A stretch of 64,000 nt of DNA from contig CALVJR010000001.1 in assembly GCA_944332295.1 (NCBI GenBank), positions 64,585 through 128,584 on the forward strand, in the 5' to 3' direction. The notes beneath the pieces are model-generated. The model had not been told where the DNA came from. It saw only the letters and a list, made by a program, of their open reading frames with translations, and did not search any database. The first letter of the stretch is position 1. Each line of letters begins with the position of its first letter. The translations under genes were made by a program, and so were the position numbers. This document shows positions 1-64,000 of this stretch, piece by piece. This stretch comes from an uncultured Bacilli bacterium (GTDB lineage Bacteria > Bacillota_I > Bacilli_A > RF39 > UBA660).

Positions 1-778
1 TGCAGATGATAAGGATTTAACATCAGCAGAAAAAGGTAAAGAGGACTTTACAAGATTCATTGGCAAAGATATTAAAGGTATGAAAATAGCTCTTCCAAAC
101 TACTTTATGAGTGATATTGTAACAGAAGAGATTAGAAATGAAGTCGAAAAAGCAAAGAAAATATTAGAAGAAAATGGTGCAATAGTAGATTATGTAGACA
201 TGAAATATTTAGACAAAGCAGTCACACTATATCAAATTATTGCCATGGGAGAAGCATCTTCTAATTTAGCGAGATTTGATGGAATCCGTTATGGATATAC
301 AACAGAAAATCCTAAAGATATTGAAGATTTATATTTAGAAACTAGAAAAAATGGTTTTGGTAAAGAAGTAAAAAGAAGAATTATGGTAGGCTCTTATTTA
401 CTAAGTGGAGAAAATGCCAAGATTTATTACAATAAAGCACTATCTATTAGAGATGATATGAAAAAAGAATTTGATAGAATCTTTAAAGATTACGATTTAA
501 TCATAGGTCCAACTACAACAACAACAGCTTATGACTTAACAGATCCTATGGATGATCCATCTAAGAGTTTTATGGACGATGTATTAGTTATACCAGTAAA
601 TATGGCAGGACTTCCTGGACTTTCTCTTCCAATCGGATTTGGTAAAGAAAATATGCCAATAGGACTTCATATTATTGGTAATAGCTTCGAAGAAGCGACA
701 ATCTATCAACTAGCAAGTTTTCTAGAAAAGAAATTAAATTTAGATTTAAATCCAAGAAAGGATGATGAAAATGTCTAA
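1..778 (+). CDS. gatA: Glu-tRNA(Gln)/Asp-tRNA(Asn) amidotransferase subunit A, C-terminal part (5' end upstream of window)
   Basis: Frame is open from base 2 (ADDKDLTSAEKGKEDF...) into tracked ORF 80..778. Amidase/GatA-type C-terminus (SNLARFDGIRYG, GLPGLSLPIGF). 3' end overlaps gatB as in gatCAB operons. Confidence 0.9.
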   Translation, partial: ADDKDLTSAEKGKEDFTRFIGKDIKGMKIALPNYFMSDIVTEEIRNEVEKAKKILEENGAIVDYVDMKYLDKAVTLYQIIAMGEASSNLARFDGIRYGYTTENPKDIEDLYLETRKNGFGKEVKRRIMVGSYLLSGENAKIYYNKALSIRDDMKKEFDRIFKDYDLIIGPTTTTTAYDLTDPMDDPSKSFMDDVLVIPVNMAGLPGLSLPIGFGKENMPIGLHIIGNSFEEATIYQLASFLEKKLNLDLNPRKDDENV

Positions 779-2195
779 CTATATTCCAACCGTCGGTATC
801 GAAGTACATTGTGAATTAAAAACAAATACTAAGATATTTTCAAATAGTATCAATGGTTATGGACAAATGGCAAATGCTTTAACTAATGTAGTAGACCTAG
901 GTTACCCAGGAACTCTTCCTACATTAAATAAAGAAGTACTAAATCTAGCAATCAAAGCAGCACTAATTCTAAATTGTAAAATCAGAAGACAAATGCACTT
1001 CGATAGAAAAAACTATTTTTATCCTGATAATCCAAAAAATTATCAAATTACCCAAGCAGAAACTCCAATTGGATATGATGGATATGTAGAAATTGAAGTA
1101 AATGGTAAAAAGAAAAAAATAGAAATAGAAGAAATTCATATCGAAGAAGATACTTGTAAAAGTACGCATAGAGGAACAAAGACACTACTAGACTTTAATC
1201 GTGCAGGAGTACCATTAATCGAGATTGTAACAAAGCCATGTATGGAAAGTGGAGAAGAGGCAAAACTTTACTTAGAAAAACTAAGAGAATTATTATTTTA
1301 TAGTGATGTATCAGACTGTAAGATAGAAGAAGGATCAATGAGAGCAGACGCTAATGTATCTATTAGAAAAGAAGTATCTGATTCTTTTGGAACAAAGGCA
1401 GAAATTAAAAATATTGGTTCTATTTCTAATGTTAAACTAAGTATTGATAAAGAGATAGAACGTCAAAGTAAATTATATGATAATGGTGAAACTTTTCAAC
1501 CACAGACAAGACGTTTTGATTCTAAATTAAATGACACAGTCTTAATGCGTATAAAAGAAACAGGAAATGACTATCGTTATTTCCCAGAACCAGATATTCC
1601 TTATGTATATATAACAGATGAACAAATAGAAAAAGTAAAAAGTACAATTCCAATGTTACCAGATGAAAGAAAAGAAAAATATATAAATCTTGGTATCAGT
1701 GAAGTAAATGCTAAAAAATTAATCGGAAATCGTGCATTAAGTGATTATCTAAATGAACTTTTAGAAGAAAAGATAAACTTCAAAACAGCATCTAACTTAT
1801 TATTAGGAGATATTTCAGCATATTTAAACAAAAATGAAACTGAAATTACAAAAACAAATCTTTCTAAAGAGAAGTTTATTGAATTAACAAATAATATAAG
1901 TGATGGAACTATTACTAGCAAAAACTTAAAAGAAATAATAAATACTATTATGGAAAGTGAAAAGTCAATCGAAGAGATTATCAAAGAAGCTGGAATTCAA
2001 AATATTACAGATAATTCTGCCATCACAGAAATGATTAGAAAAATTATCGATGAAAACAAAGAAAGTGTAGAAGACTATAAAGCTGGAAAAGATCGTGCAA
2101 TTAAATACTTAATGGGACAAGTAATGAAAGAAAGTAAGGGAACTTTAAACCCTTCTATGGCTATGGATATTTTAAAAGAAGAGTTAAACAAATAA
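771..2195 (+). CDS. gatB: Asp/Glu-tRNA amidotransferase subunit B
   Basis: Full-length GatB-like translation (PTVGIEVHCEL..., NRAGVPLIEIVT, C-terminal GatB/YqeY-like helical tail). ATG 771 sits 8 nt after AAAGGA; in-frame ATGs at 762/765 are alternatives. Confidence 0.93.
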   Translation: MSNYIPTVGIEVHCELKTNTKIFSNSINGYGQMANALTNVVDLGYPGTLPTLNKEVLNLAIKAALILNCKIRRQMHFDRKNYFYPDNPKNYQITQAETPIGYDGYVEIEVNGKKKKIEIEEIHIEEDTCKSTHRGTKTLLDFNRAGVPLIEIVTKPCMESGEEAKLYLEKLRELLFYSDVSDCKIEEGSMRADANVSIRKEVSDSFGTKAEIKNIGSISNVKLSIDKEIERQSKLYDNGETFQPQTRRFDSKLNDTVLMRIKETGNDYRYFPEPDIPYVYITDEQIEKVKSTIPMLPDERKEKYINLGISEVNAKKLIGNRALSDYLNELLEEKINFKTASNLLLGDISAYLNKNETEITKTNLSKEKFIELTNNISDGTITSKNLKEIINTIMESEKSIEEIIKEAGIQNITDNSAITEMIRKIIDENKESVEDYKAGKDRAIKYLMGQVMKESKGTLNPSMAMDILKEELNK

Positions 2196-2248
2196 TTGAA
2201 AAAGAAATATACATAGTGTATAATTAAAATACTAGGATGTGATAATAA

Positions 2249-2710
2249 ATGAGTTTTATAAGAAAAAATAAATTTGTAATTATAGCAATAGGAATATTTT
2301 TAATATTAGTGATATTAGCGTTTCAAGTAGTAAATATGTTCTTTCCAGAAGAAGGAAAAGCTTTATATGGAAATCGTTTAGATGGAATTGAAGCAGTAGA
2401 AATTACTGATAGCAAAAAAGGACAAATAGAGTCATCATTAAAAGAAGATGCTATCACAAAAGAAGCAAAAGTCAGTGTAGCTGGAAAAATAATTGAAGTA
2501 ATTGTAACGGTACAAGATGACACAACGAAAGATGCAGCAAAAGCATTAGCAACTAGAGTATTAGATTCTCTAGAAGAAGATGAAAAAGCATTTTATGATA
2601 TTCAAATTTTTGTGAAAAAGGATACAGATGCTAGTGACTTTCCAATTATTGGTTACAAACATCATGCAAAAGACGCCTTTTCATGGACAAAGGATAGAGA
2701 GGCAGCATAA
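2249..2710 (+). CDS. Membrane-anchored protein of unknown function
   Basis: 153-aa ORF with one N-terminal TM helix (FVIIAIGIFLILVILAF) and a soluble domain. Tightly coupled (ATAATG) to the next gene. Confidence 0.7.
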   Translation: MSFIRKNKFVIIAIGIFLILVILAFQVVNMFFPEEGKALYGNRLDGIEAVEITDSKKGQIESSLKEDAITKEAKVSVAGKIIEVIVTVQDDTTKDAAKALATRVLDSLEEDEKAFYDIQIFVKKDTDASDFPIIGYKHHAKDAFSWTKDREAA

Positions 2711-4749
2711 TGAAAAAGAAATTACTAATTATAATTCCTATTATAATAGCGATTGTAACATTTATTTTTGTATATCGCTATTATAATAAAGAAGATGAAA
2801 CTACAACTTTAACTGTAACAGAAAAACGCTGGGTTCAAGATCATGCCAATCAAACTTATGACTTTGAAGTGGTAAATGATTATCCACTATATGGAGTTAA
2901 TGGAGAGGGTGTAATCTTTAGTTTTTTAGATGATTTTGAAAAGAATATAGGATTAGAATTCAATAGAATACCATATTTAAAAGAATCAACAACTCAAACA
3001 AAAAGCTTCAGAATTAGAATATTAGATAATGACAAAGAATTAGGAAAGAATGACCTACCATTGTTTAATGACAGTTATGTTGCTATAGGAAAAACATATC
3101 AGAGAATAAATAGTATTAAAGATTTTAAAAATACAACATTTGGTGTATTTGAAGAAGACTCTAGTGATATAAGCTATTATTTAAAAAGTGGTAGCAATCT
3201 ATCTTTTAAAACATATCAAAAAATTGAAGACTTATATACAGCATTAGATAATAATGATGTAGATATGATTATTGTTCCAAACATCATGTATTTAAACTAT
3301 ACGATTGAAAAAAATAAATATTCCATCAATTATTTCTTTACAGAAATGCAAAAACAAATCGTTTTAACACTAAGTAATAATAATGACAAGTTAAATGAGA
3401 TAGTAACAAAATATTACAATAAATGGAAACAAACAAAATATGTAGAAGAATATAATGATGCCTATCTAGACTACTATTTAAGCGCAAACGAATTAGATGC
3501 TAAAACAAAAGCAGAATTGATTTCTAAAAACTATACATATGGCTACGTAGAAAATCCACCATATGAACAAATGGTAAATGGAAAAGTAGCTGGTATTGCA
3601 GGTGAATATGTAGACAGGGTAGCAAGATTATCAGGAATTACATTTAAATACAAAGAATACGAAACTGTAGAAGACTTAGAAAAAGCTATTGATAAAGGAG
3701 AAGTTGACTTATACTTCGATTATTACAATTATAATAATGAAAAATACAAATCAACATTATCAACATTTATAGAAAAATATGTAGTTTTAGGAAATGAAGA
3801 AGATAATCATATTGTAACTTCTTTTGAAAGTATGAAAGGAAAACAACTAGCGATGCTTTCAAAAGACTCATTATATAATTATTTTTCTAATAATGCCAGA
3901 GCAAAGATTAAAACTTATGACAACATAGAGGATTTAGTAAAGAATAGTGGAGATAGATTAATAGTAGTGGATAGAGAAATCTATACTCACTATCAAAATG
4001 AAGAATTTAAAGATCTAAAATTACTATATGCAGATACAATGATGAATGATTATAAGTTTATGGTAAAAAATAATAATGAAGCATTCTATGATTTGTTTAA
4101 CTACATTATCAATACAAACTCATACTACAATTATAGAAATAGTGGAATTACAAACTTAAATGCATCTATTTTAGAAAACTCAACATTTGAACAAGTTTAT
4201 ACAATTGTATTAACAATTATCTTTGTGCCATTAATCATTTTATTAATTATTTATCTAATTATTAAGAAAAAGCATCAAATTAAAAAAGTAAAAGCCAGTG
4301 ATAGACATAAATATACAGATATGTTAACATCACTAAAAAATAGGAATTACTTAAACGCTAAAATGCCTGAATGGGAAGAGTCAAAAGTATTTCCACAATC
4401 TATCGTAATGGTTGATTTAAATAATGTAAAATATATTAATGATAATTATGGTCACGAAGAAGGAGACGAACTAATTATCAAAGCTGCTAGTATCTTAGTA
4501 AATACGCAATTAGAAAATAGTGAAGTAATACGTACAGATGGTAATGAATTCTTAATCTATTTAGTAGGTTATAGTGAAAGACAGGTATCAACCTATGTCA
4601 AAAAACTAGGAAAAGAAATGAAAAACTTACCACATGAATTTGGAGCAGCTATTGGTTATAGCATGATTACTGATGAAATAAAAACATTAGATGATGCCAT
4701 TAATGAAGCAACATTAGAAATGATTACAGCAAAAGAAGAAATGAAGTAA
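2710..4749 (+). CDS. Membrane receptor with extracytoplasmic solute-binding-like domains and a degenerate GGDEF domain
   Basis: N-terminal TM, ~480-aa extracellular part, second TM (VLTIIFVPLIILLIIYLII), then a GGDEF-fold region (LTSLKNRNYL...DLNNVKYINDNYGHEEGDELI...RTDGNEFLIYL). The signature reads DGNEF instead of GG[DE]EF. Confidence 0.8.
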   Translation: MKKKLLIIIPIIIAIVTFIFVYRYYNKEDETTTLTVTEKRWVQDHANQTYDFEVVNDYPLYGVNGEGVIFSFLDDFEKNIGLEFNRIPYLKESTTQTKSFRIRILDNDKELGKNDLPLFNDSYVAIGKTYQRINSIKDFKNTTFGVFEEDSSDISYYLKSGSNLSFKTYQKIEDLYTALDNNDVDMIIVPNIMYLNYTIEKNKYSINYFFTEMQKQIVLTLSNNNDKLNEIVTKYYNKWKQTKYVEEYNDAYLDYYLSANELDAKTKAELISKNYTYGYVENPPYEQMVNGKVAGIAGEYVDRVARLSGITFKYKEYETVEDLEKAIDKGEVDLYFDYYNYNNEKYKSTLSTFIEKYVVLGNEEDNHIVTSFESMKGKQLAMLSKDSLYNYFSNNARAKIKTYDNIEDLVKNSGDRLIVVDREIYTHYQNEEFKDLKLLYADTMMNDYKFMVKNNNEAFYDLFNYIINTNSYYNYRNSGITNLNASILENSTFEQVYTIVLTIIFVPLIILLIIYLIIKKKHQIKKVKASDRHKYTDMLTSLKNRNYLNAKMPEWEESKVFPQSIVMVDLNNVKYINDNYGHEEGDELIIKAASILVNTQLENSEVIRTDGNEFLIYLVGYSERQVSTYVKKLGKEMKNLPHEFGAAIGYSMITDEIKTLDDAINEATLEMITAKEEMK

Positions 4750-4766
4750 AAAAGGGATGAAGATAA

Positions 4767-5612
4767 ATGGAGCGAGTAACAGGATTTATTAAAAAAGTTA
4801 TTTCAATCGTTGCACGACCTGAAATGCGAGTACTTCCTGGACAACTTGCTTTTTTCTTTGTATTATCACTGATTCCCTTAATTGCTTTAATAGGAGCAAT
4901 AACATCTAGATTTTCAATACCAGTAGAAGCGTTAGATGAATATTTATTATCTGCAATACCTGGATCTATATCTGAAATGCTATTAAATACTACCGTACAA
5001 AATAATATAAATTTTAATATCTTTGTCTTCTTTTTATCTGCTTTTTTGTTAGCATCCAACGGTACACATTCCATGATTATTACCTCTAATGAAATATACA
5101 AAATAAAATCGGATAATGTTATAAAAAGAAGATTAAAAGCAATAGGAATGACTTTTATTATGGTAGGTATATTTTTATTCTTGATATTAGTACCAGTCTA
5201 TGGAGATACCATATTTAGCATTATAAGAGAAACATCTACCAACCAAACTATTGTCAACTTTATTTATCGAATCTATCAAATCATAAAATACCCAATCTCA
5301 ATATTGGTAGTATATTTAAATATTAAATTATTATATGTAATAGCGCCAGATAAAAAAATCAGAAGTAAAACAACAACAAAAGGAGCGTTATTTACAACAA
5401 TTAGTTGGATTCTAGCAACAGAAATATATACATTCTATATTGGAACATTTTCTAAATATGATGTATTCTACGGAAATATTTCAAATATTGTAATATTACT
5501 CTTATGGATTTACATCTTATCATACATCTTTGTATTAGGAATGGCTATTAATGCTGGAAATACTACAGAAGAAGATATTGAAAGAACAGGAATGTTACTA
5601 ACAAAAAAATAA
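4767..5612 (+). CDS. YihY/BrkB-family polytopic membrane protein
   Basis: N-terminus ...LPGQLAFFFVLSLIPLIALIGA... and about 6 TM segments are typical of the YihY (formerly 'RNase BN') family. Confidence 0.8.
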   Translation: MERVTGFIKKVISIVARPEMRVLPGQLAFFFVLSLIPLIALIGAITSRFSIPVEALDEYLLSAIPGSISEMLLNTTVQNNINFNIFVFFLSAFLLASNGTHSMIITSNEIYKIKSDNVIKRRLKAIGMTFIMVGIFLFLILVPVYGDTIFSIIRETSTNQTIVNFIYRIYQIIKYPISILVVYLNIKLLYVIAPDKKIRSKTTTKGALFTTISWILATEIYTFYIGTFSKYDVFYGNISNIVILLLWIYILSYIFVLGMAINAGNTTEEDIERTGMLLTKK

Positions 5613-5644
5613 CATTCTTTTTCTATGAAAGATAGTTGAAATAA

Positions 5645-5673
5645 TTGAAAAAAGGATATAATAATGCTATAAT
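5645..5673 (+). promoter_or_regulatory. Sigma-A-type promoter for the LtaS-family gene
   Basis: TTGAAA (5645-5650), 17-nt spacer, TATAAT (5668-5673), about 45 nt upstream of the start codon. Confidence 0.65.
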
Positions 5674-5718
5674 ATAATAAGCAAAGTTCGAGATAAAAGA
5701 AACAAAAAGCGAGGTCGA

Positions 5719-7812
5719 ATGATGAAAAATATAAAAAATAGTTTAAATAGAACCATGGGCACAATAAAAGAGGATTTAATACGTATAAAAGAAGAACACT
5801 TAATTCGTGAATACTTTAAGAAAAATATTTTATTTCTCACTTTTGTTATCACCTGTGTTATTAATTCTACGATGCTGAGATTTTTTTGTATAAACTCAGT
5901 AGAAAATTATTTAGCAATTGCACCCATTTTAGCAGACTTATCCATAGTGGTAATTGTTGGAGGTCTTGGATATTTATTAAAACCTAAAAATAGATTGGCT
6001 TATTACATGGGATTTAGTATTTTTTTCTCAGCAATTTGCTTAATTAATTCCATTTATTATACTTATTATACTTCTTTTGCATCAGTTTCAATGTTATCAT
6101 TAACACAATATATTGGTGATGTAGGAGATGCTGTAGTAGAGCAAGCTATCCAATTTAAAGATTTATTATATATTTTAGCTCCGATTATATTAGCGCTAGT
6201 AAATGCGAAACAAAAGAAAAAAATTACACCAAAAAAAATAGAGTTAAAATCAGAGAGAAAGAAAAAAGCACTAAAGACAGTGGCCGTTGGAGTAGTTTTT
6301 GCAATAATATTTTTATTTACATTAACACCAACCGATATGTCTAGATTAATAAAGCAATGGAATAGAGAATACATCGTTATGAAATATGGTATCTATATCT
6401 ATCAAGCAAACGATGTCGTTGCATCGATTCAACCAAAAATAAATTCACTATTTGGCTACGATCAAGCTAAAAAGAAATTTAAAGATTACTTTTCCGATAC
6501 AAAAGAACATCAGGATAACAAATATACAAATATATTTGAAGGAAAAAATGTAATAGTAATACACGGTGAAAGTTTGCAAACCAACTTAATGGAGTTGTCA
6601 TTCAATGGAGAAGAAGTAACACCAAACTTAAATAAATTAGCATCTGAAGGAATGTTTTTCTCCAATTTCTACTCTCCAGTAAGTGTTGGAACAAGTAGTG
6701 ACGCTGAATTAATGTTTAACACCTCTCTTTTACCAACAAAAAATGGTACAGCCTTTGTATCTTATTCCAATAGAACATACAACGCAACACCAGGATTATT
6801 AAGAGAAAAAGGTTATTATACCTTTAGTATGCATGGAAATAATGCAGATTTTTGGAATAGACGTTCTATGCATAAAAGTCTAGGATATGATAGATTCTAT
6901 AGTAAAGAAGATTATAATGTAACCGAAGAAAATACAGTTGGATTAGGAATTAATGATTATGCATTTTTTGATCAATCTGTAGAAAAACTTACTAAAATAG
7001 CTGAGAAACATGATAAATGGTATGGTATGATGATGATGCTATCTAATCATACACCATTCTCAGAAGTAGATAAATATGGTGATTTTCCTGTAGATATTAA
7101 AGAAACTATAACAAATGAAGATGGTACAACAGAAGAAGTAAGCTATCCATATATGGAAGGAACTAAATTAGGTAATTACTTTAAATCTGCTCATTATGCC
7201 GATGGAGCAATCGGAGAATTAGTAAGTCGTCTAGAGGAAGAAGGATTACTAGATAACACAGTATTAATAATTTATGGAGATCACGATGCGAGACTTCCAA
7301 GAAGTGACTATAATCGTTTATATAATTATGATAAAGAAACAGACTCTATTCTAGATAAGGATGACCCTAATTATAAGGAATACGATTCTTATCAGTATGA
7401 GTTAGGTAGAAAAGTTCCATTTATTATTTGGACTAAAGATATGAAAGGAACCGATTTAAATAAAGAATATACCAATGTAATGAGTATGTATGATGTAGAG
7501 CCTACTCTTGGTAATATGTTTGGATACTCTAATGAATATGCACTAGGACACGATATTTTTGATATAAAAGATAAAAATATTGTAGTATTCCCTAATGGTA
7601 ACTGGTTAACAAATAAAATATACTATAATAGTCAAAAGGGTGAATATTTGTCATTAACAGAAGAACCTGTAACAGAAGAAGAAATAAAAAAGAACAATGA
7701 GTATGCTAGTGAATTATTAGATGTTTCCAATGACATTATTGTCTTTGACTTATTAAAAGAAGATCAAACAGATGAAAACAGAGTAATAGAAAATCAAGAG
7801 AAAGGAAATTAA
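5719..7812 (+). CDS. LtaS-family (sulfatase-fold) polyglycerolphosphate/lipoteichoic acid synthase-like transferase
   Basis: Five N-terminal TM helices followed by an extracellular sulfatase-type domain with the catalytic-Thr context VSVGTSSDAELMF and ...IIYGDHD.... Confidence 0.88.
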   Translation: MMKNIKNSLNRTMGTIKEDLIRIKEEHLIREYFKKNILFLTFVITCVINSTMLRFFCINSVENYLAIAPILADLSIVVIVGGLGYLLKPKNRLAYYMGFSIFFSAICLINSIYYTYYTSFASVSMLSLTQYIGDVGDAVVEQAIQFKDLLYILAPIILALVNAKQKKKITPKKIELKSERKKKALKTVAVGVVFAIIFLFTLTPTDMSRLIKQWNREYIVMKYGIYIYQANDVVASIQPKINSLFGYDQAKKKFKDYFSDTKEHQDNKYTNIFEGKNVIVIHGESLQTNLMELSFNGEEVTPNLNKLASEGMFFSNFYSPVSVGTSSDAELMFNTSLLPTKNGTAFVSYSNRTYNATPGLLREKGYYTFSMHGNNADFWNRRSMHKSLGYDRFYSKEDYNVTEENTVGLGINDYAFFDQSVEKLTKIAEKHDKWYGMMMMLSNHTPFSEVDKYGDFPVDIKETITNEDGTTEEVSYPYMEGTKLGNYFKSAHYADGAIGELVSRLEEEGLLDNTVLIIYGDHDARLPRSDYNRLYNYDKETDSILDKDDPNYKEYDSYQYELGRKVPFIIWTKDMKGTDLNKEYTNVMSMYDVEPTLGNMFGYSNEYALGHDIFDIKDKNIVVFPNGNWLTNKIYYNSQKGEYLSLTEEPVTEEEIKKNNEYASELLDVSNDIIVFDLLKEDQTDENRVIENQEKGN

Positions 7813-7815
7813 ACT

Positions 7816-8439
7816 ATGAAATTAAAAAAGAAAGCAAAGAGAATAATAATTGTTGTTCTAATAATTGCAATCGCAGCAATAGGGTTTGTAGGTTATAACG
7901 TATTTTTCTCAAAACCAGAAGTAGCAGAGGCAAAAGTGTTAAAGACAATAAAAAAATACGGATATACTCTAAAAGATAATAAAAGTAAAAGATATCAAAC
8001 AATGTTTGAAGAGCTAGATAAAATATTAAAAAAAGATCCGGTAAACGAAGAAGAATATGTTAAAAAAATTGCGGAGATGTTTATCTATGACTTCTATACA
8101 TTGAATGATAAGACAGCAAAAACAGATGTAGGAGGAACAGATTTTGTATATACAGCATCACTTTCAAATTTCTTAGAAAATGCGGAAAATACGTATTATA
8201 AGTATGTAGAAAGTGATATTTATGATCAAAGAAATCAAAAACTACCTACAGTAGATGAAATAACAATCGATAGTGTAGAAAAGATAGAATATGCTTATGC
8301 AGAAACTTCAGATGATGCTGCTTATGAAGTAAAAGCATCATGGACATATACCGATAGTGATTTTGCAAAATATCAAAATGAAGCAACACTAACATTTATT
8401 CATGAAGATACAAAATTATCTCTAGCAGAATTAAAATAG
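7816..8439 (+). CDS. Membrane-anchored protein of unknown function
   Basis: 207-aa ORF, N-terminal anchor IIIVVLIIAIAAIGFVGY, starts 4 nt after the LtaS-like gene. Confidence 0.7.
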   Translation: MKLKKKAKRIIIVVLIIAIAAIGFVGYNVFFSKPEVAEAKVLKTIKKYGYTLKDNKSKRYQTMFEELDKILKKDPVNEEEYVKKIAEMFIYDFYTLNDKTAKTDVGGTDFVYTASLSNFLENAENTYYKYVESDIYDQRNQKLPTVDEITIDSVEKIEYAYAETSDDAAYEVKASWTYTDSDFAKYQNEATLTFIHEDTKLSLAELK

Positions 8440-8488
8440 GAGCATTGCTTCTATTTTCTTTTTAGTTTATAATAAAAGTGGTGATTCT

Positions 8489-9355
8489 ATGGATAATAAA
8501 GATAACATCAAAAGGAAAAACTCACCTGAGTTAACAATAATTAGTGACGAAGAATTAGAAATAATAAGTCATTTATATAATAGACTAAATCAATATCATT
8601 ATGAATTAATTCCAAAAAAAGATTTAACACCAGTTCCTAATCATCCAGAAGATCAAATAAATATCATTGTAGGATTTTTTCTAGACTTAAATGAAGAGTT
8701 AGGGATAGAAGTAAAAGATATTAGCGATAAAATAAAATCAGGAGAATATAGAATTGCTTTGAACACAGAAGATAAAAATAATGAAGAAAGTGTAGTTTTT
8801 CCAGATTACACAGGAAAAATAGCTTTAGGTAGTACTATTTATTCACTATTTAATATTGCTCATGAAATGACACATTTAATAGGGATAAGAAGAGGATTAG
8901 GAAATGATAGGTTTGCAGAAGTAGAATCACTACTAGTAGAAAAATCACTAGCCCAATATTTATTTAATCATGGGATAATCAATGAAAGAGAAAAAGTCAA
9001 TCAGATTGCTGTAAATCATAACGAGGCTTATAACGCAACAAAAAATTGTCTAGATATTTCTAATTTGTCACCAGAAGAAGCACAAAAATCAGTGAATCGT
9101 AAAGAAAATCAAATACGATTTATTTATGGAGATATCATATCAACATTAGCCATTCAAAATAAATCAAATAAAGAAATAGGAAGAGAACTAAATGAATATT
9201 TATCAAATAAAAATCATTTAAGTTTAAATGGTATATTAGAAAGCTTTAATCTACCTAAAAATAAAAATCAAGTAATAGATGAATACACAACTATAATAGA
9301 CAGAGAATATAGAAAATACTATAAAGGAGGAGAAAAAAGAAATGTTATTCATTGA
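8489..9355 (+). CDS. Putative zinc metallopeptidase (HExxH) of unknown family
   Basis: 288-aa ORF with AHEMTHLIG (HExxH) motif and no signal peptide. RBS GTGGTGA upstream. Confidence 0.6.
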   Translation: MDNKDNIKRKNSPELTIISDEELEIISHLYNRLNQYHYELIPKKDLTPVPNHPEDQINIIVGFFLDLNEELGIEVKDISDKIKSGEYRIALNTEDKNNEESVVFPDYTGKIALGSTIYSLFNIAHEMTHLIGIRRGLGNDRFAEVESLLVEKSLAQYLFNHGIINEREKVNQIAVNHNEAYNATKNCLDISNLSPEEAQKSVNRKENQIRFIYGDIISTLAIQNKSNKEIGRELNEYLSNKNHLSLNGILESFNLPKNKNQVIDEYTTIIDREYRKYYKGGEKRNVIH

Positions 9356-9704
9356 ATATCCTAAATGTTCCACTTGTAAAAAAGCAAAGAAGTTTTTAGA
9401 AGATAATAATCAAGATTTTATAGATAGAAATATCATAACGGAAACACCTTCTAAGGAAGAGTTAGAAACATGGATAAAAAAATATGATATAAAACTAGAT
9501 AAATTATATAATACAAGTGGTATGAAATATAGAGAATTAAACTTAAAAGAAAAAAGACAAAAAATGTCAGAGGAAGAACAGTTAACATTACTATCATCAG
9601 ATGGTATGTTGATAAAAAGACCAATCTTGATAACTAAAAAAGCTATGTTAACAGGTTTTAGAGAACAAGAATGGAAAAAAGTATTAGAGGAGGAAAGAAA
9701 ATGA
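9342..9704 (+). CDS. ArsC/Spx-superfamily (YusI/YffB-like) thiol protein
   Basis: N-terminal YPKCSTCKKAKKFL motif and ...NTSGMKYRELNLKEK... are typical of the ArsC-family YusI group. Confidence 0.8.
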   Translation: MLFIEYPKCSTCKKAKKFLEDNNQDFIDRNIITETPSKEELETWIKKYDIKLDKLYNTSGMKYRELNLKEKRQKMSEEEQLTLLSSDGMLIKRPILITKKAMLTGFREQEWKKVLEEERK

Positions 9705-10066
9705 AAGAATTAGTATTAAAACAATGTAAAAAATGTCATACAATCGTAAAAGTATTAGAAGGAGAAAATGAAATTACTTGCTGTGGAGAAGTAATGGAAG
9801 AAGTAAAAGCAAATAGCGTAGATGCAGCATTTGAAAAACATGTACCAACTTATGAAAAAGTAGGAGAAAATATTCATATCAAAGTAAATCATGTGATGGA
9901 GGAAGATCATTATATTGAATGGATTTTAGTAAAAACAGAAAGAGAAAATAGAGAAGTAATATTAAAACCAGGAGATGCTCCAGAAATGACAGTTCCATAT
10001 GAAAAGGGTGCTTTAATCTATGCGTACTGCAATAAACATGGATTATGGAAAACGGTGGTAGAATAA
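9701..10066 (+). CDS. dfx: Desulfoferrodoxin (superoxide reductase, class I)
   Basis: N-terminal desulforedoxin-like CxxC...CC (CKKCH...ITCCG). C-terminal SOR domain (EKHVP...[12 protein letters not shown]...YCNKHGLW). ATG 9701 follows GAGGAGG; the tracked ORF start 9671 is probably too far upstream. Confidence 0.9.
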
Positions 10067-10719
10067 TGAATTTGAAAACACTAAATGATCTTTCGTACGG
10101 TATGTTTGTAATAACAACAAAAAAAGGAGATAAAAATGTAGGTTGCTTTATTAATACTGCAATGCAGATTACTTCTAAAAATCCAATCATTGCAATCAGT
10201 TTAAATAAAGAAAATTATACAAATGAAGTATTAAAAGAAACAAGAAAATGTGCATTATCAATTTTATCAGAGAAAACAAATCCAGAAATTATTTCTAAAT
10301 TTGGTTATTTTTCATCAAGAGAAATAGATAAATTTGAAAATATAAAATATAAAGATATGGATAGTATACCAGTAGTATTAGAAGATATTTGTAGTTATAT
10401 CATTGGTGAAGTAATTCGAGTAATAGATGTAGAAACACATGATATTTTTCTAATTCGATTAAAACAAGCAGAAAAAGTATCAGAAGAAACTCCAATGACA
10501 TATAAATATTATCATGAAAATCTAAAAGGAAAAGCTCCAGAAAAAGCACCAACATATCAAGAGGAAAATGAAGAAGAAACAACTAGTAATCGTTATCAAT
10601 GCAGTATTTGTGGATACATATATGACGATAGTAAAGAAGAAGTAAAGTTTGAAGACTTACCAGAGGATTGGACCTGTCCATTATGTGGAGTAGGGAAAGA
10701 TAAATTTATAAAGTTATAA
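10066..10719 (+). CDS. Flavin reductase-like domain fused to rubredoxin (high-molecular-weight rubredoxin)
   Basis: N-terminal flavin-reductase fold ([29 protein letters not shown]). C-terminal rubredoxin ([11 protein letters not shown]...[14 protein letters not shown]). Start overlaps the dfx stop (TAATG). Confidence 0.88.
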
Positions 10720-10744
10720 TAGAACAGTAATGTTCTATTTTTTT
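10719..10744 (+). terminator. Rho-independent terminator of the dfx/rubredoxin unit
   Basis: ATAGAACA-GTAA-TGTTCTAT hairpin followed by a T-run. Confidence 0.8.
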
Positions 10745-10746
10745 GC

Positions 10747-10772
10747 AAAAAAAAGCAAGTATAAACTTGCTT
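10747..10772 (-). terminator. Rho-independent terminator of the LCP gene
   Basis: On the minus strand, an AAGCAAGT-TTAT-ACTTGCTT hairpin followed by T8. Confidence 0.8.
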
Positions 10773-10776
10773 AACT

Positions 10777-12822
10777 TTATTCACTAGGTGCTTCAGGATC
10801 AATAGGTGGATCTGGAAGGTCTGTCTCTGGCGGATCTGGATCTGGATCTGGTGGTTCTGGTTCTGTAGTTTCTGGCTTCTTGACACAAGTACCAGTAGAA
10901 CTATCCCATACATATCCATCTTTACAGCTCTGAGGTAAAGTTGTATTATCATCTTTTTCATCTGTCTCATCTTCTTCATCTTCGGTATCAGAATTGCTAC
11001 TACCACCTAGCGTTAATGTCACACTTCCTCGAATTTTGTCGATTCTTTTGCCGGCAGGATACTCCTGATCGATAACGTATCCATTACCACCTACAAAATT
11101 AACTGTAATACCTAAACGACTAGCAGTAGCTCTGGCTTGTGCCTCGCTATCACCAGTAAAGTCAGGTAATAAAGTATATAGATTACCAGATTTATAAGGA
11201 CCATATCCTATAATTTCTTTTTCATAAGGTTCATTGATAGAGAAACTAAATTCAGTAATAACTTCATGTTCTGCTAATTCAAGATTTTCTTTCATAGCTT
11301 GAATAACATCTTTTCTACTTTGTTGATTAGGTACATAGTTATACAATACCATTCTCATTCTTTCATCATAAATCATTTGACCATTACCTTGTAAATATAA
11401 TTGTTGAATATTTACTAAGTTAGAGTCATCAGTTGCTAAACTACGTTTAACAATATCCTTACCAACATTATAGAATGATAAGATTTGTTTTGTAGTTAAG
11501 TTAGTATCTAAACTATTAGAAACCATATTTAAAATATCCATAAAAGTAGTAACTTCAGTAATAGATTTCATCCTATTAATTAAAGCCATAACAATCTCTT
11601 GTTGATGTTGTCCACGTCCAAAATCACCATTAACAAGCTGTTTTCTATTTCTTGCATAAACTAATGCTTGTTCACCATTTAAAGTCTGTTGTCCTGGATA
11701 AATACAAATTGTATTACCACGAGAAGAATCATCAGTACATAATTCTTGTTCCACATTAATATCGACACCACCAACAGCATCAACTAATTTAACTAATCCT
11801 TTAAAATTAATCTTAGCATAATAATCAATATTAACATCAAAATAATCTTCAATAGTTTGCATCATACAATCTGTTCCATATCCTGCAGCGTGAGTAATTT
11901 TATTCTCAGCTTTATCACTCCAACAAGCAATTGGAACATAACTATCACGAGGAATAGAAATCATAGTAGCATTTAAAGTTTTTGGATTAAAAGTAATTAA
12001 AATTAGAGTATCCCCATTAGCTATAGCATTTTTACTTAATACTTCATCTGTAGAATCAATTCCCATGAGTAAGATAGTAAATGGTTCAGTAATAGAGTTA
12101 CCACTAGATTTTGTTTCAAATTTAGATGTTTCAGCTTTTTTCATTTTTTTATCTTTGGAAAGAATAACTTTAGTATCTGTTGCAATACTTTCATATCCAG
12201 TGACACCAGAATACATGTCTACATAGTTATTTGTAATAAATATAGCATCAATTTCTCCTGCGTATAAATCGACTAACATACTAGAATAATCATCATAGTT
12301 TTTAATTTCGTTACTATCTTGTAGTTTATTTTCTTTAATCATCTCTTGTGGAATAATATATCCATCAGGAGATTTTTTATCATTTAAAATACCAATAGTG
12401 TAATCCTTAATATCATCAATACTATTTGCCTCATTAGAACTCATAACAACTAAATCAGAAGTATAAGTAACAAACTCTTTATTGATATTATCTAATTGTC
12501 CATACACATAAGCAATAACAAGTCCTACAGCAAAACAAATAATAGAATAAATAACCATAAAAGAAATTAATCCAATACGTTTAGAGTGCTTCTTTTTTCG
12601 TTTTTTACAAGCAGACCGGACTTTAATTAATAGTATCAAATCAATAAGTATTAAAACACCAATAACGATATAACGCAGTACATTTTCAATAGAGCTAAGT
12701 AAAAAAATCTCATAAATAGCAAATGCACTAGCAAGCAATGCCAGCACTAAAAAAATATATAATACAAATCTAAATTTTACTTTTCTCTCTCTTGGTTCAT
12801 TTTCATGTTCATTTTTAGCCAT
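10777..12822 (-). CDS. LytR-CpsA-Psr (LCP) family glycopolymer transferase with C-terminal PASTA-like domain and Pro-rich tail
   Basis: TM helices, then LCP core (FTILLMGIDS...GDTLILITFNPKTLNATMISIPRDSYV...). A PASTA-like module follows (LPDFTGDSEAQARATASRLGITVNFVGGNGYVIDQEYPAGKRI...). ATG 12822 lies 5 nt after GGGAGG; the tracked start 12849 is less likely. Confidence 0.88.
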   Translation of the reverse strand: MAKNEHENEPRERKVKFRFVLYIFLVLALLASAFAIYEIFLLSSIENVLRYIVIGVLILIDLILLIKVRSACKKRKKKHSKRIGLISFMVIYSIICFAVGLVIAYVYGQLDNINKEFVTYTSDLVVMSSNEANSIDDIKDYTIGILNDKKSPDGYIIPQEMIKENKLQDSNEIKNYDDYSSMLVDLYAGEIDAIFITNNYVDMYSGVTGYESIATDTKVILSKDKKMKKAETSKFETKSSGNSITEPFTILLMGIDSTDEVLSKNAIANGDTLILITFNPKTLNATMISIPRDSYVPIACWSDKAENKITHAAGYGTDCMMQTIEDYFDVNIDYYAKINFKGLVKLVDAVGGVDINVEQELCTDDSSRGNTICIYPGQQTLNGEQALVYARNRKQLVNGDFGRGQHQQEIVMALINRMKSITEVTTFMDILNMVSNSLDTNLTTKQILSFYNVGKDIVKRSLATDDSNLVNIQQLYLQGNGQMIYDERMRMVLYNYVPNQQSRKDVIQAMKENLELAEHEVITEFSFSINEPYEKEIIGYGPYKSGNLYTLLPDFTGDSEAQARATASRLGITVNFVGGNGYVIDQEYPAGKRIDKIRGSVTLTLGGSSNSDTEDEEDETDEKDDNTTLPQSCKDGYVWDSSTGTCVKKPETTEPEPPDPDPDPPETDLPDPPIDPEAPSE

Positions 12823-13034
12823 AATTACCTCCCGTATGAAAATACTCATCTAGCTTTTATTATTATATCTAAAAATACTTATTTTATCAACCCAAAGACG
12901 GGAATTGTAATAAAAAAGTGTAATAAAAGTGTAATGTAAAATAGTGTAAAAAATGTCGAAAAAAGATAAAATTAAAAAGAAAGACAGTAGATATATTGTA
13001 TAATATAATTGAGAAAATATAAGGAGGGTAAAAG

Positions 13035-16000
13035 ATGAAAAGGAAAATATTGTTCTTAAGTCTAATAGTACTAGGAATACTATTATATCCAAAAGACACA
13101 TACGCTTTTTCCTCTGCAAACTATGAATATAAATCTTTATGTGGGAATTTTGAAGTAGCAGGAATGCATACAGATGGAGTAATAGATCCAGTAGCTTGTT
13201 TTAATAGCTTTGATGAAGCTAAGAATTTTATGAAAAGTAATGGTGCAGATGACCTAGTTGTCTTTGGCAAAGTAGCAGGTAAGACTAAAATATTAGATGC
13301 CAATGTTGCTTTACTAGATTTGAGTGTAAATCCAACCGCACTAACTTATTTTTATACAAATAGCAATTTAACAGGTTCATCTTATACTTATATGGATACA
13401 GGTTCCCTATACGGAGGAGTAGATGGAGCTTTACTAGATTCCAGTTACTCTAATGTAAAAGGAGTCTATACAGCGAAAGTAAAAATAGGTAATTTTACTG
13501 GCTGGATATCACAAGAAGCTTATGAAGTAGTACCAATTACCTGGGTAAAATCATCAAGTAGCTATACCGTGACAAATGAAAGTATTAAACATAACTATGT
13601 GAATAAAATTCAAGAAACATTTACAGGAAGTAAAGGTAGTATCATAGGACCAAAGCCAGAAATGTTATCTCCAGGAACATATTATAGTTACGATGGAAAG
13701 TATTTCTACACAGATAGAACAACAATGATAAAAGATTATAAAAATGGTAATTATAACAATGCTGTAAATAAAAATAATGAGTATTATAACTATTATATGT
13801 ATTTATCAAATCACACAAGAACAAGTTATTCGAGTCAAAATATAGATGAATATATTAGAAACAATATGGGAATATCACAGGATGTTTATGGAAATGCCAG
13901 TAATGGTTCAAACTCTAGACTTTATGGAAAAGGAATTTTTTATTACTATGCCCAAGAAAAATATGGAGTAAATGCCATTCTTTCTCTAAGTCTAAGTAGA
14001 AATGAAACTTCTCATGGACGAAGTAATCTAGCGATTAATAAAAATAACGGTTTTGGACTAAATGCAGTAGACAGTTCACCTACAGAGTCTGCAAACTGGT
14101 ATGCATCGTATGCAAGTAGTATTTTAGGGTATGCATCTAAATGGATTACTTACGGATATGCCCATCCAAGAGACTGGCGTTACTTCGGACCACAATTTGG
14201 TGATAAGTGGATTGGAATGAATGTAAAATATGCATCAGATACATATTGGAGCGAAAAAATGGCAGCCCAATATTATTCCTTAGATAAAGCCAAAGGATTA
14301 CAGGACTATAACTTCTATCAATTAGGAGTAGTAACAAGACAAGTAAATGCTATGAGTGATGCTAACAATAGTTCTAAGTTTGTTTATTCTTATCCAGAAG
14401 CAGAAGATGCAGTAGTCATTGTTGGAGAAAAACAAGGAGAAGCTGTAGAAGGAAATACTACTTGGTATAAAGTAGTAAGCGATTTAAATATAGATAGTAA
14501 TTTTAATGAAATAACATCAGGAGATTATAACTGGGATGGTTATGTATATATTCCAGCAGCCTATGTAAAAAAGATTAACCGAGGTAAAAATGGATATATC
14601 TCTCCAAATGAAGTAACAGAATATCAAGATAAAGATTATGAATATGACTTATATGTAGAAGAGACTACTCTAAAACCAAAAGTAGCGAAGACAGTGAAAC
14701 AAACAGAATATTATTATGATTCTGCATTAACTGTAAAAAGAGATCAAGTATTATTAAATAATCGATATGTTATGGTTTATACGGCAGCCTATGATAAAAA
14801 TGGAGTACCAGTATCTTACTTAGTAACATCAGATTATTGGTATGATCAAAAACACTGGGTACCAGCAGATAGTATTAGCTTTATTAGTAGTGATTACGGT
14901 AAATTCTCAGTAACAGCTGCTGGTAATCAATATACCTGGGTAAATAGTAAACCAGAAGATACGAAGGCAACACTAATTAGTGGACATTATCATAATTCTT
15001 ATGCACCAATATTAGAAGAGACCGTAGTAGATGGTTATACTTGGTATAAAGTACCAGTAAACTTAAGTGGAACGGCAAATGAATTTGGTTGGACTTTAGC
15101 ATCTGCTCCAAATGTATATGTAGAAAAACTTCATAGTGAAAGCGTAAATACGCCACCAGTAATCGTTGCAGAAAATAAAACAATCGTACAAGGTACAAAA
15201 TTTGACTATCGAAAAGATGTATCCGCAACAGATCCAGAAGATGGCGACTTAACAAAAGAAATTGAAATAGTAGAAGAAACCGTAAAAGTAGATGAAGTAG
15301 GTACTTATGAAGTAACATACAAAGTAACAGATAAAAATAACATTACAACAACCAAAACAATTACTGTTACCGTAACAGAAAATAAAAAACCAGTAATCAC
15401 TGCCGAAGATAAAGAAGTAATTCAAGGTAGAAAATTAGATGAACTAGAAGGTGTAAGTGCAACAGATGAAGAAGATGGCCAAGTAGAAGTAAGAGTAAAA
15501 GAAAGTACTGTAAACTTAGAAGAACCTGGTAGGTATACAATTACTTATGAAGCAACCGATTCTTATAAACAAAGGGCAGAAAAAACAATCACAGTAACAG
15601 TCATAAAAGATGAAGCTCCAATAATAAATGCCGAAGATAAAACGATTACACAAGGTACAAAGTTTAATCCTCTAGAAGGAATTACCGCCGAAGATAAAGA
15701 AGATGGAGAAATTAAAGAGATTGAAGTAGTAACAAATGACGTAAAAGAAAATAAACCTGGAGAATATGAAGTTACTTATAAAGTAGTAGATAGTTTTAAC
15801 AATGAAACGAAAAAAACAATTACTGTAACCGTAGTAGAAAACCAAAAACCAGTAATAAATGCCGAAAATAAGACAATCTACTTAAATGAAGAATTTGATC
15901 CATTAGAAGATGTAACAGCTATTGATCCAGAGGATGGAAAAATAAAAGAAATCGAAGTAATTGAAAATAATGTAAAAATAGAAGAAGTAGGAGAGTACAA

Positions 16001-17009
16001 AGTAATATATCAAGTAGAAGACTCTTTCGGTAATGTTGTAACAAAAGAAATCACAGTAACAGTAGAAGAGAAAAGATTAGAAGAAAGAGAAGGACTATAT
16101 TACTTTGACTCGCTAAAAGAAGTAAAAAATAAATTACAAATCAAAGGTTATCATGCCATAAAAGGAATTGATCATACCTTAGAGGAAGAAATATCATTCT
16201 ATTTAGTATTGAAAAACTTAACAACAGAAGAAGAATTTACGCAAGAACTAAATAGAATCACAGACAAAGAGGAAATCACAAGACCAGTATTCAGTAATGA
16301 TGGAAAAGATTATACTTATTCATGGTACAAAGGAAATATTGATATTGATGAATTACCTGATGGGGATTATGAACTTTATATTGTAACAGAAAGTCACGAT
16401 TATTATGCAAGAACAAGAATCAATAATAAAGTCTTAAAAGACCAAGTAGCAGAGTTTACAAGTGAAAAAACAGTAACGACAAGAAACGACTATCGTAATC
16501 CAGAAATGCCTCTACAATTTGTAATTAGAAGCAAAAAAATTGCTGATAAGACAGCAGATAGTGTTTATAATCAATATACTCAATATCGTACTTTCACGGT
16601 AGAAGATAATAAATTACATATCAAAGGTACAGCTTATTCTATAGGAATGAATCTAGCAGAATCCGAAAAAGTAAATAGACAAATTATCTTTGAAAATCAA
16701 GAAAACTATAAAACATATAGTTATGATTTAGGAAGTATAACAGATGGTATGTACAAAGTAGGAGCAACACTAAATGATGGATTAGATAAAACTAGAGCTT
16801 GGTTTGATAGTACAATAGATATTTCAAATATTCCAAAAGGAACATATACTATCTATATCGCAACAAAAAGTAATGTTAGTGATTATAGTGAATTAACAGA
16901 ACTTCTATCTAGAAACTTAGATGATGTAGTATTAAATATAGATGGAAAAACCTACAGCTTTACAATTGATACAAACGAAAGATATAGAATAGAAATGAAT
17001 GTAGAATAA
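13035..17009 (+). CDS. Large secreted cell-wall hydrolase (GH73-type N-acetylglucosaminidase) with SH3-like and Ig-like repeat domains
   Basis: Signal peptide (ILFLSLIVLGILLYPKDTYA). Glucosaminidase-like core (YYYAQEKYGVNAILSLSLSRNETSHGRSNLAINKNNGFGLNA). SH3b-like GNTTWYKV / DGYTWYKV segments, four ~77-aa Ig-like repeats and two C-terminal related beta domains. Confidence 0.85.
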   Translation: MKRKILFLSLIVLGILLYPKDTYAFSSANYEYKSLCGNFEVAGMHTDGVIDPVACFNSFDEAKNFMKSNGADDLVVFGKVAGKTKILDANVALLDLSVNPTALTYFYTNSNLTGSSYTYMDTGSLYGGVDGALLDSSYSNVKGVYTAKVKIGNFTGWISQEAYEVVPITWVKSSSSYTVTNESIKHNYVNKIQETFTGSKGSIIGPKPEMLSPGTYYSYDGKYFYTDRTTMIKDYKNGNYNNAVNKNNEYYNYYMYLSNHTRTSYSSQNIDEYIRNNMGISQDVYGNASNGSNSRLYGKGIFYYYAQEKYGVNAILSLSLSRNETSHGRSNLAINKNNGFGLNAVDSSPTESANWYASYASSILGYASKWITYGYAHPRDWRYFGPQFGDKWIGMNVKYASDTYWSEKMAAQYYSLDKAKGLQDYNFYQLGVVTRQVNAMSDANNSSKFVYSYPEAEDAVVIVGEKQGEAVEGNTTWYKVVSDLNIDSNFNEITSGDYNWDGYVYIPAAYVKKINRGKNGYISPNEVTEYQDKDYEYDLYVEETTLKPKVAKTVKQTEYYYDSALTVKRDQVLLNNRYVMVYTAAYDKNGVPVSYLVTSDYWYDQKHWVPADSISFISSDYGKFSVTAAGNQYTWVNSKPEDTKATLISGHYHNSYAPILEETVVDGYTWYKVPVNLSGTANEFGWTLASAPNVYVEKLHSESVNTPPVIVAENKTIVQGTKFDYRKDVSATDPEDGDLTKEIEIVEETVKVDEVGTYEVTYKVTDKNNITTTKTITVTVTENKKPVITAEDKEVIQGRKLDELEGVSATDEEDGQVEVRVKESTVNLEEPGRYTITYEATDSYKQRAEKTITVTVIKDEAPIINAEDKTITQGTKFNPLEGITAEDKEDGEIKEIEVVTNDVKENKPGEYEVTYKVVDSFNNETKKTITVTVVENQKPVINAENKTIYLNEEFDPLEDVTAIDPEDGKIKEIEVIENNVKIEEVGEYKVIYQVEDSFGNVVTKEITVTVEEKRLEEREGLYYFDSLKEVKNKLQIKGYHAIKGIDHTLEEEISFYLVLKNLTTEEEFTQELNRITDKEEITRPVFSNDGKDYTYSWYKGNIDIDELPDGDYELYIVTESHDYYARTRINNKVLKDQVAEFTSEKTVTTRNDYRNPEMPLQFVIRSKKIADKTADSVYNQYTQYRTFTVEDNKLHIKGTAYSIGMNLAESEKVNRQIIFENQENYKTYSYDLGSITDGMYKVGATLNDGLDKTRAWFDSTIDISNIPKGTYTIYIATKSNVSDYSELTELLSRNLDDVVLNIDGKTYSFTIDTNERYRIEMNVE
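15152..16072 (+). repeat. Four tandem ~230-nt coding repeats (Ig-like domains) inside the autolysin gene
   Basis: Repeat pattern P[VI]I.AE[DN]K.I.QG.KF[DN]P.EG[VI][ST]A.D.EDG....I....V......G.Y.VTY.V.D......K.ITVTV occurs 4 times. Confidence 0.85.
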
Positions 17010-17036
17010 GGAGTCTCATAAGAGACTTCTTTCTTT
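17010..17036 (+). terminator. Rho-independent terminator
   Basis: GGAGTCTC-ATAA-GAGACTTC hairpin followed by TTTCTTT. Confidence 0.7.
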
Positions 17037-17087
17037 ACATAGCAACAAAAAAATAATATAATATATACATCACGAAAGGACGATACT

Positions 17088-17612
17088 ATGAGAAATTACT
17101 ACGAACTACTAGGTATAAGTATAAACGCAACAAAACAGGAAATAAGGGAAGCTTATCATAAGCAAGCAAGAAAATACCATCCAGATAATAATCCAGGACA
17201 AGATACCACAGATATAATGCAAGAATTAACACTAGCATACAACACATTATGCAATGTGAATAGTAGAAGACAATATGATGCTACTTTGAAGCATCAGCAC
17301 CGAACATCAACATCTTATAGCACAGGATATAGTAGTAAGAAACAGAACACTAATGATTTTTGGAGTGCTGTGGACGAAGTTATGAGAAAAAATCAAGAAG
17401 CACAAGCTAGAATGAAAAAACAACAACAAGAACGAGAAGAAAGAATGAGGAAAGCTCAAGAAGAAATGATAAGAAAATATATTAAGTTTTATAGTGATGA
17501 TATAGTATATAATATGAATAATAAACAAAAGTTTATAAAACCAGAAAATATTAATGTTACATATGATATTGAAAATGACAAATCAAAAGTAAAAATAAAG
17601 AACTTTAAATAA
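17088..17612 (+). CDS. J-domain (DnaJ-like) protein
   Basis: YYELLGISINATKQEIREAYHKQARKYHPDNNPG with an HPD motif. The rest is a charged low-complexity/coiled region with no Zn-finger or DnaJ C-domain. Confidence 0.8.
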   Translation: MRNYYELLGISINATKQEIREAYHKQARKYHPDNNPGQDTTDIMQELTLAYNTLCNVNSRRQYDATLKHQHRTSTSYSTGYSSKKQNTNDFWSAVDEVMRKNQEAQARMKKQQQEREERMRKAQEEMIRKYIKFYSDDIVYNMNNKQKFIKPENINVTYDIENDKSKVKIKNFK

Positions 17613-17618
17613 AAAAAG

Positions 17619-17657
17619 AGTGATGTAAACTGAAATAACAGTATTACATCACTTTTT
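17619..17657. terminator. Bidirectional terminator between convergent genes
   Basis: 10-bp stem AGTGATGTAA/TTACATCACT flanked by an A-run upstream and a T-run downstream. Confidence 0.8.
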
Positions 17658-19677
17658 AATTTTGTTGTATTTTTAATGTATAAGTATCACAATGATTAAG
17701 AGCATGAGCATCAATTTCGCCACTATTTACTAAAAGACCAACACCAGGACCACTAGATACATATTGACAAGAGAATTGAACATTAGGATAAGCTGCCTTT
17801 ATATTAGCACAAGTAGTAGTAGGGTTACTAGAAATTAATTCATCGTAAATATACACCATAGTAGTTTTACTACGATCACAACTAGGAGTAGGATCAGGTG
17901 TAGGGCTAGGAGTATCATTTGAACCAGAATTATCATTATCACTAGAAGAACCATTGCCAGAACCAGAATTAGAATTAGAACTATTAGAATTATCTTCTTC
18001 ACGATATTCTGTTTGTTTACCATTACTTAAAGTAACAGTAATCGTAGTCCCATCACTTACAGTACTACCAGCACTAATAGATTGTTTAATAACAGTATTT
18101 TTTTCTTTAGTACTATTTTGCATAACAAAATTATAATTCAATCCAACTTCCTCTAAAGCATCAATTGCTTCTTTCTTACTCATACCAATGATATTTGGAA
18201 CTTTTCTTTCTTCACCATCAGAAATAGTAACAATAATGCTATCTCCATTTTTAATAACATCACCTTTTTTATAAGAATAAGAAATAACTTCTCCCTGAGA
18301 AACATCTTTACTAAACTCATGTTTTTCTTCATAAGAAATACCATATTTATCAGCCCAGCTTCTAAACTCTTCTAAAGTCTTAAACTCTCTCATAACAAGA
18401 CTACCTTTAGAAATAACTACTTTAATAACTGTACCTTGTTCTACTTCATCACCTTTATGATAGTTCGCATCAATTACCTGATTTTCTTTAACAGAGTCAT
18501 CATATTGATCAGTAAATTCTAATTTTAACTTATTTTCAATGACCCATTCTGTAATTTCTACCATAGTCATTTTTTTCAAATTAGGAATCTTTATACTTTT
18601 ACCTTTACTAATAGTAAGAACTAAATGATTATCGCTATTAACGGGAACCGTATCGCCAGCTTCTATACTTTGACCAGCGACTTTACCACGTTCTATTTTC
18701 TTAGAAAAATCTCTTTCAATATCATAAGAGATACGATGCTGTTTTAAATAGAAGACTGCTTCAAACTCACTCTTACCAGTTAAGTCAATAACTTGAACAT
18801 CACTATTATCTAATTCTTCACCTAAAGAAAAAGTAAGCCTCATCTCATCACTACGCTTCATACTACCAGTTGCACTTTGTTCAATCACGGTATCTTTTGC
18901 TTTATCGGATTCAATAAATTCAACATCTACATTAGTTAAATAATTATCTTCTACATAACGAATTACACGGTCACTATCCCAACCATCCATATCTGGAACA
19001 ATAATTTCCTTATCAGGATTAGGACCTTCACTAACCGCAATTTCCAACTCTTCAATATCCTTAATCTTACTATTACTATCATAATTTTGAGAAATAATAC
19101 TATAAGCTGGGACCATATCACTATATTCATAATCTTGTACTAAAGTAACATTATTTTTTGCTGCCCAGGAAACTACTTCAGTTAGACTTTTCCCAGTAAA
19201 ATCTTCTAAATAGCCAAAAGAAGGAATAGTAATAATATTTGTTAAAGTCAAACTTCCAAAGATATTAAATACTAATAAGAAAAAACTTCCTAAAAACATA
19301 GTTCCTTTTTTTCTATTAGGGTTTGTAATACATATAGATACAAATAGAATAGAAAAAAACACTAATACAACACTACTAATTAATGTAGTAAAAAAAGAGT
19401 TATGATTTTGTCCAAAACTTAAAGTAATAAAAAAATATACCAAACTACTAAGTAGTGTCAAAAACAAGAAGAAGTTAAGAAACGGATGTTTTTTCTCTTT
19501 ACGCAAATTTACACCTCCAGGTTCTTCTTTTCTAGACTCTTTATTATGATAAGAGGTATCCTTATTTTTATCATATTTTTGATAATTATTTTTAGAACGA
19601 TTTTGATATTCATTCCTAGGATAATTAGTATTATTATTTCTTCTATAATTATTATTTTTATGATTATTCTGTCCCAT
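17656..19677 (-). CDS. Membrane protein with six PASTA-like modules and a Cys-containing C-terminal domain (no kinase or PBP domain)
   Basis: Asn/Lys-rich cytoplasmic N-terminus and 4 TM segments. Six ~65-aa modules fit the PASTA pattern (e.g. VPNIIGMSKKEAIDALEEVGLNYNFVMQ...VIKQSISAGSTV). An S/N/G linker and a 4-Cys terminal domain follow. RBS AAGGGTGG. Confidence 0.8.
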   Translation of the reverse strand: MGQNNHKNNNYRRNNNTNYPRNEYQNRSKNNYQKYDKNKDTSYHNKESRKEEPGGVNLRKEKKHPFLNFFLFLTLLSSLVYFFITLSFGQNHNSFFTTLISSVVLVFFSILFVSICITNPNRKKGTMFLGSFFLLVFNIFGSLTLTNIITIPSFGYLEDFTGKSLTEVVSWAAKNNVTLVQDYEYSDMVPAYSIISQNYDSNSKIKDIEELEIAVSEGPNPDKEIIVPDMDGWDSDRVIRYVEDNYLTNVDVEFIESDKAKDTVIEQSATGSMKRSDEMRLTFSLGEELDNSDVQVIDLTGKSEFEAVFYLKQHRISYDIERDFSKKIERGKVAGQSIEAGDTVPVNSDNHLVLTISKGKSIKIPNLKKMTMVEITEWVIENKLKLEFTDQYDDSVKENQVIDANYHKGDEVEQGTVIKVVISKGSLVMREFKTLEEFRSWADKYGISYEEKHEFSKDVSQGEVISYSYKKGDVIKNGDSIIVTISDGEERKVPNIIGMSKKEAIDALEEVGLNYNFVMQNSTKEKNTVIKQSISAGSTVSDGTTITVTLSNGKQTEYREEDNSNSSNSNSGSGNGSSSDNDNSGSNDTPSPTPDPTPSCDRSKTTMVYIYDELISSNPTTTCANIKAAYPNVQFSCQYVSSGPGVGLLVNSGEIDAHALNHCDTYTLKIQQN

Positions 19678-19806
19678 ATTACCACCCTTATAATCTTATA
19701 TACTTATTATATAATAGTAAGAAAAAAATAGAAACAAATTACAAAAACTAGACTGTAAAGTATACAAAAAAAGTAGAGTATGTTAAAATGAATTAAAGGT
19801 GAAATT

Positions 19807-21534
19807 ATGAATACTTGGATAAAAAAGAATTTTAATATCATTTTAATTATTTTTCTATTACTACAACCAATATTAGATTTAATTACTGGTATTGGAATTC
19901 ATCTATGGCATACAAATATAACAGTAGGAATCATCATAAGAATGATTTTCTTATTATTTATTTTGTATAGTGTATTATTTGTCTACAAACGAAAAAAAAA
20001 CTTATTATTTTATGGAATTTTAGCAATCTATGGATTTTTTTATATAGTAGGAATGCTTATTTATAAAAATGGAGTAGGTCTTTTTTCAGAAATACAAGGA
20101 TTATGTCGAGTATTTTATTTTCCAGTATTATTAATTAGTTTATATAGTATTAAAGAAGAAATAAAAATAAGTAAAATGACCTTAATAGTAATATTAATAA
20201 CATATTTAGTATGTATTCTAGTACCAAATTGTCTAAATTTAGGATTTAAAACGTATGAAATAACCAAAGCAGGAACATTAGGTTTCTTTAATTCTGCCAA
20301 TGAAATTAGTGGAATTATATCGATACTAACCCCGATTATGATTCTAATACTGGCAAATGAAAGAAAAATACTTTTAAGTATAATAATAGGTTCACTGTAT
20401 TTATATGTAATATTGACAATAGGTACAAAGACTCCTTTATTATCATTAGGAATCACAATATTCTTTGCTTATATATGGTTTATCCATCAAGAAATAAAAT
20501 TAAAAAGAGTAAAACGAGTAGCGATAAGTGTCGTTCTTCTAATAATATTTATAGCAGGAATGATAATAATATTACCAAAAACTAATTTTTATAAAAATAT
20601 TGAAACACATCTAGAATTTTTAGAAGTAGATAATATTACTGAAGTATTTCAAGATAAAAAACTAATAGATCATTTTATTTTCAGTGAACGTCTAACATTC
20701 CTAGAAAACAGATATAAAGATTATAGAGATGAGAGTCAGTATTTACAATTGCTTGGTATAGGGTATCTAAAAGATGGAAATGATACCAAAGCAATAGAAA
20801 TGGACTATTTTGATATTTATTATTCTCATGGCATGGTAGGTTTTATTATTTATTTTGGAATATATGGCTATTTCTTTTATCTAATTATGAAAAACAGAAA
20901 AAAACTAGACTTCACGCAGTATATGTTATATATCAGTATAGTATTAAGTGTTTTATTATCATTTATAACAGGACATATTATAACTGCTCCAGCAGTAAGT
21001 ATTCTATTAATTGTTCTACTTCTATTATTAGAAAAGCACACATATGAAAGAATACTGTTTATAGGAAATGATTTAAATATAGATAGACCATTAGAAAGCA
21101 AAATAAAGACGATAGATGTAAAAAAATATCAAATGAACTTTTTATTAGTAACAAAAAAGATAAAACAAAAAAATAAGTTACAGAGAGAAATAAAAATAAT
21201 GAAATATTCAAAATCCTCAAGTACTAATAAGATAATACAAACAATATCAAATACACTAAAACTATTTTGGTATCAAATAATAAATTATCAAATGTATGAT
21301 AAATGTTACTGCTATCAAGAATATGATGAATTAAAAAATACTTTAGGAAAAATATCATCACCTTACTATAATATTTATATAGACAAGACAAATAGAAAAA
21401 GAAAAGAATTAATGATAGGATTACCAACAGATAACATAAAACACATCATATTTAAAACAGAAAAAGATAGGAAAGAGTTTTTAAATAATAATCCAGAATT
21501 AAAAGAAAAATGTCTATTAGTAGAGACTGTATAA
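19807..21534 (+). CDS. O-antigen ligase/polymerase-like (Wzy_C-type) polytopic membrane protein with ~170-aa cytoplasmic C-terminal extension
   Basis: About 11 TM helices with a large loop, as in O-antigen ligase family proteins. Located at the head of the glycan locus. RBS AAGGTGA. Confidence 0.7.
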   Translation: MNTWIKKNFNIILIIFLLLQPILDLITGIGIHLWHTNITVGIIIRMIFLLFILYSVLFVYKRKKNLLFYGILAIYGFFYIVGMLIYKNGVGLFSEIQGLCRVFYFPVLLISLYSIKEEIKISKMTLIVILITYLVCILVPNCLNLGFKTYEITKAGTLGFFNSANEISGIISILTPIMILILANERKILLSIIIGSLYLYVILTIGTKTPLLSLGITIFFAYIWFIHQEIKLKRVKRVAISVVLLIIFIAGMIIILPKTNFYKNIETHLEFLEVDNITEVFQDKKLIDHFIFSERLTFLENRYKDYRDESQYLQLLGIGYLKDGNDTKAIEMDYFDIYYSHGMVGFIIYFGIYGYFFYLIMKNRKKLDFTQYMLYISIVLSVLLSFITGHIITAPAVSILLIVLLLLLEKHTYERILFIGNDLNIDRPLESKIKTIDVKKYQMNFLLVTKKIKQKNKLQREIKIMKYSKSSSTNKIIQTISNTLKLFWYQIINYQMYDKCYCYQEYDELKNTLGKISSPYYNIYIDKTNRKRKELMIGLPTDNIKHIIFKTEKDRKEFLNNNPELKEKCLLVETV

Positions 21535-21557
21535 TGGAAGTGAAAGTAGGGAGTAAA

Positions 21558-22502
21558 ATGAAAAAAGAAAAAATATCAATTATTGTTCCATGTTATAACG
21601 AAGAAGAATCATTACCAATATTTTATGAAGAGATAACAAAAATTGCCGAAGAGATGAAAAAAGTAGAATTTGAATTTGTCTTTATCAATGATGGTAGTAA
21701 GGATAATACATTAAATATTATAAAAGAGTTAAGAAAAAAAGATGATAGAGTACGTTTCATTTCTTTTTCCAGAAACTTTGGAAAAGAAGGAGGCATGTAT
21801 GCTGGACTAGAGTATGCAACAGGGGATTTTGTAGCAATCATGGATGCCGATATGCAAGATCCACCAAGTATGATTAAAGAAATGTATCACGCAATAAAAG
21901 AAGAAGGGTACGACTGTGTTGCATTATGTAGTCCAAAACACAAGGATTATGGCTTAGTTAGAAAAATATTGACAAAGTGTTGGTATAAATTAATTGGAAA
22001 AATATCATCCGCTCCACAAGTACCAGGTGCTAGAGACTTCCGTTTAATGAAAAGAAAAGTAGTAGATGCAATCATTAGTATGAAAGAATATAATCGTTAC
22101 TCAAAAGGACTGTTTAGTTTTGTTGGTTTTAATACTAAATGGATAGAATATGAAGCACAGGAAAGAGTTGCTGGAAAGTCAAAATTTAATTTTTGGAAAC
22201 TTTTTAGATATGCACTAGAAGGAATATTAGCTTTCTCAACAACACCGTTAGTCATTTCCGCAATCGTAGGAATTATATTATGTTTAGTATCATTTGTTGC
22301 AATCCTAATAATTATTGTAAAAACATTAGCATTTGGTGACCCAGTTAGTGGTTGGCCAAGCCTAGCTTGCCTTATCATATTCATGGGAGGATTACAATTA
22401 TTCTTCTTTGGAATAATGGGAATGTATATGTCCAAATTATATTTAGAAGTAAAAAAAAGACCTATCTACATTGTCAGTGAAACAGAAAAGACAGAGGAGT
22501 AG
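21558..22502 (+). CDS. GT2 polyprenyl-phosphate glycosyltransferase (GtrB/CsbB-like)
   Basis: KISIIVPCYNEEESL...INDGSKDNT...FGKEGGM...DADMQDPP with two C-terminal TM helices, the GtrB architecture. ATG 21558 is preferred over the tracked 21510. Confidence 0.88.
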   Translation: MKKEKISIIVPCYNEEESLPIFYEEITKIAEEMKKVEFEFVFINDGSKDNTLNIIKELRKKDDRVRFISFSRNFGKEGGMYAGLEYATGDFVAIMDADMQDPPSMIKEMYHAIKEEGYDCVALCSPKHKDYGLVRKILTKCWYKLIGKISSAPQVPGARDFRLMKRKVVDAIISMKEYNRYSKGLFSFVGFNTKWIEYEAQERVAGKSKFNFWKLFRYALEGILAFSTTPLVISAIVGIILCLVSFVAILIIIVKTLAFGDPVSGWPSLACLIIFMGGLQLFFFGIMGMYMSKLYLEVKKRPIYIVSETEKTEE

Positions 22503-22559
22503 GGTTGTCTAAACAACAAAAAAGAACTATAATAATAATTGATGAAAGTGAGAAAGAAT

Positions 22560-23414
22560 ATGAGGAAGATAGGATTTGTTATTGTAAACTATAATGATGC
22601 GAAAACTACCATAAGACTATTAAATCAATTAAAAGAATTTAAAAATATTGATAGTATTGTAGTTGTAGATAACAATTCTACTGACGATTCTTTCGTTCAA
22701 TTAAAAGAACAAGAAAATGGCAATATTACTATAATTAAAAATAGCGAAAACAAAGGTTATTCATCAGGGATGAATACCGGTGCAAAATATCTAATTGAAA
22801 AAATAGGTAGATGTAATATTATATTTTCTAATTCAGATATTATCATAAAAAATGCCAAAGATTTAAACACTCTTTCATCTGATATTAATAATGAAGTTGC
22901 AGTAGCAAGTCCCGTAATAGAAGAACACGGGAATCTAAATCGTGGTTGGAAAAAAACAACTGCATTTACTGAAGTACTTCTAAACTTACCATATATTAGT
23001 CGTTATTTTAAAAGAAAAAAACTCTATTATAAGGATGATTACTATAAAAAGGATAAATCTTATGTAGACGTAGTATCAGGATGCTTTTTTATGGTAGATA
23101 GTAAAATATTACAAGAAGTAGATTATTTTGATGAGTCTACGTTTCTTTACTATGAAGAATTAATATTTGCTAAAAAATTAGAAAATATAAATAAGTCTTT
23201 AGTAATTGATAACAGAGTAAGAATTATTCATGATCATTCAGTAACGATTGATAAAAATGTAAAGAAAATTAACAAATATCGGATATTAAAATCCAGTCAA
23301 AGATACTATGTTAAAGAGTATCTAAAAGCAAATTCATTTCAAATGGCATTATTGTATATAACAAATAAGCTATCGCTATTAGTGTTATATATAAGATGTC
23401 TGTTTAGGAGGTAA
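22560..23414 (+). CDS. GT2 glycosyltransferase (rhamnosyltransferase-like)
   Basis: [14 protein letters not shown]...[11 protein letters not shown]...[11 protein letters not shown]...SGCFFMV pattern. The start at 22560 versus 22542 is uncertain. Confidence 0.8.
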
Positions 23415-23416
23415 AA

Positions 23417-24295
23417 ATGAAAGGAATTATTTTAGCTGGAGGAAGTGGAACGAGGCTATACCCTATCACAGAAGGAATTAGTAAACAATTAGTTCCTATC
23501 TATGATAAACCAATGATTTATTATCCACTATCAACATTAATGCTTGCAGGAATTAAAGATATTTTAGTAATCACTACAGAAGAAGACCAAAAGGGATTTA
23601 AAAGATTGTTAAAGGATGGAAACCAGTTTGGAATTAATATTGAATATACGATTCAACCTTCTCCAGATGGACTAGCTCAGGCGTTTTTATTAGGAGAAAA
23701 ATTTATTGGTAATGATGAATGTGCCATGATTTTAGGAGACAATATTTTCTATGGAAACGGTTTTAATGAAATTTTAGCGCAGGCAACACAAAATGCCAAA
23801 CAAGGAAAGGCAACCATTTTTGGTAATCAAGTAAAGGATCCGGAGCGTTTTGGAATTATGGAATTAGACGATAATCATAACGTAATCAGTGTAGAAGAAA
23901 AACCAGAACATCCAAAATCTAACTATGCTATCACAGGACTATATTTCTATCCTAAAGGCGTATCAGAAAAAGCAAAGTTAATCAAGCCATCAAAAAGAGG
24001 AGAACTAGAAATTACTAGTTTAAATGATTTATATTTACAAGAGAAAAAATTGAAAGCAGAAATATTAGGAGAAGGATTTACCTGGTTTGATACAGGAACT
24101 TTTGATAGTCAATTAGATGCTTCTAATATGATAAGAACAATTCAAAACAATAAAGATAAAGTAATATGTTGTCCTGAACAAATCGCTTATTATCGTGGAT
24201 GGATAACCAAGGATGAGTTACAAGAAAGAGCAGAATTATTGAAGAAAAACACTTATGGAAAATACTTGCAAAAAGTAATAAAAGAAACAAAATAG
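23417..24295 (+). CDS. rfbA: Glucose-1-phosphate thymidylyltransferase
   Basis: [18 protein letters not shown]...[24 protein letters not shown]... is unmistakably RmlA. Confidence 0.96.
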
Positions 24296-24303
24296 GAGGA
24301 AAA

Positions 24304-24876
24304 ATGAAGAAAATAGAAACTAATTTATTAGATTGCTATATCATAGAACCAGATAGATTTGGAGATGATAGAGGATATTTTTCTCCATATTTTATTCAAA
24401 AAGATTTTGATGAATTAGGCTTTAAAAAAGTAGTACAAGCAAATAGAAGTAAAAGTAGTAAAGGTGTGGTACGTGGACTTCATTTTCAAAAAGATCCCAA
24501 ATGCCAAGCCAAAATAGTAGAAGTAATCCAAGGTGCTGCTATCGATGTCGTAGTAGATATTAGAGAAGACTCAGAAACTTATGGAAAATGGACAAGTGTA
24601 TTGCTAACACCAGATAATAATAGACAATTATATGTACCCCGTGGTTTTGCTCATGGCTTTGTCAGTCTAGAAGATAATACAGTTTTTCATTATTTAATTG
24701 ATAATGACTATGCACCAGAATTAGAAGATGGAATTCTTTGGAATGACCCAGATATTGGTATCAACTGGGAGGAAATTTTTAAAGAATATGGGATAGAAAA
24801 ACCAATTTTATCCGACAAAGATAAAGATAGACCAACTTTAGCAAAATGCAAGACTAGATTTAGGAGAGACAAATAA
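24304..24876 (+). CDS. rfbC: dTDP-4-dehydrorhamnose 3,5-epimerase
   Basis: FGDDRGYF...RGLHFQ...QAKIV.V..G...DVVVD.R..S.TYGKW...VP.GFAHGF is the RmlC cupin signature. Confidence 0.95.
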   Translation: MKKIETNLLDCYIIEPDRFGDDRGYFSPYFIQKDFDELGFKKVVQANRSKSSKGVVRGLHFQKDPKCQAKIVEVIQGAAIDVVVDIREDSETYGKWTSVLLTPDNNRQLYVPRGFAHGFVSLEDNTVFHYLIDNDYAPELEDGILWNDPDIGINWEEIFKEYGIEKPILSDKDKDRPTLAKCKTRFRRDK

Positions 24877-25742
24877 TGAAATACTTAATTACAGGTGTAA
24901 AGGGTCAATTAGGTTATGATATTACTAGAGAACTAGATAAAAGAGGCGAGAATCATTATTTAGCATTAGACGTTGATGATATGGATATTACAGATACGGA
25001 AAAGGTAATGGAAGTAATTACTAATTATCAACCTGATGTAATATTCCATTGCGCTGCTTGGACTGCTGTAGATAAAGCAGAAGAGATGGAAGGATCTTGC
25101 CAAAAGGTTAATGTGCTAGGAACAAAAAACATAACCGATGCTGCAATCAAAGTAGATGCTAAATTAATTTATCTATCAACAGACTATGTATTTGATGGTA
25201 CAAAAGAAGGATATTACACAGAAGAAGACAAAGTAAATCCAAAGAGTATTTACGGAGGTACCAAATATTTAGGAGAAGAAGAAGTAAGAAGAAATAAAAA
25301 ACACTTTATCGCAAGAATTTCCTGGGTCTTCGGTATCAATGGAAACAACTTCATCAAAACAATGCTAAAATTATCAGAAAATCATGATACTGTAAATGTA
25401 GTAGATGACCAAATAGGCTCTCCAACCTATACAGTAGATTTAGCTAAAGTATTAGTAGACATGGCTCAAACAGAAAAATATGGAACATACCATGTAACAA
25501 ATGAAAATTATTGTAGCTGGGCAGAATTTGCAGAATATATTTTCAAAAGTAACAACAAAGATACCAAAGTAAACAAAGTAACAACAGAAGAGTATTTAAA
25601 ATTAACAAATACTAACCAAGCATATCGTCCAAGAAACTCAAAATTATCTAAAGAAAAATTAAAACAAGCAGGATTTAATTTATTACCAACTTGGCAAGAT
25701 GCAACAGATAGATTTTGTAAAGAATTAGAAGAGAAAAGGTAG
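24876..25742 (+). CDS. rfbD: dTDP-4-dehydrorhamnose reductase
   Basis: MKYLITGVKGQLG...HCAAWTAVDKAE...STDYVFDG...Y..TK..GE is an RmlD pattern. Start overlaps the rfbC stop. Confidence 0.95.
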   Translation: MKYLITGVKGQLGYDITRELDKRGENHYLALDVDDMDITDTEKVMEVITNYQPDVIFHCAAWTAVDKAEEMEGSCQKVNVLGTKNITDAAIKVDAKLIYLSTDYVFDGTKEGYYTEEDKVNPKSIYGGTKYLGEEEVRRNKKHFIARISWVFGINGNNFIKTMLKLSENHDTVNVVDDQIGSPTYTVDLAKVLVDMAQTEKYGTYHVTNENYCSWAEFAEYIFKSNNKDTKVNKVTTEEYLKLTNTNQAYRPRNSKLSKEKLKQAGFNLLPTWQDATDRFCKELEEKR

Positions 25743-25749
25743 GAGATAT

Positions 25750-26754
25750 ATGAAATTTTTAGTAACAGGTGGAGCAGGATTTATAGGAAGTAATTACTTA
25801 CATTATGTAGTAAATAAATATGAAAGTGACTACTTCGTATGTCTAGACGCTCTAACTTATGCAGGAAATTATAATAATATAAAAGAGTTAGAAGGAAAGA
25901 AAAATTATAAATTTGTTCATGGAGACATCACAGATAGAAATTTTATAAATAATCTTTTTGAACAAGAAAAATTTGATGTAGTAGTAAACTTTGCAGCAGA
26001 ATCTCATGTAGATAATTCTATAAAAAATCCAGAAATCTTTTTAACAACCAATATCATTGGAACAGAAGTGTTAATGGATGCATGTCTAAAATATGGAATC
26101 AAAAGATATCATCAAGTATCAACAGATGAAGTCTATGGAGACCTACCATTAGATAGACCAGATTTACTATTTACAGAAAATACACCAATCCACACATCAA
26201 GTCCTTATTCAACAAGTAAAGCAAGTGCAGACTTATTAGTAATGGCATATCATAGAACTTATGGATTGCCAGTAACAATCAGTCGTTGCTCTAACAATTA
26301 TGGACCATATCAATTCCCAGAAAAATTAATACCTGTAGTAATTTCTAAGGCATTAAAAAATGAAAAAGTACCAGTATATGGAACAGGAGAAAATGTAAGA
26401 GACTGGATTCATGTACATGATCACAATATTGGTGTAGACTTAATTGTAAGAGAAGGTAAAGTTGGAGAAGTCTATAATCTTGGAGGTCATTCTGAAAGAA
26501 ATAATCTAACTATTGTAAAAACAATTCTAAAACAACTAGGTAAAAGTGAAGACTTAATCGAGTTTGTCGCAGATAGAAAGGGACATGACTTAAGATATGC
26601 AATAGACTCTACAAAAGTAGAAAAAGAATTAGGTTGGACTAGAACATATACCTTTGAAGAAGGAATTAAAGAAACAATAGATTGGTATGTAAATAACCAA
26701 GATTGGATAGAAAATATTTTATCTGGAGAATACAAGAATGCTTATAAAGACTAA
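25750..26754 (+). CDS. rfbB: dTDP-glucose 4,6-dehydratase
   Basis: LVTGGAGFIGSN...FAAESHVDNSI...STDEVYGD...YS.SKA..D...NNYGPYQFPEKLIP is an RmlB pattern. Confidence 0.96.
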   Translation: MKFLVTGGAGFIGSNYLHYVVNKYESDYFVCLDALTYAGNYNNIKELEGKKNYKFVHGDITDRNFINNLFEQEKFDVVVNFAAESHVDNSIKNPEIFLTTNIIGTEVLMDACLKYGIKRYHQVSTDEVYGDLPLDRPDLLFTENTPIHTSSPYSTSKASADLLVMAYHRTYGLPVTISRCSNNYGPYQFPEKLIPVVISKALKNEKVPVYGTGENVRDWIHVHDHNIGVDLIVREGKVGEVYNLGGHSERNNLTIVKTILKQLGKSEDLIEFVADRKGHDLRYAIDSTKVEKELGWTRTYTFEEGIKETIDWYVNNQDWIENILSGEYKNAYKD

Positions 26755-26770
26755 TAATTAGTCTTTTTTT
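26746..26770 (+). terminator. Rho-independent terminator after rfbB
   Basis: AAAGACTAA-TAA-TTAGTCTTT hairpin overlapping the stop codon, followed by a T-run. Confidence 0.75.
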
Positions 26771-26790
26771 CGTGATAAAACGGCTTTAAA

Positions 26791-26819
26791 TAGAAATAAT
26801 TATAAAACTATGTTATACT
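26791..26819 (+). promoter_or_regulatory. Promoter of the ABC-exporter/glycosyltransferase unit
   Basis: TAGAAA, 17-nt spacer, extended -10 TGtTATACT (26811-26819). Confidence 0.5.
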
Positions 26820-26853
26820 AAATTAGGCACATATATTGTATACGGAGGATAGT

Positions 26854-27606
26854 ATGGAAAAAAAGAAGAAAAAAGAAAATGAATATGCAATTATTGTAGA
26901 TGATGTATCAAAAAGATTTAAAATCTATTATGACAAAGCAAGTACATTAAAAGAAAGATTAGTATTTTGGAATAAAACAAAAGTAAATTATCATGAAGTA
27001 CTAAAAAATGTTAATTTGAAGATAAAAAAAGGAGAAAGTGTAGCCTTAATCGGAGTAAATGGAAGCGGTAAATCTACGTTATTAAAATTAATGACAAAAA
27101 TTATATATCCAACAACTGGTAAGATTACTACCAATGGAAAATTAACCTCTTTACTTGAATTAGGGGCAGGATTCCATCCAGACTTTACTGGACGTGAAAA
27201 TATTTATTTTAATGCATCTATCTTTGGTCTAACTGCTGCAGAAATTGATAAAAGAGTACAAGATATTATCGATTTCTCAGAACTAGGGGACTATATCGAT
27301 ACACCAGTAAGAACTTATTCATCTGGAATGTATATGCGTCTTGCCTTTTCAGTAGCAATTAATGTAGATGCAGAAATACTATTAATTGATGAAATTCTAG
27401 CAGTAGGAGATCAACATTTCCAAGATAAATGTTTCGCTAAATTAAAAGAGTTAAAAGATTCTAACAAAACCATAGTAATTGTAAGTCACAGTCTGGGTCC
27501 AGTACAAGAACTATGTGACCGTGGAGTATGGATATATGAAGGTCAAGTAAGAGAAGATGGAAAAATAAAAAAAGTAATAGACGATTATTTAAAGGTGTGT
27601 GGTTAA
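26854..27606 (+). CDS. Polysaccharide/teichoic-acid ABC exporter, ATP-binding subunit (Wzt/TagH-like)
   Basis: Walker A GVNGSGKST, signature YSSGMYMRLAF and Walker B LLIDE. ATG 26854 lies 4 nt after GGAGGA. Confidence 0.9.
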   Translation: MEKKKKKENEYAIIVDDVSKRFKIYYDKASTLKERLVFWNKTKVNYHEVLKNVNLKIKKGESVALIGVNGSGKSTLLKLMTKIIYPTTGKITTNGKLTSLLELGAGFHPDFTGRENIYFNASIFGLTAAEIDKRVQDIIDFSELGDYIDTPVRTYSSGMYMRLAFSVAINVDAEILLIDEILAVGDQHFQDKCFAKLKELKDSNKTIVIVSHSLGPVQELCDRGVWIYEGQVREDGKIKKVIDDYLKVCG

Positions 27607-27607
27607 A

Positions 27608-28375
27608 ATGTTTAAGGAACTATATAATTACAGACAATTACTAAAAAGTAATGTAAGTAAAGAAATCAGAGGGAAATACAAAGGTTCATTCTTAGGAGTC
27701 CTATGGAGCTTTGTAAATCCTTTATTAATGACGTTAGTATACGCCATTGTTTTTCCATTTATCTTAAAATCAACACAACCTCACTATGTAACTTTTATAG
27801 TCATTGCAATACTACCTTGGACATGGTTTACATCTGTAATATCTCAAGGTACAAATACGATAGTAGTAAATGGTGGAATTATAAAAAAGGTTTACTTTCC
27901 AAGAGAAATATTACCAATATCTATTGTAACCAGTGGATTAATTAATTTCTTAATTTCTTGTTTAATTATTGTAATATTTCTAATATGTAGTGGAATCGGA
28001 TTTTCTTGGAATATTATTTTCTTACCATTAATTGTCATAACTCAATATATTTTACAATTAGGACTAATATTTATCACTAGTTCAATAGATGTATATATCA
28101 GAGATGCAGAATATATTATTGCCTTTATTGTATCCATGGTATTTTATGGAACACCAATTCTATATTCATCAGACTTATTTCCTGCAAAAGTAAGCTGGTT
28201 ATTAAACTTAAACCCTTTAACAACCATTATCGAATCTTATAGAAATATATTTTATTATCAGACAATGCCAAACTTTAAAGCACTAGGAATTGTATTTTTA
28301 GTTAGTTGCTTCATCTTATTTATAGGATATAAGATATTTAAAAAATTAGAAAAAGGATTTGCAGAGGAGTTATAA
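27608..28375 (+). CDS. ABC-2 type polysaccharide exporter permease (Wzm/TagG-like)
   Basis: Six-TM ABC-2 permease with the typical N-terminus (YRQLLKSNVSKEIRGKYKGSFLGVLWSFVNPLL). Confidence 0.9.
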   Translation: MFKELYNYRQLLKSNVSKEIRGKYKGSFLGVLWSFVNPLLMTLVYAIVFPFILKSTQPHYVTFIVIAILPWTWFTSVISQGTNTIVVNGGIIKKVYFPREILPISIVTSGLINFLISCLIIVIFLICSGIGFSWNIIFLPLIVITQYILQLGLIFITSSIDVYIRDAEYIIAFIVSMVFYGTPILYSSDLFPAKVSWLLNLNPLTTIIESYRNIFYYQTMPNFKALGIVFLVSCFILFIGYKIFKKLEKGFAEEL

Positions 28376-28376
28376 T

Positions 28377-29240
28377 ATGGCAAAAAAAGAAGAAATTAAA
28401 ATAGCAGGAGTAGTAACTCTATATAATCCAACCGATGAAGATATCAAAAATATTGACACTTATATAGAAGATATAGATAGATTATATATTATAGATAATA
28501 CAGAAGGAAAAGATAATAAAGACCGAATTTCTAAAAATAAAAAGATTAAATATCAATTTAAAAATGAAAATGTAGGTGTCGCAACAGCTCTAAACCAAGG
28601 TGCTAAAATGGCAATAGAAGAAGGATATAAATATTTACTAACAATGGATCAAGATACAACATTTAAAGAAGGTGCCCTAGATAAATTAAAAGAAGTAATA
28701 AAAAATACTAATATGGAAAAAATTGCTTTAGTAACACCATGGCACCATACAAGATTATTAGATAAAAAACCAGAAGAAGAATTCGATGACCCGCACGATG
28801 TCATGACCTCAGGAAATATTATCAACTTAGATATCTTCCAAAAATTAGGAGGATTTAAAGAATGGTTATTTATTGATGGAATAGATATCGAATTTTGTCT
28901 AAATATTCATAAAAATGGCTATAAAATATTAAGAGTGAATTCTGTAGAAATAGATCATAACTTAGGTGATATCTTTTATAAAAAAGTAAGAGGAAGATTG
29001 TTCTTATGTACCAATCATGCCGCTATGAGAAGATACTATATCATGAGAAATTATCATTATATCTTTGATATGTATAAAGATTATGATCCAGGATATTGCT
29101 ATAGCTTAATTAGTCAAAGACATAATATGATTGGAGTTTTACTATTTGAAAAAGACAAAATTAATAAAATAAGAAATTATCTAAAAGGTCTAAGAGATTA
29201 TAAGAAAGGTATCAAAGGAAAAATGCCAGCTAAGAAATAA
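28377..29240 (+). CDS. GT2 glycosyltransferase (rhamnosyltransferase-like), paralog 1
   Basis: IAGVVTLYNP...IDNTEG...NVGVATALNQG...LTMDQDT...FIDGIDIEFC. RBS GAGGAG 7 nt before ATG 28377. Confidence 0.85.
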   Translation: MAKKEEIKIAGVVTLYNPTDEDIKNIDTYIEDIDRLYIIDNTEGKDNKDRISKNKKIKYQFKNENVGVATALNQGAKMAIEEGYKYLLTMDQDTTFKEGALDKLKEVIKNTNMEKIALVTPWHHTRLLDKKPEEEFDDPHDVMTSGNIINLDIFQKLGGFKEWLFIDGIDIEFCLNIHKNGYKILRVNSVEIDHNLGDIFYKKVRGRLFLCTNHAAMRRYYIMRNYHYIFDMYKDYDPGYCYSLISQRHNMIGVLLFEKDKINKIRNYLKGLRDYKKGIKGKMPAKK

Positions 29241-29256
29241 TATAAAGGAGTAGTCT

Positions 29257-30120
29257 ATGAATAAAAAGGAAGAGGTAAAAATAGCAGGAGTGGTTACACT
29301 TTATAATCCAACCGATGATGATATTAAAAATATAAATACGTATATAGGTGATATAGAAAGACTATATATTGTCGATAATACCGAAGGGGAAGATAACAAG
29401 AATCGTATTCCTAAAAACAAAAAAATAAAATATATCTTTAAAAATGAAAATGTAGGTGTTGCAACAGCCTTAAATATAGGAGCACATCTTGCTATCGAAG
29501 AAGGATATAAATATTTATTAACAATGGATCAAGATACGAAGTTTAAACCAGGAGTTATGGATAAGTTAAAAGAAGCAATAAATAAATTTGACATGTCTAA
29601 AATAGGAATTGTAACACCATGGCAAACTACGAAAATGAGACTAAATGAAATTGACGATGAATATGATTATCCACCAGAGGTAATGACATCAGGAAATATC
29701 TTAAACTTAGATGTCTATCAAGAGATAGGTGGTTTTAAAGATTGGATGTTTATTGACGGAGTAGATATTGAATACTGTCTAAATGTAAGAAAACATGGAT
29801 ATAAAATATTAAGAGTAGTACATGCCAGAATTGATCATGAGCTAGGAGATATACAATATAAATATTTCTTAGGAAAAGAATATATCTGCAACAACTACTC
29901 TCCAATTAGAAGATATTATATTATGAGAAATAATCATTATATTTTTGATATGTATAAAGACTTTGAACCAAGTACATGTTGGCGTATTTTAGAACAAAAG
30001 CCATCCATGAAAGCAATACTATTATTTGAAAAAGATAAATATAGAAAATTAAGAGGTTACATAAGAGGATTAAAAGATTATAAAAAAGGAATTAAAGGAA
30101 AATACCCTTACAAAAATTAA
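29257..30120 (+). CDS. GT2 glycosyltransferase (rhamnosyltransferase-like), paralog 2
   Basis: Collinear with the preceding gene, roughly two-thirds identical by eye. RBS AAGGAG. Confidence 0.85.
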   Translation: MNKKEEVKIAGVVTLYNPTDDDIKNINTYIGDIERLYIVDNTEGEDNKNRIPKNKKIKYIFKNENVGVATALNIGAHLAIEEGYKYLLTMDQDTKFKPGVMDKLKEAINKFDMSKIGIVTPWQTTKMRLNEIDDEYDYPPEVMTSGNILNLDVYQEIGGFKDWMFIDGVDIEYCLNVRKHGYKILRVVHARIDHELGDIQYKYFLGKEYICNNYSPIRRYYIMRNNHYIFDMYKDFEPSTCWRILEQKPSMKAILLFEKDKYRKLRGYIRGLKDYKKGIKGKYPYKN

Positions 30121-30131
30121 TGGAGGTAGTT

Positions 30132-32315
30132 ATGGATTCACAAAGAGTAAAAGAACTAGTAAAAAAGACAAAGCAAACTCTACAAGAGGAAGGAGTAGTA
30201 GCCTTAACAAAAAAAGGCTGCCGTTTTATCACTTTCCGAGTAGGAAAAGTGAATAGAAAATATGATAAATGTTTTAAAGATATTCTATTTATCAATGGTT
30301 GTACGCTACCACATCCGCAAAGATATCGAGTAGATCATCAGATAGAACAATTAGAGTCCTATGGTATCAGTTGTGATAAAGTAGATTACGACAAATTAAC
30401 ATTAGATAAAATAAAGTACTTTAGAGGATTTGTTTTTTATCGGTGTCCAATAATTCCAGTAATAGAAGAATTTATAAAAGTCGCTAAAGAAAATAATAAA
30501 ACATGTTTTTATGACATTGATGACTTAGTTTTTGACCTAGAACAAACAAAAAAGATTAAGTTCTTAGATACCATGTCAAAAGAAGAAAGAAATCTATATA
30601 ATGATGGAGTAATTAGAATGGGAAAAACTCTAGATTTATGTGAATATGGTATTGCTTCTACTACTCGGTTGCAAACAGAGATGGGAAAACATCTAAAAGA
30701 AGTTTATATCAATAGAAATGTTGCTAGCGAAGAAATGGTAAAATACTCAGAAATTGCTTTAAATGAAGTGGAAAAAGAGGATAATAAGGTAATTATAGGT
30801 TACTTATCAGGAACGATTACTCATAATGATGATTTTAAAATGATTATGCCTACTGTAGTAAAATTATTAAAAAAATATGATAATTTATATTTACAAATCG
30901 TAGGATTATTAGATTTACCAAAAGAAATGGAAGAAGTAAAAGATAAAGTATTAACATCTCCATTCGTTGATTGGAAAGAACTACCTAAATTAATAAGATC
31001 AATAGACATTAACTTAGCACCATTAGAAGATAGTATTTTTAATGAAGCAAAATCAGAAAACAAATGGACAGAAGCTGCTTTAGTAAAAATACCTACAGTA
31101 GCATCTAATGTAGGTGCTTTTAAAGATGCCATAGAAGATGGAAAAACAGGACTTTTATGTAATGATGAAAAAGACTGGGAAGAAAAATTATCTAAAATGA
31201 TTGAAGATAAAGAGTATAGAGAAGGTATTGCTGCAAATGCTTATGATGAAGTAATGACAAAGCATGTAACAACAAAATCAGGCTTAGGTATTGCAGAATT
31301 TATTAAAAGCAAATTAAGAAAAAATATCTGCTTTGTCTTACCATCTCCCAATATCTCAGGTGGAATCATGGTTGCTATAAAACACGGGGTAATATTGAAA
31401 AAACATGGTTATGATGTAACGATGATTAATGTCAATAAACAGACAAGAAATGTCGATAAATTATATGAAAAAGAAGATTACATATTTGTAGTATCAAACT
31501 ATAGAACCGAAATGACTATGTATATTGATACCATGGTCGCAACGATGTGGTTAACACTAGAAGAAGTACAAAAATACTATAATTGTAAACATAAAAAATA
31601 CTTAGTCCAAGGAATGGAAACAAGATTTTATAAACCTGGAGAATTCGAAAAGAAAAAAGCCAATGCTACTTATTGTAATATCTTTAATATTGATTATTTA
31701 ACAATATCAAAATGGTGCGAGAGATGGTTAAAAGAAGACTTTAACACAGAGGCTAAATATGCACCTAACGGTCTAGATTTATCTATTTTCTCAGTAAGAA
31801 AAAGAACCTTCGAAGGAAAAATAAAAATATTAATTGAAGGAAATAGTAAAGACTATTATAAAAACGTAGATGAAAGTTTTAAAATAGCCAATGAATTAGA
31901 TAAAAATAAATATGAAATACATTATTTATCATATGAAAAAGAGCCAAAAAAGTGGTACAAAGTAGATAAATTTCATCATAAAGTACCTCACGATGAAGTA
32001 GGAAAGATATATGAAGAATGTGACATCTTATTAAAAACAAGCCTATTAGATAGTTTTGCTTATCCTCCACTAGAAATGATGGCAACTGGAGGTTTAGCAG
32101 TAGCAGTACCAAATGAAGGAAATATTGAATACTTAAGAGATGAAGAAAACTGTCTATTATATGAACAAGGGAATATCAAAGAGGCGATAGAAAAAATAGA
32201 GCGATTAGTTAGTGATAAACAATTAAGAGAAAAACTAATCAAAAATGGATTAAAAACAGCTCAAGAAAGAGATTGGAATAAAATAGAAGATAAAATTATG
32301 AAATTGTACGAATAG
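30132..32315 (+). CDS. Two-module GT4/GT1-type glycosyltransferase
   Basis: Two successive GT-B retaining-type C-terminal signatures (...ENKWTEAALVKIPTVASNVGAFKDAIEDGKTGLL... and ...DSFAYPPLEMMATGGLAVAVPNEGNIEYLRDEENCLL...). ATG 30132 follows GGAGG; 30120 is an alternative. Confidence 0.8.
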   Translation: MDSQRVKELVKKTKQTLQEEGVVALTKKGCRFITFRVGKVNRKYDKCFKDILFINGCTLPHPQRYRVDHQIEQLESYGISCDKVDYDKLTLDKIKYFRGFVFYRCPIIPVIEEFIKVAKENNKTCFYDIDDLVFDLEQTKKIKFLDTMSKEERNLYNDGVIRMGKTLDLCEYGIASTTRLQTEMGKHLKEVYINRNVASEEMVKYSEIALNEVEKEDNKVIIGYLSGTITHNDDFKMIMPTVVKLLKKYDNLYLQIVGLLDLPKEMEEVKDKVLTSPFVDWKELPKLIRSIDINLAPLEDSIFNEAKSENKWTEAALVKIPTVASNVGAFKDAIEDGKTGLLCNDEKDWEEKLSKMIEDKEYREGIAANAYDEVMTKHVTTKSGLGIAEFIKSKLRKNICFVLPSPNISGGIMVAIKHGVILKKHGYDVTMINVNKQTRNVDKLYEKEDYIFVVSNYRTEMTMYIDTMVATMWLTLEEVQKYYNCKHKKYLVQGMETRFYKPGEFEKKKANATYCNIFNIDYLTISKWCERWLKEDFNTEAKYAPNGLDLSIFSVRKRTFEGKIKILIEGNSKDYYKNVDESFKIANELDKNKYEIHYLSYEKEPKKWYKVDKFHHKVPHDEVGKIYEECDILLKTSLLDSFAYPPLEMMATGGLAVAVPNEGNIEYLRDEENCLLYEQGNIKEAIEKIERLVSDKQLREKLIKNGLKTAQERDWNKIEDKIMKLYE

Positions 32316-32324
32316 GAGGTAGCT

Positions 32325-32921
32325 ATGAAAATAAAAGACCATAAAATTTGTTTAGCAATCATCATACTACTAGTAATAGTAATAATTATTACCTTGATTA
32401 TGCCAACAAAGCAACTATCAACAGATACCTATGAGACATTAGATCAATGGATTTTAGGAGAACTAACAGAAGGTGACGAAATAATACAGACTTTTCGACC
32501 AGAGAAATCATACCAAAGAATTGGTCTACCATTTGCAACCTACAGTCAAATTATAGAAAAAGGAAATGTCATTGTTACAATAACAAATGATAAAGGGAAA
32601 GAAAAAAGAATCAAAGTTAAGGCCTCTAGCATCATTGACAATGAATATTACTATATAAAGTACAATTTTAAAAAGAATAGAGAGTATGAAGTAAAGATTA
32701 CTTTCCAAAATTTAGATAAACCAATAACTTTGAAAGCAACTAAGAAAGAAATAAAAAATGCAAGTCTAAAGGTAAATGGAGAAGAACAAACTGGAAGTAT
32801 TATTTTATCTTTAATGTATAGCGAAAATAACTATTTTAATATCTGGTATTCTATTTTTGGTATTACAATTACTAGCTCTTATATCGCTTTAGCAAAGGAG
32901 AGAAGAAAACATGAAAAATAA
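32325..32921 (+). CDS. Membrane protein of unknown function (N- and C-terminal TM, beta-rich middle)
   Basis: 198-aa ORF, RBS AGGAGG, overlaps the next gene by 11 nt. Confidence 0.7.
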   Translation: MKIKDHKICLAIIILLVIVIIITLIMPTKQLSTDTYETLDQWILGELTEGDEIIQTFRPEKSYQRIGLPFATYSQIIEKGNVIVTITNDKGKEKRIKVKASSIIDNEYYYIKYNFKKNREYEVKITFQNLDKPITLKATKKEIKNASLKVNGEEQTGSIILSLMYSENNYFNIWYSIFGITITSSYIALAKERRKHEK

Positions 32922-34776
32922 AAAACAGATTATACTTATAATTCTAGCTTTTCTACTCTCTATCATATTATCTCTAGGAGTAGAACTACTATATTTTAAT
33001 AAAGAAGTAATTACAACCAATAAAAAAGAACAAGCAGAAATACTAAATACTGAAAATATAGAAGAAAATAATAAAGATTTTTTAGCAACAAAAAACTCAT
33101 CTATTACGATAAGGGTTCCTGATAAAGTTCATAAACTACAATTCGAATATGAATCAGAAGAAAACTTCGAATGGAAAGTAGAGTATACAGCAGCAGATAA
33201 CACAAAAGTAGAATTAGTAGAGGACTCCTCTAATTTAATTAACCATGCAGTAAGAAAACTAGATGCCAAAACAAAGGAAATAAAGATTACATTTTTAAGT
33301 GATAATGTAAAAATAAAGAATATAGAAATTAATAATGAAATTTATATAAACTGGAATAGAGTACTTGTCTTTGTAGTAGCAATCACATTATTTTCTATAT
33401 TAATAATATTTAGAAAGTACTTTTATAAAAGACTAGATAAAGCATTCTTATTGATTGCTATACCAGTAGGTATCTTGTTTATTTTAGTATTACCAAAGAC
33501 AGTATATACATCCTGGGATGATCAAATTCATATCAAGAATGCCTATACAGCATTTTCATCAGAGACGACAACATTTTCTCAAGGACTACAAAAATTACAG
33601 GCAAAAGATGAACTTGATCAAAAATATTTCCAAACAACAGAAGAAAAATTAGAGTTATATGATGAGATCAACAAATTACATAAAGAAACGAAAGACAGGG
33701 TAATACAATTAAATAATTACTCACCTAAATATAATCGTTTAGTATATCTTCCATTTTATGTAGGTTTTAAAATAGCAGATGCTATCAACTTAAATTTAAC
33801 AACAGGAATTGTTCTAGCTAAAATATTAAACTTACTTTGCTATGTAGGATTAATATATGCAGCAATTAGAGTAAGTACTTATGCTAAAAAGCTAGTATTT
33901 GCAGTAGGATTAATTGGTTCTAATCTATTTTTAGCATCACAATTTTCTTATGATCCTACCATCATTGCCAGTATTATATTAGCTCTAGCAATATTCTTAA
34001 GACAATTAGAACTAGAAAAAATAAATAATAAATATATTTTCTTATTTATTCTATGTATTATCTGGGCAAGCTTACCAAAAGCAATCTATTGTCCATTACT
34101 ATTATTATTACTATTCATACCAAACAAAAAATTTGAAAGTAAAAGACAAGCAGTTACGGTAAAAGCATTAGCTGTAATCATTGCAATCATTTTAGCAACA
34201 ACATTCATTCTACCATTCTTCTTAGGAAGTGTTGCAGGAGATTCCCGTGGAGGAAATACAAATGCTAGTGCTCAGCTTAATCTAATACTACATAATCCAA
34301 TTGCTTATGCATTATTGCAAACGAAATTTTTCTTAACAGATGCTCCTAGACTACTATTAGGAATCAACACATTCATGGGAGTAGCATATATAGAATCAAT
34401 GTTAACACCTTTAACTCAAATACTATATTTAGTAAGTTTAGTATTTATATTAAGGGTTGCTTTCCAAACACCATTAGACAAAAAGATAATAACTAATAAA
34501 ATAAAAATTGCATTACTTTTAGCTCTAATAGCATTATGGTTATTAATTACATCAGCAATGTATTTATCATTTACAGAGGTAGGAAATACAACTATTGAAG
34601 GCGTACAAGCTAGATATTTTATTCCAACACTATTACCATTATTACTATTATTGTGTAAAACAGAAAAAAATCCAAAAGAAGAAAAAAACGATAAAGACAT
34701 TGCACTTTTACTAATTCCATTGATAATCTTAATAGCCATGGTAGTAATGTTTATATATAAAGGATGTGGAGTTTAA
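32911..34776 (+). CDS. Polytopic GT-C-like membrane glycosyltransferase (DUF2142/GacL-like, tentative)
   Basis: 621 aa with an N-terminal TM, an ~130-aa soluble insert and about 11 TM helices. Sits directly upstream of a GacI/GacJ-like pair. Family assignment rests on architecture and context only. Confidence 0.6.
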   Translation: MKNKKQIILIILAFLLSIILSLGVELLYFNKEVITTNKKEQAEILNTENIEENNKDFLATKNSSITIRVPDKVHKLQFEYESEENFEWKVEYTAADNTKVELVEDSSNLINHAVRKLDAKTKEIKITFLSDNVKIKNIEINNEIYINWNRVLVFVVAITLFSILIIFRKYFYKRLDKAFLLIAIPVGILFILVLPKTVYTSWDDQIHIKNAYTAFSSETTTFSQGLQKLQAKDELDQKYFQTTEEKLELYDEINKLHKETKDRVIQLNNYSPKYNRLVYLPFYVGFKIADAINLNLTTGIVLAKILNLLCYVGLIYAAIRVSTYAKKLVFAVGLIGSNLFLASQFSYDPTIIASIILALAIFLRQLELEKINNKYIFLFILCIIWASLPKAIYCPLLLLLLFIPNKKFESKRQAVTVKALAVIIAIILATTFILPFFLGSVAGDSRGGNTNASAQLNLILHNPIAYALLQTKFFLTDAPRLLLGINTFMGVAYIESMLTPLTQILYLVSLVFILRVAFQTPLDKKIITNKIKIALLLALIALWLLITSAMYLSFTEVGNTTIEGVQARYFIPTLLPLLLLLCKTEKNPKEEKNDKDIALLLIPLIILIAMVVMFIYKGCGV

Positions 34777-34778
34777 TT

Positions 34779-35501
34779 ATGGAAAAAGTATTACTGATTA
34801 TCCCAGCATATAACGAGGAAGAAAATATATTAAAAACTTATCAAAAGGTAATAGATTATAACAAAAAAGAAAAAAAACACTATGATGTAATTGTAATTAA
34901 TGACTGTTCTAAAGATAAAACAAGTAAAATATGTCATGACAATAATATTCCGGTGATTGACTTAATACATAATCTAGGAATTGGTGGAGCAGTCCAAACC
35001 GGTTATAAATATGCTTATGAAAATAATTATGATATTGCTGTTCAATTTGATGGAGATGGACAACATGATGTAAGATATGTAGAAAAAATTATTAAGCCAA
35101 TCATAGATAAAGAAGCAGACTTAGTGATCGGTTCTAGATTTGTAGAAGATATCAAAACATTTAAATCAACATTTGCAAGAAGAGTAGGAATAAAAATTAT
35201 CTCTTGCTTCATGAAGTTTGCAACACATAAAAAAATACATGATACAACATCAGGTTTTAGAGCTTGTTCCAAAGAATTAATTTATGATTTTTCACTATCT
35301 TATCCTAGCGAATATCCTGAACCAGTTACAACAGCAGAAGTACTAAAAAAGAAATATATTGTAAAAGAAGTTGCCGTAGAGATGAACGAAAGAGAAGCAG
35401 GAGTATCATCCATTCGAGCATGGAAGAATATCTATTATATGTTAAATGTATGCCTAGCTTTATTAGCAATAAAAATAAGGAGGTATAAAAGATGTCAGTA
35501 A
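34779..35501 (+). CDS. GT2 polyprenyl-phosphate sugar synthase (GacI/GtrB-like)
   Basis: VLLIIPAYNEEENI...VINDCSKDKT...DGDGQHD...GSRF with a single C-terminal hydrophobic helix. Confidence 0.85.
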   Translation: MEKVLLIIPAYNEEENILKTYQKVIDYNKKEKKHYDVIVINDCSKDKTSKICHDNNIPVIDLIHNLGIGGAVQTGYKYAYENNYDIAVQFDGDGQHDVRYVEKIIKPIIDKEADLVIGSRFVEDIKTFKSTFARRVGIKIISCFMKFATHKKIHDTTSGFRACSKELIYDFSLSYPSEYPEPVTTAEVLKKKYIVKEVAVEMNEREAGVSSIRAWKNIYYMLNVCLALLAIKIRRYKRCQ

Positions 35502-35854
35502 GTTTATCTATTACCTTAATTGGCGTAGGATTATTTTTAATGTTACTAACAACATATGTATTAAAAAAAGGAAGAATCCCTGAAAAGTATTCTCTTCTAT
35601 GGTATGCTTTTTCTCTAATCATTCTCCTAGTAGCAATTTTCCCTAATTTATTTGCTTTTATTTCAGACGGATTAGGATTCCAGGTAATGTCTAATTTAGT
35701 TATCGGAATTATTCTTGGAACATTAATCATATTAACGATGGCTTTAACGATAATGATTGCTGGTCAAAAGAAAAAAACAACTCTACTAATTCAAGAACTT
35801 TCTTTAGTAAAAAGTAGAATTAAAAAGTTGGAGGAGAAAGAAAATGATAAGTAA
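35492..35854 (+). CDS. Small 4-TM membrane protein, DUF2304/GacJ-like partner of the preceding GT2
   Basis: 120 aa with the ...KKGRIPEKYSLLWY... motif characteristic of DUF2304, plus a C-terminal amphipathic tail. Overlaps the upstream gene by 10 nt. Confidence 0.7.
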   Translation: MSVSLSITLIGVGLFLMLLTTYVLKKGRIPEKYSLLWYAFSLIILLVAIFPNLFAFISDGLGFQVMSNLVIGIILGTLIILTMALTIMIAGQKKKTTLLIQELSLVKSRIKKLEEKENDK

Positions 35855-36788
35855 ACATATGATAGGTAGACTTGGAAATCAAATGTTTCAATATGCAGCA
35901 GTACGTGCCTTCCAAGAAAAATATCGTAAAAATGATGAAATTTTATTAGATTTTTCAGAAGTCTATCAAAGAGCAGACGAAGGTTTCAATGAAGAATTAA
36001 AATATTTTAATGTAAAACCATTTAAAATTGGAACAATGAAATTAAGTTTTTCTCAAAAATTAGCAAATTTAAAACTAAATATCATAAAGTTTTATTACTT
36101 AAAAAAAGATCCAAAAAACTATGCTAAAAAAATGTATGTAGTAGAAAAAAAATTACAGCCTAAAATGAATAAAAAAGGACTATATAGTTTTAGACTAGGT
36201 TATTATGATTTTAAAGATTGTAATTGCGAAAATTGTTGTTTTTTCGGAACTTTTGAATCCGCAAAATATTTTGACGATATAAAAGATATTTTAAAAGAAG
36301 AGTTTACACCAAAGTATGGAATACTAGAACATAACAAAGAGTTTTATAAAGAAATAGAACAAACAGAGTCTGTATGTGTAACCATTAGAAGAGGAGATTT
36401 TGTATCCGTACCAGAAAACAAAAAGGACCTATATGTATGTACACCAGAATATTTTGAAAGAGCAATTAAGCTTATGCAAGAAAAAGTACCAAAAGCAAAG
36501 TTTTTTGTCTTTTCAGATGATGTAGAATGGTGTAGGAACAATATGAAATTTCCGAAAGGTACAATGTATGAATCTGGAACAGATCCAGTCTGGGAAAAGT
36601 TAAGAATGATGTATTCTTGCAAACATTATATTATCTCTAACAGTACGTTTAGTTACTGGGCACAGTATTTATCAAGAAATGACAAAAAGATAGTAATTGC
36701 ACCAAAAAGATGGGGAAACAATCTATATAAAAATGAGGATGAATTAATCGATATCTATCAAGATGATTGGATACTAATCGATAATTAA
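35844..36788 (+). CDS. GT11-family glycosyltransferase (alpha-1,2-fucosyltransferase-like)
   Basis: N-terminal GRLGNQMFQYAAVRAF matches the GT11 GGLGNQMFQYA motif. C-terminal ...ISNSTFSYWAQYL... is also GT11-like. RBS GGAGGAG. Confidence 0.85.
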   Translation: MISKHMIGRLGNQMFQYAAVRAFQEKYRKNDEILLDFSEVYQRADEGFNEELKYFNVKPFKIGTMKLSFSQKLANLKLNIIKFYYLKKDPKNYAKKMYVVEKKLQPKMNKKGLYSFRLGYYDFKDCNCENCCFFGTFESAKYFDDIKDILKEEFTPKYGILEHNKEFYKEIEQTESVCVTIRRGDFVSVPENKKDLYVCTPEYFERAIKLMQEKVPKAKFFVFSDDVEWCRNNMKFPKGTMYESGTDPVWEKLRMMYSCKHYIISNSTFSYWAQYLSRNDKKIVIAPKRWGNNLYKNEDELIDIYQDDWILIDN

Positions 36789-36799
36789 GGATGGAAAAA

Positions 36800-37792
36800 A
36801 TGAATAAAAAAGTGTCTATTATTGTCCCAGTGTATAATGTAGAAAAATCAATTGATAGATGTGTATCAAGTCTAGTAAATCAAACCTACCAAAATATAGA
36901 GATAATCTTATTAAATGATGGTAGTAAAGATAACTCGCTAAAGAAAATCAAAGAATGGGAAAAAAAATATCCCGATAAAATAAAATGTGAATCTCATAAA
37001 AATCAAGGAGTAGGAATGACTAGAAACAAAGGGATAGATCTAGCAACAGGAGAATACTTGACATTTGTTGACTCCGATGATTACTTAGATGAAGATTTTA
37101 TAGAAATATTAATGAATAATATAGAAGATTATGATATTATTGTAAGCGGATATAGAGGAGTAACAGAAGATAAAAAAGTACAGTTCGAAAGATTAATAGG
37201 GAAAACTCCCTGGGCACCATATCGCCAATTAGTAATCTGGGCAAAACTATATAAAACAAAATTAATAAAACAGAACAATATTAAATTTAATAGACTAAAA
37301 ACAGCAGAAGATGTTGTATTTTCAATGACAACATATTCAAAAACACAGAAAGTAAAAACAATAAAATATGCTGGATATAATTATGTAGATAACTTTTCTT
37401 CTGTAACACATGATGATAAAGTAAGAGTAGAAAACAATGTTGTTGAAATATTAACATTAGTAAGTAAACCAATAGATCAAGATAAAAAATATAAAGAGCA
37501 AAATAAAAAATTACTAAATTATTTATACCTAAAATTTTTTACAATTTATCTAATGGATAAAGCTAAAGTACTAGATAAAAAAGAATTAAAAGCTTATAAC
37601 AAAGAAGTAACAGAATATCTAGAAGAAAAATATAAAGAAAATAATTGGAAAATATCTTTCTGTTATCAAAAAGATGAACCATTCTTTGTAAATTTATCAA
37701 TAAATATTGTAGTTCTATGTAGAAAAATAAAATTGACCAACTTACTTTTATGGATGTTAAATAAAGTTTATTATAAAGGAAAAAAGAAGTGA
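36800..37792 (+). CDS. GT2 glycosyltransferase
   Basis: VSIIVPVYNVEKSI...LNDGSKDNS...NQGVGMTRN...FVDSDDY. ATG 36800 lies 8 nt after AAGGA; 36791 is an alternative. Confidence 0.85.
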   Translation: MNKKVSIIVPVYNVEKSIDRCVSSLVNQTYQNIEIILLNDGSKDNSLKKIKEWEKKYPDKIKCESHKNQGVGMTRNKGIDLATGEYLTFVDSDDYLDEDFIEILMNNIEDYDIIVSGYRGVTEDKKVQFERLIGKTPWAPYRQLVIWAKLYKTKLIKQNNIKFNRLKTAEDVVFSMTTYSKTQKVKTIKYAGYNYVDNFSSVTHDDKVRVENNVVEILTLVSKPIDQDKKYKEQNKKLLNYLYLKFFTIYLMDKAKVLDKKELKAYNKEVTEYLEEKYKENNWKISFCYQKDEPFFVNLSINIVVLCRKIKLTNLLLWMLNKVYYKGKKK

Positions 37793-37796
37793 TAAG

Positions 37797-38771
37797 ATGG
37801 AAAAAGTAACAATCGTAATACCAGTATATAATGCAGAAAAAACAATTTCTAAATGTATTGACAGTATCTTAAATCAAACCAATCGCAATTATCAAGTATT
37901 ATTAATTGATGATGGTAGTAAAGATAATTCTTTAAAAGTAATAAAAGAATATGAAAAAAAATATCCTAAAAAGATAAAAGTGATTTCTAAGAAAAATGAA
38001 GGTGTTGTCGCAACTAGAAATTTAGGAATTGAATTATGTAAGACTAAATATATCATGTTTATAGATAATGATGATTATATTGACAAGGATTATGTAGAAA
38101 AATTTCTATCTGCTATCACGGAAAGAAAAGATAAAATAATACTTGGTGGTTATAGAAGAACAACAGAAGATAAAATAATTCATGAAGAAAGCGCAGAGGA
38201 TGATTTATGGACAAAATATAGAATCATTACTCCCTGGGCGAGAATCTATGATGCTGATTTTCTAAAACAAGAAAATATTCAATATAAACCAATTAGTATC
38301 GGAGAAGATATCTACTTTAACATGTCAATTTATGCCAAAGCAGACCAAATATCATCTATTGATTATATAGGATACAACTGGTTTTATAATACAGAAAGCG
38401 TATCTAATACCACGCAAAAGGGATTAAATAAGAAAGTAAATCCAATCGAACTATTAACGGAAGTAAAGAAGCTTAATGAGAAAAAAGACGATGATCCAAT
38501 AATTAATTATTTTTATTATAGATATATGGTATGGTATTTATTATTTTCTGGTAAAAATGCTACAACAAAAGAGTTTATCAAAGAATATGAAAAATTAAGT
38601 AACTGGCTAAAAGAAAATAATATTAGATTATGTCTACCATTTACATCAAAAAAAATAAAAAGTGAACCAATAAAAAATAGGTTAAGTGTTTCGATATTTC
38701 ATATCATAGAAAAACTACATTTAATGAAATTATTTGCTAGTGTATATTGTAGAGGTGATAAGAATGTCTAA
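37797..38771 (+). CDS. GT2 glycosyltransferase
   Basis: VTIVIPVYNAEKTI...IDDGSKDNS...NEGVVATRN...FIDNDDY. Paralogous to the preceding gene. Confidence 0.85.
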   Translation: MEKVTIVIPVYNAEKTISKCIDSILNQTNRNYQVLLIDDGSKDNSLKVIKEYEKKYPKKIKVISKKNEGVVATRNLGIELCKTKYIMFIDNDDYIDKDYVEKFLSAITERKDKIILGGYRRTTEDKIIHEESAEDDLWTKYRIITPWARIYDADFLKQENIQYKPISIGEDIYFNMSIYAKADQISSIDYIGYNWFYNTESVSNTTQKGLNKKVNPIELLTEVKKLNEKKDDDPIINYFYYRYMVWYLLFSGKNATTKEFIKEYEKLSNWLKENNIRLCLPFTSKKIKSEPIKNRLSVSIFHIIEKLHLMKLFASVYCRGDKNV

Positions 38772-39555
38772 AGAATTACATACTTTCGTTGTTTTAGCCT
38801 ATAAAGAATCTAATTTATTAGAAGAATGTATTAAATCAGTACAAAATCAAACAACCAAAACGAATGTTGTAATCGCAACATCAACACCCAATGATTTTAT
38901 CAAAAAACTAGCAAAAAAATACAACTTAGAAATAAAAGTTAATAAAGGAAAAAAAGGTATTGGTTATGACTTTGATTTTGCCAGTAATTGCGTAGACTCA
39001 GAGCTAGTAACGATAGCACATCAAGATGATATCTATGATAAAACTTATGCAGAAGAGGTAATAAAATACTACAAGAAATATCCAAATGCAACCATTCTTT
39101 TTACAGATTATTATGAAATTAGAAATAATGAAAAAGTGATGACAAATACCAATCTAAAAATAAAAAGAATCTTATTATTGCCCTTAAGACTAAAGTTTTT
39201 TTGTAATAGAAACTTTATCAAAAGGTGTGCTCTAAGACTAGGAAATGCTATCTGTTGTCCAGCTGTAACTTTCGTAACAAGCAATACTCCAAAAGAAAAA
39301 TTTGCCTGTGACTTAAAATGTAATATCGACTGGTATTGCTGGGAAAGACTATCAAAGAAAAAAGGATATTTCATTTTTATACCCAAAAAAATCATGGGAC
39401 ATAGAATCCATGAAGAATCTACAACAACAGAAATTATCGGAGAAAGAATTCGTACTAAAGAAGACTACTTAATGTTATGTAAATTTTGGCCAAAAAAAAT
39501 AGCCAAATTCATTAATAAATTTTATGTAAAAGCAGAAAACAGTAATAAAAGCTAG
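38764..39555 (+). CDS. GT2-like glycosyltransferase
   Basis: HTFVVLAYKESNLLEECI... and ...TIAHQDDIYD.... ATG 38764 follows GAGGTGA and overlaps the upstream stop. Confidence 0.75.
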   Translation: MSKELHTFVVLAYKESNLLEECIKSVQNQTTKTNVVIATSTPNDFIKKLAKKYNLEIKVNKGKKGIGYDFDFASNCVDSELVTIAHQDDIYDKTYAEEVIKYYKKYPNATILFTDYYEIRNNEKVMTNTNLKIKRILLLPLRLKFFCNRNFIKRCALRLGNAICCPAVTFVTSNTPKEKFACDLKCNIDWYCWERLSKKKGYFIFIPKKIMGHRIHEESTTTEIIGERIRTKEDYLMLCKFWPKKIAKFINKFYVKAENSNKS

Positions 39556-39569
39556 TAGGTGGTGATATT

Positions 39570-41114
39570 TTGCGTACAAAAAATAGTATTTACAATATAT
39601 TATCTAATTTATTTATTGTTTTATTTCAAACAATCATGTTGTTTGTAGTTAGAACTTATTTCATAAAAATACTAGGACAAGAAAACTTAGGATTAAGTGG
39701 ACTATTTACTAATATTTTAAATATTTTATCAGTAACAGAACTAGGGATTGGAACAATAATAAGTTTTAGTCTATATAAACCACTCAGTGAAAAAGATACT
39801 GAAAAAATAAATGCCTTAATGAATTTCTATAAGAAGTTCTACTATCTAGCAGGAATAATAATTACTGTTCTAGGAATATTAATTATTCCATTTTTACCAC
39901 TATTTATAAAAAATTATAGTGGAGATAATGTATATATAATATACTTGCTATATCTAATAAATACATCATTTATTTACTTTGTTGCTTATAAAGAAATATT
40001 AATATTATCAGACCAAAAAAATTATAAACTAACAAATATTAACTTTTTCTTTATATTAGCAATGTATTTATTACAAATCTTTGTATTAGTAAAATTTAAA
40101 AGTTTTGTACTATATCTAGTAGTACAATTCATAATAACTCTATTACAAAAAATATTTATCAATATATATATTACAAAATCTTACCCAGAAGTAGATTTTA
40201 AATCAAAAAATAAATTAGAAAAAAAAACATTGAGAGAAATAAAAGATAACTTAAAAAGTCTATTCTTTAATAAAGTAGGGGAATTACTTATTTTTTGTAC
40301 GGATAATCTTCTAATATCTTCACTAGTAAATTTAGTATCTGTAGGAATTTATTCCAACTATTCCTCAATTATTACCATTACTAGAACCTTAATAAATAGC
40401 ATCTACACAGCAGTAACGGCTAGTTTTGGAGATTTTGCTTTAAAAGCTGATGGAGAAAGTAAGAAAGTAATTTTTGAAATTATGGATTTTGTACGTTTTC
40501 TATTATATGGAATTTGTACCATAGGCTTTTTCTTATTAATTAACTATTTTATTACCTTATGGATAGGTAAAGATTATGTATTTAATACAGTAATTACTTT
40601 TATTATTTGTTTAAACTTCTATCTCATGGGAACCCAGGTATCCCTAGATGTGATAAAACAAGCAATCGGATTTTTCAAAAAAGACCGTTTTATTACCTTA
40701 ATACAAGCAGTATTTAATGTAGTGTTATCTATTATCTTAGGACTAAAGTATGGAATTATTGGAATATTAATCGCAACATCAATCAGTTATATTATTTTAC
40801 CATGTTGGAATAAACCATATTTAATTTATAAATATATCTTTAATTCCTCTGTAAAAAAATATTATGTAAGAGAGTTATTGAATGCTATTGTTTTAGTAAT
40901 AATAGGTATAATATCTTATTATGCAATAGGAATGATAAATATACCAGTCTCTATTATAGGATTCATAGTAGATATTATCGTCGTAATTATGATATTTACA
41001 ATTATAATATCTATCTTCTATTTCAAAACAAAAGAGTATAAGTTTCTATTGAATTTTATCATGGAAAGAATAAAAGGAATAATGAATAGAAAGGGGAGGC
41101 CAGCAAGTGAATAA
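39570..41114 (+). CDS. Wzx-type (MOP superfamily) oligosaccharide flippase
   Basis: 514 aa with about 14 TM helices and a typical polysaccharide-biosynthesis-protein N-terminus. TTG start 7 nt after AGGTGGTGA. Confidence 0.8.
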   Translation: MRTKNSIYNILSNLFIVLFQTIMLFVVRTYFIKILGQENLGLSGLFTNILNILSVTELGIGTIISFSLYKPLSEKDTEKINALMNFYKKFYYLAGIIITVLGILIIPFLPLFIKNYSGDNVYIIYLLYLINTSFIYFVAYKEILILSDQKNYKLTNINFFFILAMYLLQIFVLVKFKSFVLYLVVQFIITLLQKIFINIYITKSYPEVDFKSKNKLEKKTLREIKDNLKSLFFNKVGELLIFCTDNLLISSLVNLVSVGIYSNYSSIITITRTLINSIYTAVTASFGDFALKADGESKKVIFEIMDFVRFLLYGICTIGFFLLINYFITLWIGKDYVFNTVITFIICLNFYLMGTQVSLDVIKQAIGFFKKDRFITLIQAVFNVVLSIILGLKYGIIGILIATSISYIILPCWNKPYLIYKYIFNSSVKKYYVRELLNAIVLVIIGIISYYAIGMINIPVSIIGFIVDIIVVIMIFTIIISIFYFKTKEYKFLLNFIMERIKGIMNRKGRPASE

Positions 41115-43785
41115 AAAAAGATTCTATTATATAATATTAACGATAATATTATGCTTTTTAGTAACTAATGTAAAAGCTATGGAATTAGAAATGAACGGAT
41201 TACAAAGGAATCTACCTACATCAAAAGGGATAGGATTAACTCCTGTAATCGAGTATCAAGCCCATGTTGGAGGCGTAGGTTGGCAAAGTTATGTAGATAC
41301 TGATGAAGTAGCAGGAACCACAGGGCAATCAAAATCATTAGAGGCAATAAGAATAAAGATTACAAGTCGAGGAGGAACATCGGGAAACATTGAATATCAA
41401 GCACATGTTGGAGGCGTAGGCTGGCAAAATTATGTGACAAATGATCATATTGCAGGAACTACGGGACAAGCAAAAGCTCTAGAAGCAGTTAAAGTTAGAC
41501 TAACCGGAGACTTAGCTAATAAATATGATATATACTACCGAGTACATGTTGGCGGAATAGGTTGGCTAGACTGGGCATCTAATGACCAGATAGCAGGTAC
41601 AGTTGGATACAGTAAAAACTTAGAAGCCATAGAAATAAAACTAGTAGAAAAAGGAGCACCTGCTCCAGGTTCAACAAAAACACCAAACATGATTAAACCA
41701 ATTACGGTAATGTATCAAGCGCATGTTGGAGGAGTAGGCTGGCAAGAGTATGTAGAAAATGGAGAAACAGGAGGAACAACTGGACAGTCTAAAGAGCTAG
41801 AAGCACTAAAAATTATGATTGCCAACCAAGGAACTGTAGCAGGAAGTATTGAATATCAAGCACATGTTGGAGGGATTGGCTGGCAAAATTATGTAGGAAC
41901 AAACCAAGTAGCAGGAACGACCGGTCAAGCTAAAGCACTAGAGGCAATAAAAATTAGACTGACTGGAGACCTAGCGAATAAATATGACATCTATTATAGA
42001 GTACATGTCGGAGAAATAGGCTGGTTAGACTGGGCATCAAATGACCAGATTGCCGGTACAGTAGGATATAGTAAAAACTTAGAAGCAATAGAAATAAAAC
42101 TGGTAGAAAAAGGACAAACAGCACCAGGCTCAACACAAACACCAAATATGATAAAGCCAATTACTATCATGTATCAGGCACATGTCGGAGGAATAGGCTG
42201 GCAAGAGTATATGGAAAATGGAGACCTAGCGGGCTCTAGTAATTATAAGAATTCTTTAGAAGCTTTAAAAATGATGGTAGCAAATCAAGGTGATATTGCA
42301 GGAAGTATTGAATATCAAGCACATGTCGGAGGAATAGGCTGGCAAAATTATGTAGGAACAAATCAAATTGCTGGAACAACAGGACAGTCAAAGTCTATAG
42401 AAGCACTAAGGGTAAGATTAACCGGAGACCTAGCGAATAAATATGACATCTATTATCGTGTCTATATGGAAAATGTTGGCTGGCTAGACTGGGCATCTAA
42501 TGATCAAATCGCAGGAAGTGTAGGTTATGGAGAAGAACTAAAAGCCTTAGAAATGAAATTAGTAGAAAAAGGAAAACCTGCTCCAGGAGATACAACAAAT
42601 CCTAATATGATAAAACCAATTACTATTATGTATCAATCATATATTGCAAAAGATGGCTGGCAAGAGTATATGGAAAATGGAGAAACAAGTGGAACAACAG
42701 GAGAAGCCAAATCTTTAGAAGCCTTAAAAATGATGGTAGCAAATCAAGGTGATGTGGCAGGAAGTATCGAATATTCTACACATGTAAGTGGACTAGGCTG
42801 GCAAAACTATGTAGGAACGAATCAAACTTCTGGAATAACAGGTCAAGGAAGAACAATAGAAGCTCTAAGAGTAAGATTAACCGGAGACTTAGCAAATAAA
42901 TATGATATCTACTATAGAGTACATGTTGGAGGGCTTGGTTGGATGACGTGGGCATCCAATGACCAAATTGCAGGTACTAGTGGAGCAGCAAAAAGTATTG
43001 AAGCAATAGAAATGCAACTAGTAGAAAAAGGCAATCCTGCACCAGAAAATATAGGAAATGCAACAGATAAACCATATCTAGAAGCATACTGGGTAGTCGA
43101 TGAAGAAGGAAAAAAATATTACTACGACCTATACGGAAACCTAGTAGCTGGCGGGGGATATTTAATAGGAGATACTATGCATTATTTTGGCCCTACAGGA
43201 GTATATTTAGGAACAGAGAACTTACTAGTAATCGATGTATCAGCACATCAGAAAAAAATAGATTGGGAACAAGTAGCAAGAAGTGGTATCTATGGTGTAA
43301 TCATAAGAATATCTGCAGGCTGTGATTATGAAGATAGTGAATTAAAGAATAACATTGAGGGTGTAAAAAAATATAATATTCCATATGGAATTTATATCTA
43401 TAGTTATGCAGAAAACTATGCCGAAGGAGTATTATATGGACAATTCACTCAAAGAATAATAAATAAATATCAAATGAATCCTACTCTAGGAATTTACCTA
43501 GATTTAGAAAAAAATGGAATTACAGAATACATGGGACCAAACGAATATACACAAGTAGTACAAGGATTTATGTCTGTATTACCACATGCAGAAATATATA
43601 CTTATACAAATTATGCAAATAATCAATTAAATACACCATATCTTAGATCATATATTACCTGGATTGCTCATTATGCAGAAAGTTGTGGATATACAGGAAG
43701 TTATAAGATGTGGCAATACACAAGTGATGGAAGTCTTCCAGGAATAAATGGAAGAGTAGATATGAATATTTTATATAGCATATAA
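41107..43785 (+). CDS. Secreted muramidase: 12 ChW repeats + cell-wall-binding repeats + GH25 lysozyme domain
   Basis: Signal peptide and 12 copies of the ChW pattern (Y[QR][AV]HV.G.GW...V.....AGT.G..K.[LI]EA[IL]). YYYDLYGNLVAGG-type repeats follow. The GH25 core reads VIDVSAHQKKIDWEQV...GVIIRI...YGIYIYSYA. GTG start 7 nt after GGGGAGG, overlapping the wzx 3' end. Confidence 0.88.
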   Translation: MNKKRFYYIILTIILCFLVTNVKAMELEMNGLQRNLPTSKGIGLTPVIEYQAHVGGVGWQSYVDTDEVAGTTGQSKSLEAIRIKITSRGGTSGNIEYQAHVGGVGWQNYVTNDHIAGTTGQAKALEAVKVRLTGDLANKYDIYYRVHVGGIGWLDWASNDQIAGTVGYSKNLEAIEIKLVEKGAPAPGSTKTPNMIKPITVMYQAHVGGVGWQEYVENGETGGTTGQSKELEALKIMIANQGTVAGSIEYQAHVGGIGWQNYVGTNQVAGTTGQAKALEAIKIRLTGDLANKYDIYYRVHVGEIGWLDWASNDQIAGTVGYSKNLEAIEIKLVEKGQTAPGSTQTPNMIKPITIMYQAHVGGIGWQEYMENGDLAGSSNYKNSLEALKMMVANQGDIAGSIEYQAHVGGIGWQNYVGTNQIAGTTGQSKSIEALRVRLTGDLANKYDIYYRVYMENVGWLDWASNDQIAGSVGYGEELKALEMKLVEKGKPAPGDTTNPNMIKPITIMYQSYIAKDGWQEYMENGETSGTTGEAKSLEALKMMVANQGDVAGSIEYSTHVSGLGWQNYVGTNQTSGITGQGRTIEALRVRLTGDLANKYDIYYRVHVGGLGWMTWASNDQIAGTSGAAKSIEAIEMQLVEKGNPAPENIGNATDKPYLEAYWVVDEEGKKYYYDLYGNLVAGGGYLIGDTMHYFGPTGVYLGTENLLVIDVSAHQKKIDWEQVARSGIYGVIIRISAGCDYEDSELKNNIEGVKKYNIPYGIYIYSYAENYAEGVLYGQFTQRIINKYQMNPTLGIYLDLEKNGITEYMGPNEYTQVVQGFMSVLPHAEIYTYTNYANNQLNTPYLRSYITWIAHYAESCGYTGSYKMWQYTSDGSLPGINGRVDMNILYSI
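41248..43023 (+). repeat. Tandem coding repeats: 4 super-units (~480 nt) each of 3 ChW modules
   Basis: Long stretches recur nearly verbatim, e.g. GGAGACCTAGCGAATAAATATGACATCTATTAT at about 41965 and 42425, and LTGDLANKYDIYYRV occurs four times. Confidence 0.85.
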
Positions 43786-43786
43786 A

Positions 43787-43812
43787 AAGAGTCTGGTTTT
43801 CCAGACTCTTTT
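43787..43812. terminator. Bidirectional terminator between convergent genes
   Basis: AAGAGTCTGG-TTTT-CCAGACTCTT, a perfect 10-bp stem flanked by A-rich and T-rich runs. Confidence 0.85.
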
Positions 43813-45379
43813 AAGCTATATGTTTATTATAAAATGTAGATTTTCGTGGTAAGTTTTTATTAATATATTTGTTTCCATAAATTTCACTTAGGGTCTTCTT
43901 ACAACTAAATAAATTAGTACCTAGTCCTAATTTATTACCATCAATTTTAACTCCCAGACTAGCAAGTGTAGTAGGGAAGAAATCAAAGGTAGAAAATTCT
44001 CTATTTTTATTACAGTCAGTACGAATAGCAGGATTAAGATAAACATTATATACAGTTCTTATATAATCATCATCTAAATCAGTGAAAGTAGCTTTATTCA
44101 TACTTAGGTGATCTCCTGTTAAAATAACAGTTGTATCCTTATAAAAATCTTGTTCTTGAATCCATTCTACAAACTCACCCAATTGACTACTAGAACAAGC
44201 AATAGAATTTAAATAAGAATCATCATATTTATTTTCACAAAAATCACTCGTATAGCCACCAACTGCATGCGTATCAACTGTTAACATAGTAAAGTTAAAC
44301 GGTTCATCATTAGAAGAAATCTCAGTTAATTTTTCTTTTGCCCAATTAAATAATTTGTAATCTTCAAGGCCCCACCAAACATAATAATCTTCATCAATAA
44401 CACCTTCATCAATAGCAGTATTATAATCAAACATAGTATAGTCACCGTGACTAGACAAATAAGCTTCTCTTCCTCCAAATTCAATATCAGAACCAACCAT
44501 CATATAATTTTGATATCCATTATCTTTTAAAATATCACCTAAAGAATAAACTTTATCAACAACACCCTGACTATAATACTCACTACTATTAGCATCAAGG
44601 GAAGTTTTAATAGGAACACCAGCAGTAGATGCAACTAATGCTCCTGTAGTCCAAGTAGTACCATATAATGGAACAGCACCCCCCATTTTATTAGTATAAG
44701 AGAAACTAAGATTCTCTTTAGCTAATCGAGTTAATTCTGGCATATAATTAATATCAAAAGCACCACCATTTGCTTTATTAGCATAAGTATTTTCCATAGA
44801 TTCCAAATAAATATAAATTAAATTACGTTTCTTATTAGGAAAAGTAAATTCAACATCTTCTGGAGCAACATATTCTAATTTAATAAAATCTGAAGTTTTA
44901 GAATTAGAGATAAGATAATCAAAAATATATAATTTACTCATCGTATAATAAGCTGAAAAAAGAAGAAATACAACAGGGAAAATAATAAAGATAAATTTCC
45001 CAATCTTCTTTAATTTAATATTGGATATGGATTTATGAAATAACTCAATATCCCAAACAAAATTAGAATTTCTAAATATATATTTAATAATTCTATAAAT
45101 AATATAAAAACCTAATACAATAAAGATTGGAATAATAACATTACTAGATATAAAATCCTCAACAACTCCTGAACCAGCCTTAGTAACAGAAGAGTTTAAT
45201 GTATATAAAATTTGATTAAAAGAATCAAATCCATAATTACTAATAGCCCAGTTAGTTCCAAAAATTAATATAAAAGAAATAGATAAAAGAAGTAAATATA
45301 AAATAACTAATAATATTTTAGCGACTTTTCTTAGTACTTTTTTGCTTTTTACTTTTTTCTCTGGTACTGCTTTTTTCAT
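43811..45379 (-). CDS. LtaS/sulfatase-family phosphoglycerol (or phosphosugar) transferase, second copy (GacH-like context)
   Basis: Three TM helices, then a sulfatase-fold domain (NLIYIYLESME...GTTWTTGALVASTAGVP...HAVGG...ILTGDH). Own RBS AAGGGTG. Confidence 0.85.
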   Translation of the reverse strand: MKKAVPEKKVKSKKVLRKVAKILLVILYLLLLSISFILIFGTNWAISNYGFDSFNQILYTLNSSVTKAGSGVVEDFISSNVIIPIFIVLGFYIIYRIIKYIFRNSNFVWDIELFHKSISNIKLKKIGKFIFIIFPVVFLLFSAYYTMSKLYIFDYLISNSKTSDFIKLEYVAPEDVEFTFPNKKRNLIYIYLESMENTYANKANGGAFDINYMPELTRLAKENLSFSYTNKMGGAVPLYGTTWTTGALVASTAGVPIKTSLDANSSEYYSQGVVDKVYSLGDILKDNGYQNYMMVGSDIEFGGREAYLSSHGDYTMFDYNTAIDEGVIDEDYYVWWGLEDYKLFNWAKEKLTEISSNDEPFNFTMLTVDTHAVGGYTSDFCENKYDDSYLNSIACSSSQLGEFVEWIQEQDFYKDTTVILTGDHLSMNKATFTDLDDDYIRTVYNVYLNPAIRTDCNKNREFSTFDFFPTTLASLGVKIDGNKLGLGTNLFSCKKTLSEIYGNKYINKNLPRKSTFYNKHIA

Positions 45380-45743
45380 TACTTACACCCTTTACTTCAA
45401 CTTCTTTTTTCTCATCTTTTATCTTTTCTTTTTCTACTTCCTTAATTTCAACATTAATAGAAAATGCTCCTCTAAAACATTTACTAATATATGGTAAAAT
45501 AATAGAGATAATAAAGCTAATCCACATATATTTTGTACAAAATTGATAAGTAAAAATTTCATTATTATAAAACCATACATTGCTTTCAATAAAACAAAAA
45601 ATAGTATTCATAAATAGGGTAATAATAAATAAATATCCTCCATACATGAGTACTAAATCACGAATAGATTTCTTTGAATGGTTAATTTTTTCATCAATAA
45701 TAACTGAAATAATAGCTGGTAAAAATATACAAATATAAAACAT
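45318..45743 (-). CDS. Small membrane protein with Lys/Glu-rich tail
   Basis: 141 aa with 3-4 TM helices. RBS GGAGGA 7 nt upstream. 3' end overlaps the LtaS-like gene by 62 nt in another frame. Confidence 0.6.
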   Translation of the reverse strand: MFYICIFLPAIISVIIDEKINHSKKSIRDLVLMYGGYLFIITLFMNTIFCFIESNVWFYNNEIFTYQFCTKYMWISFIISIILPYISKCFRGAFSINVEIKEVEKEKIKDEKKEVEVKGVSNEKSSTREKSKKQKSTKKSR

Positions 45744-45884
45744 CTAACTTCCTCCAAACTCCCTATAGGGAAAATAACATCCATATTATACCATAAAATA
45801 ATAGATTTTGGTAGTAAAACAATAAAGAATTTACAAATTTCATAAGAAGTGATAAAATGAAATAGCAAAAATAAGGGAGAAAAT

Positions 45885-47018
45885 ATGCAGGAAAAGACAA
45901 CCAGAAAATCAAATTTTGAACTTCTTAGAATAGTATCCATGTTTTTCATTGTACTATATCATACGATAATACATGGTCATGTAATAGAAAACAGCACAAA
46001 TCCAGGACTAACAATGATATCAAATCTATTATTATTTATATGTATAGTACATGTAAATTCCTATGTATTAGTATCTGGATATTTTCAATCTAAAAGTACA
46101 TGTAAACAATCAAAAGTTTGGTCACTTATCAATGCCGACTGGTTTTATAGAGTAATAATTGTAATAATACTAACTAGTATAGGAGCAATATCATTATCAA
46201 AAGTAGAATTTCTAAAACAACTTTTCATTATAGATATTACCGATTCCTACTGGTTTGTTAAATTCTATATTGCCATATATTTACTTAGTCCATTTTTAAA
46301 TAAACTAATAGAAGGATTAAATAAAAAAGAATATAATAAACTATTAATCATATTAACAGTTCTATTATCGATAATTCCATATCTTACAGGAGAACAAGGC
46401 TTTAGTAACAATGGTTTTACCATACAGCACTTTATCTATTTATATTTAATAGGTGGTTACTTAAGAAAATTTCCAATAGGAGAACTTGTTATATTTAAGA
46501 AATATTCTAAACAAGTAGTTTGTCTAATAATATTTTTTAGTTGTGCAATATTAAATTACATAATTTATAGATCATCTCAGTCATTAAATAATGTGAATAG
46601 TTTAGTAAATGATATAACAAATAATCTAATATTAATGAGTAGAGCATATAGTAATCCAATAATCATGTTACAAACAGTTGCATTTGTATTATTTTTTGAA
46701 ACATTAGATATACACAGTAAAATAATTAACAATCTAGCAAAATTAACACTAGGTATTTATCTAATTCATGATAATTCGTTAGTAAGAGGAGTGCTATATC
46801 AATGGTTAAAAATAGATGATGGTCCAGTTTCTAATTATAGTTTTATTTTATATATATTTATAAATGCTATTGCAATTTACATTGTTTGTTCTCTAATAGA
46901 ATGGATAAGACAAAAAATATTTCTATTGATTTATAATAGAAAAATATCAAAAAAAATTAGAGATAAATATTATAATTGGTTCTCTAATTTGTGTACAATA
47001 GATAGTAGAGAATCATAA
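45885..47018 (+). CDS. Acyltransferase-3 family membrane O-acyltransferase
   Basis: N-terminal SNFELLRIVSMFFIVLYHTIIHG and about 10 TM helices. RBS AGGGAG. Confidence 0.85.
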   Translation: MQEKTTRKSNFELLRIVSMFFIVLYHTIIHGHVIENSTNPGLTMISNLLLFICIVHVNSYVLVSGYFQSKSTCKQSKVWSLINADWFYRVIIVIILTSIGAISLSKVEFLKQLFIIDITDSYWFVKFYIAIYLLSPFLNKLIEGLNKKEYNKLLIILTVLLSIIPYLTGEQGFSNNGFTIQHFIYLYLIGGYLRKFPIGELVIFKKYSKQVVCLIIFFSCAILNYIIYRSSQSLNNVNSLVNDITNNLILMSRAYSNPIIMLQTVAFVLFFETLDIHSKIINNLAKLTLGIYLIHDNSLVRGVLYQWLKIDDGPVSNYSFILYIFINAIAIYIVCSLIEWIRQKIFLLIYNRKISKKIRDKYYNWFSNLCTIDSRES

Positions 47019-47042
47019 AAAAGCAAGAGAAGAAGTATAATA

Positions 47043-47071
47043 TTACTAATATTGCCATAATGTGGTATAAT
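47043..47071 (+). promoter_or_regulatory. Promoter of the lipid-kinase gene
   Basis: TTACTA, 17-nt spacer, extended -10 TGgTATAAT (47063-47071). Confidence 0.55.
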
Positions 47072-47094
47072 AACTGTATCAAGGAGCGATGCCC

Positions 47095-48015
47095 ATGAAA
47101 AAATGTATCATTATAATGAATCCAGAAAGCGGAAAAGTAAAAAGTCTTGGAAGTAAAAAAGAATTTTATGATATATTAAGAAAGCATGGATATGATGCTG
47201 AAATCAGATATACGAAAGCAAAAAAAGATGCTATCAGAATTGTAGGAGAATTAGAAGACGATGTAGACTTAGTGATTAGTGCTGGAGGAGACGGAACTTT
47301 AAATGAAGTAGTAACAGGAAATTTAAAAAGAGAAAATAAATTAACTCTAGCCAATCTACCCATGGGAACTACAAATGATGTTGCTAATATGTATGGTTAT
47401 ACCAAGAATTATCAAAAAGATTTAGAATTGTTACTAAATGGAGTAAGAAAAAAAGTAGACGTTTGTTATATTGATAACACTCCATTTGTATATGTTGCTT
47501 GTCTTGGTGACTACATAGATATGGCCTATAATACTCCTAGAGATTTAAAAAAGAAGTATGGAAAAATTGCTTATATTTTGTATGGATTAAGACAATTAAG
47601 AAATCATATTCATCGCTATCGAGTAAAATATAAAGTAGATGGAGTAGAACACGAAGGCCAGTATTCTTTCTTTTTTATCACAAACTCATCCCGCGTCGCT
47701 GGAGTAGATGATATTTATTATGATGTAAAAATGGATGATAAAATGTTTGAAGTAGCATTAGCCAATCCCAAAACTAAAGCGGATATTTTAAGAATGCTAG
47801 TTCAAGTAACCATGAAAGATGTAAAAGAAGTACCAGGGATTACTTATTATCAAACCAATGATTTTGAAATAGAATTTTTAGATAGACCAAAGACATCTTG
47901 GTGTATTGATGGAGAAGAATATACCTCTCCTAATTTAACATTTAATTTTAAAGTAGATCAAAAGATTAAAATGTTAATACCTAAAATAAATGCCAAAAAA
48001 TTATTTGAAGAATAA
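47095..48015 (+). CDS. Diacylglycerol/lipid kinase family protein (DagK/YegS-like)
   Basis: IIIMNPESG...ISAGGDGTLNEVVTG...LPMGTTNDVA motifs. ATG 47095 lies 8 nt after AAGGAG. Confidence 0.9.
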   Translation: MKKCIIIMNPESGKVKSLGSKKEFYDILRKHGYDAEIRYTKAKKDAIRIVGELEDDVDLVISAGGDGTLNEVVTGNLKRENKLTLANLPMGTTNDVANMYGYTKNYQKDLELLLNGVRKKVDVCYIDNTPFVYVACLGDYIDMAYNTPRDLKKKYGKIAYILYGLRQLRNHIHRYRVKYKVDGVEHEGQYSFFFITNSSRVAGVDDIYYDVKMDDKMFEVALANPKTKADILRMLVQVTMKDVKEVPGITYYQTNDFEIEFLDRPKTSWCIDGEEYTSPNLTFNFKVDQKIKMLIPKINAKKLFEE

Positions 48016-48025
48016 GGAGTATGAG

Positions 48026-48829
48026 ATGCCAGAAAAAAATAAAGTGCAAAGTAAAAAAGAGCGTCGTATCAATATTACAGTATATTTAGTATTAAGATTT
48101 TTAGTAATTATATGTATGGTAGAACAAGCTCTAAAAGGAAATTGGCATGCCGTTGCATTATGTTTTTTAACACTAATATTATTTACAGTTCCAACAGTAG
48201 TCTCAAAGACATTTAAAGTAAAATTACCAACCACCTTAGAAATAATAGTTTATCTTTTTATTTATGCTGCAGAAATATTAGGAGAAATTCAAAATTTTTA
48301 TGGAATATTTAAACACTGGGATACCATATTACATACACTAAATAGTTTCCTAGCAGCCGCAGTAGGTTTTTCACTAATAGATATATTAAATAGAACAGAA
48401 CGATTTCATATTAAAATGACACCAATTTTTGTTGCTTTAGTTGCATTTTGCTTTTCAATGACCATAGGTGTTCTTTGGGAATTTGGTGAATTTGCTGCTG
48501 ACAGATATTTTAGGTTAGATATGCAAAAAGACAGAGTAGTACAAAAAATATCATCAGTAAAGCTAAATAAAGAAAATAAAAATGATTCGGTAATAATAGA
48601 TAATATTAATAAAACAGAAATTTATAGTGATAACAATCAAAAAATAACCACGGTAGAAAATGGCTATCTGGATTTAGGTATCATAGACACAATGAAAGAT
48701 TTAATTGTAAACTTTGTTGGAGCCTTAGTATTCTCTATCTTAGGATTCTTATATATTAAAGATCGTGATGAATATAATTTTATAGAACGGTTTATACCAG
48801 TAATGAAAAAATTTAAAGAAGAAACTTGA
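48026..48829 (+). CDS. Polytopic membrane protein, function unknown
   Basis: About 6 TM helices. ATG 48026 lies 6 nt after AAGGAG; the tracked start 47990 lies inside the upstream gene. Confidence 0.7.
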   Translation: MPEKNKVQSKKERRINITVYLVLRFLVIICMVEQALKGNWHAVALCFLTLILFTVPTVVSKTFKVKLPTTLEIIVYLFIYAAEILGEIQNFYGIFKHWDTILHTLNSFLAAAVGFSLIDILNRTERFHIKMTPIFVALVAFCFSMTIGVLWEFGEFAADRYFRLDMQKDRVVQKISSVKLNKENKNDSVIIDNINKTEIYSDNNQKITTVENGYLDLGIIDTMKDLIVNFVGALVFSILGFLYIKDRDEYNFIERFIPVMKKFKEET

Positions 48830-48869
48830 ATCAATCGAAAAGAACTATTAGCAAATGTTAATAGTTTTT

Positions 48870-48902
48870 TGTCGAACGAATTTTTTGTCATCATTTGTCG
48901 AA
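48870..48902 (+). promoter_or_regulatory. Two perfect Spo0A boxes (TGTCGAA) upstream of the spoIIAA-like gene
   Basis: TGTCGAA at 48870-48876 and 48896-48902 (26-bp centre-to-centre), with a half-match TGTCATC at 48886. The 0A-box consensus is TGNCGAA. Confidence 0.55.
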
Positions 48903-48954
48903 ACAGTAGAAATTAAATTAAAATTAATTTATAGTGCTATCAAGAGGTGATCTT

Positions 48955-49293
48955 ATGCTTGAAGTAACAGCACAGATAAATAGAGGAATCATGTTTATTA
49001 GATTGGAGGGAGAATTAACTGCAAATAACTTTTATAAAGTAGCAGAAGAAATTAATTACTTGTTATATAAGCAAGGAATATTAATGTATGTATTTAATTT
49101 AGGAGAAGTAAAAAAAGTAGATCAAGGACTATTAGGAATGATACAAAATAAATTAACAGAAATATTTCTACATTGTGGAAGTGTTGTATTTTGTGGATTA
49201 TCAGAAAGTTTAAAAAAGAAAATAGGGAAAAGAAAAGATCAATTATTCTATGTAAAAGAAGAAAAAGAAGTATTTCAATATATTAGTATATAA
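48955..49293 (+). CDS. STAS-domain anti-sigma-factor antagonist, SpoIIAA-like (phospho-Ser position is Gln)
   Basis: Aligns by eye along its length with B. subtilis SpoIIAA (IRL.GEL...NL....D..G). ATG 48955 follows AGAGGTGA. Confidence 0.8.
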   Translation: MLEVTAQINRGIMFIRLEGELTANNFYKVAEEINYLLYKQGILMYVFNLGEVKKVDQGLLGMIQNKLTEIFLHCGSVVFCGLSESLKKKIGKRKDQLFYVKEEKEVFQYISI

Positions 49294-49303
49294 AAGGAGG
49301 ACT

Positions 49304-49939
49304 ATGGACAACATATTGGAATATGAAAATTTGATTTATAAAATGATTAGTCAGTACAAAAGTTTTGATAAAGAAGATTTATATCAAGTCGCTATGATAG
49401 GATTAATGAAAGCAAAAAAGAATTATAAAGATAGTGAAAATACAAAATTCTCAACTTATGCCTATTATTATATTTTAGGAGAGATAAATAATTACATCAC
49501 TGCCAGTAATCCTGTAAAAGTAAGTAGAGACTTATTACGATTAAACAAAAGTCTAGAACAAGCAAAAGAAGTAATGCGGCAAAGATTAAGAAGAGAACCA
49601 ACCAGTGAAGAGTTATCCATATTTTTAGAAGAACCATTAGAAAAAATCCAAGAAGCAACCCTAGCAACTAGACAAGTGGAGAGTCTAGATTATGCCTATG
49701 AAGAAGAAAATATGGACTTATATAACAGTATAGGAACACAAGAGATGGGAATGAACGACGAGATACTAGATTTAAAAAATGCTATATCAACACTATCAAA
49801 GGAAGAACAACAGTTAATTATTGCTAGATACTTTAATGATTTAACACAACAAGAAACAAGTAAAACTTTAGGTATGAGTCAAGTACAAGTATCAAGAAAA
49901 GAAACAAAAATATTAGAGAAGTTAAAAACGACATTATAA
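49304..49939 (+). CDS. Sporulation-type sigma-70 family factor (SigF/SigG-like)
   Basis: Regions 2 (DLYQVAMIGLMKAKKNY...FSTYAYYYILGEI) and 4.2 (LTQQETSKTLGMSQVQVSRKETKILEKLK). Position between the spoIIAA-like gene and spoVAC. Confidence 0.85.
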   Translation: MDNILEYENLIYKMISQYKSFDKEDLYQVAMIGLMKAKKNYKDSENTKFSTYAYYYILGEINNYITASNPVKVSRDLLRLNKSLEQAKEVMRQRLRREPTSEELSIFLEEPLEKIQEATLATRQVESLDYAYEEENMDLYNSIGTQEMGMNDEILDLKNAISTLSKEEQQLIIARYFNDLTQQETSKTLGMSQVQVSRKETKILEKLKTTL

Positions 49940-49952
49940 CAGTCGTTTTTTT
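49925..49952 (+). terminator. Terminator overlapping the sigma-factor stop codon
   Basis: AAAACGAC-loop-GTCGTTTT hairpin followed by extra Ts. Confidence 0.65.
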
Positions 49953-49995
49953 GTATGAAATAAAAAAAATAGGTAACACTAAGAATGGTGATACT

Positions 49996-50439
49996 ATGAA
50001 AAATGAAAAATATGAATTAATTGCAAAAGACCATCAAGCACCCAATCCCAGACTAAAAAATGCAATCATTGCATTTATTGCTGGTGGCTTAATAGGTCTT
50101 TCAGGAGAAGGTATTATTGAATTACTTTGTTATTATACTCATATATCAAGAAGTAATGCAGGAACAATTATGATTGTAATTCTAATATTTGTAGCATCTC
50201 TTTCAACAGCACTCGGCTTCTTTGATAAACTGGTAACAAAATTTAAATGTGGTCTTTTAATTCCAATAACAGGCTTTGCACATTCCATGACAAGTGCAGC
50301 TTTAGATTATAGAAAAGAAGGACCAATTTATGGATTAGGTGCGAATATTTTTAAACTAGCAGGTTCTGTTATATTATATGGTATTATTGCTGCATGGTTT
50401 TTTGGAATGATTCGCTTTCTTTTAGGAGGTAAGATATGA
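49996..50439 (+). CDS. spoVAC: Stage V sporulation protein AC
   Basis: ...PNPRLKNAIIAFIAGGLIGLSGEG... with four TM segments is the SpoVAC pattern. ATG 49996 follows GGTGA. Confidence 0.9.
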   Translation: MKNEKYELIAKDHQAPNPRLKNAIIAFIAGGLIGLSGEGIIELLCYYTHISRSNAGTIMIVILIFVASLSTALGFFDKLVTKFKCGLLIPITGFAHSMTSAALDYRKEGPIYGLGANIFKLAGSVILYGIIAAWFFGMIRFLLGGKI

Positions 50440-51428
50440 CATTTGAATATAATGATGTATATGTAAAAGATACTGCAACCATTGCAGGACCATATGAGAA
50501 AAAAGGACCCTTAAAAAAATATTTTGATAAAACATTCGAGGATTTATATTTTAAAGAAACATCCTGGGAAAAAGCAGAGATAAAAACGGTAAAAGAAAGT
50601 CTAAAACTATTACACAAAAAAGTAGGGTTAAAAAGAAAAGAAGTTGATGTGATATTAGGAGGAGACTTACTAAATCAGATTAGTGCGACAACCTATGGAG
50701 CCTATGATTTTTCTAAATGTTTTCTAGGATTATATGGTGCTTGTTCTACCTCTGTTGAGGGGATGATTTTAGGAAGTTGTTTGATTGACTCCAAAAAAGT
50801 AAAAAATGCAATTGTTACCATATCTTCTCATAATATGGCAGCAGAGAAGCAATTTAGAAATCCAACTGAATATGGAGCACCAAAACCTTTAAGTGCAACT
50901 TTCACAGCTACTGGAAGTGCATCTATTTTATTAACTAAAGAAAAAACGGATGTGAAGGTAGAATCCTCAACAATAGGACAAATTATAGATTTTGGGCAAA
51001 ACGATCCAAATGACATGGGAAAAGTAATGGCACCAGCAGCAATAGACACAATCAAAAGACATTTACAAGATTTAAATAGAACACCAGATTATTATGATTT
51101 AATTGTAACAGGAGACTTAGGTCTCTATGGAAAAGAAATATTAAAGGACTATATGTTAGAAGAATATAATCTAGATTTATCTAAAAATTACAATGATTGT
51201 GGAGTTATGTTATATGACTTAAAAAAGCAAGAAGAATGTCTTGCCGGAGGGAGTGGACCAGTATGTAGTGCTTTAGTTACATTTGGATATATCTATCATG
51301 AAATGAAAAAGAAAAATTTAAAGAAAGTATTAATCGTCGCAACAGGAGCACTATTTTCTCCAACCATGGTGTATCAAAAAGAAAATATTTATTCAATTGC
51401 CAATGCAATTAGTTTGGAGGTAGTATAA
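50436..51428 (+). CDS. spoVAD: Stage V sporulation protein AD
   Basis: Thiolase-like SpoVAD pattern (IAGPYEKKGPLKKYFDKTFEDLYF..., GACSTSVEGM). Overlaps the spoVAC stop. Confidence 0.92.
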   Translation: MTFEYNDVYVKDTATIAGPYEKKGPLKKYFDKTFEDLYFKETSWEKAEIKTVKESLKLLHKKVGLKRKEVDVILGGDLLNQISATTYGAYDFSKCFLGLYGACSTSVEGMILGSCLIDSKKVKNAIVTISSHNMAAEKQFRNPTEYGAPKPLSATFTATGSASILLTKEKTDVKVESSTIGQIIDFGQNDPNDMGKVMAPAAIDTIKRHLQDLNRTPDYYDLIVTGDLGLYGKEILKDYMLEEYNLDLSKNYNDCGVMLYDLKKQEECLAGGSGPVCSALVTFGYIYHEMKKKNLKKVLIVATGALFSPTMVYQKENIYSIANAISLEVV

Positions 51429-51778
51429 TGTTATTAATTAATTCATTCTTATTTTGTGGATTTGTCTGTATGATAGCACAAATTATATTAGATAATACAA
51501 AACTAACTCCAGGACACATCACTAGTTTATTTGTAGTAATAGGTGCCTTTCTAGATTCTTTTAGTTTTTATGATAAGATTATTAAAGTAGTAGGGGGAGG
51601 AGCACTAGTACCAATTACTAGTTTCGGACATTCACTAATTCATGGAGCTCTAGCAAAAACTCATGAATATGGAATATTAGGAATACTAATGGGAATGTTT
51701 GACTTAACCGCAACAGGTATTACTGCAGCAATTATCTTTGCCTTCTTATTTTCATTAGTTTTTAAACCAAAAAATTAA
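51428..51778 (+). CDS. spoVAE: Stage V sporulation protein AEb
   Basis: 116-aa 4-TM protein (...TPGHITSLFVVIGAFLD...GGGALVPITSFGHSL..G). Confidence 0.88.
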   Translation: MLLINSFLFCGFVCMIAQIILDNTKLTPGHITSLFVVIGAFLDSFSFYDKIIKVVGGGALVPITSFGHSLIHGALAKTHEYGILGILMGMFDLTATGITAAIIFAFLFSLVFKPKN

Positions 51779-51879
51779 ATTATAAAGAAATATAATATTT
51801 TAATAAATAAAGGTTGCCAAAAGCAATCTTTTATTTTATGATAAAAAAACAAGTAAGAAAGTTAGAAAGAAGAGATAAG

Positions 51880-52590
51880 ATGGATAAAATAAAACAATTT
51901 GTATATAAATATCAACAACTGACTAAAGAAGAAAAAAAACAAATAATAAAAGAAAGTAGTATTGAATTTTTAATAGCAGCTTGTAGTTACGGCAAAATGT
52001 TAGGAATAGATATGGCAAAGGAAGTAAAAGTATTACAAAATGAAATTGGAAGAGAAGTACTAGAAGACTTAGTCGCAACAGAAAAAGACGCAAAAATAGA
52101 ATTATTAAAAGCGGAAATCGAAAATATTTTAGAAAATGTAGAACTAGAGAAAGAATTATATGACTATACAGAAGAAGAACAAAAGATATTAGATGAATAT
52201 TTTGAAAAAACAAGTGATAAAGTACTAGAAAATATTTTAGAAGGAATCAGAGATAGATTACTAGTAAAGGAAAACAGACCTAGAAGAAGAATAAATCAAT
52301 TTAATGTATCATCCCCTGCAGTGGTATTCCCAGACTTACACCATTCAACATCTGAATTAAATTATTTAGAAGGGCTTTATCGTATAAAAATAACGGATTT
52401 AAACTTAGAAAAATTAGGAATTGTCGACTTGAAAATAGTAACTAGTCAAGCAAAGATAAAATCTCCATTTTATCAAATTTCGTATTCGAACCCTAACAAA
52501 ATGAAAAAGTCAAAATATTTCTGGGGAGATTATGTCCTAACCACAACATGTGATTTAGAAAAAGCAAAAAGCTTAATAAAAAAAAGGTGA
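51880..52590 (+). CDS. Hypothetical protein
   Basis: 236-aa ORF from ATG 51880 (tracked ORF begins 51814). Helical Glu/Lys-rich N-half; no recognisable family. Confidence 0.6.
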   Translation: MDKIKQFVYKYQQLTKEEKKQIIKESSIEFLIAACSYGKMLGIDMAKEVKVLQNEIGREVLEDLVATEKDAKIELLKAEIENILENVELEKELYDYTEEEQKILDEYFEKTSDKVLENILEGIRDRLLVKENRPRRRINQFNVSSPAVVFPDLHHSTSELNYLEGLYRIKITDLNLEKLGIVDLKIVTSQAKIKSPFYQISYSNPNKMKKSKYFWGDYVLTTTCDLEKAKSLIKKR

Positions 52591-52606
52591 AGAATATCAC
52601 CTTTTT
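52584..52606. terminator. Bidirectional terminator between convergent genes
   Basis: AAGGTGA-AGAATA-TCACCTT flanked by A8 and T5. Confidence 0.75.
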
Positions 52607-52910
52607 AAATGGTATTAGAAGAAATAGAAATAATTACTTCCATATCGTCGTCTTTAGCCATAATATTTTTATGAAGGTCACCACATTTTAAACAGCGATA
52701 AACAATCTTATAGGTATCCCTAAACTTTTCGATTCCAATAGGTTGCAATAAACCTAAACAGGTATTTTTTCTGTCTCCCGGCATAATATCCACATGTTTA
52801 GAATAAAGACAAAAAGGGCAATGATCTCTAGCCGTATATCCTAAAGGAGAAACTTTTCTACCACAATTCTCACATATAAACTCTTCATCACGCATAGTAA
52901 ATTGTTTCAT
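52605..52910 (-). CDS. RNHCP-domain zinc-ribbon protein
   Basis: FICENCGRKVSP...ARDHCPFCLYSKHVD...YRCLKCG is the four-Cys-pair layout of the RNHCP family. RBS GGTGAT. Confidence 0.65.
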   Translation of the reverse strand: MKQFTMRDEEFICENCGRKVSPLGYTARDHCPFCLYSKHVDIMPGDRKNTCLGLLQPIGIEKFRDTYKIVYRCLKCGDLHKNIMAKDDDMEVIISISSNTI

Positions 52911-53008
52911 AATATCACCAACTAATAATTATTATAACAGGAAATAAATTGAAAAAAAAGAAGCTATTTGTTATAATGAATAAGAAAATGAAAGTCGGAA
53001 GTGATACT

Positions 53009-53728
53009 ATGAATTTTAAAATTAATGAGTTTGAAGGTCCCCTAGATTTATTACTTCATTTAATTAAAGAAAATAAGATGGATATCATGAATATAGAAAT
53101 AGAAAAAATTACAGAACAATACATCTCTTATTTAAATGAACAAGAAAAAATGAATTTAGAAATTGCAAGTGAATATTTAGTAATGGCCTCAGAATTAATA
53201 GAATTAAAATCAAAATTATTACTTCCAAATCCAAAAATTGAAGAAACAGAAGAAGAACAAGTAGACCCTAGAGAAGAACTAGTAAATAGATTATTAGAGT
53301 ATCAAGCATACAAAGAAATTACAAAGGTATTAAAGGAAAAGGAAGAGTTAAGAAAAGAAATTTATACAAAATCTCCAGAAAATATAAAAAATTATATTGA
53401 AGAAGATACAAAATTATCATCAGATATTACATTAGATGATTTAGTAGAAGCATTTAAAAAGTATCTAGAGAGGAAAAAAGAATCAAAACCATTAAAAACA
53501 AAAGTAACAACCAATGAAATTAGTGTCTCATCTAGAAGATTAGAAATTAAAAGTATATTAAAAAAGAAACCAAAGGTCTCTTTCTTTGAATTATTTCCTG
53601 TATTAAATAAAGAATATATAGTCGCAACTTTTCTAGCAATATTAGAAATGGCAAAAAATAGAGAATTAAAGATTACACAAGATAAAAATTTTGATGATAT
53701 TATATGTGAGGTGCAAGATGAAAAATAA
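53009..53728 (+). CDS. scpA: Segregation and condensation protein A
   Basis: FEGPLDLLLHLIKENKMDI..I....ITEQY..YL...........SEYLVMASELIELKSKLLLP is the ScpA pattern. ATG 53009 is preferred. Confidence 0.93.
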   Translation: MNFKINEFEGPLDLLLHLIKENKMDIMNIEIEKITEQYISYLNEQEKMNLEIASEYLVMASELIELKSKLLLPNPKIEETEEEQVDPREELVNRLLEYQAYKEITKVLKEKEELRKEIYTKSPENIKNYIEEDTKLSSDITLDDLVEAFKKYLERKKESKPLKTKVTTNEISVSSRRLEIKSILKKKPKVSFFELFPVLNKEYIVATFLAILEMAKNRELKITQDKNFDDIICEVQDEK

Positions 53729-54290
53729 AGCAGTATTAGAAGGATTACTATTTGTAGTAGGAGAAGATGGATTAACACTAGATCAAATAGAAGAAGTATT
53801 AGAATTAAAAGAAGAAGAAGTAAAAGAGCTAGTAAATGAATTAAAACATAGCTATGAAAATGAAGATAGAGGTCTTAGAATTGATTTTTTAGGAAATAGA
53901 TTGAAATTAACTACAAAATTTGAACACAGAGAATATTATCAAAAACTACTAGAAAATCCAGAAACCAATATGCTAAGTCAAGCAGCACTAGAAACCCTAG
54001 CAATCATTGCCTATAATGAACCTATTACTAGAATGCAAATCGATAAACTAAGAGGAGTAGGAAGTAGTCAAATGATTAGAAAATTAGTAGCGAAAGGCTT
54101 AGTAAAAGAATCCGGTAGAAGTGATTTACCAGGAAGACCTATTCTGTATGAGACAACAAATGACTTTCTTGACTACTTTGGATTAAGTAATATTAAAGAA
54201 TTACCAGACATGGAAAAATATATTGAAGCAAGTGAAGAAGAAATAAAAGAAGAAAAAGATTTGTATACTTCAAAATATAAAGAAGAATAA
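53718..54290 (+). CDS. scpB: Segregation and condensation protein B
   Basis: LEGLLFVVGEDGLTLDQI...LS.AALETLAIIAYNEPITR..I...RGV.S..........GLV...GR.D.PGRP.LY.TT..FL..FGL. Overlaps the scpA 3' end. Confidence 0.93.
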   Translation: MKNKAVLEGLLFVVGEDGLTLDQIEEVLELKEEEVKELVNELKHSYENEDRGLRIDFLGNRLKLTTKFEHREYYQKLLENPETNMLSQAALETLAIIAYNEPITRMQIDKLRGVGSSQMIRKLVAKGLVKESGRSDLPGRPILYETTNDFLDYFGLSNIKELPDMEKYIEASEEEIKEEKDLYTSKYKEE

Positions 54291-54346
54291 AAGAGCTGCG
54301 TTTTTTTGCAGTTCTTTAAAAAAATACTAGTAATTAAAAAAATATA

Positions 54347-54355
54347 TGGTATAAT
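54347..54355 (+). promoter_or_regulatory. Extended -10 element (TGgTATAAT) upstream of tRNA-Leu
   Basis: TGGTATAAT lies 13 nt upstream of the tRNA 5' end. No good -35 element. Confidence 0.5.
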
Positions 54356-54367
54356 TTAATATGTAAT

Positions 54368-54454
54368 GCCTGCGTGGCGGAATTGGTAGACGCGCTGGAC
54401 TCAAAATCCAGTGTTAGCGATAACGTGTCGGTTCGAGTCCGACCGCAGGCACCA
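54368..54454 (+). tRNA. tRNA-Leu (anticodon CAA), type II with long variable arm, CCA encoded
   Basis: Acceptor GCCTGCG/CGCAGGC; anticodon arm CTGGA-CTCAAAA-TCCAG; 16-nt variable arm; T arm GTCGG-TTCGAGT-CCGAC; 3' ACCA. Confidence 0.95.
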
Positions 54455-54466
54455 TAAAGAAATGAT

Positions 54467-54492
54467 ACGAACCCAATAAAGGTTCGTTTTTT
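54467..54492 (+). terminator. Terminator after tRNA-Leu
   Basis: ACGAACC-loop-GGTTCGT hairpin followed by T6. Confidence 0.8.
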
Positions 54493-54533
54493 CATGTAAT
54501 TATGTTATAATAGAAAACATTGGATGTGATAGC

Positions 54534-54926
54534 ATGTCAAAAATTGATGATATTAATAGGTTAATTATTGAAAGTAAATTATCTGGAGAAATATTTACAA
54601 AAGAAATTAGTGATGGACATCATACTTTTGGCGAATTGTATAGACATAGAATTATTTTATTTTGTACTTTATGTAATTTACTACCTGAAATATCATGGAA
54701 ATCAAAAAAACATTTTGATGAAGAAAATGATCCGATGTTTAATGATAGCTTTATAGCAGGAATCAATACTCCAGAAGGAGTTGCTACTTATCATATTAAA
54801 TTGAAATATTGGGAAATGTTTAATATTCCAGAATTAGAAAGAGCTCCAAAATATGAACAATATGATTCGGATGATGTTATAGAAAGAGTATATTCGTTGT
54901 CAAAAATTAAAATCAATAATAGATAA
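54534..54926 (+). CDS. Hypothetical protein (orphan, phage-like small protein)
   Basis: 130-aa ORF (..DGHHTFGELYRHR..); no family recognised. First gene after the tRNA. Confidence 0.6.
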   Translation: MSKIDDINRLIIESKLSGEIFTKEISDGHHTFGELYRHRIILFCTLCNLLPEISWKSKKHFDEENDPMFNDSFIAGINTPEGVATYHIKLKYWEMFNIPELERAPKYEQYDSDDVIERVYSLSKIKINNR

Positions 54927-54985
54927 TTATAAGATAATTTAAAAAAATTTACTAATTTGATATAGAAATATATATCAATAGACTT

Positions 54986-55014
54986 TTGATAAAATTATAT
55001 AAATATGATATTAT
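54986..55014 (+). promoter_or_regulatory. Strong sigma-A-type promoter of candidate antitoxin sRNA
   Basis: TTGATA (54986-54991), 17-nt spacer, TATTAT (55009-55014) with TG at -15/-14. No ORF follows. Confidence 0.6.
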
Positions 55015-55020
55015 GAATAT

Positions 55021-55147
55021 GTCAAGGAGACTTGCATAAAATAAAGAGGGAACATTCAGTTTCGTCAAGTTGAATGTCTACCTAATAATTTGCCTTATGG
55101 CACTTATTCAGCGACACTTATTCAAGCGATTGAGTGTCATTTTTTTA
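55021..55147 (+). ncRNA. Candidate ~125-nt sRNA (type I antitoxin, antisense to the 3' end of a 30-codon toxin ORF)
   Basis: Bounded by the promoter above and an intrinsic terminator (GACACTTA...TGAGTGTC stem 55113-55138, then T7). No start codon or RBS-ORF inside. Internal hairpin 55052-55077. Confidence 0.45.
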
Positions 55148-55229
55148 TTACTACTATCATCATGATAAGGAGAAATAAAATGACAGTAATGAGCTTAAGA
55201 ACTTTTATAATAAAAGTCTTAGTTTTCAT
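55137..55229 (-). CDS. Candidate type I toxin: 30-aa hydrophobic peptide MKTKTFIIKVLKLITVILFLLIMMIVVIKK
   Basis: Not in the ORF track (<60 aa). GGAGG 10 nt upstream of the ATG. One TM helix flanked by Lys residues and ending in KK, like BsrG/TxpA/Fst-class toxins. The 3' end overlaps the convergent sRNA. Confidence 0.45.
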   Translation of the reverse strand: MKTKTFIIKVLKLITVILFLLIMMIVVIKK

Positions 55230-55364
55230 CTTTATCAAACCTCCGCTCTATAAAGATTAGAGGTAGACACTCAACAACTGATATTCCCTACAAAAAGTAT
55301 ACTATTGAATGTATTAGAAATATTTTATAACAAAATTTGTTATATTAGTGTTAGAATATTGTTA

Positions 55365-55505
55365 AAAAAATATTCATTATTGTAGAAATGTAGGATATAT
55401 TGTTACTGTACTGAGATGAGGAAACTGACTTAATCTTTAGTTCGGTATCTAACCCTTCAAGGCATCGCTAAGAAAGTAGTCGAGCTAACTGATTAAGCAT
55501 TTTTT
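55365..55505 (+). ncRNA. Candidate structured sRNA / leader of unknown class
   Basis: Extended -10 TGtTAGAAT (55349-55357), or TTGTTA-N18-TAGAAA ending 55388. Long imperfect hairpin: CTTAATC/GATTAAG plus TAGTTCG/CGAGCTA stems, 55429-55497, followed by T6. No ORF. Confidence 0.35.
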
Positions 55506-55736
55506 ATAAACTTCGTTTAATAATGTAAAATGATTTTATATTGTTTAATATAAAGAATGATTTATCTGATACAGAAAATAATATTTATAGGGTTACATAA
55601 GAAAAAATTGGAAAGTTACGTTTTCGAGATGATATCAAAAAAGACAAATACTCTAATCATTGTTTTTGACAATTGTAAGTGTCAAAAGTAAGAGTAAAAA
55701 AGATGAAAAATGAATTTCATATGAAGGAGGTTAATA

Positions 55737-56453
55737 ATGCCTAGTTGGTCAATTCATTTAGCGATTGCTAAAAAAGTAAATAGCAAATTAAATTTAAACA
55801 AGGATTTATTTTATTATGGAAATTTAATTCCTGATGTAGATGAAAACACTTTAATTGGAAGAGATGAAGCTCATTATGATAATCATAATATACCATTTCC
55901 AAATTGCCCAAAAGAATATATGATAGATACTAATCAATTCTTAAAAGATTATAAAGAAAAACTATCTAATCCTTTAATACTAGGGTATTATTGTCATCTG
56001 CTTACTGATAATTTTTATAATAATGAAATTTATTCTAATAACTGGGTTCAAGATGCTAACCATAATATAATTGGTATTAAGCTAAAGAACGGGAGAATTT
56101 TAAATATTGGTATAGAAGATAAAACAAGACAAAAACAAAAATATAAACATAAAGATTTTGAACTATATGGTAAATATTTATTTAAAGAAAATAAAGTTGA
56201 GTTGCCAAAAGATGACATAATAATAAAAAATAATATAAAGTATTTAAAAAATAGATTTATAAGCGATGAGTTGGTTGATTATAGATTGGATTACTTAAAC
56301 AATGAATTTGTTAAGTTTAATAAATTAAAATTTAATGAATTAGTTTTCAAACATAACTATAAATTATTTAGTAAAAACGAATTAGATAAAATATTTGATA
56401 ACTGTGTAGATATGATATTGACAAAAATGACTGAAGTTTACAATATAAAATAA
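55737..56453 (+). CDS. Hypothetical protein, possibly zinc-dependent phospholipase C-like hydrolase
   Basis: 238-aa ORF with a strong RBS (AAGGAGG). The N-terminal SWSIHLAIA...GNLIPD...H...HLLTD spacing is reminiscent of Zn-dependent PLC-fold proteins. Weak call. Confidence 0.55.
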   Translation: MPSWSIHLAIAKKVNSKLNLNKDLFYYGNLIPDVDENTLIGRDEAHYDNHNIPFPNCPKEYMIDTNQFLKDYKEKLSNPLILGYYCHLLTDNFYNNEIYSNNWVQDANHNIIGIKLKNGRILNIGIEDKTRQKQKYKHKDFELYGKYLFKENKVELPKDDIIIKNNIKYLKNRFISDELVDYRLDYLNNEFVKFNKLKFNELVFKHNYKLFSKNELDKIFDNCVDMILTKMTEVYNIK

Positions 56454-56630
56454 AAGTGGTAGATAAAATTATCAATGATTATGGCATTTAAACCTTGATA
56501 AGTAAGTTTTTTACTCCCGAATTACTCCGAAGTATAATCTTTAACAAAAATAGCTATAATTAATAGAATAAAATATAACCATAAATAACAATTAATAATA
56601 TTTTTAGATAGGATAGATATTAAATTATAT

Positions 56631-56660
56631 TTGGCAAATTGTATAAACAATGTATATACT
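56631..56660 (+). promoter_or_regulatory. Promoter of mazEF
   Basis: TTGGCA, 16-18-nt spacer, TATATA/TATACT. The GTATA...TATAC inverted repeat over the spacer could be an operator. Confidence 0.5.
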
Positions 56661-56682
56661 ATAAAAAATGGAGATGATAGAA

Positions 56683-56925
56683 ATGGAAGTAAGAATTCAA
56701 AAATGGGGAAATTCTTCTGGAATTAGAATTCCAAGTAGTATGTTAAAAAACTTAAATATTAAAACGAATGATATATTAAATATTAATCAAGAAGATGATA
56801 AAATAATAATTAGTGTTCCAAAGAAAAAAAAGATATCCCTAGAAGATAGATTTAAAGAGTATCATGGCAAAAACCTAGCGAAAGAATTTTCCTGGGACGA
56901 CAATATCGGGAGAGAAATATGGTAA
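56683..56925 (+). CDS. mazE: MazE/AbrB-SpoVT-type antitoxin
   Basis: MEVRIQKWGNSSGIRIPSSMLKNLNIKTNDIL... is the swapped-hairpin AbrB-type MazE N-terminus. Confidence 0.88.
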   Translation: MEVRIQKWGNSSGIRIPSSMLKNLNIKTNDILNINQEDDKIIISVPKKKKISLEDRFKEYHGKNLAKEFSWDDNIGREIW

Positions 56926-57261
56926 AAAAATATATTCCAAAACAAGGGGATATTGTTTTTTTTGGATTTTAATCCTACAATTGGTCATGAGCAAAAAGGA
57001 TTTAGACCAGCAGTGGTTATTAGTAACAATATTTTTAATATAAATACCAAAATGGTAATGGTATGTCCCATTACATCTAATGAAAAAGAATTTCCAACAC
57101 ATTATAAGCTAGAAGATACGAAAAAAGTACATGGTGCAGTCTTATGTGAGCATATAAGAAGTATAGATTACGAGATTAGAAATTTAAATTTTGTAGAAAA
57201 GCTAAGTAATAATGATTTTATAAGTATAATTACATTATTAAATGCATGTATTGAGGAATAA
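56919..57261 (+). pseudogene. mazF: MazF/PemK-family endoribonuclease toxin interrupted by a +1 frameshift in a T8 tract
   Basis: ATG 56919 (overlapping the mazE stop) reads MVKKYIPKQGDIVFFGF*. The rest (LDFNPTIGHEQKGFRPAVVISNN...) continues in the +1 frame. Removing one T from 56956-56963 restores a canonical MazF N-terminus. Confidence 0.8.
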
Positions 57262-57352
57262 ATCCTTCAAAAAAGTTTCAGATTATCTATCTATGTTTAT
57301 GTATAAGTAATAATCTGAAAATAATACTAACTAAAGCTAGAGGAGATTAACA

Positions 57353-58087
57353 ATGAAAAGTATAATTATATATGATTTTGATGGTACATTGACTCCACAT
57401 TCTCTTCCAAAATTTGAGATATTAGAAAAATGTGGATTACAAAATGGAGCATTAAACCCTAAATTTTTAGAAATATCGAAGAACAAAGCCCAAGAGGAAA
57501 AAATTGATTTATATACAGCGATATATAGGACCTACTTTGAAATAATTCAAAATGCTAACTTGTCATTAAGCGATGATAATTTTTGTTTAGGAGCTGATAC
57601 TGTTACCTATAATAATGGTGTAGAAGAATTTTTAAAAGATTTAAAGGATAATGGTATTAGTAATTACTTACTTAGTTCAGGAATAAAAGTGTATTTAGAG
57701 AAAACAAATATTGCAAATCTTTTTGAAAAAATTTATGGAACAACATTTATCTATAATAACAATAGTGAGGTTGTAGGAATAGATTATTTAATGAATGATA
57801 AGAACAAAGTGGAAGCAATAAAAGATATAATTAAGATTACAGGAAATAAGCAAGATGACTGCCAAAATATAATCTATATAGGAGACGGGTTCACGGATTA
57901 TTATGCAATGGAATATGTAAAAAGAAATGGTGGAACAACAATTTTTGTATATAGAAATAAAAATAATCAGGATTTAAAGAGGTTAAAAGATGAAAATGTG
58001 ATTAGTTTTAGTACTTATGCCGATTTTTCATGTGACAGCCAACTTAGTAAGTTTATAAAAAACATTCTAAAAAAGGAAGTTAAATAG
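57353..58087 (+). CDS. HAD-superfamily hydrolase (subfamily IB-like)
   Basis: Motif I IIYDFDGTLT and motif IV YIGDGFTDYYAM. RBS GAGGAG. Confidence 0.8.
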   Translation: MKSIIIYDFDGTLTPHSLPKFEILEKCGLQNGALNPKFLEISKNKAQEEKIDLYTAIYRTYFEIIQNANLSLSDDNFCLGADTVTYNNGVEEFLKDLKDNGISNYLLSSGIKVYLEKTNIANLFEKIYGTTFIYNNNSEVVGIDYLMNDKNKVEAIKDIIKITGNKQDDCQNIIYIGDGFTDYYAMEYVKRNGGTTIFVYRNKNNQDLKRLKDENVISFSTYADFSCDSQLSKFIKNILKKEVK

Positions 58088-58109
58088 TATTTATGTATTC
58101 TGAGTGATA

Positions 58110-58138
58110 AAAACTCGAACATTGGAGCTTCGAGTTTT
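58110..58138 (+). terminator. Terminator after the HAD gene
   Basis: AAAACTCGAA-loop-TTCGAGTTTT hairpin. Confidence 0.75.
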
Positions 58139-58526
58139 AATATGTCTAGATTTATCTAAAATAGTTATAGTAAATAAAAGAACTATATGTGCAAAAATAG
58201 CATTATGAAAAAATATGCGAATTTAGTATTTTCTAAAACAACTAGAACTATCATAGCAATTACTACCAAATAATGAGACTTGAAGCAATTTATAATTCTA
58301 AAAAAAGAACGTCTAAAAGACAAATATGATACTAAAAAATAGAGCCATACATAAATCAAAAACAAAAAATATCTAGACTTAGAACGAGAAACTCAAGTAA
58401 ATAAAACAAAGTTAGTAAATAAAAGTCTTATTTTAGAAATAGATGGAATATTAGAAGAAGAAAAGAGTCAAAATAAAAGAGAAGAGGAACATTCACGTAA
58501 AAATATGTAAACTAATAAAATACCTC

Positions 58527-58555
58527 TTGTCAATTGTAAAAAAACAAGATAAAAT
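58527..58555 (+). promoter_or_regulatory. Promoter of the SipW-associated operon
   Basis: TTGTCA (58527-58532), 17-nt spacer, TAAAAT (58550-58555), about 70 nt upstream of the first gene. Confidence 0.6.
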
Positions 58556-58624
58556 AAATATGACATAGTAGGAAAGGGAGCAATGTGATGTACTAGAAAA
58601 TAAAAAAACAAGTGGTGATAAAAA

Positions 58625-59329
58625 ATGGCAATTAATACAGTAAACGTAGAAGCGGAACGAATCTACAAGAAAAAAGTTTTCTCAAAATTAGTAAAAATCG
58701 CGTTCTTACTATTAATTATATTTTTATCTATTGTTTATTTATTTTTGTATATCGTCTACGATGGTGGAAGATTTACCGTATCTTTAGATAAAAATATGTC
58801 CAATAGAAAGAATGTATATTTATCAGAAGATGGAAAAAAGAAATCAAAAACCAGGCAGTTATCAGCAGACACCATAGATTATATGGATAACATTTCAATA
58901 AAGTGGCTTCCTGAAAATATTGATACCGAAGCAACAGGTGCTCATAATGGAGATAACTACATAGCTTATACATTTTATGTTGTAAATGCTGGAGAAGAAC
59001 AAGTACATTATTGGTATGAAGTAGATATAGATGATACAATAAAGAATGTAGATGAAGCTATTCGCATTATGATTTATAGAAATGGAAAACCTACGGTCTA
59101 TGCCAAAAAGAGTAAGGTTACCAATAAAAAGGAACCTGGTACAAAGAAATTTGTATCAAAAGACATAGCTGTTTTGGAACAAAGAAAAAACTTGAAACCA
59201 GGCAGCAAAGATCGCTTTACTATTGTTGTATGGATAGAAGGCGATGATCCAGAATGTAAAAATGACCTACTAGGTGGGGAAATTAAAATGCATATGGATA
59301 TCACAGAAGAACATATAGCAAAGAAATAA
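58625..59329 (+). CDS. Membrane-anchored secreted protein, paralog of the downstream putative fibre subunit
   Basis: 234 aa with an N-terminal anchor (IAFLLLIIFLSIVYLFLYIV) and a beta-rich domain ending ...RFTIVVWIEGDDPECKNDLLGGEIKMHMDI. The next protein shares this motif. Confidence 0.75.
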   Translation: MAINTVNVEAERIYKKKVFSKLVKIAFLLLIIFLSIVYLFLYIVYDGGRFTVSLDKNMSNRKNVYLSEDGKKKSKTRQLSADTIDYMDNISIKWLPENIDTEATGAHNGDNYIAYTFYVVNAGEEQVHYWYEVDIDDTIKNVDEAIRIMIYRNGKPTVYAKKSKVTNKKEPGTKKFVSKDIAVLEQRKNLKPGSKDRFTIVVWIEGDDPECKNDLLGGEIKMHMDITEEHIAKK

Positions 59330-59344
59330 TAAGGAGTGAGAAAA

Positions 59345-60367
59345 ATGAAAAAAGAAGAAAAGCAAAAAAAGAAAAAAAGAAAAATATTGTTATCATTAAT
59401 TATGATATTATTTGTAGGAGTTGTGTTAACAGCCTCAACTTATACATGGTTCACTGCCAATAGAACAGTTACTGTTGACCAACTAGATGTTAATGTTTCT
59501 ACTTCTACAGGTTTACAGATTTCAGTAGATGCTACAAACTGGAAAACATTAATTACAAAAGATGATATTTTAGGAGCACAAGCAAATTACACAAATGCAG
59601 TAAACCAAGTACCAGCTGGACAAACAACACCAGTATCATCAATCGGAGAAGTAGACCCTGCTACAGGTTTTATAAAAATGTTCAAAGGTGAACTTGTTAA
59701 TGATGAAGAAGAAGGTCATTTAGTATTATCTGCAGAACAATCAACAGAAACAAATGGTACAACAGGTGACTTTATTGCATTTGACTTATTCTTCCAAACA
59801 AATGAAGCAATGGAAATTCGTCTAACTTCTAATTCAAATGTAGTTGCTGGAGCAACAGATACATCAATTGAAAATGCTGCACGTGTTGCATTTATACCAC
59901 AAGGTCATGCAGAAGCAGGTACTGCACCAGCTGAAATTCAAGCATTAAAAGCAGCTGACTCAACTGAAGTAAAAATCTGGGAACCAAACTTCGATGTTCA
60001 TACAGCATCAGCAGTAAATAATGCTTGGGATAGTTATCAATTAAGAACACAACAAACAGGAGCAACAAGATTGAAATATTATGGAGTAAAAGCAGATATT
60101 CCTACTGGAGCAAAAATTCCTGTTAACTCTCAAGATCCAACATATTTTGCAGATATGGATACAACATTAGCAGATAGATTACTTTCAACACCAGAATCAG
60201 GAATTCCAACAGATGATTACTTAGAAGTATTAAGCTTAGAAGCTGGAGTTACAAAAGTTAGAATTTATATGTGGGTAGAAGGACAAGATGTAGACTGTGA
60301 AAACTATGCATCAGGTGGAGATTTAGCTTTCAACTTACAATTTACTTCATTAGAAAATGCAGGATAA
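59345..60367 (+). CDS. Secreted T/A/Q/N-rich protein with SipW-cognate-like signal peptide (putative TasA-like fibre subunit)
   Basis: Lys-rich n-region, h-region ILLSLIMILFVGVVL, then TASTYTWFTANRTVTVDQLDV. C-terminus ...VRIYMWVEGQDVDCENYASGGDLAFNLQF. ATG 59345 lies 8 nt after AAGGAG. Confidence 0.75.
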   Translation: MKKEEKQKKKKRKILLSLIMILFVGVVLTASTYTWFTANRTVTVDQLDVNVSTSTGLQISVDATNWKTLITKDDILGAQANYTNAVNQVPAGQTTPVSSIGEVDPATGFIKMFKGELVNDEEEGHLVLSAEQSTETNGTTGDFIAFDLFFQTNEAMEIRLTSNSNVVAGATDTSIENAARVAFIPQGHAEAGTAPAEIQALKAADSTEVKIWEPNFDVHTASAVNNAWDSYQLRTQQTGATRLKYYGVKADIPTGAKIPVNSQDPTYFADMDTTLADRLLSTPESGIPTDDYLEVLSLEAGVTKVRIYMWVEGQDVDCENYASGGDLAFNLQFTSLENAG

Positions 60368-60381
60368 AAAATAAAACAACA

Positions 60382-60403
60382 AGGCCTTCTAAGAAGGTCT
60401 TTT
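60382..60403 (+). terminator. Weak intrinsic terminator/attenuator after the putative subunit gene
   Basis: AGGCCTT-CTAAG-AAGGTCT (7 bp with one G-U pair) followed by TTTATAAT. Confidence 0.45.
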
Positions 60404-60421
60404 ATAATATTAGGAGGGTTT

Positions 60422-60523
60422 ATGGATAATACAAAAGAAATATTAGAATTGTACCAACAAATCGAAAAACATATTCGTTTTCTAGAAAGCAATATAATAA
60501 GTGAGGAAGAGCAGGATGACTAA
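60422..60523 (+). CDS. 33-aa acidic helical micro-protein (MDNTKEILELYQQIEKHIRFLESNIISEEEQDD)
   Basis: Not in the ORF track. AGGAGGG lies 3-4 nt upstream of the ATG (short spacing). Its stop overlaps the next start (ATGACTAA), suggesting translational coupling. Confidence 0.45.
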   Translation: MDNTKEILELYQQIEKHIRFLESNIISEEEQDD

Positions 60524-62171
60524 TGAATTACAAGAACAAATAAAAAAAGAAATAGAAGTAAATGAAAATCATATTAATAACTTCCCATTAGAAACAGAAA
60601 CGGGAACAAAAAAGATGAAAGAGAAATTTCGTCGTAATGCAGTAAAAGAACGAAATGCTTATATAGAAAAAGAGTTAACTAAATTCCAAGAATATCAAAG
60701 AAATACATATCAAGTACTAGATAACTATGTACAATCTAATAAACCAGAAGATAAGAATAACCAATATAACGAAGAACAACAAAAACTAGAAGAATTGTTA
60801 AAAATACTCCCTTTAACAAATGATAAGATATCATTAGAAATGAAATTAGGATATGCTCATATCTTTTATGAATTATCAGAAGAAGCAAGTGCATCTTTAA
60901 AAGTAATCAATTCATGTATTTTAGATTTTATAGAAAAAATGAAAAGTGCACAAATTGAATTAACAATAAATAATTTCAACTATAGTCCATTTACATTATC
61001 ATATATGAGCGCATTATTAAAGAACAAAGATCAAGAAAACTTTGATGATCTTATGCAAGAAAGCTTTAAAAACATCTACTGGGAATGTCCTGAAATAATC
61101 ATGCATATAAAAAGAAATTTATTATATATAGTAAAGAAAAATTATCAAAAATTAAAAGAATATAGCCACACCCTAGGTACCAAAGTAGTGGCAGAAAAAA
61201 ACTTAACCATAAATACAGTTGAAAATGTATATCAAAATACAAGAAGCGAGCTAGAAATAAAAAAAGCAAAAGATGAATATAATAATCTTTACTTATTTTT
61301 AAATAAAAATAAAAATATAGATGATTATATAGAAGGAGCACCTTTACGAAATAAAAGTTTTAATCACTTAGTAATAAAAGAAACATATCAAGACTTAACA
61401 CCAGCGGAAAAAGAAGTTTTTGACAGAGAAATAATTAATTTAGGAAACCATTTACAAGTATTAAAAGAATATTATCGTTATGAAAGTATTGTAAAAGATC
61501 TAATTGAAAGATTTAAGAAAAAAGAAGAGTCAAAAGCAAAGTATATAACGAAAGAAAAAGAAATAGAAACAGAAGAAAAAGCAAGAGAAAAATTGTATAA
61601 GGACTATCAAAAAGCAAATGGTATTGGTCTATTTGCAAGAAAAAATGAAACAAAACAAGCGGAAATCAAAGTAAAAATGAAAGAACAAATCAATAAATTA
61701 GATAAACTATATCAAGAACTAGAAGACTTAGAAATTGATATTAAAATTGCAGAAAATCTAACAGAAGGAAGTAGCATATATGATGCTTTAATTACCAGTT
61801 TAAGTTCTTATACTTATATTGAAAAAGTAATGATAGAAAAATTTAAAGATATTGATGTAGATTTTCACTTAGCTAATTATGTAAAAGAGTATTTAGACTT
61901 TATTTATAATCCAAATGCAGATTTCTTAAGAAAGATAACAGTATTACTAGATTATGATATAGCAGAAGTAATATCAGAAAAATATGAATTATTAGGAATT
62001 CATCTGGATAAAGAAGAAATAAGCCCTGATTCGATTGATAGTGAAATACAAACAGTAAATGTTGTAATACTAGTAAATAATATTAAGGCATCAAATATGT
62101 CCCTTGATCAAATGAAATTAATCTGTGACATCAATAAGATTGACTATAAAATAGAAGAAGAAATTTTATAA
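60516..62171 (+). CDS. 551-aa cytoplasmic, largely helical/coiled-coil protein of unknown function
   Basis: No TM or signal peptide; long Glu/Lys heptad-like stretches. ATG 60516 lies 6 nt after GAGGAAG; the tracked GTG 60501 is an alternative. Confidence 0.75.
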   Translation: MTNELQEQIKKEIEVNENHINNFPLETETGTKKMKEKFRRNAVKERNAYIEKELTKFQEYQRNTYQVLDNYVQSNKPEDKNNQYNEEQQKLEELLKILPLTNDKISLEMKLGYAHIFYELSEEASASLKVINSCILDFIEKMKSAQIELTINNFNYSPFTLSYMSALLKNKDQENFDDLMQESFKNIYWECPEIIMHIKRNLLYIVKKNYQKLKEYSHTLGTKVVAEKNLTINTVENVYQNTRSELEIKKAKDEYNNLYLFLNKNKNIDDYIEGAPLRNKSFNHLVIKETYQDLTPAEKEVFDREIINLGNHLQVLKEYYRYESIVKDLIERFKKKEESKAKYITKEKEIETEEKAREKLYKDYQKANGIGLFARKNETKQAEIKVKMKEQINKLDKLYQELEDLEIDIKIAENLTEGSSIYDALITSLSSYTYIEKVMIEKFKDIDVDFHLANYVKEYLDFIYNPNADFLRKITVLLDYDIAEVISEKYELLGIHLDKEEISPDSIDSEIQTVNVVILVNNIKASNMSLDQMKLICDINKIDYKIEEEIL

Positions 62172-62271
62172 AAGAAACTATTTTAAATAAGAAATGATTT
62201 TAAAAAATAGTTTTTTTTTCTGTGATATGTTATAATAAATTATAAAAGAATAAAGATGGTGTGGTGGAGAA

Positions 62272-63528
62272 ATGAAAACAGCAAAAAAAGTAGTAAAATC
62301 AATTGGTTATTTATTTGTTGGAATGCTCGTTGCTCTATGCATATATACATTTATCGCAACAGATATCTTTAAAAAAGATTATGCCAATGTTTTTGGATAT
62401 ACGTATTTCGTAGTAGCAACTGGCTCTATGTCCGGAACAATTGAAGTAAATGATGTAGTAATTGTCAAACTAGGACAAGATGTAAATGTCAACGATGTAA
62501 TTACTTATCAGGGAGAACAAGGCGAGTTTATTACACATAGAGTAGTAAAAAAGATAGGAAATCAAATTATTACCCAAGGTGATGTAAATAATACAGAAGA
62601 TGATCCTATTACAAAAGATGATGTAGTAGGAACAGTAAAATTAGTAATATCTCCAAGCTCAGTATTAAAATTAATTGCAGTTTTACTGATTGTCTTTATA
62701 CTATTAGCTTTTCTTAATTTTGATAAAATCTTTAAGAAATTTGTAATTGGAGAAGACACAAATACGAAAAAGACAGTAAAAGGCAGTGTACCAGAAGAAT
62801 TATTTACAACAACACCAGTCAAAAAAGAAGAAAAGTCAACCGGAAACACAGTAAATATTCCAATCAGTGAAGTCTTACAAATTCAAAAAGACCAAGAACT
62901 AGCAGAGGTAGAAGATGAAATAGAAGTTCTAGAAGTAGAAGATATTATTGATATTGATGATAATAATATTGTAAGAAAAGAAAGAAATAGTGCCAAAGAG
63001 AAAGAAAAAGAACTTCTAGAGCAAGTCCTAAACTTACTAAGAATTAAAAATGATACGTTAACAATTACTAAAATGAACAAAAAATGGTTAACGAAATATC
63101 AATATGTCTATAAATTAGCGCAAATTTTGTCAATGGGAGATACGAAAGAATTAGAAGAGACAATAATGCATCCTACATTTAAAGAAATTTATGACTATGA
63201 TTTAGAACGTGCAGGACTATATGAGAATCTAAGAAATAAAATCTATGAAATGCCAATCTATGTATTCTTAAGAATCTTAACATTTGCTATTCTTTATAAC
63301 GATCCAACATTTTTTGATGGAGTATATAAAATATTAAAATACAAAGTTCAAATTGATAAAGATAGTCATTTTAAAGAAATAAAGAAAAATGACACTTATG
63401 CTAAAAAACAAATACGTTCTCTAATAGCATTTATGCAAAAAATATCAATTAAATTTGATAATAAAAAAGTATTTGAACTAGAACGTATAGAACGATATGT
63501 AAAACTAAAAAATTATGTAAATCATTAA
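62272..63528 (+). CDS. sipW: Archaeal/ER-type signal peptidase I (S26B, SipW-like) with ~270-aa C-terminal extension
   Basis: TM1, catalytic Ser context VVATGSMSGTIEVNDVVIV, His context EFITHRVV, QGDVNNTEDDP, and a second TM (VLKLIAVLLIVFILLAFL). An acidic linker and a helical domain not found in typical ~190-aa SipW proteins follow. Confidence 0.85.
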   Translation: MKTAKKVVKSIGYLFVGMLVALCIYTFIATDIFKKDYANVFGYTYFVVATGSMSGTIEVNDVVIVKLGQDVNVNDVITYQGEQGEFITHRVVKKIGNQIITQGDVNNTEDDPITKDDVVGTVKLVISPSSVLKLIAVLLIVFILLAFLNFDKIFKKFVIGEDTNTKKTVKGSVPEELFTTTPVKKEEKSTGNTVNIPISEVLQIQKDQELAEVEDEIEVLEVEDIIDIDDNNIVRKERNSAKEKEKELLEQVLNLLRIKNDTLTITKMNKKWLTKYQYVYKLAQILSMGDTKELEETIMHPTFKEIYDYDLERAGLYENLRNKIYEMPIYVFLRILTFAILYNDPTFFDGVYKILKYKVQIDKDSHFKEIKKNDTYAKKQIRSLIAFMQKISIKFDNKKVFELERIERYVKLKNYVNH

Positions 63529-63543
63529 AAGGAGGGAAATGCG

Positions 63544-64000
63544 GTGAAGAAGTTAGAATTAAGAAATTCTGCAATCATAAAAATATCATGTGTCTTCGCC
63601 ATAGTAATTGCTAGTTTTGCGATTATTAATCTCTTCACTGCAACAACAACTCTAAGTAATATTGCCGAAGTCTGGGATGGAGTAGAAGTAGCTACTTCAT
63701 TTTCTGCTGGTAATGGAACGAAAGAAAATCCCTACCAAATAGCAAGTGGAAGTGAACTTGCCTATTTAAAAAAGATAGTAGAAGAAAATCTATTCACAGA
63801 CTTAAAAGAAAAATATTTTGTATTAGCAAATGATATTGACCTAGGAGGTCATGTTTGGCAAGGAATTGGAACAAACAACATAGAAAACCAATTTACAGGA
63901 CATATAGATGGACAAGGATATTCTATTAAAAATTTTAAAATAGAAACACCAACAGTAATAAATAATGTAGATTATTATAGTTTTTTTAACACAGTAGCTG
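63544..64000 (+). CDS. Large surface protein, N-terminal part (3' end beyond window)
   Basis: GTG 63544 lies 7 nt after AAGGAGGG and the frame stays open to the window end. N-terminal anchor IKISCVFAIVIASFAIINLF. Then GTKENPYQIASGSELAYLKKIV...YFVLANDIDLGG..W.GIG....FTGHIDGQGYSIKNF, typical of the start of large beta-helix/GLUG-type surface proteins. Confidence 0.7.
   Translation, partial: MKKLELRNSAIIKISCVFAIVIASFAIINLFTATTTLSNIAEVWDGVEVATSFSAGNGTKENPYQIASGSELAYLKKIVEENLFTDLKEKYFVLANDIDLGGHVWQGIGTNNIENQFTGHIDGQGYSIKNFKIETPTVINNVDYYSFFNTVA

Follow-up and report, generated by a model that had tools for sequence, protein, structure and literature searches.

A spoIIA locus without spoIIAB: loss of the sigma F partner switch in the bacterial order RF39 and retention of a serine-less SpoIIAA descendant

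How is the forespore sigma factor governed when the genes for its governing switch are missing? The SpoIIAA/SpoIIAB/SpoIIE switch is the textbook mechanism by which asymmetric division is turned into cell-specific gene expression. The question is raised by a locus in the window, a term used here for the whole stretch of 64,000 nucleotides that was analysed, which comes from the genome of an uncultured bacterium. Relatives carrying the same STAS-domain gene are uncultured metagenome assemblies labelled ‘Tenericutes’, ‘Mycoplasmatota’ or ‘Bacilli’, two species of ‘Candidatus Faecimonas’ being among them, and ‘Candidatus Faecimonas’ corresponds to CAG-877 of the GTDB in the order RF39 (PMC8035907). 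What the window contains is the spoIIA locus of a member of RF39 near this GTDB genus, and the window sequence occurs in chicken-gut metagenomes. The features of the locus are as follows.

48870-48876 and 48896-48902, forward strand: two Spo0A-box matches, both TGTCGAA, lying 85 and 59 nt before the start codon of the STAS gene
48895..48935, forward strand: promoter-like hexamer pairs, TTGTCG-18-TAAAAT and TAGAAA-17-TATAGT, consensus matches only
48955..49293, forward strand: STAS gene, SpoIIAA-derived by family and structure, 112 amino acids, with Gln57 at the position of the phosphorylatable Ser58
49294..49303, forward strand: spacer of 10 nt between the STAS and sigma genes, carrying the AAGGAGG ribosome-binding site of the sigma gene
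49304..49939, forward strand: sigma gene, encoding a divergent, N-terminally short sporulation sigma factor of the SigF type, 211 amino acids
49924..49957, forward strand: weak AT-rich hairpin with a 9 bp stem and a 9-nt loop, followed by T7 and overlapping the sigma stop codon
49996..50439, forward strand: spoVAC, 140 bits in the family search
50436..51428, forward strand: spoVAD, 417 bits in the family search
51428..51778, forward strand: spoVAEb, 140 bits in the family search

An earlier note on this DNA had described a STAS gene and a sigma gene 10 nt apart, with spoVAC, spoVAD and spoVAEb downstream, and the open reading frames lie as it described them. The STAS frame ends in TAA and is followed by AAGGAGG, ACT and the ATG of the sigma gene, so that the spacer leaves no space for spoIIAB. 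The hairpin at the end of the sigma gene (-7.9 kcal/mol, z = -1.75) is a possible terminator ahead of the spoVA genes; a stricter terminator scan of the locus made no call, this hairpin included.

What is the STAS protein? It matches PF01740 at 32 bits, and among NCBIfam models it scores best against SpoIIAA, with 32.5 bits, well short of the cut-off of the SpoIIAA equivalog TIGR02886 (114.75 bits). A profile of 22 family members nevertheless aligns without gaps over 90 residues with the solved SpoIIAA proteins of B. subtilis (1AUZ) and G. stearothermophilus (1TH8), and sets the SpoIIAA motif D57-S58-S59 on D56-Q57-G58 of the window protein. An AlphaFold model made from the family alignment (pLDDT 88.4, pTM 0.82) adopts the STAS topology and places Q57 at the N-terminal end of helix alpha-2, and its best fold matches are the SpoIIAA chains 1THN_B and 1TH8_B, from SpoIIAA-SpoIIAB complexes, at a TM of 0.80. 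From the profile alignment, the confident model and the fold matches, the protein is a SpoIIAA descendant that lacks the acceptor residue. The replacement of Ser58 by Gln, which the earlier note had read by eye, is thereby confirmed by profile and fold alignments to solved SpoIIAA; in these rigorous alignments the acceptor position is occupied by Gln rather than by Ser or Thr.

The partners of SpoIIAA might still be encoded elsewhere in the genome, of which the assembly (1.71 Mb in 86 contigs) is 92.7% complete. Searches with SpoIIAB (TIGR01925) and HATPase_c_2 (PF13581) matched only frames of 331-774 amino acids, each a membrane histidine kinase carrying HisKA and HATPase_c domains. The SpoIIE domain PF07228 gave zero matches at E<=1 across the same genome, and the sole genomic match to PF01740 was the window gene, with no second STAS gene. 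A repeat search by six-frame hmmsearch, run with the filters disabled on all 6,868 stop-to-stop frames, relied on HMMs derived from class relatives’ canonical SpoIIAA and SpoIIAB proteins. It returned the histidine kinases and the window STAS gene only, and both a second SpoIIAA and a divergent small SpoIIAB were rejected. A 16-bit match at C13:19168-19419 was set aside as partial and non-STAS. In control searches, SpoIIAB was detected in B. subtilis and in four class relatives. Neither a SpoIIAB nor a SpoIIE homologue was thus found genome-wide.

The same picture is seen across the order, which was sampled through 251 evenly drawn genomes from 111 genera, each at least 90% complete. At E<=1e-15, SpoIIAB was found in none of these 251 genomes. 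The SpoIIE domain was found in three, one of them with a strong match, and 248 are without it. RF39 genomes are small (0.6-2.1 Mb). The C-terminal domain of Spo0A is present in 244 of the 251, and a SigF-type sigma factor (best E<=1e-49) in about 226. In about 25 genomes the sigma profile gives SigA-level matches only and the Spo0A matches are weaker; these genomes, which lack sigF, look asporogenous. An assembly gap as the cause of the missing spoIIAB was rejected, the gene being absent from all 251 genomes, including assemblies of 1-4 contigs. The canonical order spoIIAA-spoIIAB-sigF-spoVAC, with FMDSSG in SpoIIAA, is kept by four class relatives from other families (G029, G030, G033 and G038). 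Because none of the sampled RF39 genomes has SpoIIAB and these relatives have the canonical locus, the loss dates to the RF39 stem and does not arise from assembly. The window genome has neither a spoIIAB elsewhere nor a second, serine-containing SpoIIAA. Thus, the SpoIIAA/SpoIIAB/SpoIIE partner switch does not operate in RF39, the module being absent order-wide. The earlier suggestion that canonical partner switching is absent or rewired is supported accordingly, with kinase, phosphatase and phosphorylation site all gone.

If the switch no longer operates, what has become of the STAS gene? The gene pair was followed through 131 loci, 41 of them from named genomes and 90 from genomes sampled across the order. 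In all but one, the sigma gene lies next to the STAS gene, with gaps of -7 to +59 nt, and the STAS reading frame is intact in 130, representing more than 80 genera. The column aligned with Ser58 holds E in 24 loci, N in 20, K in 17, D in 15, Q in 13, L in 7, and I, S and M in 6 each, among others, and the Asp that precedes it is retained in 96. The column is thus unconstrained across these related loci. With neither kinase nor phosphatase left, the acceptor serine was freed from selection and drifted, here to Gln.

Two types of STAS protein can be told apart. The canonical D-x-x-G frame persists in 68 loci from more distant genera (Asp 91%, Gly 87%), whereas in the 63 loci of the window’s own clade this frame has decayed and new, largely invariant motifs are present instead. 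One, N34 Y35 L36 L37 Y38 x Q40 G41, lies at the end of alpha-1 and the other, Q64 N65 K66 L67 x E69 I70 F71 L72 x C74 G75 x V77, at that of alpha-2. They include a number of polar residues, and Q40, N65, K66 and E69 are conserved at 87-100%. From the secondary-structure topology, the new motifs are predicted to sit at the other pole of the protein from the former phosphorylation site.

Such a surface might be directed at a new partner. It is conceivable that SpoIIAB has been replaced by an anti-sigma-F factor which is not of the GHKL type and is encoded elsewhere, and that the serine-less STAS protein antagonises it with no need of phosphorylation, under the control of a ligand, of redox state or of abundance, as phosphorylation-independent antagonists such as RsfA of M. 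tuberculosis do. That the STAS gene has been kept under selection without a kinase would agree with this, as would the newly conserved surface and the conservation of Cys74 (92%) and Cys80 (90%) in the window’s clade. Cys74 is however specific to that clade, and Cys80 is the ancestral beta-4 cysteine, found in canonical SpoIIAA as well. In addition, the 131 loci hold no operon-linked candidate gene, and nothing points to such a factor. A replacement of this kind is therefore regarded as decidedly unlikely.

The strength of selection on the STAS gene was estimated from dN/dS. Since synonymous sites are near saturation in most pairs, values are given both for all pairs and for the less saturated pairs with dS<0.6. 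For the STAS gene the median is 0.35 over all pairs, and 0.26 (pooled, 0.38) in the less saturated subset. The corresponding values are 0.30 and 0.06 (pooled, 0.20) for sigF, and 0.22 and 0.04 (pooled, 0.05) for spoVAD. In the least saturated pairs the STAS value is thus 4-6 times that of sigF and spoVAD. These ratios point to purifying selection on the STAS gene that is real but relaxed, several-fold weaker than that on its neighbours.

The gene has also been lost in places. A first STAS profile (A1) found it in 164 of the 251 genomes, which is an underestimate, as an order-wide profile recovered divergent STAS genes among the apparent absences. Among 20 sampled genomes that have sigF and no match to the first profile, 13 carry a divergent STAS gene immediately before sigF and seven have none there. 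One of the seven belongs to a genus whose other species retain the gene, and in most of them Spo0A boxes now stand directly before sigF. The seven absences look like clean deletions. By extrapolation, roughly 90% of the sigF-bearing RF39 genomes retain the STAS gene. It is therefore retained and yet dispensable, since several genera have lost it but still have sigF.

These secondary deletions are as compatible with a decaying relic as with an accessory factor. As a relic, the STAS gene would have no function of its own, its 3' end being kept for the ribosome-binding site of sigF and for translational coupling, and sigma F would be controlled by Spo0A-dependent transcription alone. Relic status would sit well with the lack of constraint at the Ser58 position, with a dN/dS several-fold above that of the neighbours, with a SpoIIAA equivalog score of 32 bits against a cut-off of 115, and with clean deletion in 7 of the 20 profile-negative genomes, where sigF and the 0A boxes were kept. 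However, the dN/dS of the STAS gene is well below 1, its frame is unbroken in all but one of the 131 loci, which represent more than 80 genera, and its fold is confidently predicted. A coupling role alone would, moreover, leave the protein sequence unpreserved. In the window’s clade the apparently surface-exposed residues Q40, N65, K66 and E69 are held at 87-100% while the old phospho-loop drifts. The relic is thus considered unlikely, and a gene with some accessory role is preferred.

The second member of the pair is recognisable as a sporulation sigma factor. Regions 2, 3 and 4 are all present in the family search, with scores of 156.3 bits for SigB/F/G, 148.9 for SigF, 108 for SigG and 81 for SigB, all of them under the equivalog cut-offs (321 bits for the SigF equivalog TIGR02885 and 234 bits for the SigB-F-G subfamily TIGR02980). 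Despite its sub-cut-off score, SigF is the best-scoring equivalog, and the surroundings of the gene, with STAS upstream and spoVA downstream, are those of the canonical spoIIA-spoVA loci of class relatives. The phylogeny proposed with the earlier note settles the assignment in part: SigG, SigE, SigK and SigA stand apart from RF39 and canonical SigF with support of 92/94, whereas the rest of the tree, built with few references, is mostly unresolved.

The earlier note had also remarked that this protein, at 211 residues, is short. Its total length is not special, as class relatives that possess SpoIIAB have SigF proteins of 207-241 amino acids. The distinctive feature is instead a short N-terminus: in RF39 SigF proteins the DLxQ motif of region 2.2 is uniformly preceded by 24-26 residues, compared with 35-52 in the canonical SigF of class relatives. 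Region 2.1 is among the reported contact sites of SpoIIAB on sigma F. Speculatively, the loss of the N-terminal segment may go with the loss of the anti-sigma factor.

Is the locus still part of a sporulation programme? At least one TGNCGAA lies within 200 nt upstream in 116 of 130 loci, with 162 occurrences in the forward and one in the reverse orientation; their positions cluster near -58/-60 and -85, and the background is 0.078 per 200 nt. These conserved 0A boxes indicate that the operon is still wired to Spo0A. The number of promoter-like hexamer pairs upstream of the STAS gene shows no enrichment over shuffled sequence. In the window genome the endospore programme set of Spo0A, SigE with SpoIIGA, SigG, SigK, SpoIIR and SpoVA is complete. 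SigG scores 392 bits, above its own cut-off, SigE 312 and SigK 303, and there is an extra SigE/K-like sigma factor; spoIIGA lies directly upstream of sigE, and yunB downstream of sigG. SpoIIR is also found in 18 of 18 other genomes of the same genus that were searched. Forespore-type promoters, G[AT]ATA-N18-CAY, are conserved at spoIIR and sigG, a motif by which sigma F and sigma G are indistinguishable.

Some indication of expression comes from metatranscriptomes. A 386-nt contig from chicken gut with about 92% identity to the window runs across the junction of the STAS and sigma genes, and a 617-nt contig from another run lies on spoVAD/AEb. Both are short and come from relatives that are 92-95% identical, with contaminating DNA as a possible source; they are weakly suggestive of STAS-sigma expression in a relative and do not prove co-transcription.

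It could be argued that RF39 bacteria no longer form endospores at all. In that case the locus would be a remnant, like the other sporulation genes, or these genes would be reused in another programme controlled by Spo0A, and the switch would have been lost without developmental consequence. Neither an isolate nor a spore of RF39 has been described, the genomes are small (0.6-2.1 Mb), about 25 of 251 are without sigF and have weaker Spo0A matches, and a machine-learning study, SpoMAG, assigns RF39 genomes a sporulation probability of 0% (PMC12536801). A literature search for RF39 in spore-enriched fractions found nothing relevant. Set against this, about 226 of the 251 genomes keep sigF and 244 keep Spo0A; SpoIIR, SpoIIGA, SigE, SigG, SigK, YunB and SpoVAC/AD/AEb are intact and under strong purifying selection (dN/dS of 0.04-0.22 for spoVAD); and conservation extends to the 0A boxes and the forespore-type promoters. 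RF39 has moreover been predicted to be spore-capable (PMC10868615). A wholly non-sporulating order is thus thought highly improbable.

Taken together, the explanation considered rather probable is that the switch collapsed in the RF39 ancestor, leaving sigma F set mainly by Spo0A and the STAS protein as a phosphorylation-independent accessory that possibly binds sigma F. In the common ancestor, spoIIAB was deleted from between spoIIAA and sigF, and spoIIE was lost too. The level and timing of sigma F would then be set mainly by transcription dependent on Spo0A~P, and the STAS protein, made together with sigma F, would act as an accessory regulator that needs no phosphorylation. Most probably it would bind sigma F, serving as a weak anti-sigma or holding factor; otherwise it would have some other partner. 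In the window’s clade the binding surface would be the new polar patch formed by the C-terminal ends of alpha-1 and alpha-2, away from the old phospho-loop. Against this explanation, it can be held that no member of RF39 has been cultured and that sporulation itself is unproven, and also that a non-homologous anti-sigma factor may be encoded elsewhere in the genome. A more far-reaching claim, in which the whole order sporulates without an anti-sigma-F factor and the STAS protein of the window’s clade binds sigma F or RNA polymerase directly through the new polar surface, is doubtful. If it were true, a three-protein phosphorylation switch would have been turned into a two-protein stoichiometric one.

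The finding is in part anticipated at the level of gene presence, as the gene-level absence in RF39 is already published. One sentence in a 2024 paper in Microb Genom states that spoIIAB and spoIIE are reduced or absent in RF39 and that sporulation is predicted with a different regulation (PMC10868615). That work deals with the presence or absence of KEGG orthologues only, and is silent on the STAS-sigF pair, the serine, the 0A boxes, STAS loss and the STAS surface. No paper was found that deals with the retention of the STAS-sigF pair, the missing serine, the conservation of the 0A boxes or the secondary loss of the STAS gene.

The finding is real and lineage-wide, and its mechanism is experimentally tractable. 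A whole order has dropped the kinase, the phosphatase and the phosphorylation site, yet sigma F, the route by which sigma E is signalled and the genes of late sporulation are kept under selection. Either sigma F is activated in the forespore by a simpler route, or the sporulation cascade is used differently. Both outcomes bear on the minimal sporulation programme and on the transmission of RF39 bacteria, common inhabitants of the human, poultry and ruminant gut. The natural series from canonical loci, through kinase-less loci with a STAS gene, to loci without one makes the question directly testable.

Among known systems, an analogy is offered by RsfA of M. tuberculosis, a STAS antagonist in the sigma F pathway that lacks the phospho-serine and works independently of phosphorylation, with no kinase cycle. 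RsfA acts on a GHKL-type anti-sigma factor, UsfX. The RF39 protein would resemble it as a serine-less STAS-fold member of a sigma F pathway, but differs in that the order is without an anti-sigma factor of the UsfX kind. Closer at hand are the loci of the four class relatives noted above, which are probably Erysipelotrichales or related orders. Like the window locus they come from AT-rich, reduced genomes (one of 0.9 Mb) and have spoVAC downstream and a short SigF of 207-241 amino acids; unlike it, they keep FMDSSG in SpoIIAA and a SpoIIAB of 143-149 amino acids encoded between the two genes. From the canonical spoIIA operon of Bacillus subtilis, G. stearothermophilus and the clostridia, the window locus differs in belonging to a genome without SpoIIAB and SpoIIE, in having Gln in place of Ser58, at a position free to vary across the order, in a sigma factor shorter by about 10-28 N-terminal residues, and in STAS and sigma proteins that score far under the equivalog cut-offs. 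With that operon it nevertheless shares Spo0A boxes upstream, spoVA downstream, the SpoIIAA fold (TM 0.80) and a sigma factor of the SigF type, in a genome that retains SpoIIR, SpoIIGA, SigE, SigG and SigK.

The STAS gene, a descendant of spoIIAA, is missing upstream of a retained sigF-spoVAC arrangement in seven RF39 genomes. In most of these loci, Spo0A boxes lie immediately before sigF at the usual spacing, and for this reason the absence of the STAS gene there looks, from the sequence, like a clean deletion. One of the seven genomes, G099, has congeneric species in which the STAS gene is retained.

STAS-less sigF-spoVAC loci and the genomes in which they are found
Loci L175, L176, L178, L181, L182, L184 and L185
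Genomes G076, G077, G099, G112, G115, G144 and G147

Across the sampled order there is a single strong match to the SpoIIE domain, at G267:C2:142342-142917 (region L170), which scores 162 bits and lies in a 625-aa frame. This frame may encode a SpoIIE/RsbU-like phosphatase that has been retained, or it may be contamination.

Three further features adjoin the genes of the locus in the window.

Features at the borders of the locus and at the 3' end of sigF
47990-48829, ORF for a 279-aa membrane protein
49924-49957, weak AT-rich hairpin of 9 bp followed by T7 (-7.9 kcal/mol), overlapping the sigF stop codon
51814-52590, ORF for a 258-aa protein, after spoVAEb

Neither ORF matches any Pfam or NCBIfam family; in close relatives, the membrane protein gene sits between a diacylglycerol-kinase-like gene and the STAS gene. 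The hairpin may act as a leaky terminator between sigF and spoVA. In a close relative whose sigma factor is ~95% identical to that of the window, an insertion at this same junction (L039:6119-9063) encodes two paralogs, 433 and 506 aa long, both of them secreted surface proteins with a C-terminal anchor. Comparable sigF-spoVAC gaps of 2-4 kb occur in the close relatives L040, L043, L046, L047 and L058; the surface-protein insertion is not present in the window.

In a few relatives the sigF-type gene is broken into two frames (L060:5340-6066; L086 and L087, about 1315-1501); either the gene there is a pseudogene created by a frameshift, or the assembly is in error. In the genus of G088, a second sigma-like ORF is seen directly 5' of the STAS gene (L123:1253-1921).

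Both spoIIR (contig C16 of the window's own genome; L204) and sigG (C2:81700-81853 of the same genome) are preceded by a conserved promoter of the forespore type, G[AT]ATA-N18-CAY(T/A)A. Throughout the genus, the region upstream of spoIIR also contains an inverted repeat, CCTCTC...GAGAGG, that connects the ribosome-binding site with the -10 region. The window's genome also encodes a fifth sigma factor of the sporulation type (C6:2113-3036). It is about 294-308 aa long and carries a C-terminal extension of ~80 residues rich in lysine and glutamine; its top matches are SigK (174 bits) and SigE (146 bits).

Follow-up and report, generated by a model that had tools for sequence, protein, structure and literature searches.

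What is encoded by a self-contained unit of ~320 bp, at 54984-55306, in a stretch without annotated genes? The unit lies in the window, our term for the whole stretch of DNA analysed, which comprises 64,000 nucleotides from an uncultured Bacilli bacterium. A preliminary description had proposed a type I toxin-antitoxin module, with a small membrane peptide and a convergent small RNA (sRNA). All of the sequence features that it listed were found where it had placed them (Table 1). We conclude, judging from its sequence and that of its relatives, that the locus is probably a type I toxin-antitoxin module carried on the chromosome and belonging to a previously undescribed family.

Table 1. Features of the candidate module, with coordinates in the window
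Feature	Position	Strand	Basis or remark
Toxin ORF, 30 aa, MKTKTFIIKVLKLITVILFLLIMMIVVIKK, stop TGA	55137-55229	-	Translation of minus-strand ORF
Predicted toxin mRNA, ~254 nt, both ends predicted	55036-55289	-	Fold energy, centroid closure
Predicted toxin -10 box TATACT (TATAAT in most copies)	55296-55301	-	Start predicted at ~55289-88
Shine-Dalgarno (SD) GGAGG, 10 nt ahead of ATG	55240-55244	-	Invariant in alignment A2
Anti-SD ACCUCU, can pair with GGAGGU	55259-55264	-	Overlaps 3' end of 5' fold-back arm
Closure 5' strand: GGGAA 55288-84, CAGUU 55280-76, GUUGAGUGUCUACC 55275-62	55262-55288	-	Covariation
Closure 3' strand: GGUAGACAUUCAAC 55082-69, AACUG 55061-57, UUCCC 55052-48	55048-55082	-	Covariation
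U-rich tail after closure 3' strand	55047-55036	-	~90% conserved
sRNA promoter: -35 TTGATA 54986-91, 17-nt spacer, extended -10 TGaTATTAT 55006-14	54986-55014	+	Conservation
Predicted antitoxin sRNA, ~127 nt	55020-55146	+	5' end placed from -10, 3' end from U-tract
sRNA 5' hairpin CAAG-GAGA-CUUG, GNRA-type loop	55024-55035	+	Sequence, minimum-free-energy fold
Second sRNA hairpin: GGG 55048-50/CCU 55081-83, 55053-60/55069-76	55048-55083	+	RNAalifold, 86 copies
sRNA intrinsic terminator: 11-bp stem 55113-23/55128-38, A, U7 55140-46	55113-55146	+	Covariation

The module recurs across gut MAGs labelled Bacilli, Tenericutes or Mollicutes; 113 or more species-level MAGs contain a copy. When other genomes were scanned with the pattern formed by the SD and inverted repeat, 119 or more stretches matched; in shuffles of the window, the expected number of matches is 0. 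No second copy was found in the window by nhmmer with the family profile. There are two sequence types, sharing only ~71% DNA identity, and 96 copies make up the family alignment used for conservation and ORF counts. Right of 55306, there is no conservation across the family. Block R (55385-55470) was set aside as a module part; it is present at only ~20 loci and yielded no consensus fold. On the sequences compared, the module is a widespread dispersed family rather than a local peculiarity.

The neighbouring genes are unrelated from genome to genome. For example, 123 Pfam families are represented among the 150 proteins encoded closest to the module, and none is a recurrent partner. Tandem or double copies are found at 12 loci, some copies are frameshifted, tRNA genes are often close by and a MazEF pair is also nearby. 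We counted these habits, familiar from selfish elements, in favour of a toxin-antitoxin module. The module could also be read as a dispersed non-coding repeat, MITE-like or structured intergenic, in which inverted repeats matter at the DNA level and the ORF is incidental. In favour of this, it is ~320 bp, occupies varied intergenic sites in many genomes, often near tRNA genes, and contains several internal inverted repeats. However, its neighbours are heterogeneous, and neither transposase nor integrase was recurrent among the families listed. The neighbours also bear on the idea that the ORF serves an adjacent gene, whether as leader peptide or attenuator or by encoding a secreted product (a bacteriocin or modulin, for instance). 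A short ORF with a strong SD would suit this role. Conversely, the neighbours differ almost everywhere, and transporter, immunity or modification genes do not recur. Furthermore, the ORF aims away from any conserved downstream gene, into the convergent sRNA, and inspection of the peptides revealed no leader or cleavage motif. We give this explanation scarcely any weight.

The minus-strand ORF behind GGAGG, recognised in the preliminary description, is present in related copies with its frame kept and with coding-type constraint. Conservation in homologous regions had been suggested as a check, and an ORF of 29-31 aa is retained in 88 of the 96 copies, spanning both sequence types. Among single-nucleotide codon differences, the synonymous share was 43% in one length class and 58% in the other, compared with 22% expected, so that synonymous changes are 2-2.6 fold enriched. 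Variation was least at codon position 2. Across 41 distinct 30-aa peptides, F6, L11, I17, L18, L20, K29 and K30 are invariant, and replacements are conservative (K/R, I/V/L). Such coding-type substitutions, together with the fixed ORF length and invariant SD, are at odds with an incidental ORF in a repeat. A coding role for the plus strand (ORFs 55070-55165 and 55090-55260) was ruled out by indels of 10-24 nt between copies. The minus-strand peptide is strongly hydrophobic and basic (GRAVY 1.77, pI 10.7). Residues F6-I28 are hydrophobic and Lys-flanked, with a best 15-residue Kyte-Doolittle window of 3.49. The peptide thus has the properties of type I toxins (hydrophobic, fewer than 60 aa and one predicted membrane helix), and these are kept in both sequence types.

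Upstream of the ORF, the toxin -10 box reads TATAAT in 58 of the 96 copies and TATACT in 34, and precedes AGGGAA by 6-7 nt in 92. This places the conserved box 6-7 nt ahead of the first paired base of a long-distance closure, described below. In most copies, a -35 element (TTGTTT or TTGTAT) is found 16-18 nt upstream of the -10. Given this conservation, TATA(A/C)T at 55301-55296 is most likely the toxin promoter. The preliminary description had favoured an extended -10, TGtTATAAA (55332-24). While this sequence is present in the window copy, the stretch is not conserved in the family. Some copies (L001a, L003a and L010) also lose homology there despite intact ORFs, and TGtTATAAA was rejected as the family promoter. 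Note that the window copy has AATATT at the -35 position, because a 31-nt segment is missing. It therefore lacks the TTG -35 of most copies and may be weakly expressed.

Access to the SD is predicted to be restricted. Over 71 distinct 5' regions, the median probability of the SD being unpaired was 0.011, compared with 0.29 when the upstream sequence was shuffled. In the same regions, upstream nucleotides, not the mRNA 3' end, account for 86% of the SD pairing mass. Variants of the anti-SD/SD pair among copies are CCUCU/AGAGG, CCUCC/GGAGG, UCUC/GAGA and CUUC/GAAG. The SD was mostly paired in models of the full-length, sRNA-masked and 3'-truncated mRNA, with no clear switch between them, a result that counts against the type I reading. 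Translation restrained by mRNA structure, as for type I toxins, is therefore predicted from SD sequestration and from the covarying 24-bp closure.

In the closure, the first 27 nt of the mRNA pair with its 3' end, forming 24 bp in three helix blocks. Of the alignment cells, 98.3% are paired, and 7 pairs are altered on both sides (96 cells, compared with no more than 6 when partners are slid). The covariation comes mostly from few sequence types and so represents fewer independent events than these cell counts suggest. Wobbles identify the toxin strand as the one that folds, with 134 G.U cells and 9 A.C cells when read on the minus strand. An inverted repeat, 55069-83/55261-75, accounts for 15 nt with 93% complementarity. 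Fold-back pairing between the mRNA ends had been claimed previously; it exists and covaries, but is larger than claimed, reaching from 55288 to 55048. Folding of the predicted RNAs, also suggested earlier, gave a minimum free energy of -80.1 kcal/mol for the toxin strand (z = -7.95), with the 5'-3' closure retained in the centroid structure, and z = -3.6 for the sRNA.

The convergent plus-strand promoter anticipated by the preliminary description is present and conserved in related copies. It scores 10/12 plus the TG (TG at 55006-07, TATTAT at 55009-14). Over 96 copies, conservation of TTG and TGnTAnnAT reaches 90% or more, the spacer differs in sequence, and the overall pattern is TTGnnA-17-TGnTATTAT. 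Where copies fit the strict pattern, the spacer is 17 nt in 56 of 57. The promoter is even kept at L011, despite an unrelated upstream flank. Retention of promoter boxes, while spacers vary, again argues against a non-coding repeat.

Three hairpins are predicted in the sRNA. The loop of the first is GAGA in the window copy and GAAA in most others; ~90% or more conserved, this hairpin offers no covariation. Pairs in the second covary (C-G/U-A and U-A/C-G), with 180 plus-strand cells showing G.U and 1 showing A.C, and the toxin mRNA has an unpaired bulge complementary to its loop (55061-68). The third is the terminator, which has five covarying pairs, with 91 G.U cells and 6 A.C cells on the plus strand. 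A simple scan missed it, since the loop limit of the scan was 8 nt, and it was recovered by covariation. As previously noted, its U-tract is the complement of the last two Lys codons of the toxin. C.A mismatches in the same hairpin on the toxin strand rule out a bidirectional terminator. Given the promoter and terminator positions, the sRNA should be antisense to the toxin stop codon and entire 3' UTR, in agreement with the preliminary description. The predicted overlap, ~55036-55146, also includes the last three sense codons, with full complementarity throughout. Hence, the overlapping antisense sRNA gene typical of type I systems is predicted here in silico.

Wobbles are strand-specific and favour opposite strands for different helices. 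This points to selection on RNA, rather than DNA, and leaves a dispersed non-coding repeat as a very improbable account of the module. The sequence supports constraint on the ORF, a promoter for each RNA, the terminator, and RNA structures whose covariation is strand-specific.

Recurrence of the motif GACAC[TC][TC]A in the sRNA terminator stem, pointed out in the preliminary description, is real. Moreover, its changes among copies follow those of the toxin 5' UTR. In 89 of 92 copies, the six bases that end the terminator 3' arm are the same as those of this UTR, and the two pass together through three states: GUGUC, GUGCU and GUACU. The toxin 5' UTR (UUGAGUGUC) has its complement in the terminator 5' arm (GACACUUA), and both co-vary. 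From these sequences, a second, partial contact between sRNA and mRNA, made by the terminator 5' arm and the toxin 5' UTR, is likely.

The same architecture could arise if a gene for a benign small membrane protein, such as a regulator or accessory subunit, were controlled by cis-antisense RNA and mRNA folding, with no toxin-antitoxin behaviour. The ORF and both RNAs are supported only by sequence and, according to a review, many small membrane proteins are harmless (PMC12648545). However, neither an operon nor a protein partner is conserved with the module, which is dispersed and present in multiple copies, at times in tandem, with some copies decayed. Furthermore, the triple lock of anti-SD hairpin, closure and antisense RNA is a hallmark of peptides whose synthesis must be blocked. 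We therefore consider a benign protein unlikely, and a type I toxin the better explanation.

Searches of Pfam, NCBIfam, Rfam, PHROGs, PADLOC and protein clusters revealed no homologue among proven toxins or antitoxins, which counts against the type I reading. For the peptide, Pfam gave no match with E as high as 10, NCBIfam only noise (unrelated families, E above 3), and PHROGs and PADLOC no family. Using phmmer, nothing was found among 1.84 billion representatives (50% identity clusters of ~15 billion predicted proteins). Curated type I toxin models in Pfam and NCBIfam include Fst, Ldr, Hok/Gef, TisB and Ibs. Antitoxin families in Rfam include RatA, Fst antitoxin RNA II, Sok, Sib, IstR, SprA1AS and SprF. 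In a search of both strands of 54200-56000, at E up to 10, Rfam matched only tRNA-Leu, aside from two hits attributable to chance; at six related loci, the modules gave no match. In phages and plasmids, the 807-bp spacer had no blastn match. The tblastn search for the peptide that had been advised found no match in phages and plasmids either, though the low-complexity filter may mask a hydrophobic peptide. A pattern scan of viral contigs gave 0 matches. Literature searches found no paper containing the peptide strings and, in full texts, no report of a type I system in Mollicutes-related small-genome gut Bacilli.

The preliminary description had likened the module to BsrG, TxpA and Fst. This holds for the layout and type of peptide, but not for membership by sequence, since no Pfam or NCBIfam family matched. 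TxpA has 59 residues. BsrG has 38 (PMC8309996), compared with 30 for the module peptide. In Bacillus subtilis, bsrG/SR4 and txpA/RatA are convergent genes for a small hydrophobic toxin and an antitoxin complementary to the toxin mRNA 3' end; the SD lies in a helix that distant antitoxin binding can extend, and RNase III degrades the duplex (PMC3834814, PMC8309996). The module shares the convergence, 3'-end complementarity, small hydrophobic peptide and SD in a helix, but its RNA has no Rfam match. Its 3' target region also doubles as a strand of the 24-bp closure, a feature that the abstract of PMC3834814 does not mention for bsrG. While bsrG and txpA belong to Bacillus prophage regions, the module hosts are uncultured small-genome gut Bacilli.

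In hok/Sok of enterobacteria and aapA/IsoA of Helicobacter, which also have several chromosomal copies, the full-length mRNA is shut by a 5'-3' long-distance interaction and has local anti-SD hairpins (PMC6733600). Closure between the ends of the full-length mRNA is predicted for the module too, as are anti-SD hairpins. IsoA binds the 5' translation-initiation region of aapA mRNA. For hok/Sok, the antitoxin also acts at this region (PMC8309996) and, in both systems, only once 3' trimming removes the closure (PMC6733600). By contrast, the module antitoxin is antisense to the closure 3' strand itself. The SD of the module pairs with a nearby upstream element, rather than being sequestered by a distant 3' element as in hok/Sok and aapA/IsoA. 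Those systems also belong to another host phylum and have no sequence similarity to the module.

The par locus of pAD1, from Enterococcus, encodes convergent RNA I and RNA II, contacts run from terminators to repeated 5' motifs, the SD is inside an intramolecular stem-loop and Fst is a hydrophobic peptide of ~30 aa (PMC8309996). Similarly, the repeated GACAC[UC][UC]A of the module links sRNA terminator and toxin 5' UTR, which co-vary. Unlike par, the terminator is neither shared nor bidirectional, and the overlap is ~110 nt of 3' UTR. SprA1, of Staphylococcus aureus, is a 30-aa membrane peptide, like that of the module. SprA1AS overlaps the sprA1 3' end and also contacts the 5' translation region, via a non-overlapping segment. 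No similarity of the module to any curated family was detected and, to our knowledge, closure of the whole transcript is not known for sprA1.

How might the type I module operate? We infer the transcript ends, the involvement of RNase III, the toxicity of the peptide and its neutralisation as follows. The TATA(A/C)T promoter would produce the ~254-nt mRNA for the Lys-flanked, single-helix membrane peptide. The SD would be kept inside its local anti-SD hairpin, with the 24-bp closure sealing the entire mRNA just ahead of the U-rich tail. The closed mRNA is probably stable and poorly translated. From the near-consensus extended -10 promoter, the ~127-nt sRNA would extend to the covarying terminator, with a target span that includes the 3' strand of the closure. 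First contact probably involves the loop at 55061-68 of the sRNA hairpin and the mRNA bulge that matches it. Pairing could then extend to a ~110-bp duplex, presumably cleaved by RNase III, and the freed 5' arm may lengthen the anti-SD hairpin, as in bsrG/SR4. If the sRNA were depleted, peptide would be synthesised and membrane damage might follow. Note that sRNA binding should open the closure, not lock it, which counts against the proposed scheme.

It is an even call whether this is a previously unrecognised type I family, in more than 100 species, with a hybrid control logic not described before. Here, the antitoxin would be antisense to the closure 3' strand, and a repeated motif, changing in step in three places, would tie the terminator to the 5' UTR. 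If true, binding of the antitoxin would have two effects: cleavage, and diversion of the released 5' arm to the anti-SD hairpin. With ~100 natural variants, and covariation that maps two interacting RNAs base by base, the module is a tractable model of a 3'-binding antisense RNA acting on a closed mRNA. It also exposes an annotation gap: type I toxins evade gene callers, and this peptide is missing from all curated families tested. The module is usable as a compact marker for variable, tRNA-proximal genome regions. Its carriers are poorly known, uncultured Bacilli of the gut with reduced genomes, and many records give their name as Tenericutes or Mollicutes; for such organisms, which lack genetic tools, it is a candidate counter-selection or stabilisation cassette.

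Between the WDGH-domain gene (54534–54926) and the phospholipase-C-like gene (55737–56453), the window has no long open reading frame (ORF). The preliminary description had noted an ORF-free track there and had placed a 30-aa minus-strand ORF behind GGAGG, the Shine-Dalgarno sequence (SD). We found this ORF, and it is 29–31 aa long in 88 of 96 copies; others are truncated or extended via frameshifts or stop changes. Judged by its sequence, the ORF is a gene, with substitutions of a coding type. Across 53 distinct 30-codon sequences, the minimum numbers of changes at codon positions 1, 2 and 3 are 32, 22 and 39. The synonymous share of single-nucleotide codon differences is 43% for 30-codon sequences and 58% for a second, 29-codon type, compared to 22% for random change. 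Replacements are K/R and I/V/L/M, with F6, L11, I17, L18, L20, K29 and K30 invariant in 41 distinct 30-aa peptides. With a GRAVY of 1.77 and a pI of 10.7, the peptide is strongly hydrophobic and basic. It matches no family in Pfam, NCBIfam, PHROGs or PADLOC, was not found among the 1.84 billion representatives that stand for about 15 billion predicted proteins clustered at 50% identity, and a text search did not find its sequence in the literature.

Coordinates of the peptide ORF and of predicted promoter, transcript and RNA helix features
Feature	Position	Strand	Detail
Toxin ORF	55229→55137	minus	encodes MKTKTFIIKVLKLITVILFLLIMMIVVIKK; GGAGG 10 nt upstream
Predicted toxin mRNA	~55289→55036	minus	conserved box upstream; U-rich tail
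Closure helix 1	55288–84 with 55052–48	minus	GGGAA with UUCCC; RNAalifold
Closure helix 2	55280–76 with 55061–57	minus	CAGUU with AACUG; UAACU with AGUUA in the other sequence type
Closure helix 3	55275–62 with 55069–82	minus	RNAalifold
sRNA promoter		plus	TTGATA-17-TATTAT, TG upstream of -10; read in the window
Predicted sRNA	~55020–55146	plus	fold z = -3.6
sRNA hairpin	55048–50 and 55053–60 with 55069–76 and 55081–83	plus	RNAalifold, 86 copies
sRNA terminator	55113–23 with 55128–38	plus	11-bp stem, then U7; RNAalifold, 86 copies

Twenty related loci were collected as contigs encoding the two flanking proteins. Equivalents of 54986–55464 recur in these at 71–98% identity, in differing gene neighbourhoods, and twice per contig in loci L001 and L003. 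In the most divergent copies (71% identity) the minus-strand ORF still follows the same SD; the peptide, MKKKDLLISFLILIIILLIVSLMILCIKK, has another sequence and the same design. A pattern of SD, right repeat arm and conserved TTCCCT, with zero chance expectation in the window, matched at least 119 stretches in species-representative genomes. Among the matches listed, these derive from about 113 assemblies or more, all MAGs, with mostly gut isolate names (rabbit, chicken, mouse, human, deer, pig). Carriers listed are labelled uncultured Bacilli, Tenericutes, Mollicutes, Mycoplasmatota, Ca. Ventrenecus and Anaeroplasma, and include two closed chromosomes (1.34 and 1.54 Mb). A few listed records, on short contigs, are labelled otherwise (e.g. 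Muribaculaceae, Actinomycetes), and we infer binning errors. The pattern occurs in 0 of 2.9 million viral contigs, and no match was found in phage and plasmid collections. Some related MAG contigs also carry OLE RNA genes, scoring 412 and 161 bits, as well as a group II intron domain (L105 5548–6162; L003 1–285; L124 2108–2183).

Alignment of 96 distinct full-length copies delimits a conserved core, 54984–55306, to the right of which family-wide conservation is absent. The first comparison reached 55464 because of a block, 55385–55470, that only about 20 loci have. The 150 proteins encoded closest to the modules represent 123 Pfam families. No family is seen in more than 6 of these proteins, and the recurrent families listed include neither a transposase nor an integrase. 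Since neighbours are heterogeneous and conservation ends at 55306, the unit is the ~320-bp core. The additional block (plus strand) lies 79–114 nt right of the module, in constant orientation. Just upstream is a promoter-like TTCACT-17-TGaTATATT (~55374–55405). A ~65-nt conserved stretch, ending ..CAAGGCACCA, is followed by unrelated sequence, often with a terminator at its end; in L022, 5 nt separate the end of the block from a tRNA gene. Rfam gave no match to the block and consensus folding was unconvincing; it could represent a further sRNA or mark a boundary of recombination.

The plus-strand promoter, proposed previously, is present. Conservation in the 96 copies is at least 90% for its -35 TTG and for TGnTAnnAT, while spacer sequence is free, and the boxes are kept in L011 despite an unrelated upstream flank. 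The proposed terminator, a hairpin (55113–55138) followed by T7, is also found. Both sRNA helices covary across 86 copies. Read on the plus strand, non-Watson-Crick cells are G·U rather than A·C by 180 to 1 (hairpin) and 91 to 6 (terminator). Such wobbles would be A·C mismatches on the other strand, and so are evidence that both helices are under selection in the plus-strand RNA. No Rfam family matches either strand. The window copy and a few relatives have an extra ~14–24 nt (55088–55112), absent from most copies. This extra stretch includes a small hairpin, GCCUUAUGGC, and repeats the terminator 5' arm; a direct repeat, CACTTATTCA, is at 55101–10 and 55115–24.

For the minus-strand RNA, RNAalifold predicts pairing of the first ~27 nt with the 3' end. 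The inverted repeat reported earlier stands as a covarying 15-nt match (55069–83/55261–75, 93% complementary), but this closure is larger than first described. In 91 sequences, 98.3% of closure cells are paired. Seven pairs have changed on both sides (96 cells), compared to at most 6 cells with partners slid 1–3 columns, and minus-strand wobbles are G·U in 134 cells versus A·C in 9. A TATAAT/TATACT box with AGGGAA occurs in 93 of 96 copies (spacing 6–7 nt in 92). Closure begins 6–7 nt past this box and stops just before a conserved U-rich tail; hence the predicted toxin transcript. The conserved box is most likely the toxin promoter of the family; TGtTATAAA, first suggested in that role, lies in the unconserved region right of 55306. 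Note that the window copy and L011 lack a 31-nt segment, AAAAAACAAGCGAACAGCTATATATTTATTA where present, which would fall between about 55315 and 55316; in most copies it supplies the toxin-strand TTGTTT -35 element. The window copy may thus be weakly transcribed, or use TGtTATAAA.

The toxin mRNA has a predicted fold of -80.1 kcal/mol (z = -7.95), with closure kept in the centroid. Upstream nucleotides take 86% of predicted SD pairing mass; median SD unpaired probability is 0.011, versus 0.29 with the upstream sequence shuffled. Anti-SD variants in the alignment are CCUCU/AGAGG, CCUCC/GGAGG, UCUC/GAGA and CUUC/GAAG. The SD is mostly paired in full-length, sRNA-masked and 3'-truncated folds alike, and these predictions give no clear on-state. 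The recurring GACAC motif of the preliminary description is real and extends further. The last six bases of the terminator 3' arm (55133–38) are identical to the toxin 5' UTR (55271→55266) in 89 of 92 copies, with AGUGUC, AGUGCU and AGUACU as the three states; the 29-aa type splits 14, 7 and 1 discordant. Because of this identity, the 5' UTR can, by predicted pairing, engage either of two partners: the sRNA terminator 5' arm in trans, or, in cis, the complement of the 3' arm at the stop codon of its own mRNA. Covariation fits both equally.

The module region is 0.5 kb downstream of tRNA-Leu(CAA) (54368–54454). Related genomes show tRNA proximity: 58 tRNA/tmRNA genes (Leu 22, Met 10, Thr 8) lie within 1.5 kb of modules in 119 loci (L021–L139), which, by eye, looks above chance for a 1.3–1.5 Mb genome. 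This frequency suggests that modules occupy variable, tRNA-proximal regions. Two copies occur in 12 loci, several in tandem, 390–510 nt apart. In L001 (4443–4756, 6693–7006) and L003 (4443–4752, 6689–6997), copies flank a ~2-kb segment that includes an MCM/AAA ATPase gene. Ahead of the second copy the tRNA-Leu 3' flank (window 54451–54545) is repeated, with the WDGH gene missing. The arrangement resembles the outcome of recombination or insertion between copies of the module. Genes for an identical WDGH-domain protein occupy three or more different neighbourhoods: behind DnaB/DnaI-like genes, behind a DUF3048 gene and, in the window, behind ScpA/ScpB. The gene lies each time 3' of a tRNA-Leu, usually with the module next. 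A type II pair, MazE-like antitoxin and PemK/MazF-like toxin (56668–57261), is 1.4 kb from the module; with Phd/YoeB and zeta-toxin-like genes near the module in relatives, this marks a toxin-antitoxin-rich variable region.

All features of the preliminary description are thus present, and sequence analysis supports its interpretation, with another toxin promoter and a more extensive fold-back. The module carries an ORF for a membrane peptide under constraint, a pair of convergent promoters, a terminator and two RNA structures, each selected on its own strand. The two predicted RNAs share ~110 nt of overlap, which takes in the last three sense codons and, as originally claimed, the stop codon and 3' UTR. 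Three known themes meet in the design of the module: a 3'-overlapping antitoxin, as in bsrG/SR4 and txpA/RatA (PMC8309996, PMC3834814); mRNA 5'-3' closure, as in hok and aapA (PMC6733600); and contact with the 5' region through a motif, as in Fst RNA I/RNA II (PMC8309996). Unlike in hok and aapA, predicted SD masking is local and the predicted antitoxin target is the 3' strand of the closure. Since neither peptide nor RNA matches the databases searched, the module is not, by sequence, a member of these families. Full-text literature searches found no report of such a type I system for Mollicutes, Tenericutes or Erysipelotrichia.

SR4 is reported to act on bsrG by a spreading duplex, cleavage and reinforcement of an anti-SD hairpin by the 5' arm (PMC3834814). 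Here, the sRNA loop (55061–68) would contact the closed mRNA at a matching unpaired bulge. The resulting duplex would spread and be cleaved, and the freed 5' arm would strengthen the anti-SD hairpin. If the sRNA were lost, peptide would be made and harm the membrane. The chief alternative is a small membrane protein that is harmless but controlled in this way, which would have the same ORF and RNA structures; we consider a working toxin/antisense pair the probable reading. We propose that the module is a type I toxin-antitoxin system and, on its sequence features, a new family inside a known class.

Follow-up and report, generated by a model that had tools for sequence, protein, structure and literature searches.

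A conserved gene cluster with a divergent ER/archaeal-type signal peptidase and a candidate surface-polymer subunit in uncultured gut bacteria

Six open reading frames, here called A, B, c, D, E and F, lie in that order on the plus strand at the end of the window, that is, the whole 64-kb stretch of DNA analysed (Table 1). Each matches the earlier description of this DNA. At the protein level all six, the 33-codon micro-ORF c included, are conserved among 80 related loci, and on a contig from the organism in question gene callers recover the same six genes, the 33-aa one among them. Given this conservation and the agreement of the gene callers, the ORFs are taken to be real genes and not chance ones.

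Table 1. Features of the cluster and of its upstream neighbourhood, in window coordinates.
Feature	Position	Strand	Description
SpoVAD	50436-51428		spoVA genes ~7 kb upstream of the cluster
tRNA-Leu	54368-54454		followed by WDGH, Zn-PLC-like, MazEF and HAD genes
Promoter	58527..58555	+	sigma-A-like, TTGTCA-17-TAAAAT; consensus match 10/12
Leader (5'UTR)	58556..58624	+	conserved; from alignment of relatives
Gene A	58625..59329	+	234 aa; N-terminal membrane helix and ~185-aa beta-sandwich ectodomain
Gene B	59345..60367	+	340 aa from ATG; 343 aa from GTG 59336
Terminator-like hairpin	60383..60406	+	intrinsic type, GGCCTTC-TAA-GAAGGTC then TTTTATA; directly 3' of the B stop
Gene c	60422..60523	+	33 aa; acidic; one amphipathic helix and an acidic tail
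Gene D	60516..62171	+	551 aa from ATG; cytoplasmic, acidic, predicted helical
Gene E	62272..63528	+	418 aa; ER/archaeal-type (S26B, SipW/SEC11-like) signal peptidase
Gene F, 5' part	63544..64000	+	GTG start 63544 after AGGAGG; runs off the window

Whether the gene set co-occurs in other genomes had been proposed as a test, and it does: 50 related genomes have A-B-c-D-E in collinear order, with F directly after E in about 45 loci. Relatives show two gene orders, A-B-c-D-E-F and giant-c-D-E...B, the second of which is without A and has a giant protein homologous to F. The giant protein, c, D and the peptidase form the association that varies least, a quartet present in both architectures. The large surface protein foreseen at the end of the set is real and conserved, but its weight had been underestimated, since the most constant core is F with c, D and E. 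The cluster is conserved across one order of uncultured, walled gut bacteria. In many relatives it is located downstream of scpA-scpB, a position that argues for its vertical inheritance. The stretch after tRNA-Leu varies between relatives, which supports the tRNA-linked accessory islet described next to the locus. Wall genes of the organism are indeed present (LCP, PASTA, LtaS-like and GH25-ChW), and in a walled organism a wall-crossing fibre is plausible. By hydropathy, A, B and F have a single N-terminal membrane segment each, E has two, and none is seen in c or D. Outside the peptidase domain, the cluster proteins belong to no described family, in agreement with what had been claimed for them, and defence-protein models (PADLOC) gave no match for A, B, D or E.

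In this AT-rich stretch, promoter-like matches are not in excess over shuffled sequence (32 observed against 36.8 in the shuffles). The promoter is nevertheless accepted, as proposed originally, because its hexamers and spacing are kept in 12 relatives; the approximately 130 nt from the promoter to the ATG of A are conserved in the same relatives, and the DNA further upstream is unalignable. Within the leader lie GACATAGTAGGAAAGGGAG, which is SD-like and invariant, and GGTGAT, the true RBS; the leader has no Rfam match and no stable fold (z-score 0.2). Behind B, 58 of 65 loci have a hairpin with a folding energy of -5 kcal/mol or below and a T-run after it; the stem sequences vary from clade to clade. 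As sequence elements, a promoter before A and a terminator after B would be consistent with an excess of A and B over the products of the downstream genes.

The B protein consists of a Lys-rich n-region, an h-region, the motif ASTYT/WFTAN (the slash marks the putative cut) and an acidic, Thr/Ala-rich, two-part, beta-rich body. Its homologues, 1,665 close ones and 3,673 representatives (clusters at 50% identity), are without annotation. No part of the protein is better conserved than the motif region: of 143 diverse representatives, 119 contain [ST]TYA/WFT[AS]N, and a further motif, WxEGxDxDC, is present in 133 of 149. Among the 119 motif-bearing representatives, position -1 is Ala in 118, position -3 is Thr or Ser in 118, and P2' is Phe in all 119. 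The window's own B reads T-Y-T/W-F, with Thr instead of Ala at -1, and a second cleavage site, TAS/T, is possible. Compared by inspection with the site of TasA (T-W-A/A-F), the pattern appears to match in its small residues at -3 and -1 and in its Phe at P2', and the TasA-like cleavage site originally suggested for B is thus confirmed as a pattern. In TasA, the P2' Phe is reported to be linked to SipW dependence: because of it LepB handles the protein poorly, and the protein becomes a client of SipW (PMC10269814).

The AF2 model of B (pLDDT 80) leaves a single long stretch unplaced, residues 28-40, which fall below 50 and coincide with the motif region. An invariant segment that finds no place in the monomer behaves as expected for a strand that pairs with another subunit. 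B is the candidate major subunit; it is acidic, Thr/Ala-rich and faster-evolving than A, as exposed major subunits are. The median identities over the 50 collinear loci are 76% for A, 54% for B and 39% for D, A being the most conserved and D the fastest-evolving of the four proteins compared.

Gene A encodes a protein with 2,613 homologues, all unnamed, and a membrane segment at residues 16-48 by hydropathy. Its ectodomain is related to B: a B profile matches A residues 52-226 (16.7 bits, E 1e-3), so that the proposed paralogy of the two holds, if remotely, A being a distant paralogue of the C-terminal half of B. In a structure search of the kind suggested originally, against TasA and the archaeal pilins with the jelly-roll fold that TasA and AbpA share, the AF2 model of A (pLDDT 83) has AbpA (7ueg) as its best PDB match (E 2e-4, probability 0.98), a weak one at TM 0.25-0.30 with a poor superposition (rmsd 12.9 Å). 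Three more donor-strand pilins are in the top 21, namely FimA, the pilin domain of PapG and an archaeal thread subunit; generic beta-sandwich domains of glycosidases score nearly as well. For the B model the PDB search gave nothing significant (best E 0.08, TM below 0.2), and TasA is absent from the top 50 hits. The fold-level link to TasA-like proteins, through AbpA and the other donor-strand pilins, thus comes from the A model only and is weak.

As to membership in the TasA/camelysin family, which the original prediction had proposed for the secreted proteins, A and B have no match to PF12389 or NF046066 at E<=1, and a TasA positive control scores 513.8 bits on the family model. Neither these two models nor TIGR04088 and TIGR04090 match A, B or F. 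The signal-peptide model TIGR04088, a 34-position HMM with a cut-off of 19 bits on which the TasA control reaches 38 bits, finds nothing in the N-termini of A, B and F at E<=10, contrary to what had been expected, and the N-terminus of B scores 13.4 bits on TIGR04087, whose cut-off is 80. In hhalign, the A and B profiles align to TasA with probabilities of 0.1% and 0.6%, respectively. With the family models unmatched, hhalign below 1%, the B fold unmatched in the PDB and the control positive, membership of A and B in this family is not supported. It had also been stated that no TapA-like gene is visible. This is questionable, for A is a candidate functional analogue: it is anchored in the membrane, related to B and better conserved than the other proteins compared, and we consider it a candidate anchor or nucleator of the polymer.

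The S26B peptidases are recognised by Ser...His(...Asp) motifs (GSM / HR / GDxN..D), in place of which LepB has a Ser-Lys dyad. In E, membrane segments at residues 6-34 and 121-156, placed by hydropathy, flank the catalytic domain, and TM2 is followed by a conserved C-terminal domain of about 260 aa (residues ~157-418), predicted to be cytoplasmic. All of 27 homologues keep S52, H89 and D110, and the E profile finds human SEC11A/C at E 1.4e-7 with the GSM, THR and GDxNxxxD motifs aligned. The catalytic domain thus shares its aligned Ser, His and Asp motifs with SEC11A/C and the archaeal signal peptidase I (TIGR02228), and the peptidase type originally assigned to E holds, as does the added C-terminal region, which is restricted to these long peptidase forms. 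Against the SipW model NF046067, E scores 44.6 bits (E 1e-11) where the equivalog cut-off is 190, and TIGR02228 is not among its model matches; E is therefore a divergent member of S26B and not a SipW orthologue. E is a bacterial enzyme that stands alone; it has a second membrane helix and, unlike SEC11 or SipW, a large C-terminal domain predicted to lie in the cytoplasm. That E is a dedicated SipW/SEC11-type enzyme is supported.

A homologous small ORF stands at the position of c in 65 of 81 loci, and this, with the gene callers, confirms the micro-ORF; its homologues share the motif LLxLYxxIxxHIxYLxxxII, and c itself has a net charge of -7. Its 3' end overlaps the start of D by 8 nt, and the two genes are translationally coupled. 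D, found in 70 loci, has no membrane segment, a net charge of -19 and a composition rich in Glu, Lys and Leu, and gave no match in Pfam, NCBIfam, the PDB or PADLOC. F is 2,694 aa long on the contig of the same organism; it has a membrane helix at the N-terminus, the motif NLFTATTTLS, a conserved WDGVxVATSFSxGNGTxxNPY domain and, beyond these, YGGxN beta-helix-like repeats.

The likeliest explanation, to which we give about even chances, is that the cluster is a cell-surface polymer and adhesin-display system dependent on its own ER/archaeal-type signal peptidase. The sigma-A-type promoter would drive A and B, and the terminator behind B would let part of the transcripts pass into c-D-E-F, so that A and B would be produced in excess. 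Sec would export B and probably F, both of which carry a hydrophobic helix and an n-region that is strongly basic, and E would cut B after Ala(-1) of TYA/WFT[AS]N, with Trp(+1) as the new first residue. The freed invariant N-terminal WFTANxTVxV could then serve as a donor strand that slots into the next subunit's beta-sandwich, so that B would polymerise like the TasA, AbpA or thread filaments. A would remain in the membrane and anchor or nucleate this polymer in the manner of TapA or AbpB, a role suggested by its conservation and its homology to the C-terminal half of B. F, whose helix is followed by a related segment, [FL]-T-[AG], would be displayed on the polymer or joined to it as an adhesin. 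More speculatively, the cytoplasmic domain of E, the acidic D and the acidic c may make up a cytoplasmic module that could retain or pick out the precursors by their basic N-termini and thereby link export with cleavage; what is assigned here to c, D and the E tail is guesswork.

The cluster would thus be of the kind that combines a dedicated SipW-type peptidase with a polymerising subunit. In B. subtilis, TasA fibres are assembled by donor-strand exchange, and TapA is the anchor or nucleator. With tapA-sipW-tasA the cluster shares a dedicated ER/archaeal-type peptidase encoded beside its secreted substrates, a substrate site with small -3/-1 residues and Phe at P2', and a conserved minor protein (A) next to a more variable major one (B), both beta-rich. 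It differs in that PF12389, TIGR04088 and TIGR04087 are not represented, B is larger than TasA (340 aa in two parts) and has a fold without a match, A retains its N-terminal membrane helix, and the peptidase carries the extra cytoplasmic domain. As originally stated, D, c and the extended peptidase are without counterpart in B. subtilis; the same holds for the giant F, and the three cytoplasmic parts of the cluster have no described counterpart.

In the sipW-bsaABCRSD locus of C. perfringens, a secreted subunit that polymerises by itself depends on SipW; our peptidase and candidate subunit would be the analogues of the two. The sipW-bsaA operon makes a short and a read-through transcript, the terminator after the major subunit gene giving an abundant short RNA and read-through into the accessory genes (PMC7395162); here the likeness lies in the terminator-like hairpin after B. 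The BsaA polymers form independently of sortase, and our cluster is likewise without one. Here, however, the BsaA model TIGR04090 is unmatched, the peptidase gene lies downstream, the cluster has no two-component regulator, and the cytoplasmic c/D module and giant adhesin are present only here. Sortase-dependent Gram-positive pili are a poor fit for the cluster: no sortase gene was found among its conserved genes, and the C-termini of A and B have neither LPXTG nor a C-terminal helix. Among archaeal filaments, the bundling pili of AbpA/AbpB (PDB 7UEG), with AbpA the weak best match of A, assemble without a chaperone and are proposed to start from the membrane-proximal minor protein AbpB. The thread subunit that also appears among the matches of A is Saci_0406 (7PNB); it and the cannulae CanA are donor-strand filaments related to AbpA/AbpB. 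The archaeal loci are without a dedicated peptidase (PMC9245690), and the present locus differs in being bacterial, from a walled Bacillota lineage.

An alternative explanation, possible though rather unlikely in our judgement, makes the giant F the real cargo. The cluster would then export, process and anchor a giant beta-helical adhesin, with c, D and the E tail as a cytoplasmic chaperone or targeting module and A and B as a wall-spanning scaffold or coat (a sheath or S-layer-like structure with A as membrane stalk) instead of a donor-strand fibre. This would account for the constancy of the giant-c-D-peptidase quartet in both gene orders, one of them without A, and for the coupling of c and D; moreover, B is acidic, Thr/Ala-rich and presumably made in excess, as S-layer proteins are, and its fold resembles no known pilin. 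However, the strict cleavage/strand motif belongs to B and not to F, the A fold tends towards donor-strand pilins, searches of A and B turned up none of the domains that anchor S-layers (SLH, CWB2), and a lattice held by a 185-residue ectodomain would fall inside the wall of a walled bacterium. That E is instead a plain housekeeping type I signal peptidase among unrelated secreted and cytoplasmic neighbours seems very improbable to us: the 64-kb window contains no LepB-type peptidase gene, as this would have it, but the gene order is strictly kept, with translational coupling, over 50 loci, and the extra domain of E is conserved and found solely in this context. In addition, relatives have three to five extra short archaeal-type paralogues in an adjacent module, which pass TIGR02228 (88.8 bits) and point to specialised enzymes and not to a general one.

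We also find it improbable that the products of the cluster form a structure associated with spores, be it part of the coat, the exosporium or an appendage. TasA was reportedly first described as a spore-associated protein, spoVA genes lie just 7 kb upstream, and the spoVA-scpAB neighbourhood recurs in relatives; the appendages of Firmicute endospores are reported to be built of self-assembling beta-rich subunits (PMC11844507). Against this, the conserved promoter is sigma-A-like and unlike that of a sporulation sigma factor, no cluster protein resembles known coat or Ena proteins, and the spoVA linkage passes through the housekeeping scpAB and is broken by variable islets.

The six genes of the cluster are co-directional on the + strand, as the original prediction had them, and are listed with their surroundings in the table. 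A and B are secreted or membrane proteins, c is a micro-ORF, D is cytoplasmic, E is a signal peptidase, and F is a giant surface protein. By hydropathy, A, B, and F each have a single N-terminal membrane segment, E has two (residues 6–34 and 121–156), and c and D have none; both of the latter are acidic (net charge −7 for c and −19 for D). There is an 8-nt overlap between the end of c and the start of D, and G+C is 25–34% throughout the region. On a contig of the same organism, the gene callers give 234, 340, 33, 551, 418, and 2,694 aa for A, B, c, D, E, and F. Against Pfam and NCBIfam, A, B, c, and D returned only noise, and searches of PDB sequences with B, and with profiles of B, A, and D, gave no match.

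Coordinates of the cluster genes and neighboring features in the window
Feature	Coordinates	Strand	Details
Wall and sporulation genes	5719-21534, 41107-43785, 50436-51428		LtaS-like sulfatase-family protein; LytR-CpsA-Psr protein with PASTA; five-PASTA protein; SpoVAD; 1,324-aa glucosaminidase/Ig-like surface protein; O-antigen-ligase-like protein; GH25 lysozyme with 12 ChW repeats
Variable islet, scpB to cluster	54368-58087		tRNA-Leu(CAA); WDGH-domain protein; Zn-dependent phospholipase-C-like protein; MazE/MazF pair; HAD hydrolase
Gene A	58625-59329	+	234 aa
Gene B	59345-60367	+	340 aa counted from ATG
Hairpin	60383-60406	+	GGCCTTC-TAA-GAAGGTC + TTTTATA; directly after B stop
Gene c	60422-60523	+	33 aa
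Gene D	60516-62171	+	551 aa
Gene E	62272-63528	+	418 aa
Gene F, 5′ part	from 63544	+	GTG start; AGGAGG before start; continues beyond window end

The cluster is widespread in uncultured gut Bacillota, and almost all of its component protein families are undescribed; our literature searches found no paper on the cluster or its families. In a collection of 5.8 billion proteins, B has 1,665 matches and A has 2,613, all of them unnamed and without a Pfam domain. A profile search with B gave 3,673 clusters (50% identity) at E ≤ 1e-3 and 412 at E ≤ 1e-30. A relative of B is present in 247 genomes of a scan that took one genome per species, and the cluster itself is present in 247 species-level genomes or more. 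Their sources are the guts of humans, ruminants, rabbits, and chickens, and the uncultured organisms are recorded as Bacilli, Mycoplasmatota, Tenericutes, Mollicutes, “Mycoplasma sp. CAG:877”, “Clostridium sp. CAG:609”, and Candidatus Faecenecus.

The gene set is conserved in other genomes. Among 80 fetched loci, many of them on contigs that end early, tblastn found A in 72, D in 73, and E in 65, with strict A<B<D<E collinearity in 50. A is the closest to its counterpart in the window (median identity 76%), followed by B (54%), E (53%), and D (39%). Clustering of all ORFs of the loci places a homologue of c at the same position in 65 of 81, with a core motif LLxLYxxIxxHIxYLxxxII followed by an acidic tail. 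In most cases scpA-scpB and spoVA genes are found upstream of the cluster, separated from it by variable genes, and we conclude that it is vertically inherited. Typical low-GC cluster genes are also found under the record names Muribaculaceae, Acidaminococcus fermentans, Bacteroidaceae, and Lachnospiraceae (loci L037, L038, L052, L054, L066, L069, L072, L073, and L077-L079); errors of binning or labelling of MAG contigs probably account for these records, and the taxa named are unlikely to carry the cluster.

E had been described as an ER/archaeal-type peptidase with an added C-terminal region, and both parts of that description hold. Its score with the SipW model NF046067 is 44.6 bits (E 1e-11), whose equivalog cut-off, at 190, is far higher, and a profile of 27 E homologues matches human SEC11A and SEC11C at E 1.4e-7. 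The catalytic Ser, His, and Asp motifs align with those of SEC11 (GSM/GSM, THR/VHR, and GDvNnveD/GDNNEVDD), and S52, H89, and D110 are invariant among the homologues. Beyond the second membrane helix there is a charged linker of variable length and then a well-conserved region of ~200 residues (NKKWLxKYQYVYKL ... FKEIYDYDLE ... PIYVFLRILT ... FFDGIYKILKYK ... FDNKxVFELEKIE), which the topology predicts to be cytoplasmic. An HMM of this domain matches only the long peptidases of this cluster. One peptidase-cluster ORF of 417 aa (L076, 7129-8382) has a C-terminal half unlike the usual cytoplasmic domain and resembling the secreted “k43” proteins (..FNAFAWFIYITKA..); it is either a fusion or an assembly/frameshift artefact.

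The B family begins with a basic n-region (median net charge +6) and an uncharged stretch of ~21 residues, followed by the motif [ST]-T-Y-A-W-F-T-[AS]-N-x-T-V-x-[IV] in 119 of 143 full-length representatives (pairwise identity ≤50%). Within these 119, Ala occupies −1 and Thr/Ser −3 in 118 each, and Phe is at +2 in all. Thus, the site conforms to the −3/−1 rule with Phe as P2′, and the SipW-substrate-like signal peptide proposed for B is borne out as a site pattern; the copy in the window reads T-Y-T|W-F. For TasA, the P2′ Phe is reported to accompany poor LepB cleavage and SipW dependence (PMC10269814). Close to the C-terminus, 133 of 149 representatives share a second motif, W[VIL]EG[QED]DxD[CT]. 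As modelled by AF2, B is beta-rich (pLDDT 80.4, pTM 0.80), and residues 28–40, the motif region, are the sole part with pLDDT <50. Foldseek of this model against the PDB gave no meaningful match (best E 0.08, TM <0.2).

That the secreted subunits are paralogous, as first suggested, is upheld at a remote level, and comparison of the two families makes A a remote paralogue of B. BLASTP finds a common C-terminal hairpin (E 3e-5), hhalign recovers the same 38 columns (E 7e-4), positions 169–328 of the B HMM align with residues 52–226 of A (16.7 bits, E 1e-3), and each HMM matches most members of the other family. After its helix, A reads G-x-F-T-[VI]-x-[LV]-D and F reads [FL]-[FLI]-T-[AG]; by eye, both segments appear akin to the B segment W-F-T-A. 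For A as modelled by AF2 (pLDDT 83.3), the top PDB match is the archaeal bundling pilin AbpA (E 2.2e-4, probability 0.98), a TasA homologue (PMC9245690), and the top 21 also include FimA variants, the PapG pilin domain, and an archaeal thread subunit. Since the TM-scores are only 0.25–0.40 and glycosidase sandwich domains score similarly, the AbpA match is a lead and not a proof.

Membership of the TasA/camelysin families, the other element of the original prediction, does not stand. PF12389, NF046066, TIGR04088, TIGR04087, and TIGR04090 all fail where a TasA control passes, and TIGR04088 is likewise negative with the N-termini of A, B, and F, its positive control having worked. Alignment of the A and B profiles by hhalign with B. 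subtilis TasA (sequence confirmed by NF046066 at 513.8 bits) is negative, with probability <1%, and TasA is outside the top 50 PDB matches of the B model. B residues 54–74 (59504-59566; STGLQISVDATNWKTLITKDD) and TasA residues 221–241 (SIKLQFSFEATQWNGLTIKKD) are identical at 10 of 21 positions, which is not significant by hhalign (E 0.09, probability 0.6%). Taken as a whole, the earlier interpretation is sustained for a dedicated SipW/SEC11-type peptidase with a conserved gene set and fails for the TasA family.

The cluster may be likened, by analogy, to tapA-sipW-tasA and sipW-bsaA, without belonging to those families. Unlike them, it has a major protein of 340 aa that is two-part and of unmatched fold, a minor paralogue, A, that retains its membrane helix, a peptidase whose large added domain is predicted to be cytoplasmic, a pair of dedicated cytoplasmic proteins, of which one has just 33 residues, and a giant surface protein predicted to be beta-helical. 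The archaeal bundling pili offer the nearest structural match for A, whereas the archaeal loci have no dedicated peptidase (PMC9245690).

The giant ORF starts at most ~20 nt past the E stop in about 45 loci and reaches 2,833 aa in one abundant relative. Its conserved N-terminus comprises the membrane helix, the [FL][FLI]T[AG] segment, and then WDGVxVATSFSxGNGTxxNPY; the protein consists largely of YGGxN-type repeats, and against Pfam it gives only a sub-threshold Peptidase_M26_N-like match. F is homologous to a giant protein encoded ahead of c-D-E in some relatives, which have the second gene order giant-c-D-E...B, without A.

We propose that the cluster encodes a surface polymer and that its dedicated SipW/SEC11-type peptidase processes the subunits, a proposal to which we give even chances, as only sequence features are observed. 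It is suggested by the ER-type peptidase, by the acidic, faster-evolving secreted B, presumably a major protein made in excess, by the conserved membrane-anchored paralogue and giant repeat protein, and by the invariant N-terminal segment of B, which is unplaceable in the monomer model. B would be the shaft subunit, cut by E at A|W and then polymerizing through strand donation; A would serve as membrane anchor or nucleator, as is thought for TapA and AbpB; F would be an adhesin on the B polymer; and the E tail, D, and c would form a cytoplasmic module handling the basic N-termini of precursors. It is tempting to go further and to picture an undescribed organelle of RF39-type gut Bacillota, in which A is the base, B, cut by E at A|WF, builds the shaft across the wall, the beta-helical F is joined via its related N-terminal strand, and the cytoplasmic domain of E, with D and c, is a gate that selects basic precursors and times cleavage; in such detail the picture is tentative and rather unlikely.

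A different arrangement would put the giant adhesin F at the centre of the system, with A and B as its scaffold or coat. The giant protein, c, D, and the peptidase stay together in the two gene orders, including the one without A, and we consider this reading possible, if on the unlikely side. The spoVA genes nearby might point to a spore-surface structure, which is improbable given a sigma-A-like promoter and the indirect nature of the linkage. As for E being a housekeeping peptidase with unrelated neighbors, a tblastn search with B. subtilis SipS found no LepB-type gene within the 64-kb window; the synteny, the translational coupling, and the context-specific extra domain nevertheless make this very improbable. 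A defence system was discarded because the window proteins have no PADLOC match.

Should a fibre with B as its major subunit carry a giant adhesin, the cluster would be the main candidate for the attachment of these bacteria to mucus, food particles, or other cells, and B would be an obvious antigen and a metaproteomics marker. For protein secretion, a SEC11-like peptidase that carries a cytoplasmic domain and is associated with two cytoplasmic proteins of its own would give a first indication that control over a type I signal peptidase can be exerted from the cell interior. We know of no cytoplasmic control layer of such a kind for TasA-, AbpA-, or chaperone-usher-type fibres.

The promoter originally proposed for the cluster, TTGTCA-17-TAAAAT, is found at 58527-58555 with 10 of 12 matches. 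The region holds 32 promoter-like sites against 36.8 in shuffled sequence; the count, being below the shuffle mean, is no evidence. It is conservation alone that leads us to accept the promoter: in an alignment of 12 relatives, the −35 and −10 hexamers, their spacing, and the whole leader are conserved, the promoter and ~70-nt leader (58480-58624) are almost invariant, and the DNA further upstream is unalignable. The conserved stretch includes ACGTAAA..TGTAAAC upstream of the −35 hexamer and, in the leader, an invariant SD-like AGGAAAGGGAG ~50 nt 5′ of the start codon, which may serve to stabilise the mRNA or as a site for a regulator. Because the leader has neither an Rfam match nor a stable fold, a riboswitch or structured leader was rejected. 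A GC-rich hairpin (−5 kcal/mol or stronger) with a T-run follows the B stop in 58 of 65 loci, and its stems vary by clade (for example, GGCCTTC/GAAGGTC, AAGCCTTC/GAAGGCTT, and GAGAGAA/TTCTCTC). The hairpin is likely to act as a terminator or attenuator, conserved across these loci, separating A-B from c-D-E-F, and would parallel the short and read-through transcripts of the C. perfringens sipW-bsaA operon (PMC7395162).

The tRNA-linked accessory islet noted upstream of the cluster differs in relatives and is, judging from them, a local insertion of varying content. The organism is walled, as argued by the LytR-CpsA-Psr, PASTA, LtaS-like, glucosaminidase, and GH25-ChW genes and SpoVAD in the window, and is probably spore-forming from its gene content. 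The same genes led us to reject a wall-less Mollicute with a membrane coat, an idea that came from the record names Mycoplasma, Tenericutes, and Mollicutes. Elsewhere in the window (2710-4749) lies a gene for a 679-aa protein with solute-binding and GGDEF (diguanylate cyclase) domains; it has no link to the cluster and might supply a c-di-GMP signal for surface or biofilm functions.

Variants occur among the relatives. In a “CAG:877”-like clade, two extra genes lie between D and E (L012, 6820-8591; also L016, L021, L023, L026-L028, L038, L081, and L082), one encoding ~130 aa and the other a Ser/Thr/Asp-rich protein of ~420–470 aa that has a hydrophobic segment at its C-terminus; both lack a Pfam match, and the relatives’ extra genes k61 and k72 gave no useful Pfam match. 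A second, larger module, absent from the window, adjoins or is interleaved with the cluster in L010 (136-8130) and L070 (7216-17508), and is also present in L033, L056, L067, L069, L071, L073, L074, and L076-L080. It comprises three to five short archaeal-type signal peptidases (TIGR02228, 88.8 bits), several secreted proteins of ~200 aa with TYx|xF-type sites, a membrane P-loop protein (GISGTGKT) matching the PADLOC candidate PDC-M26A (E 4e-32), a DUF2357 protein (E 2e-11), and two unannotated proteins.
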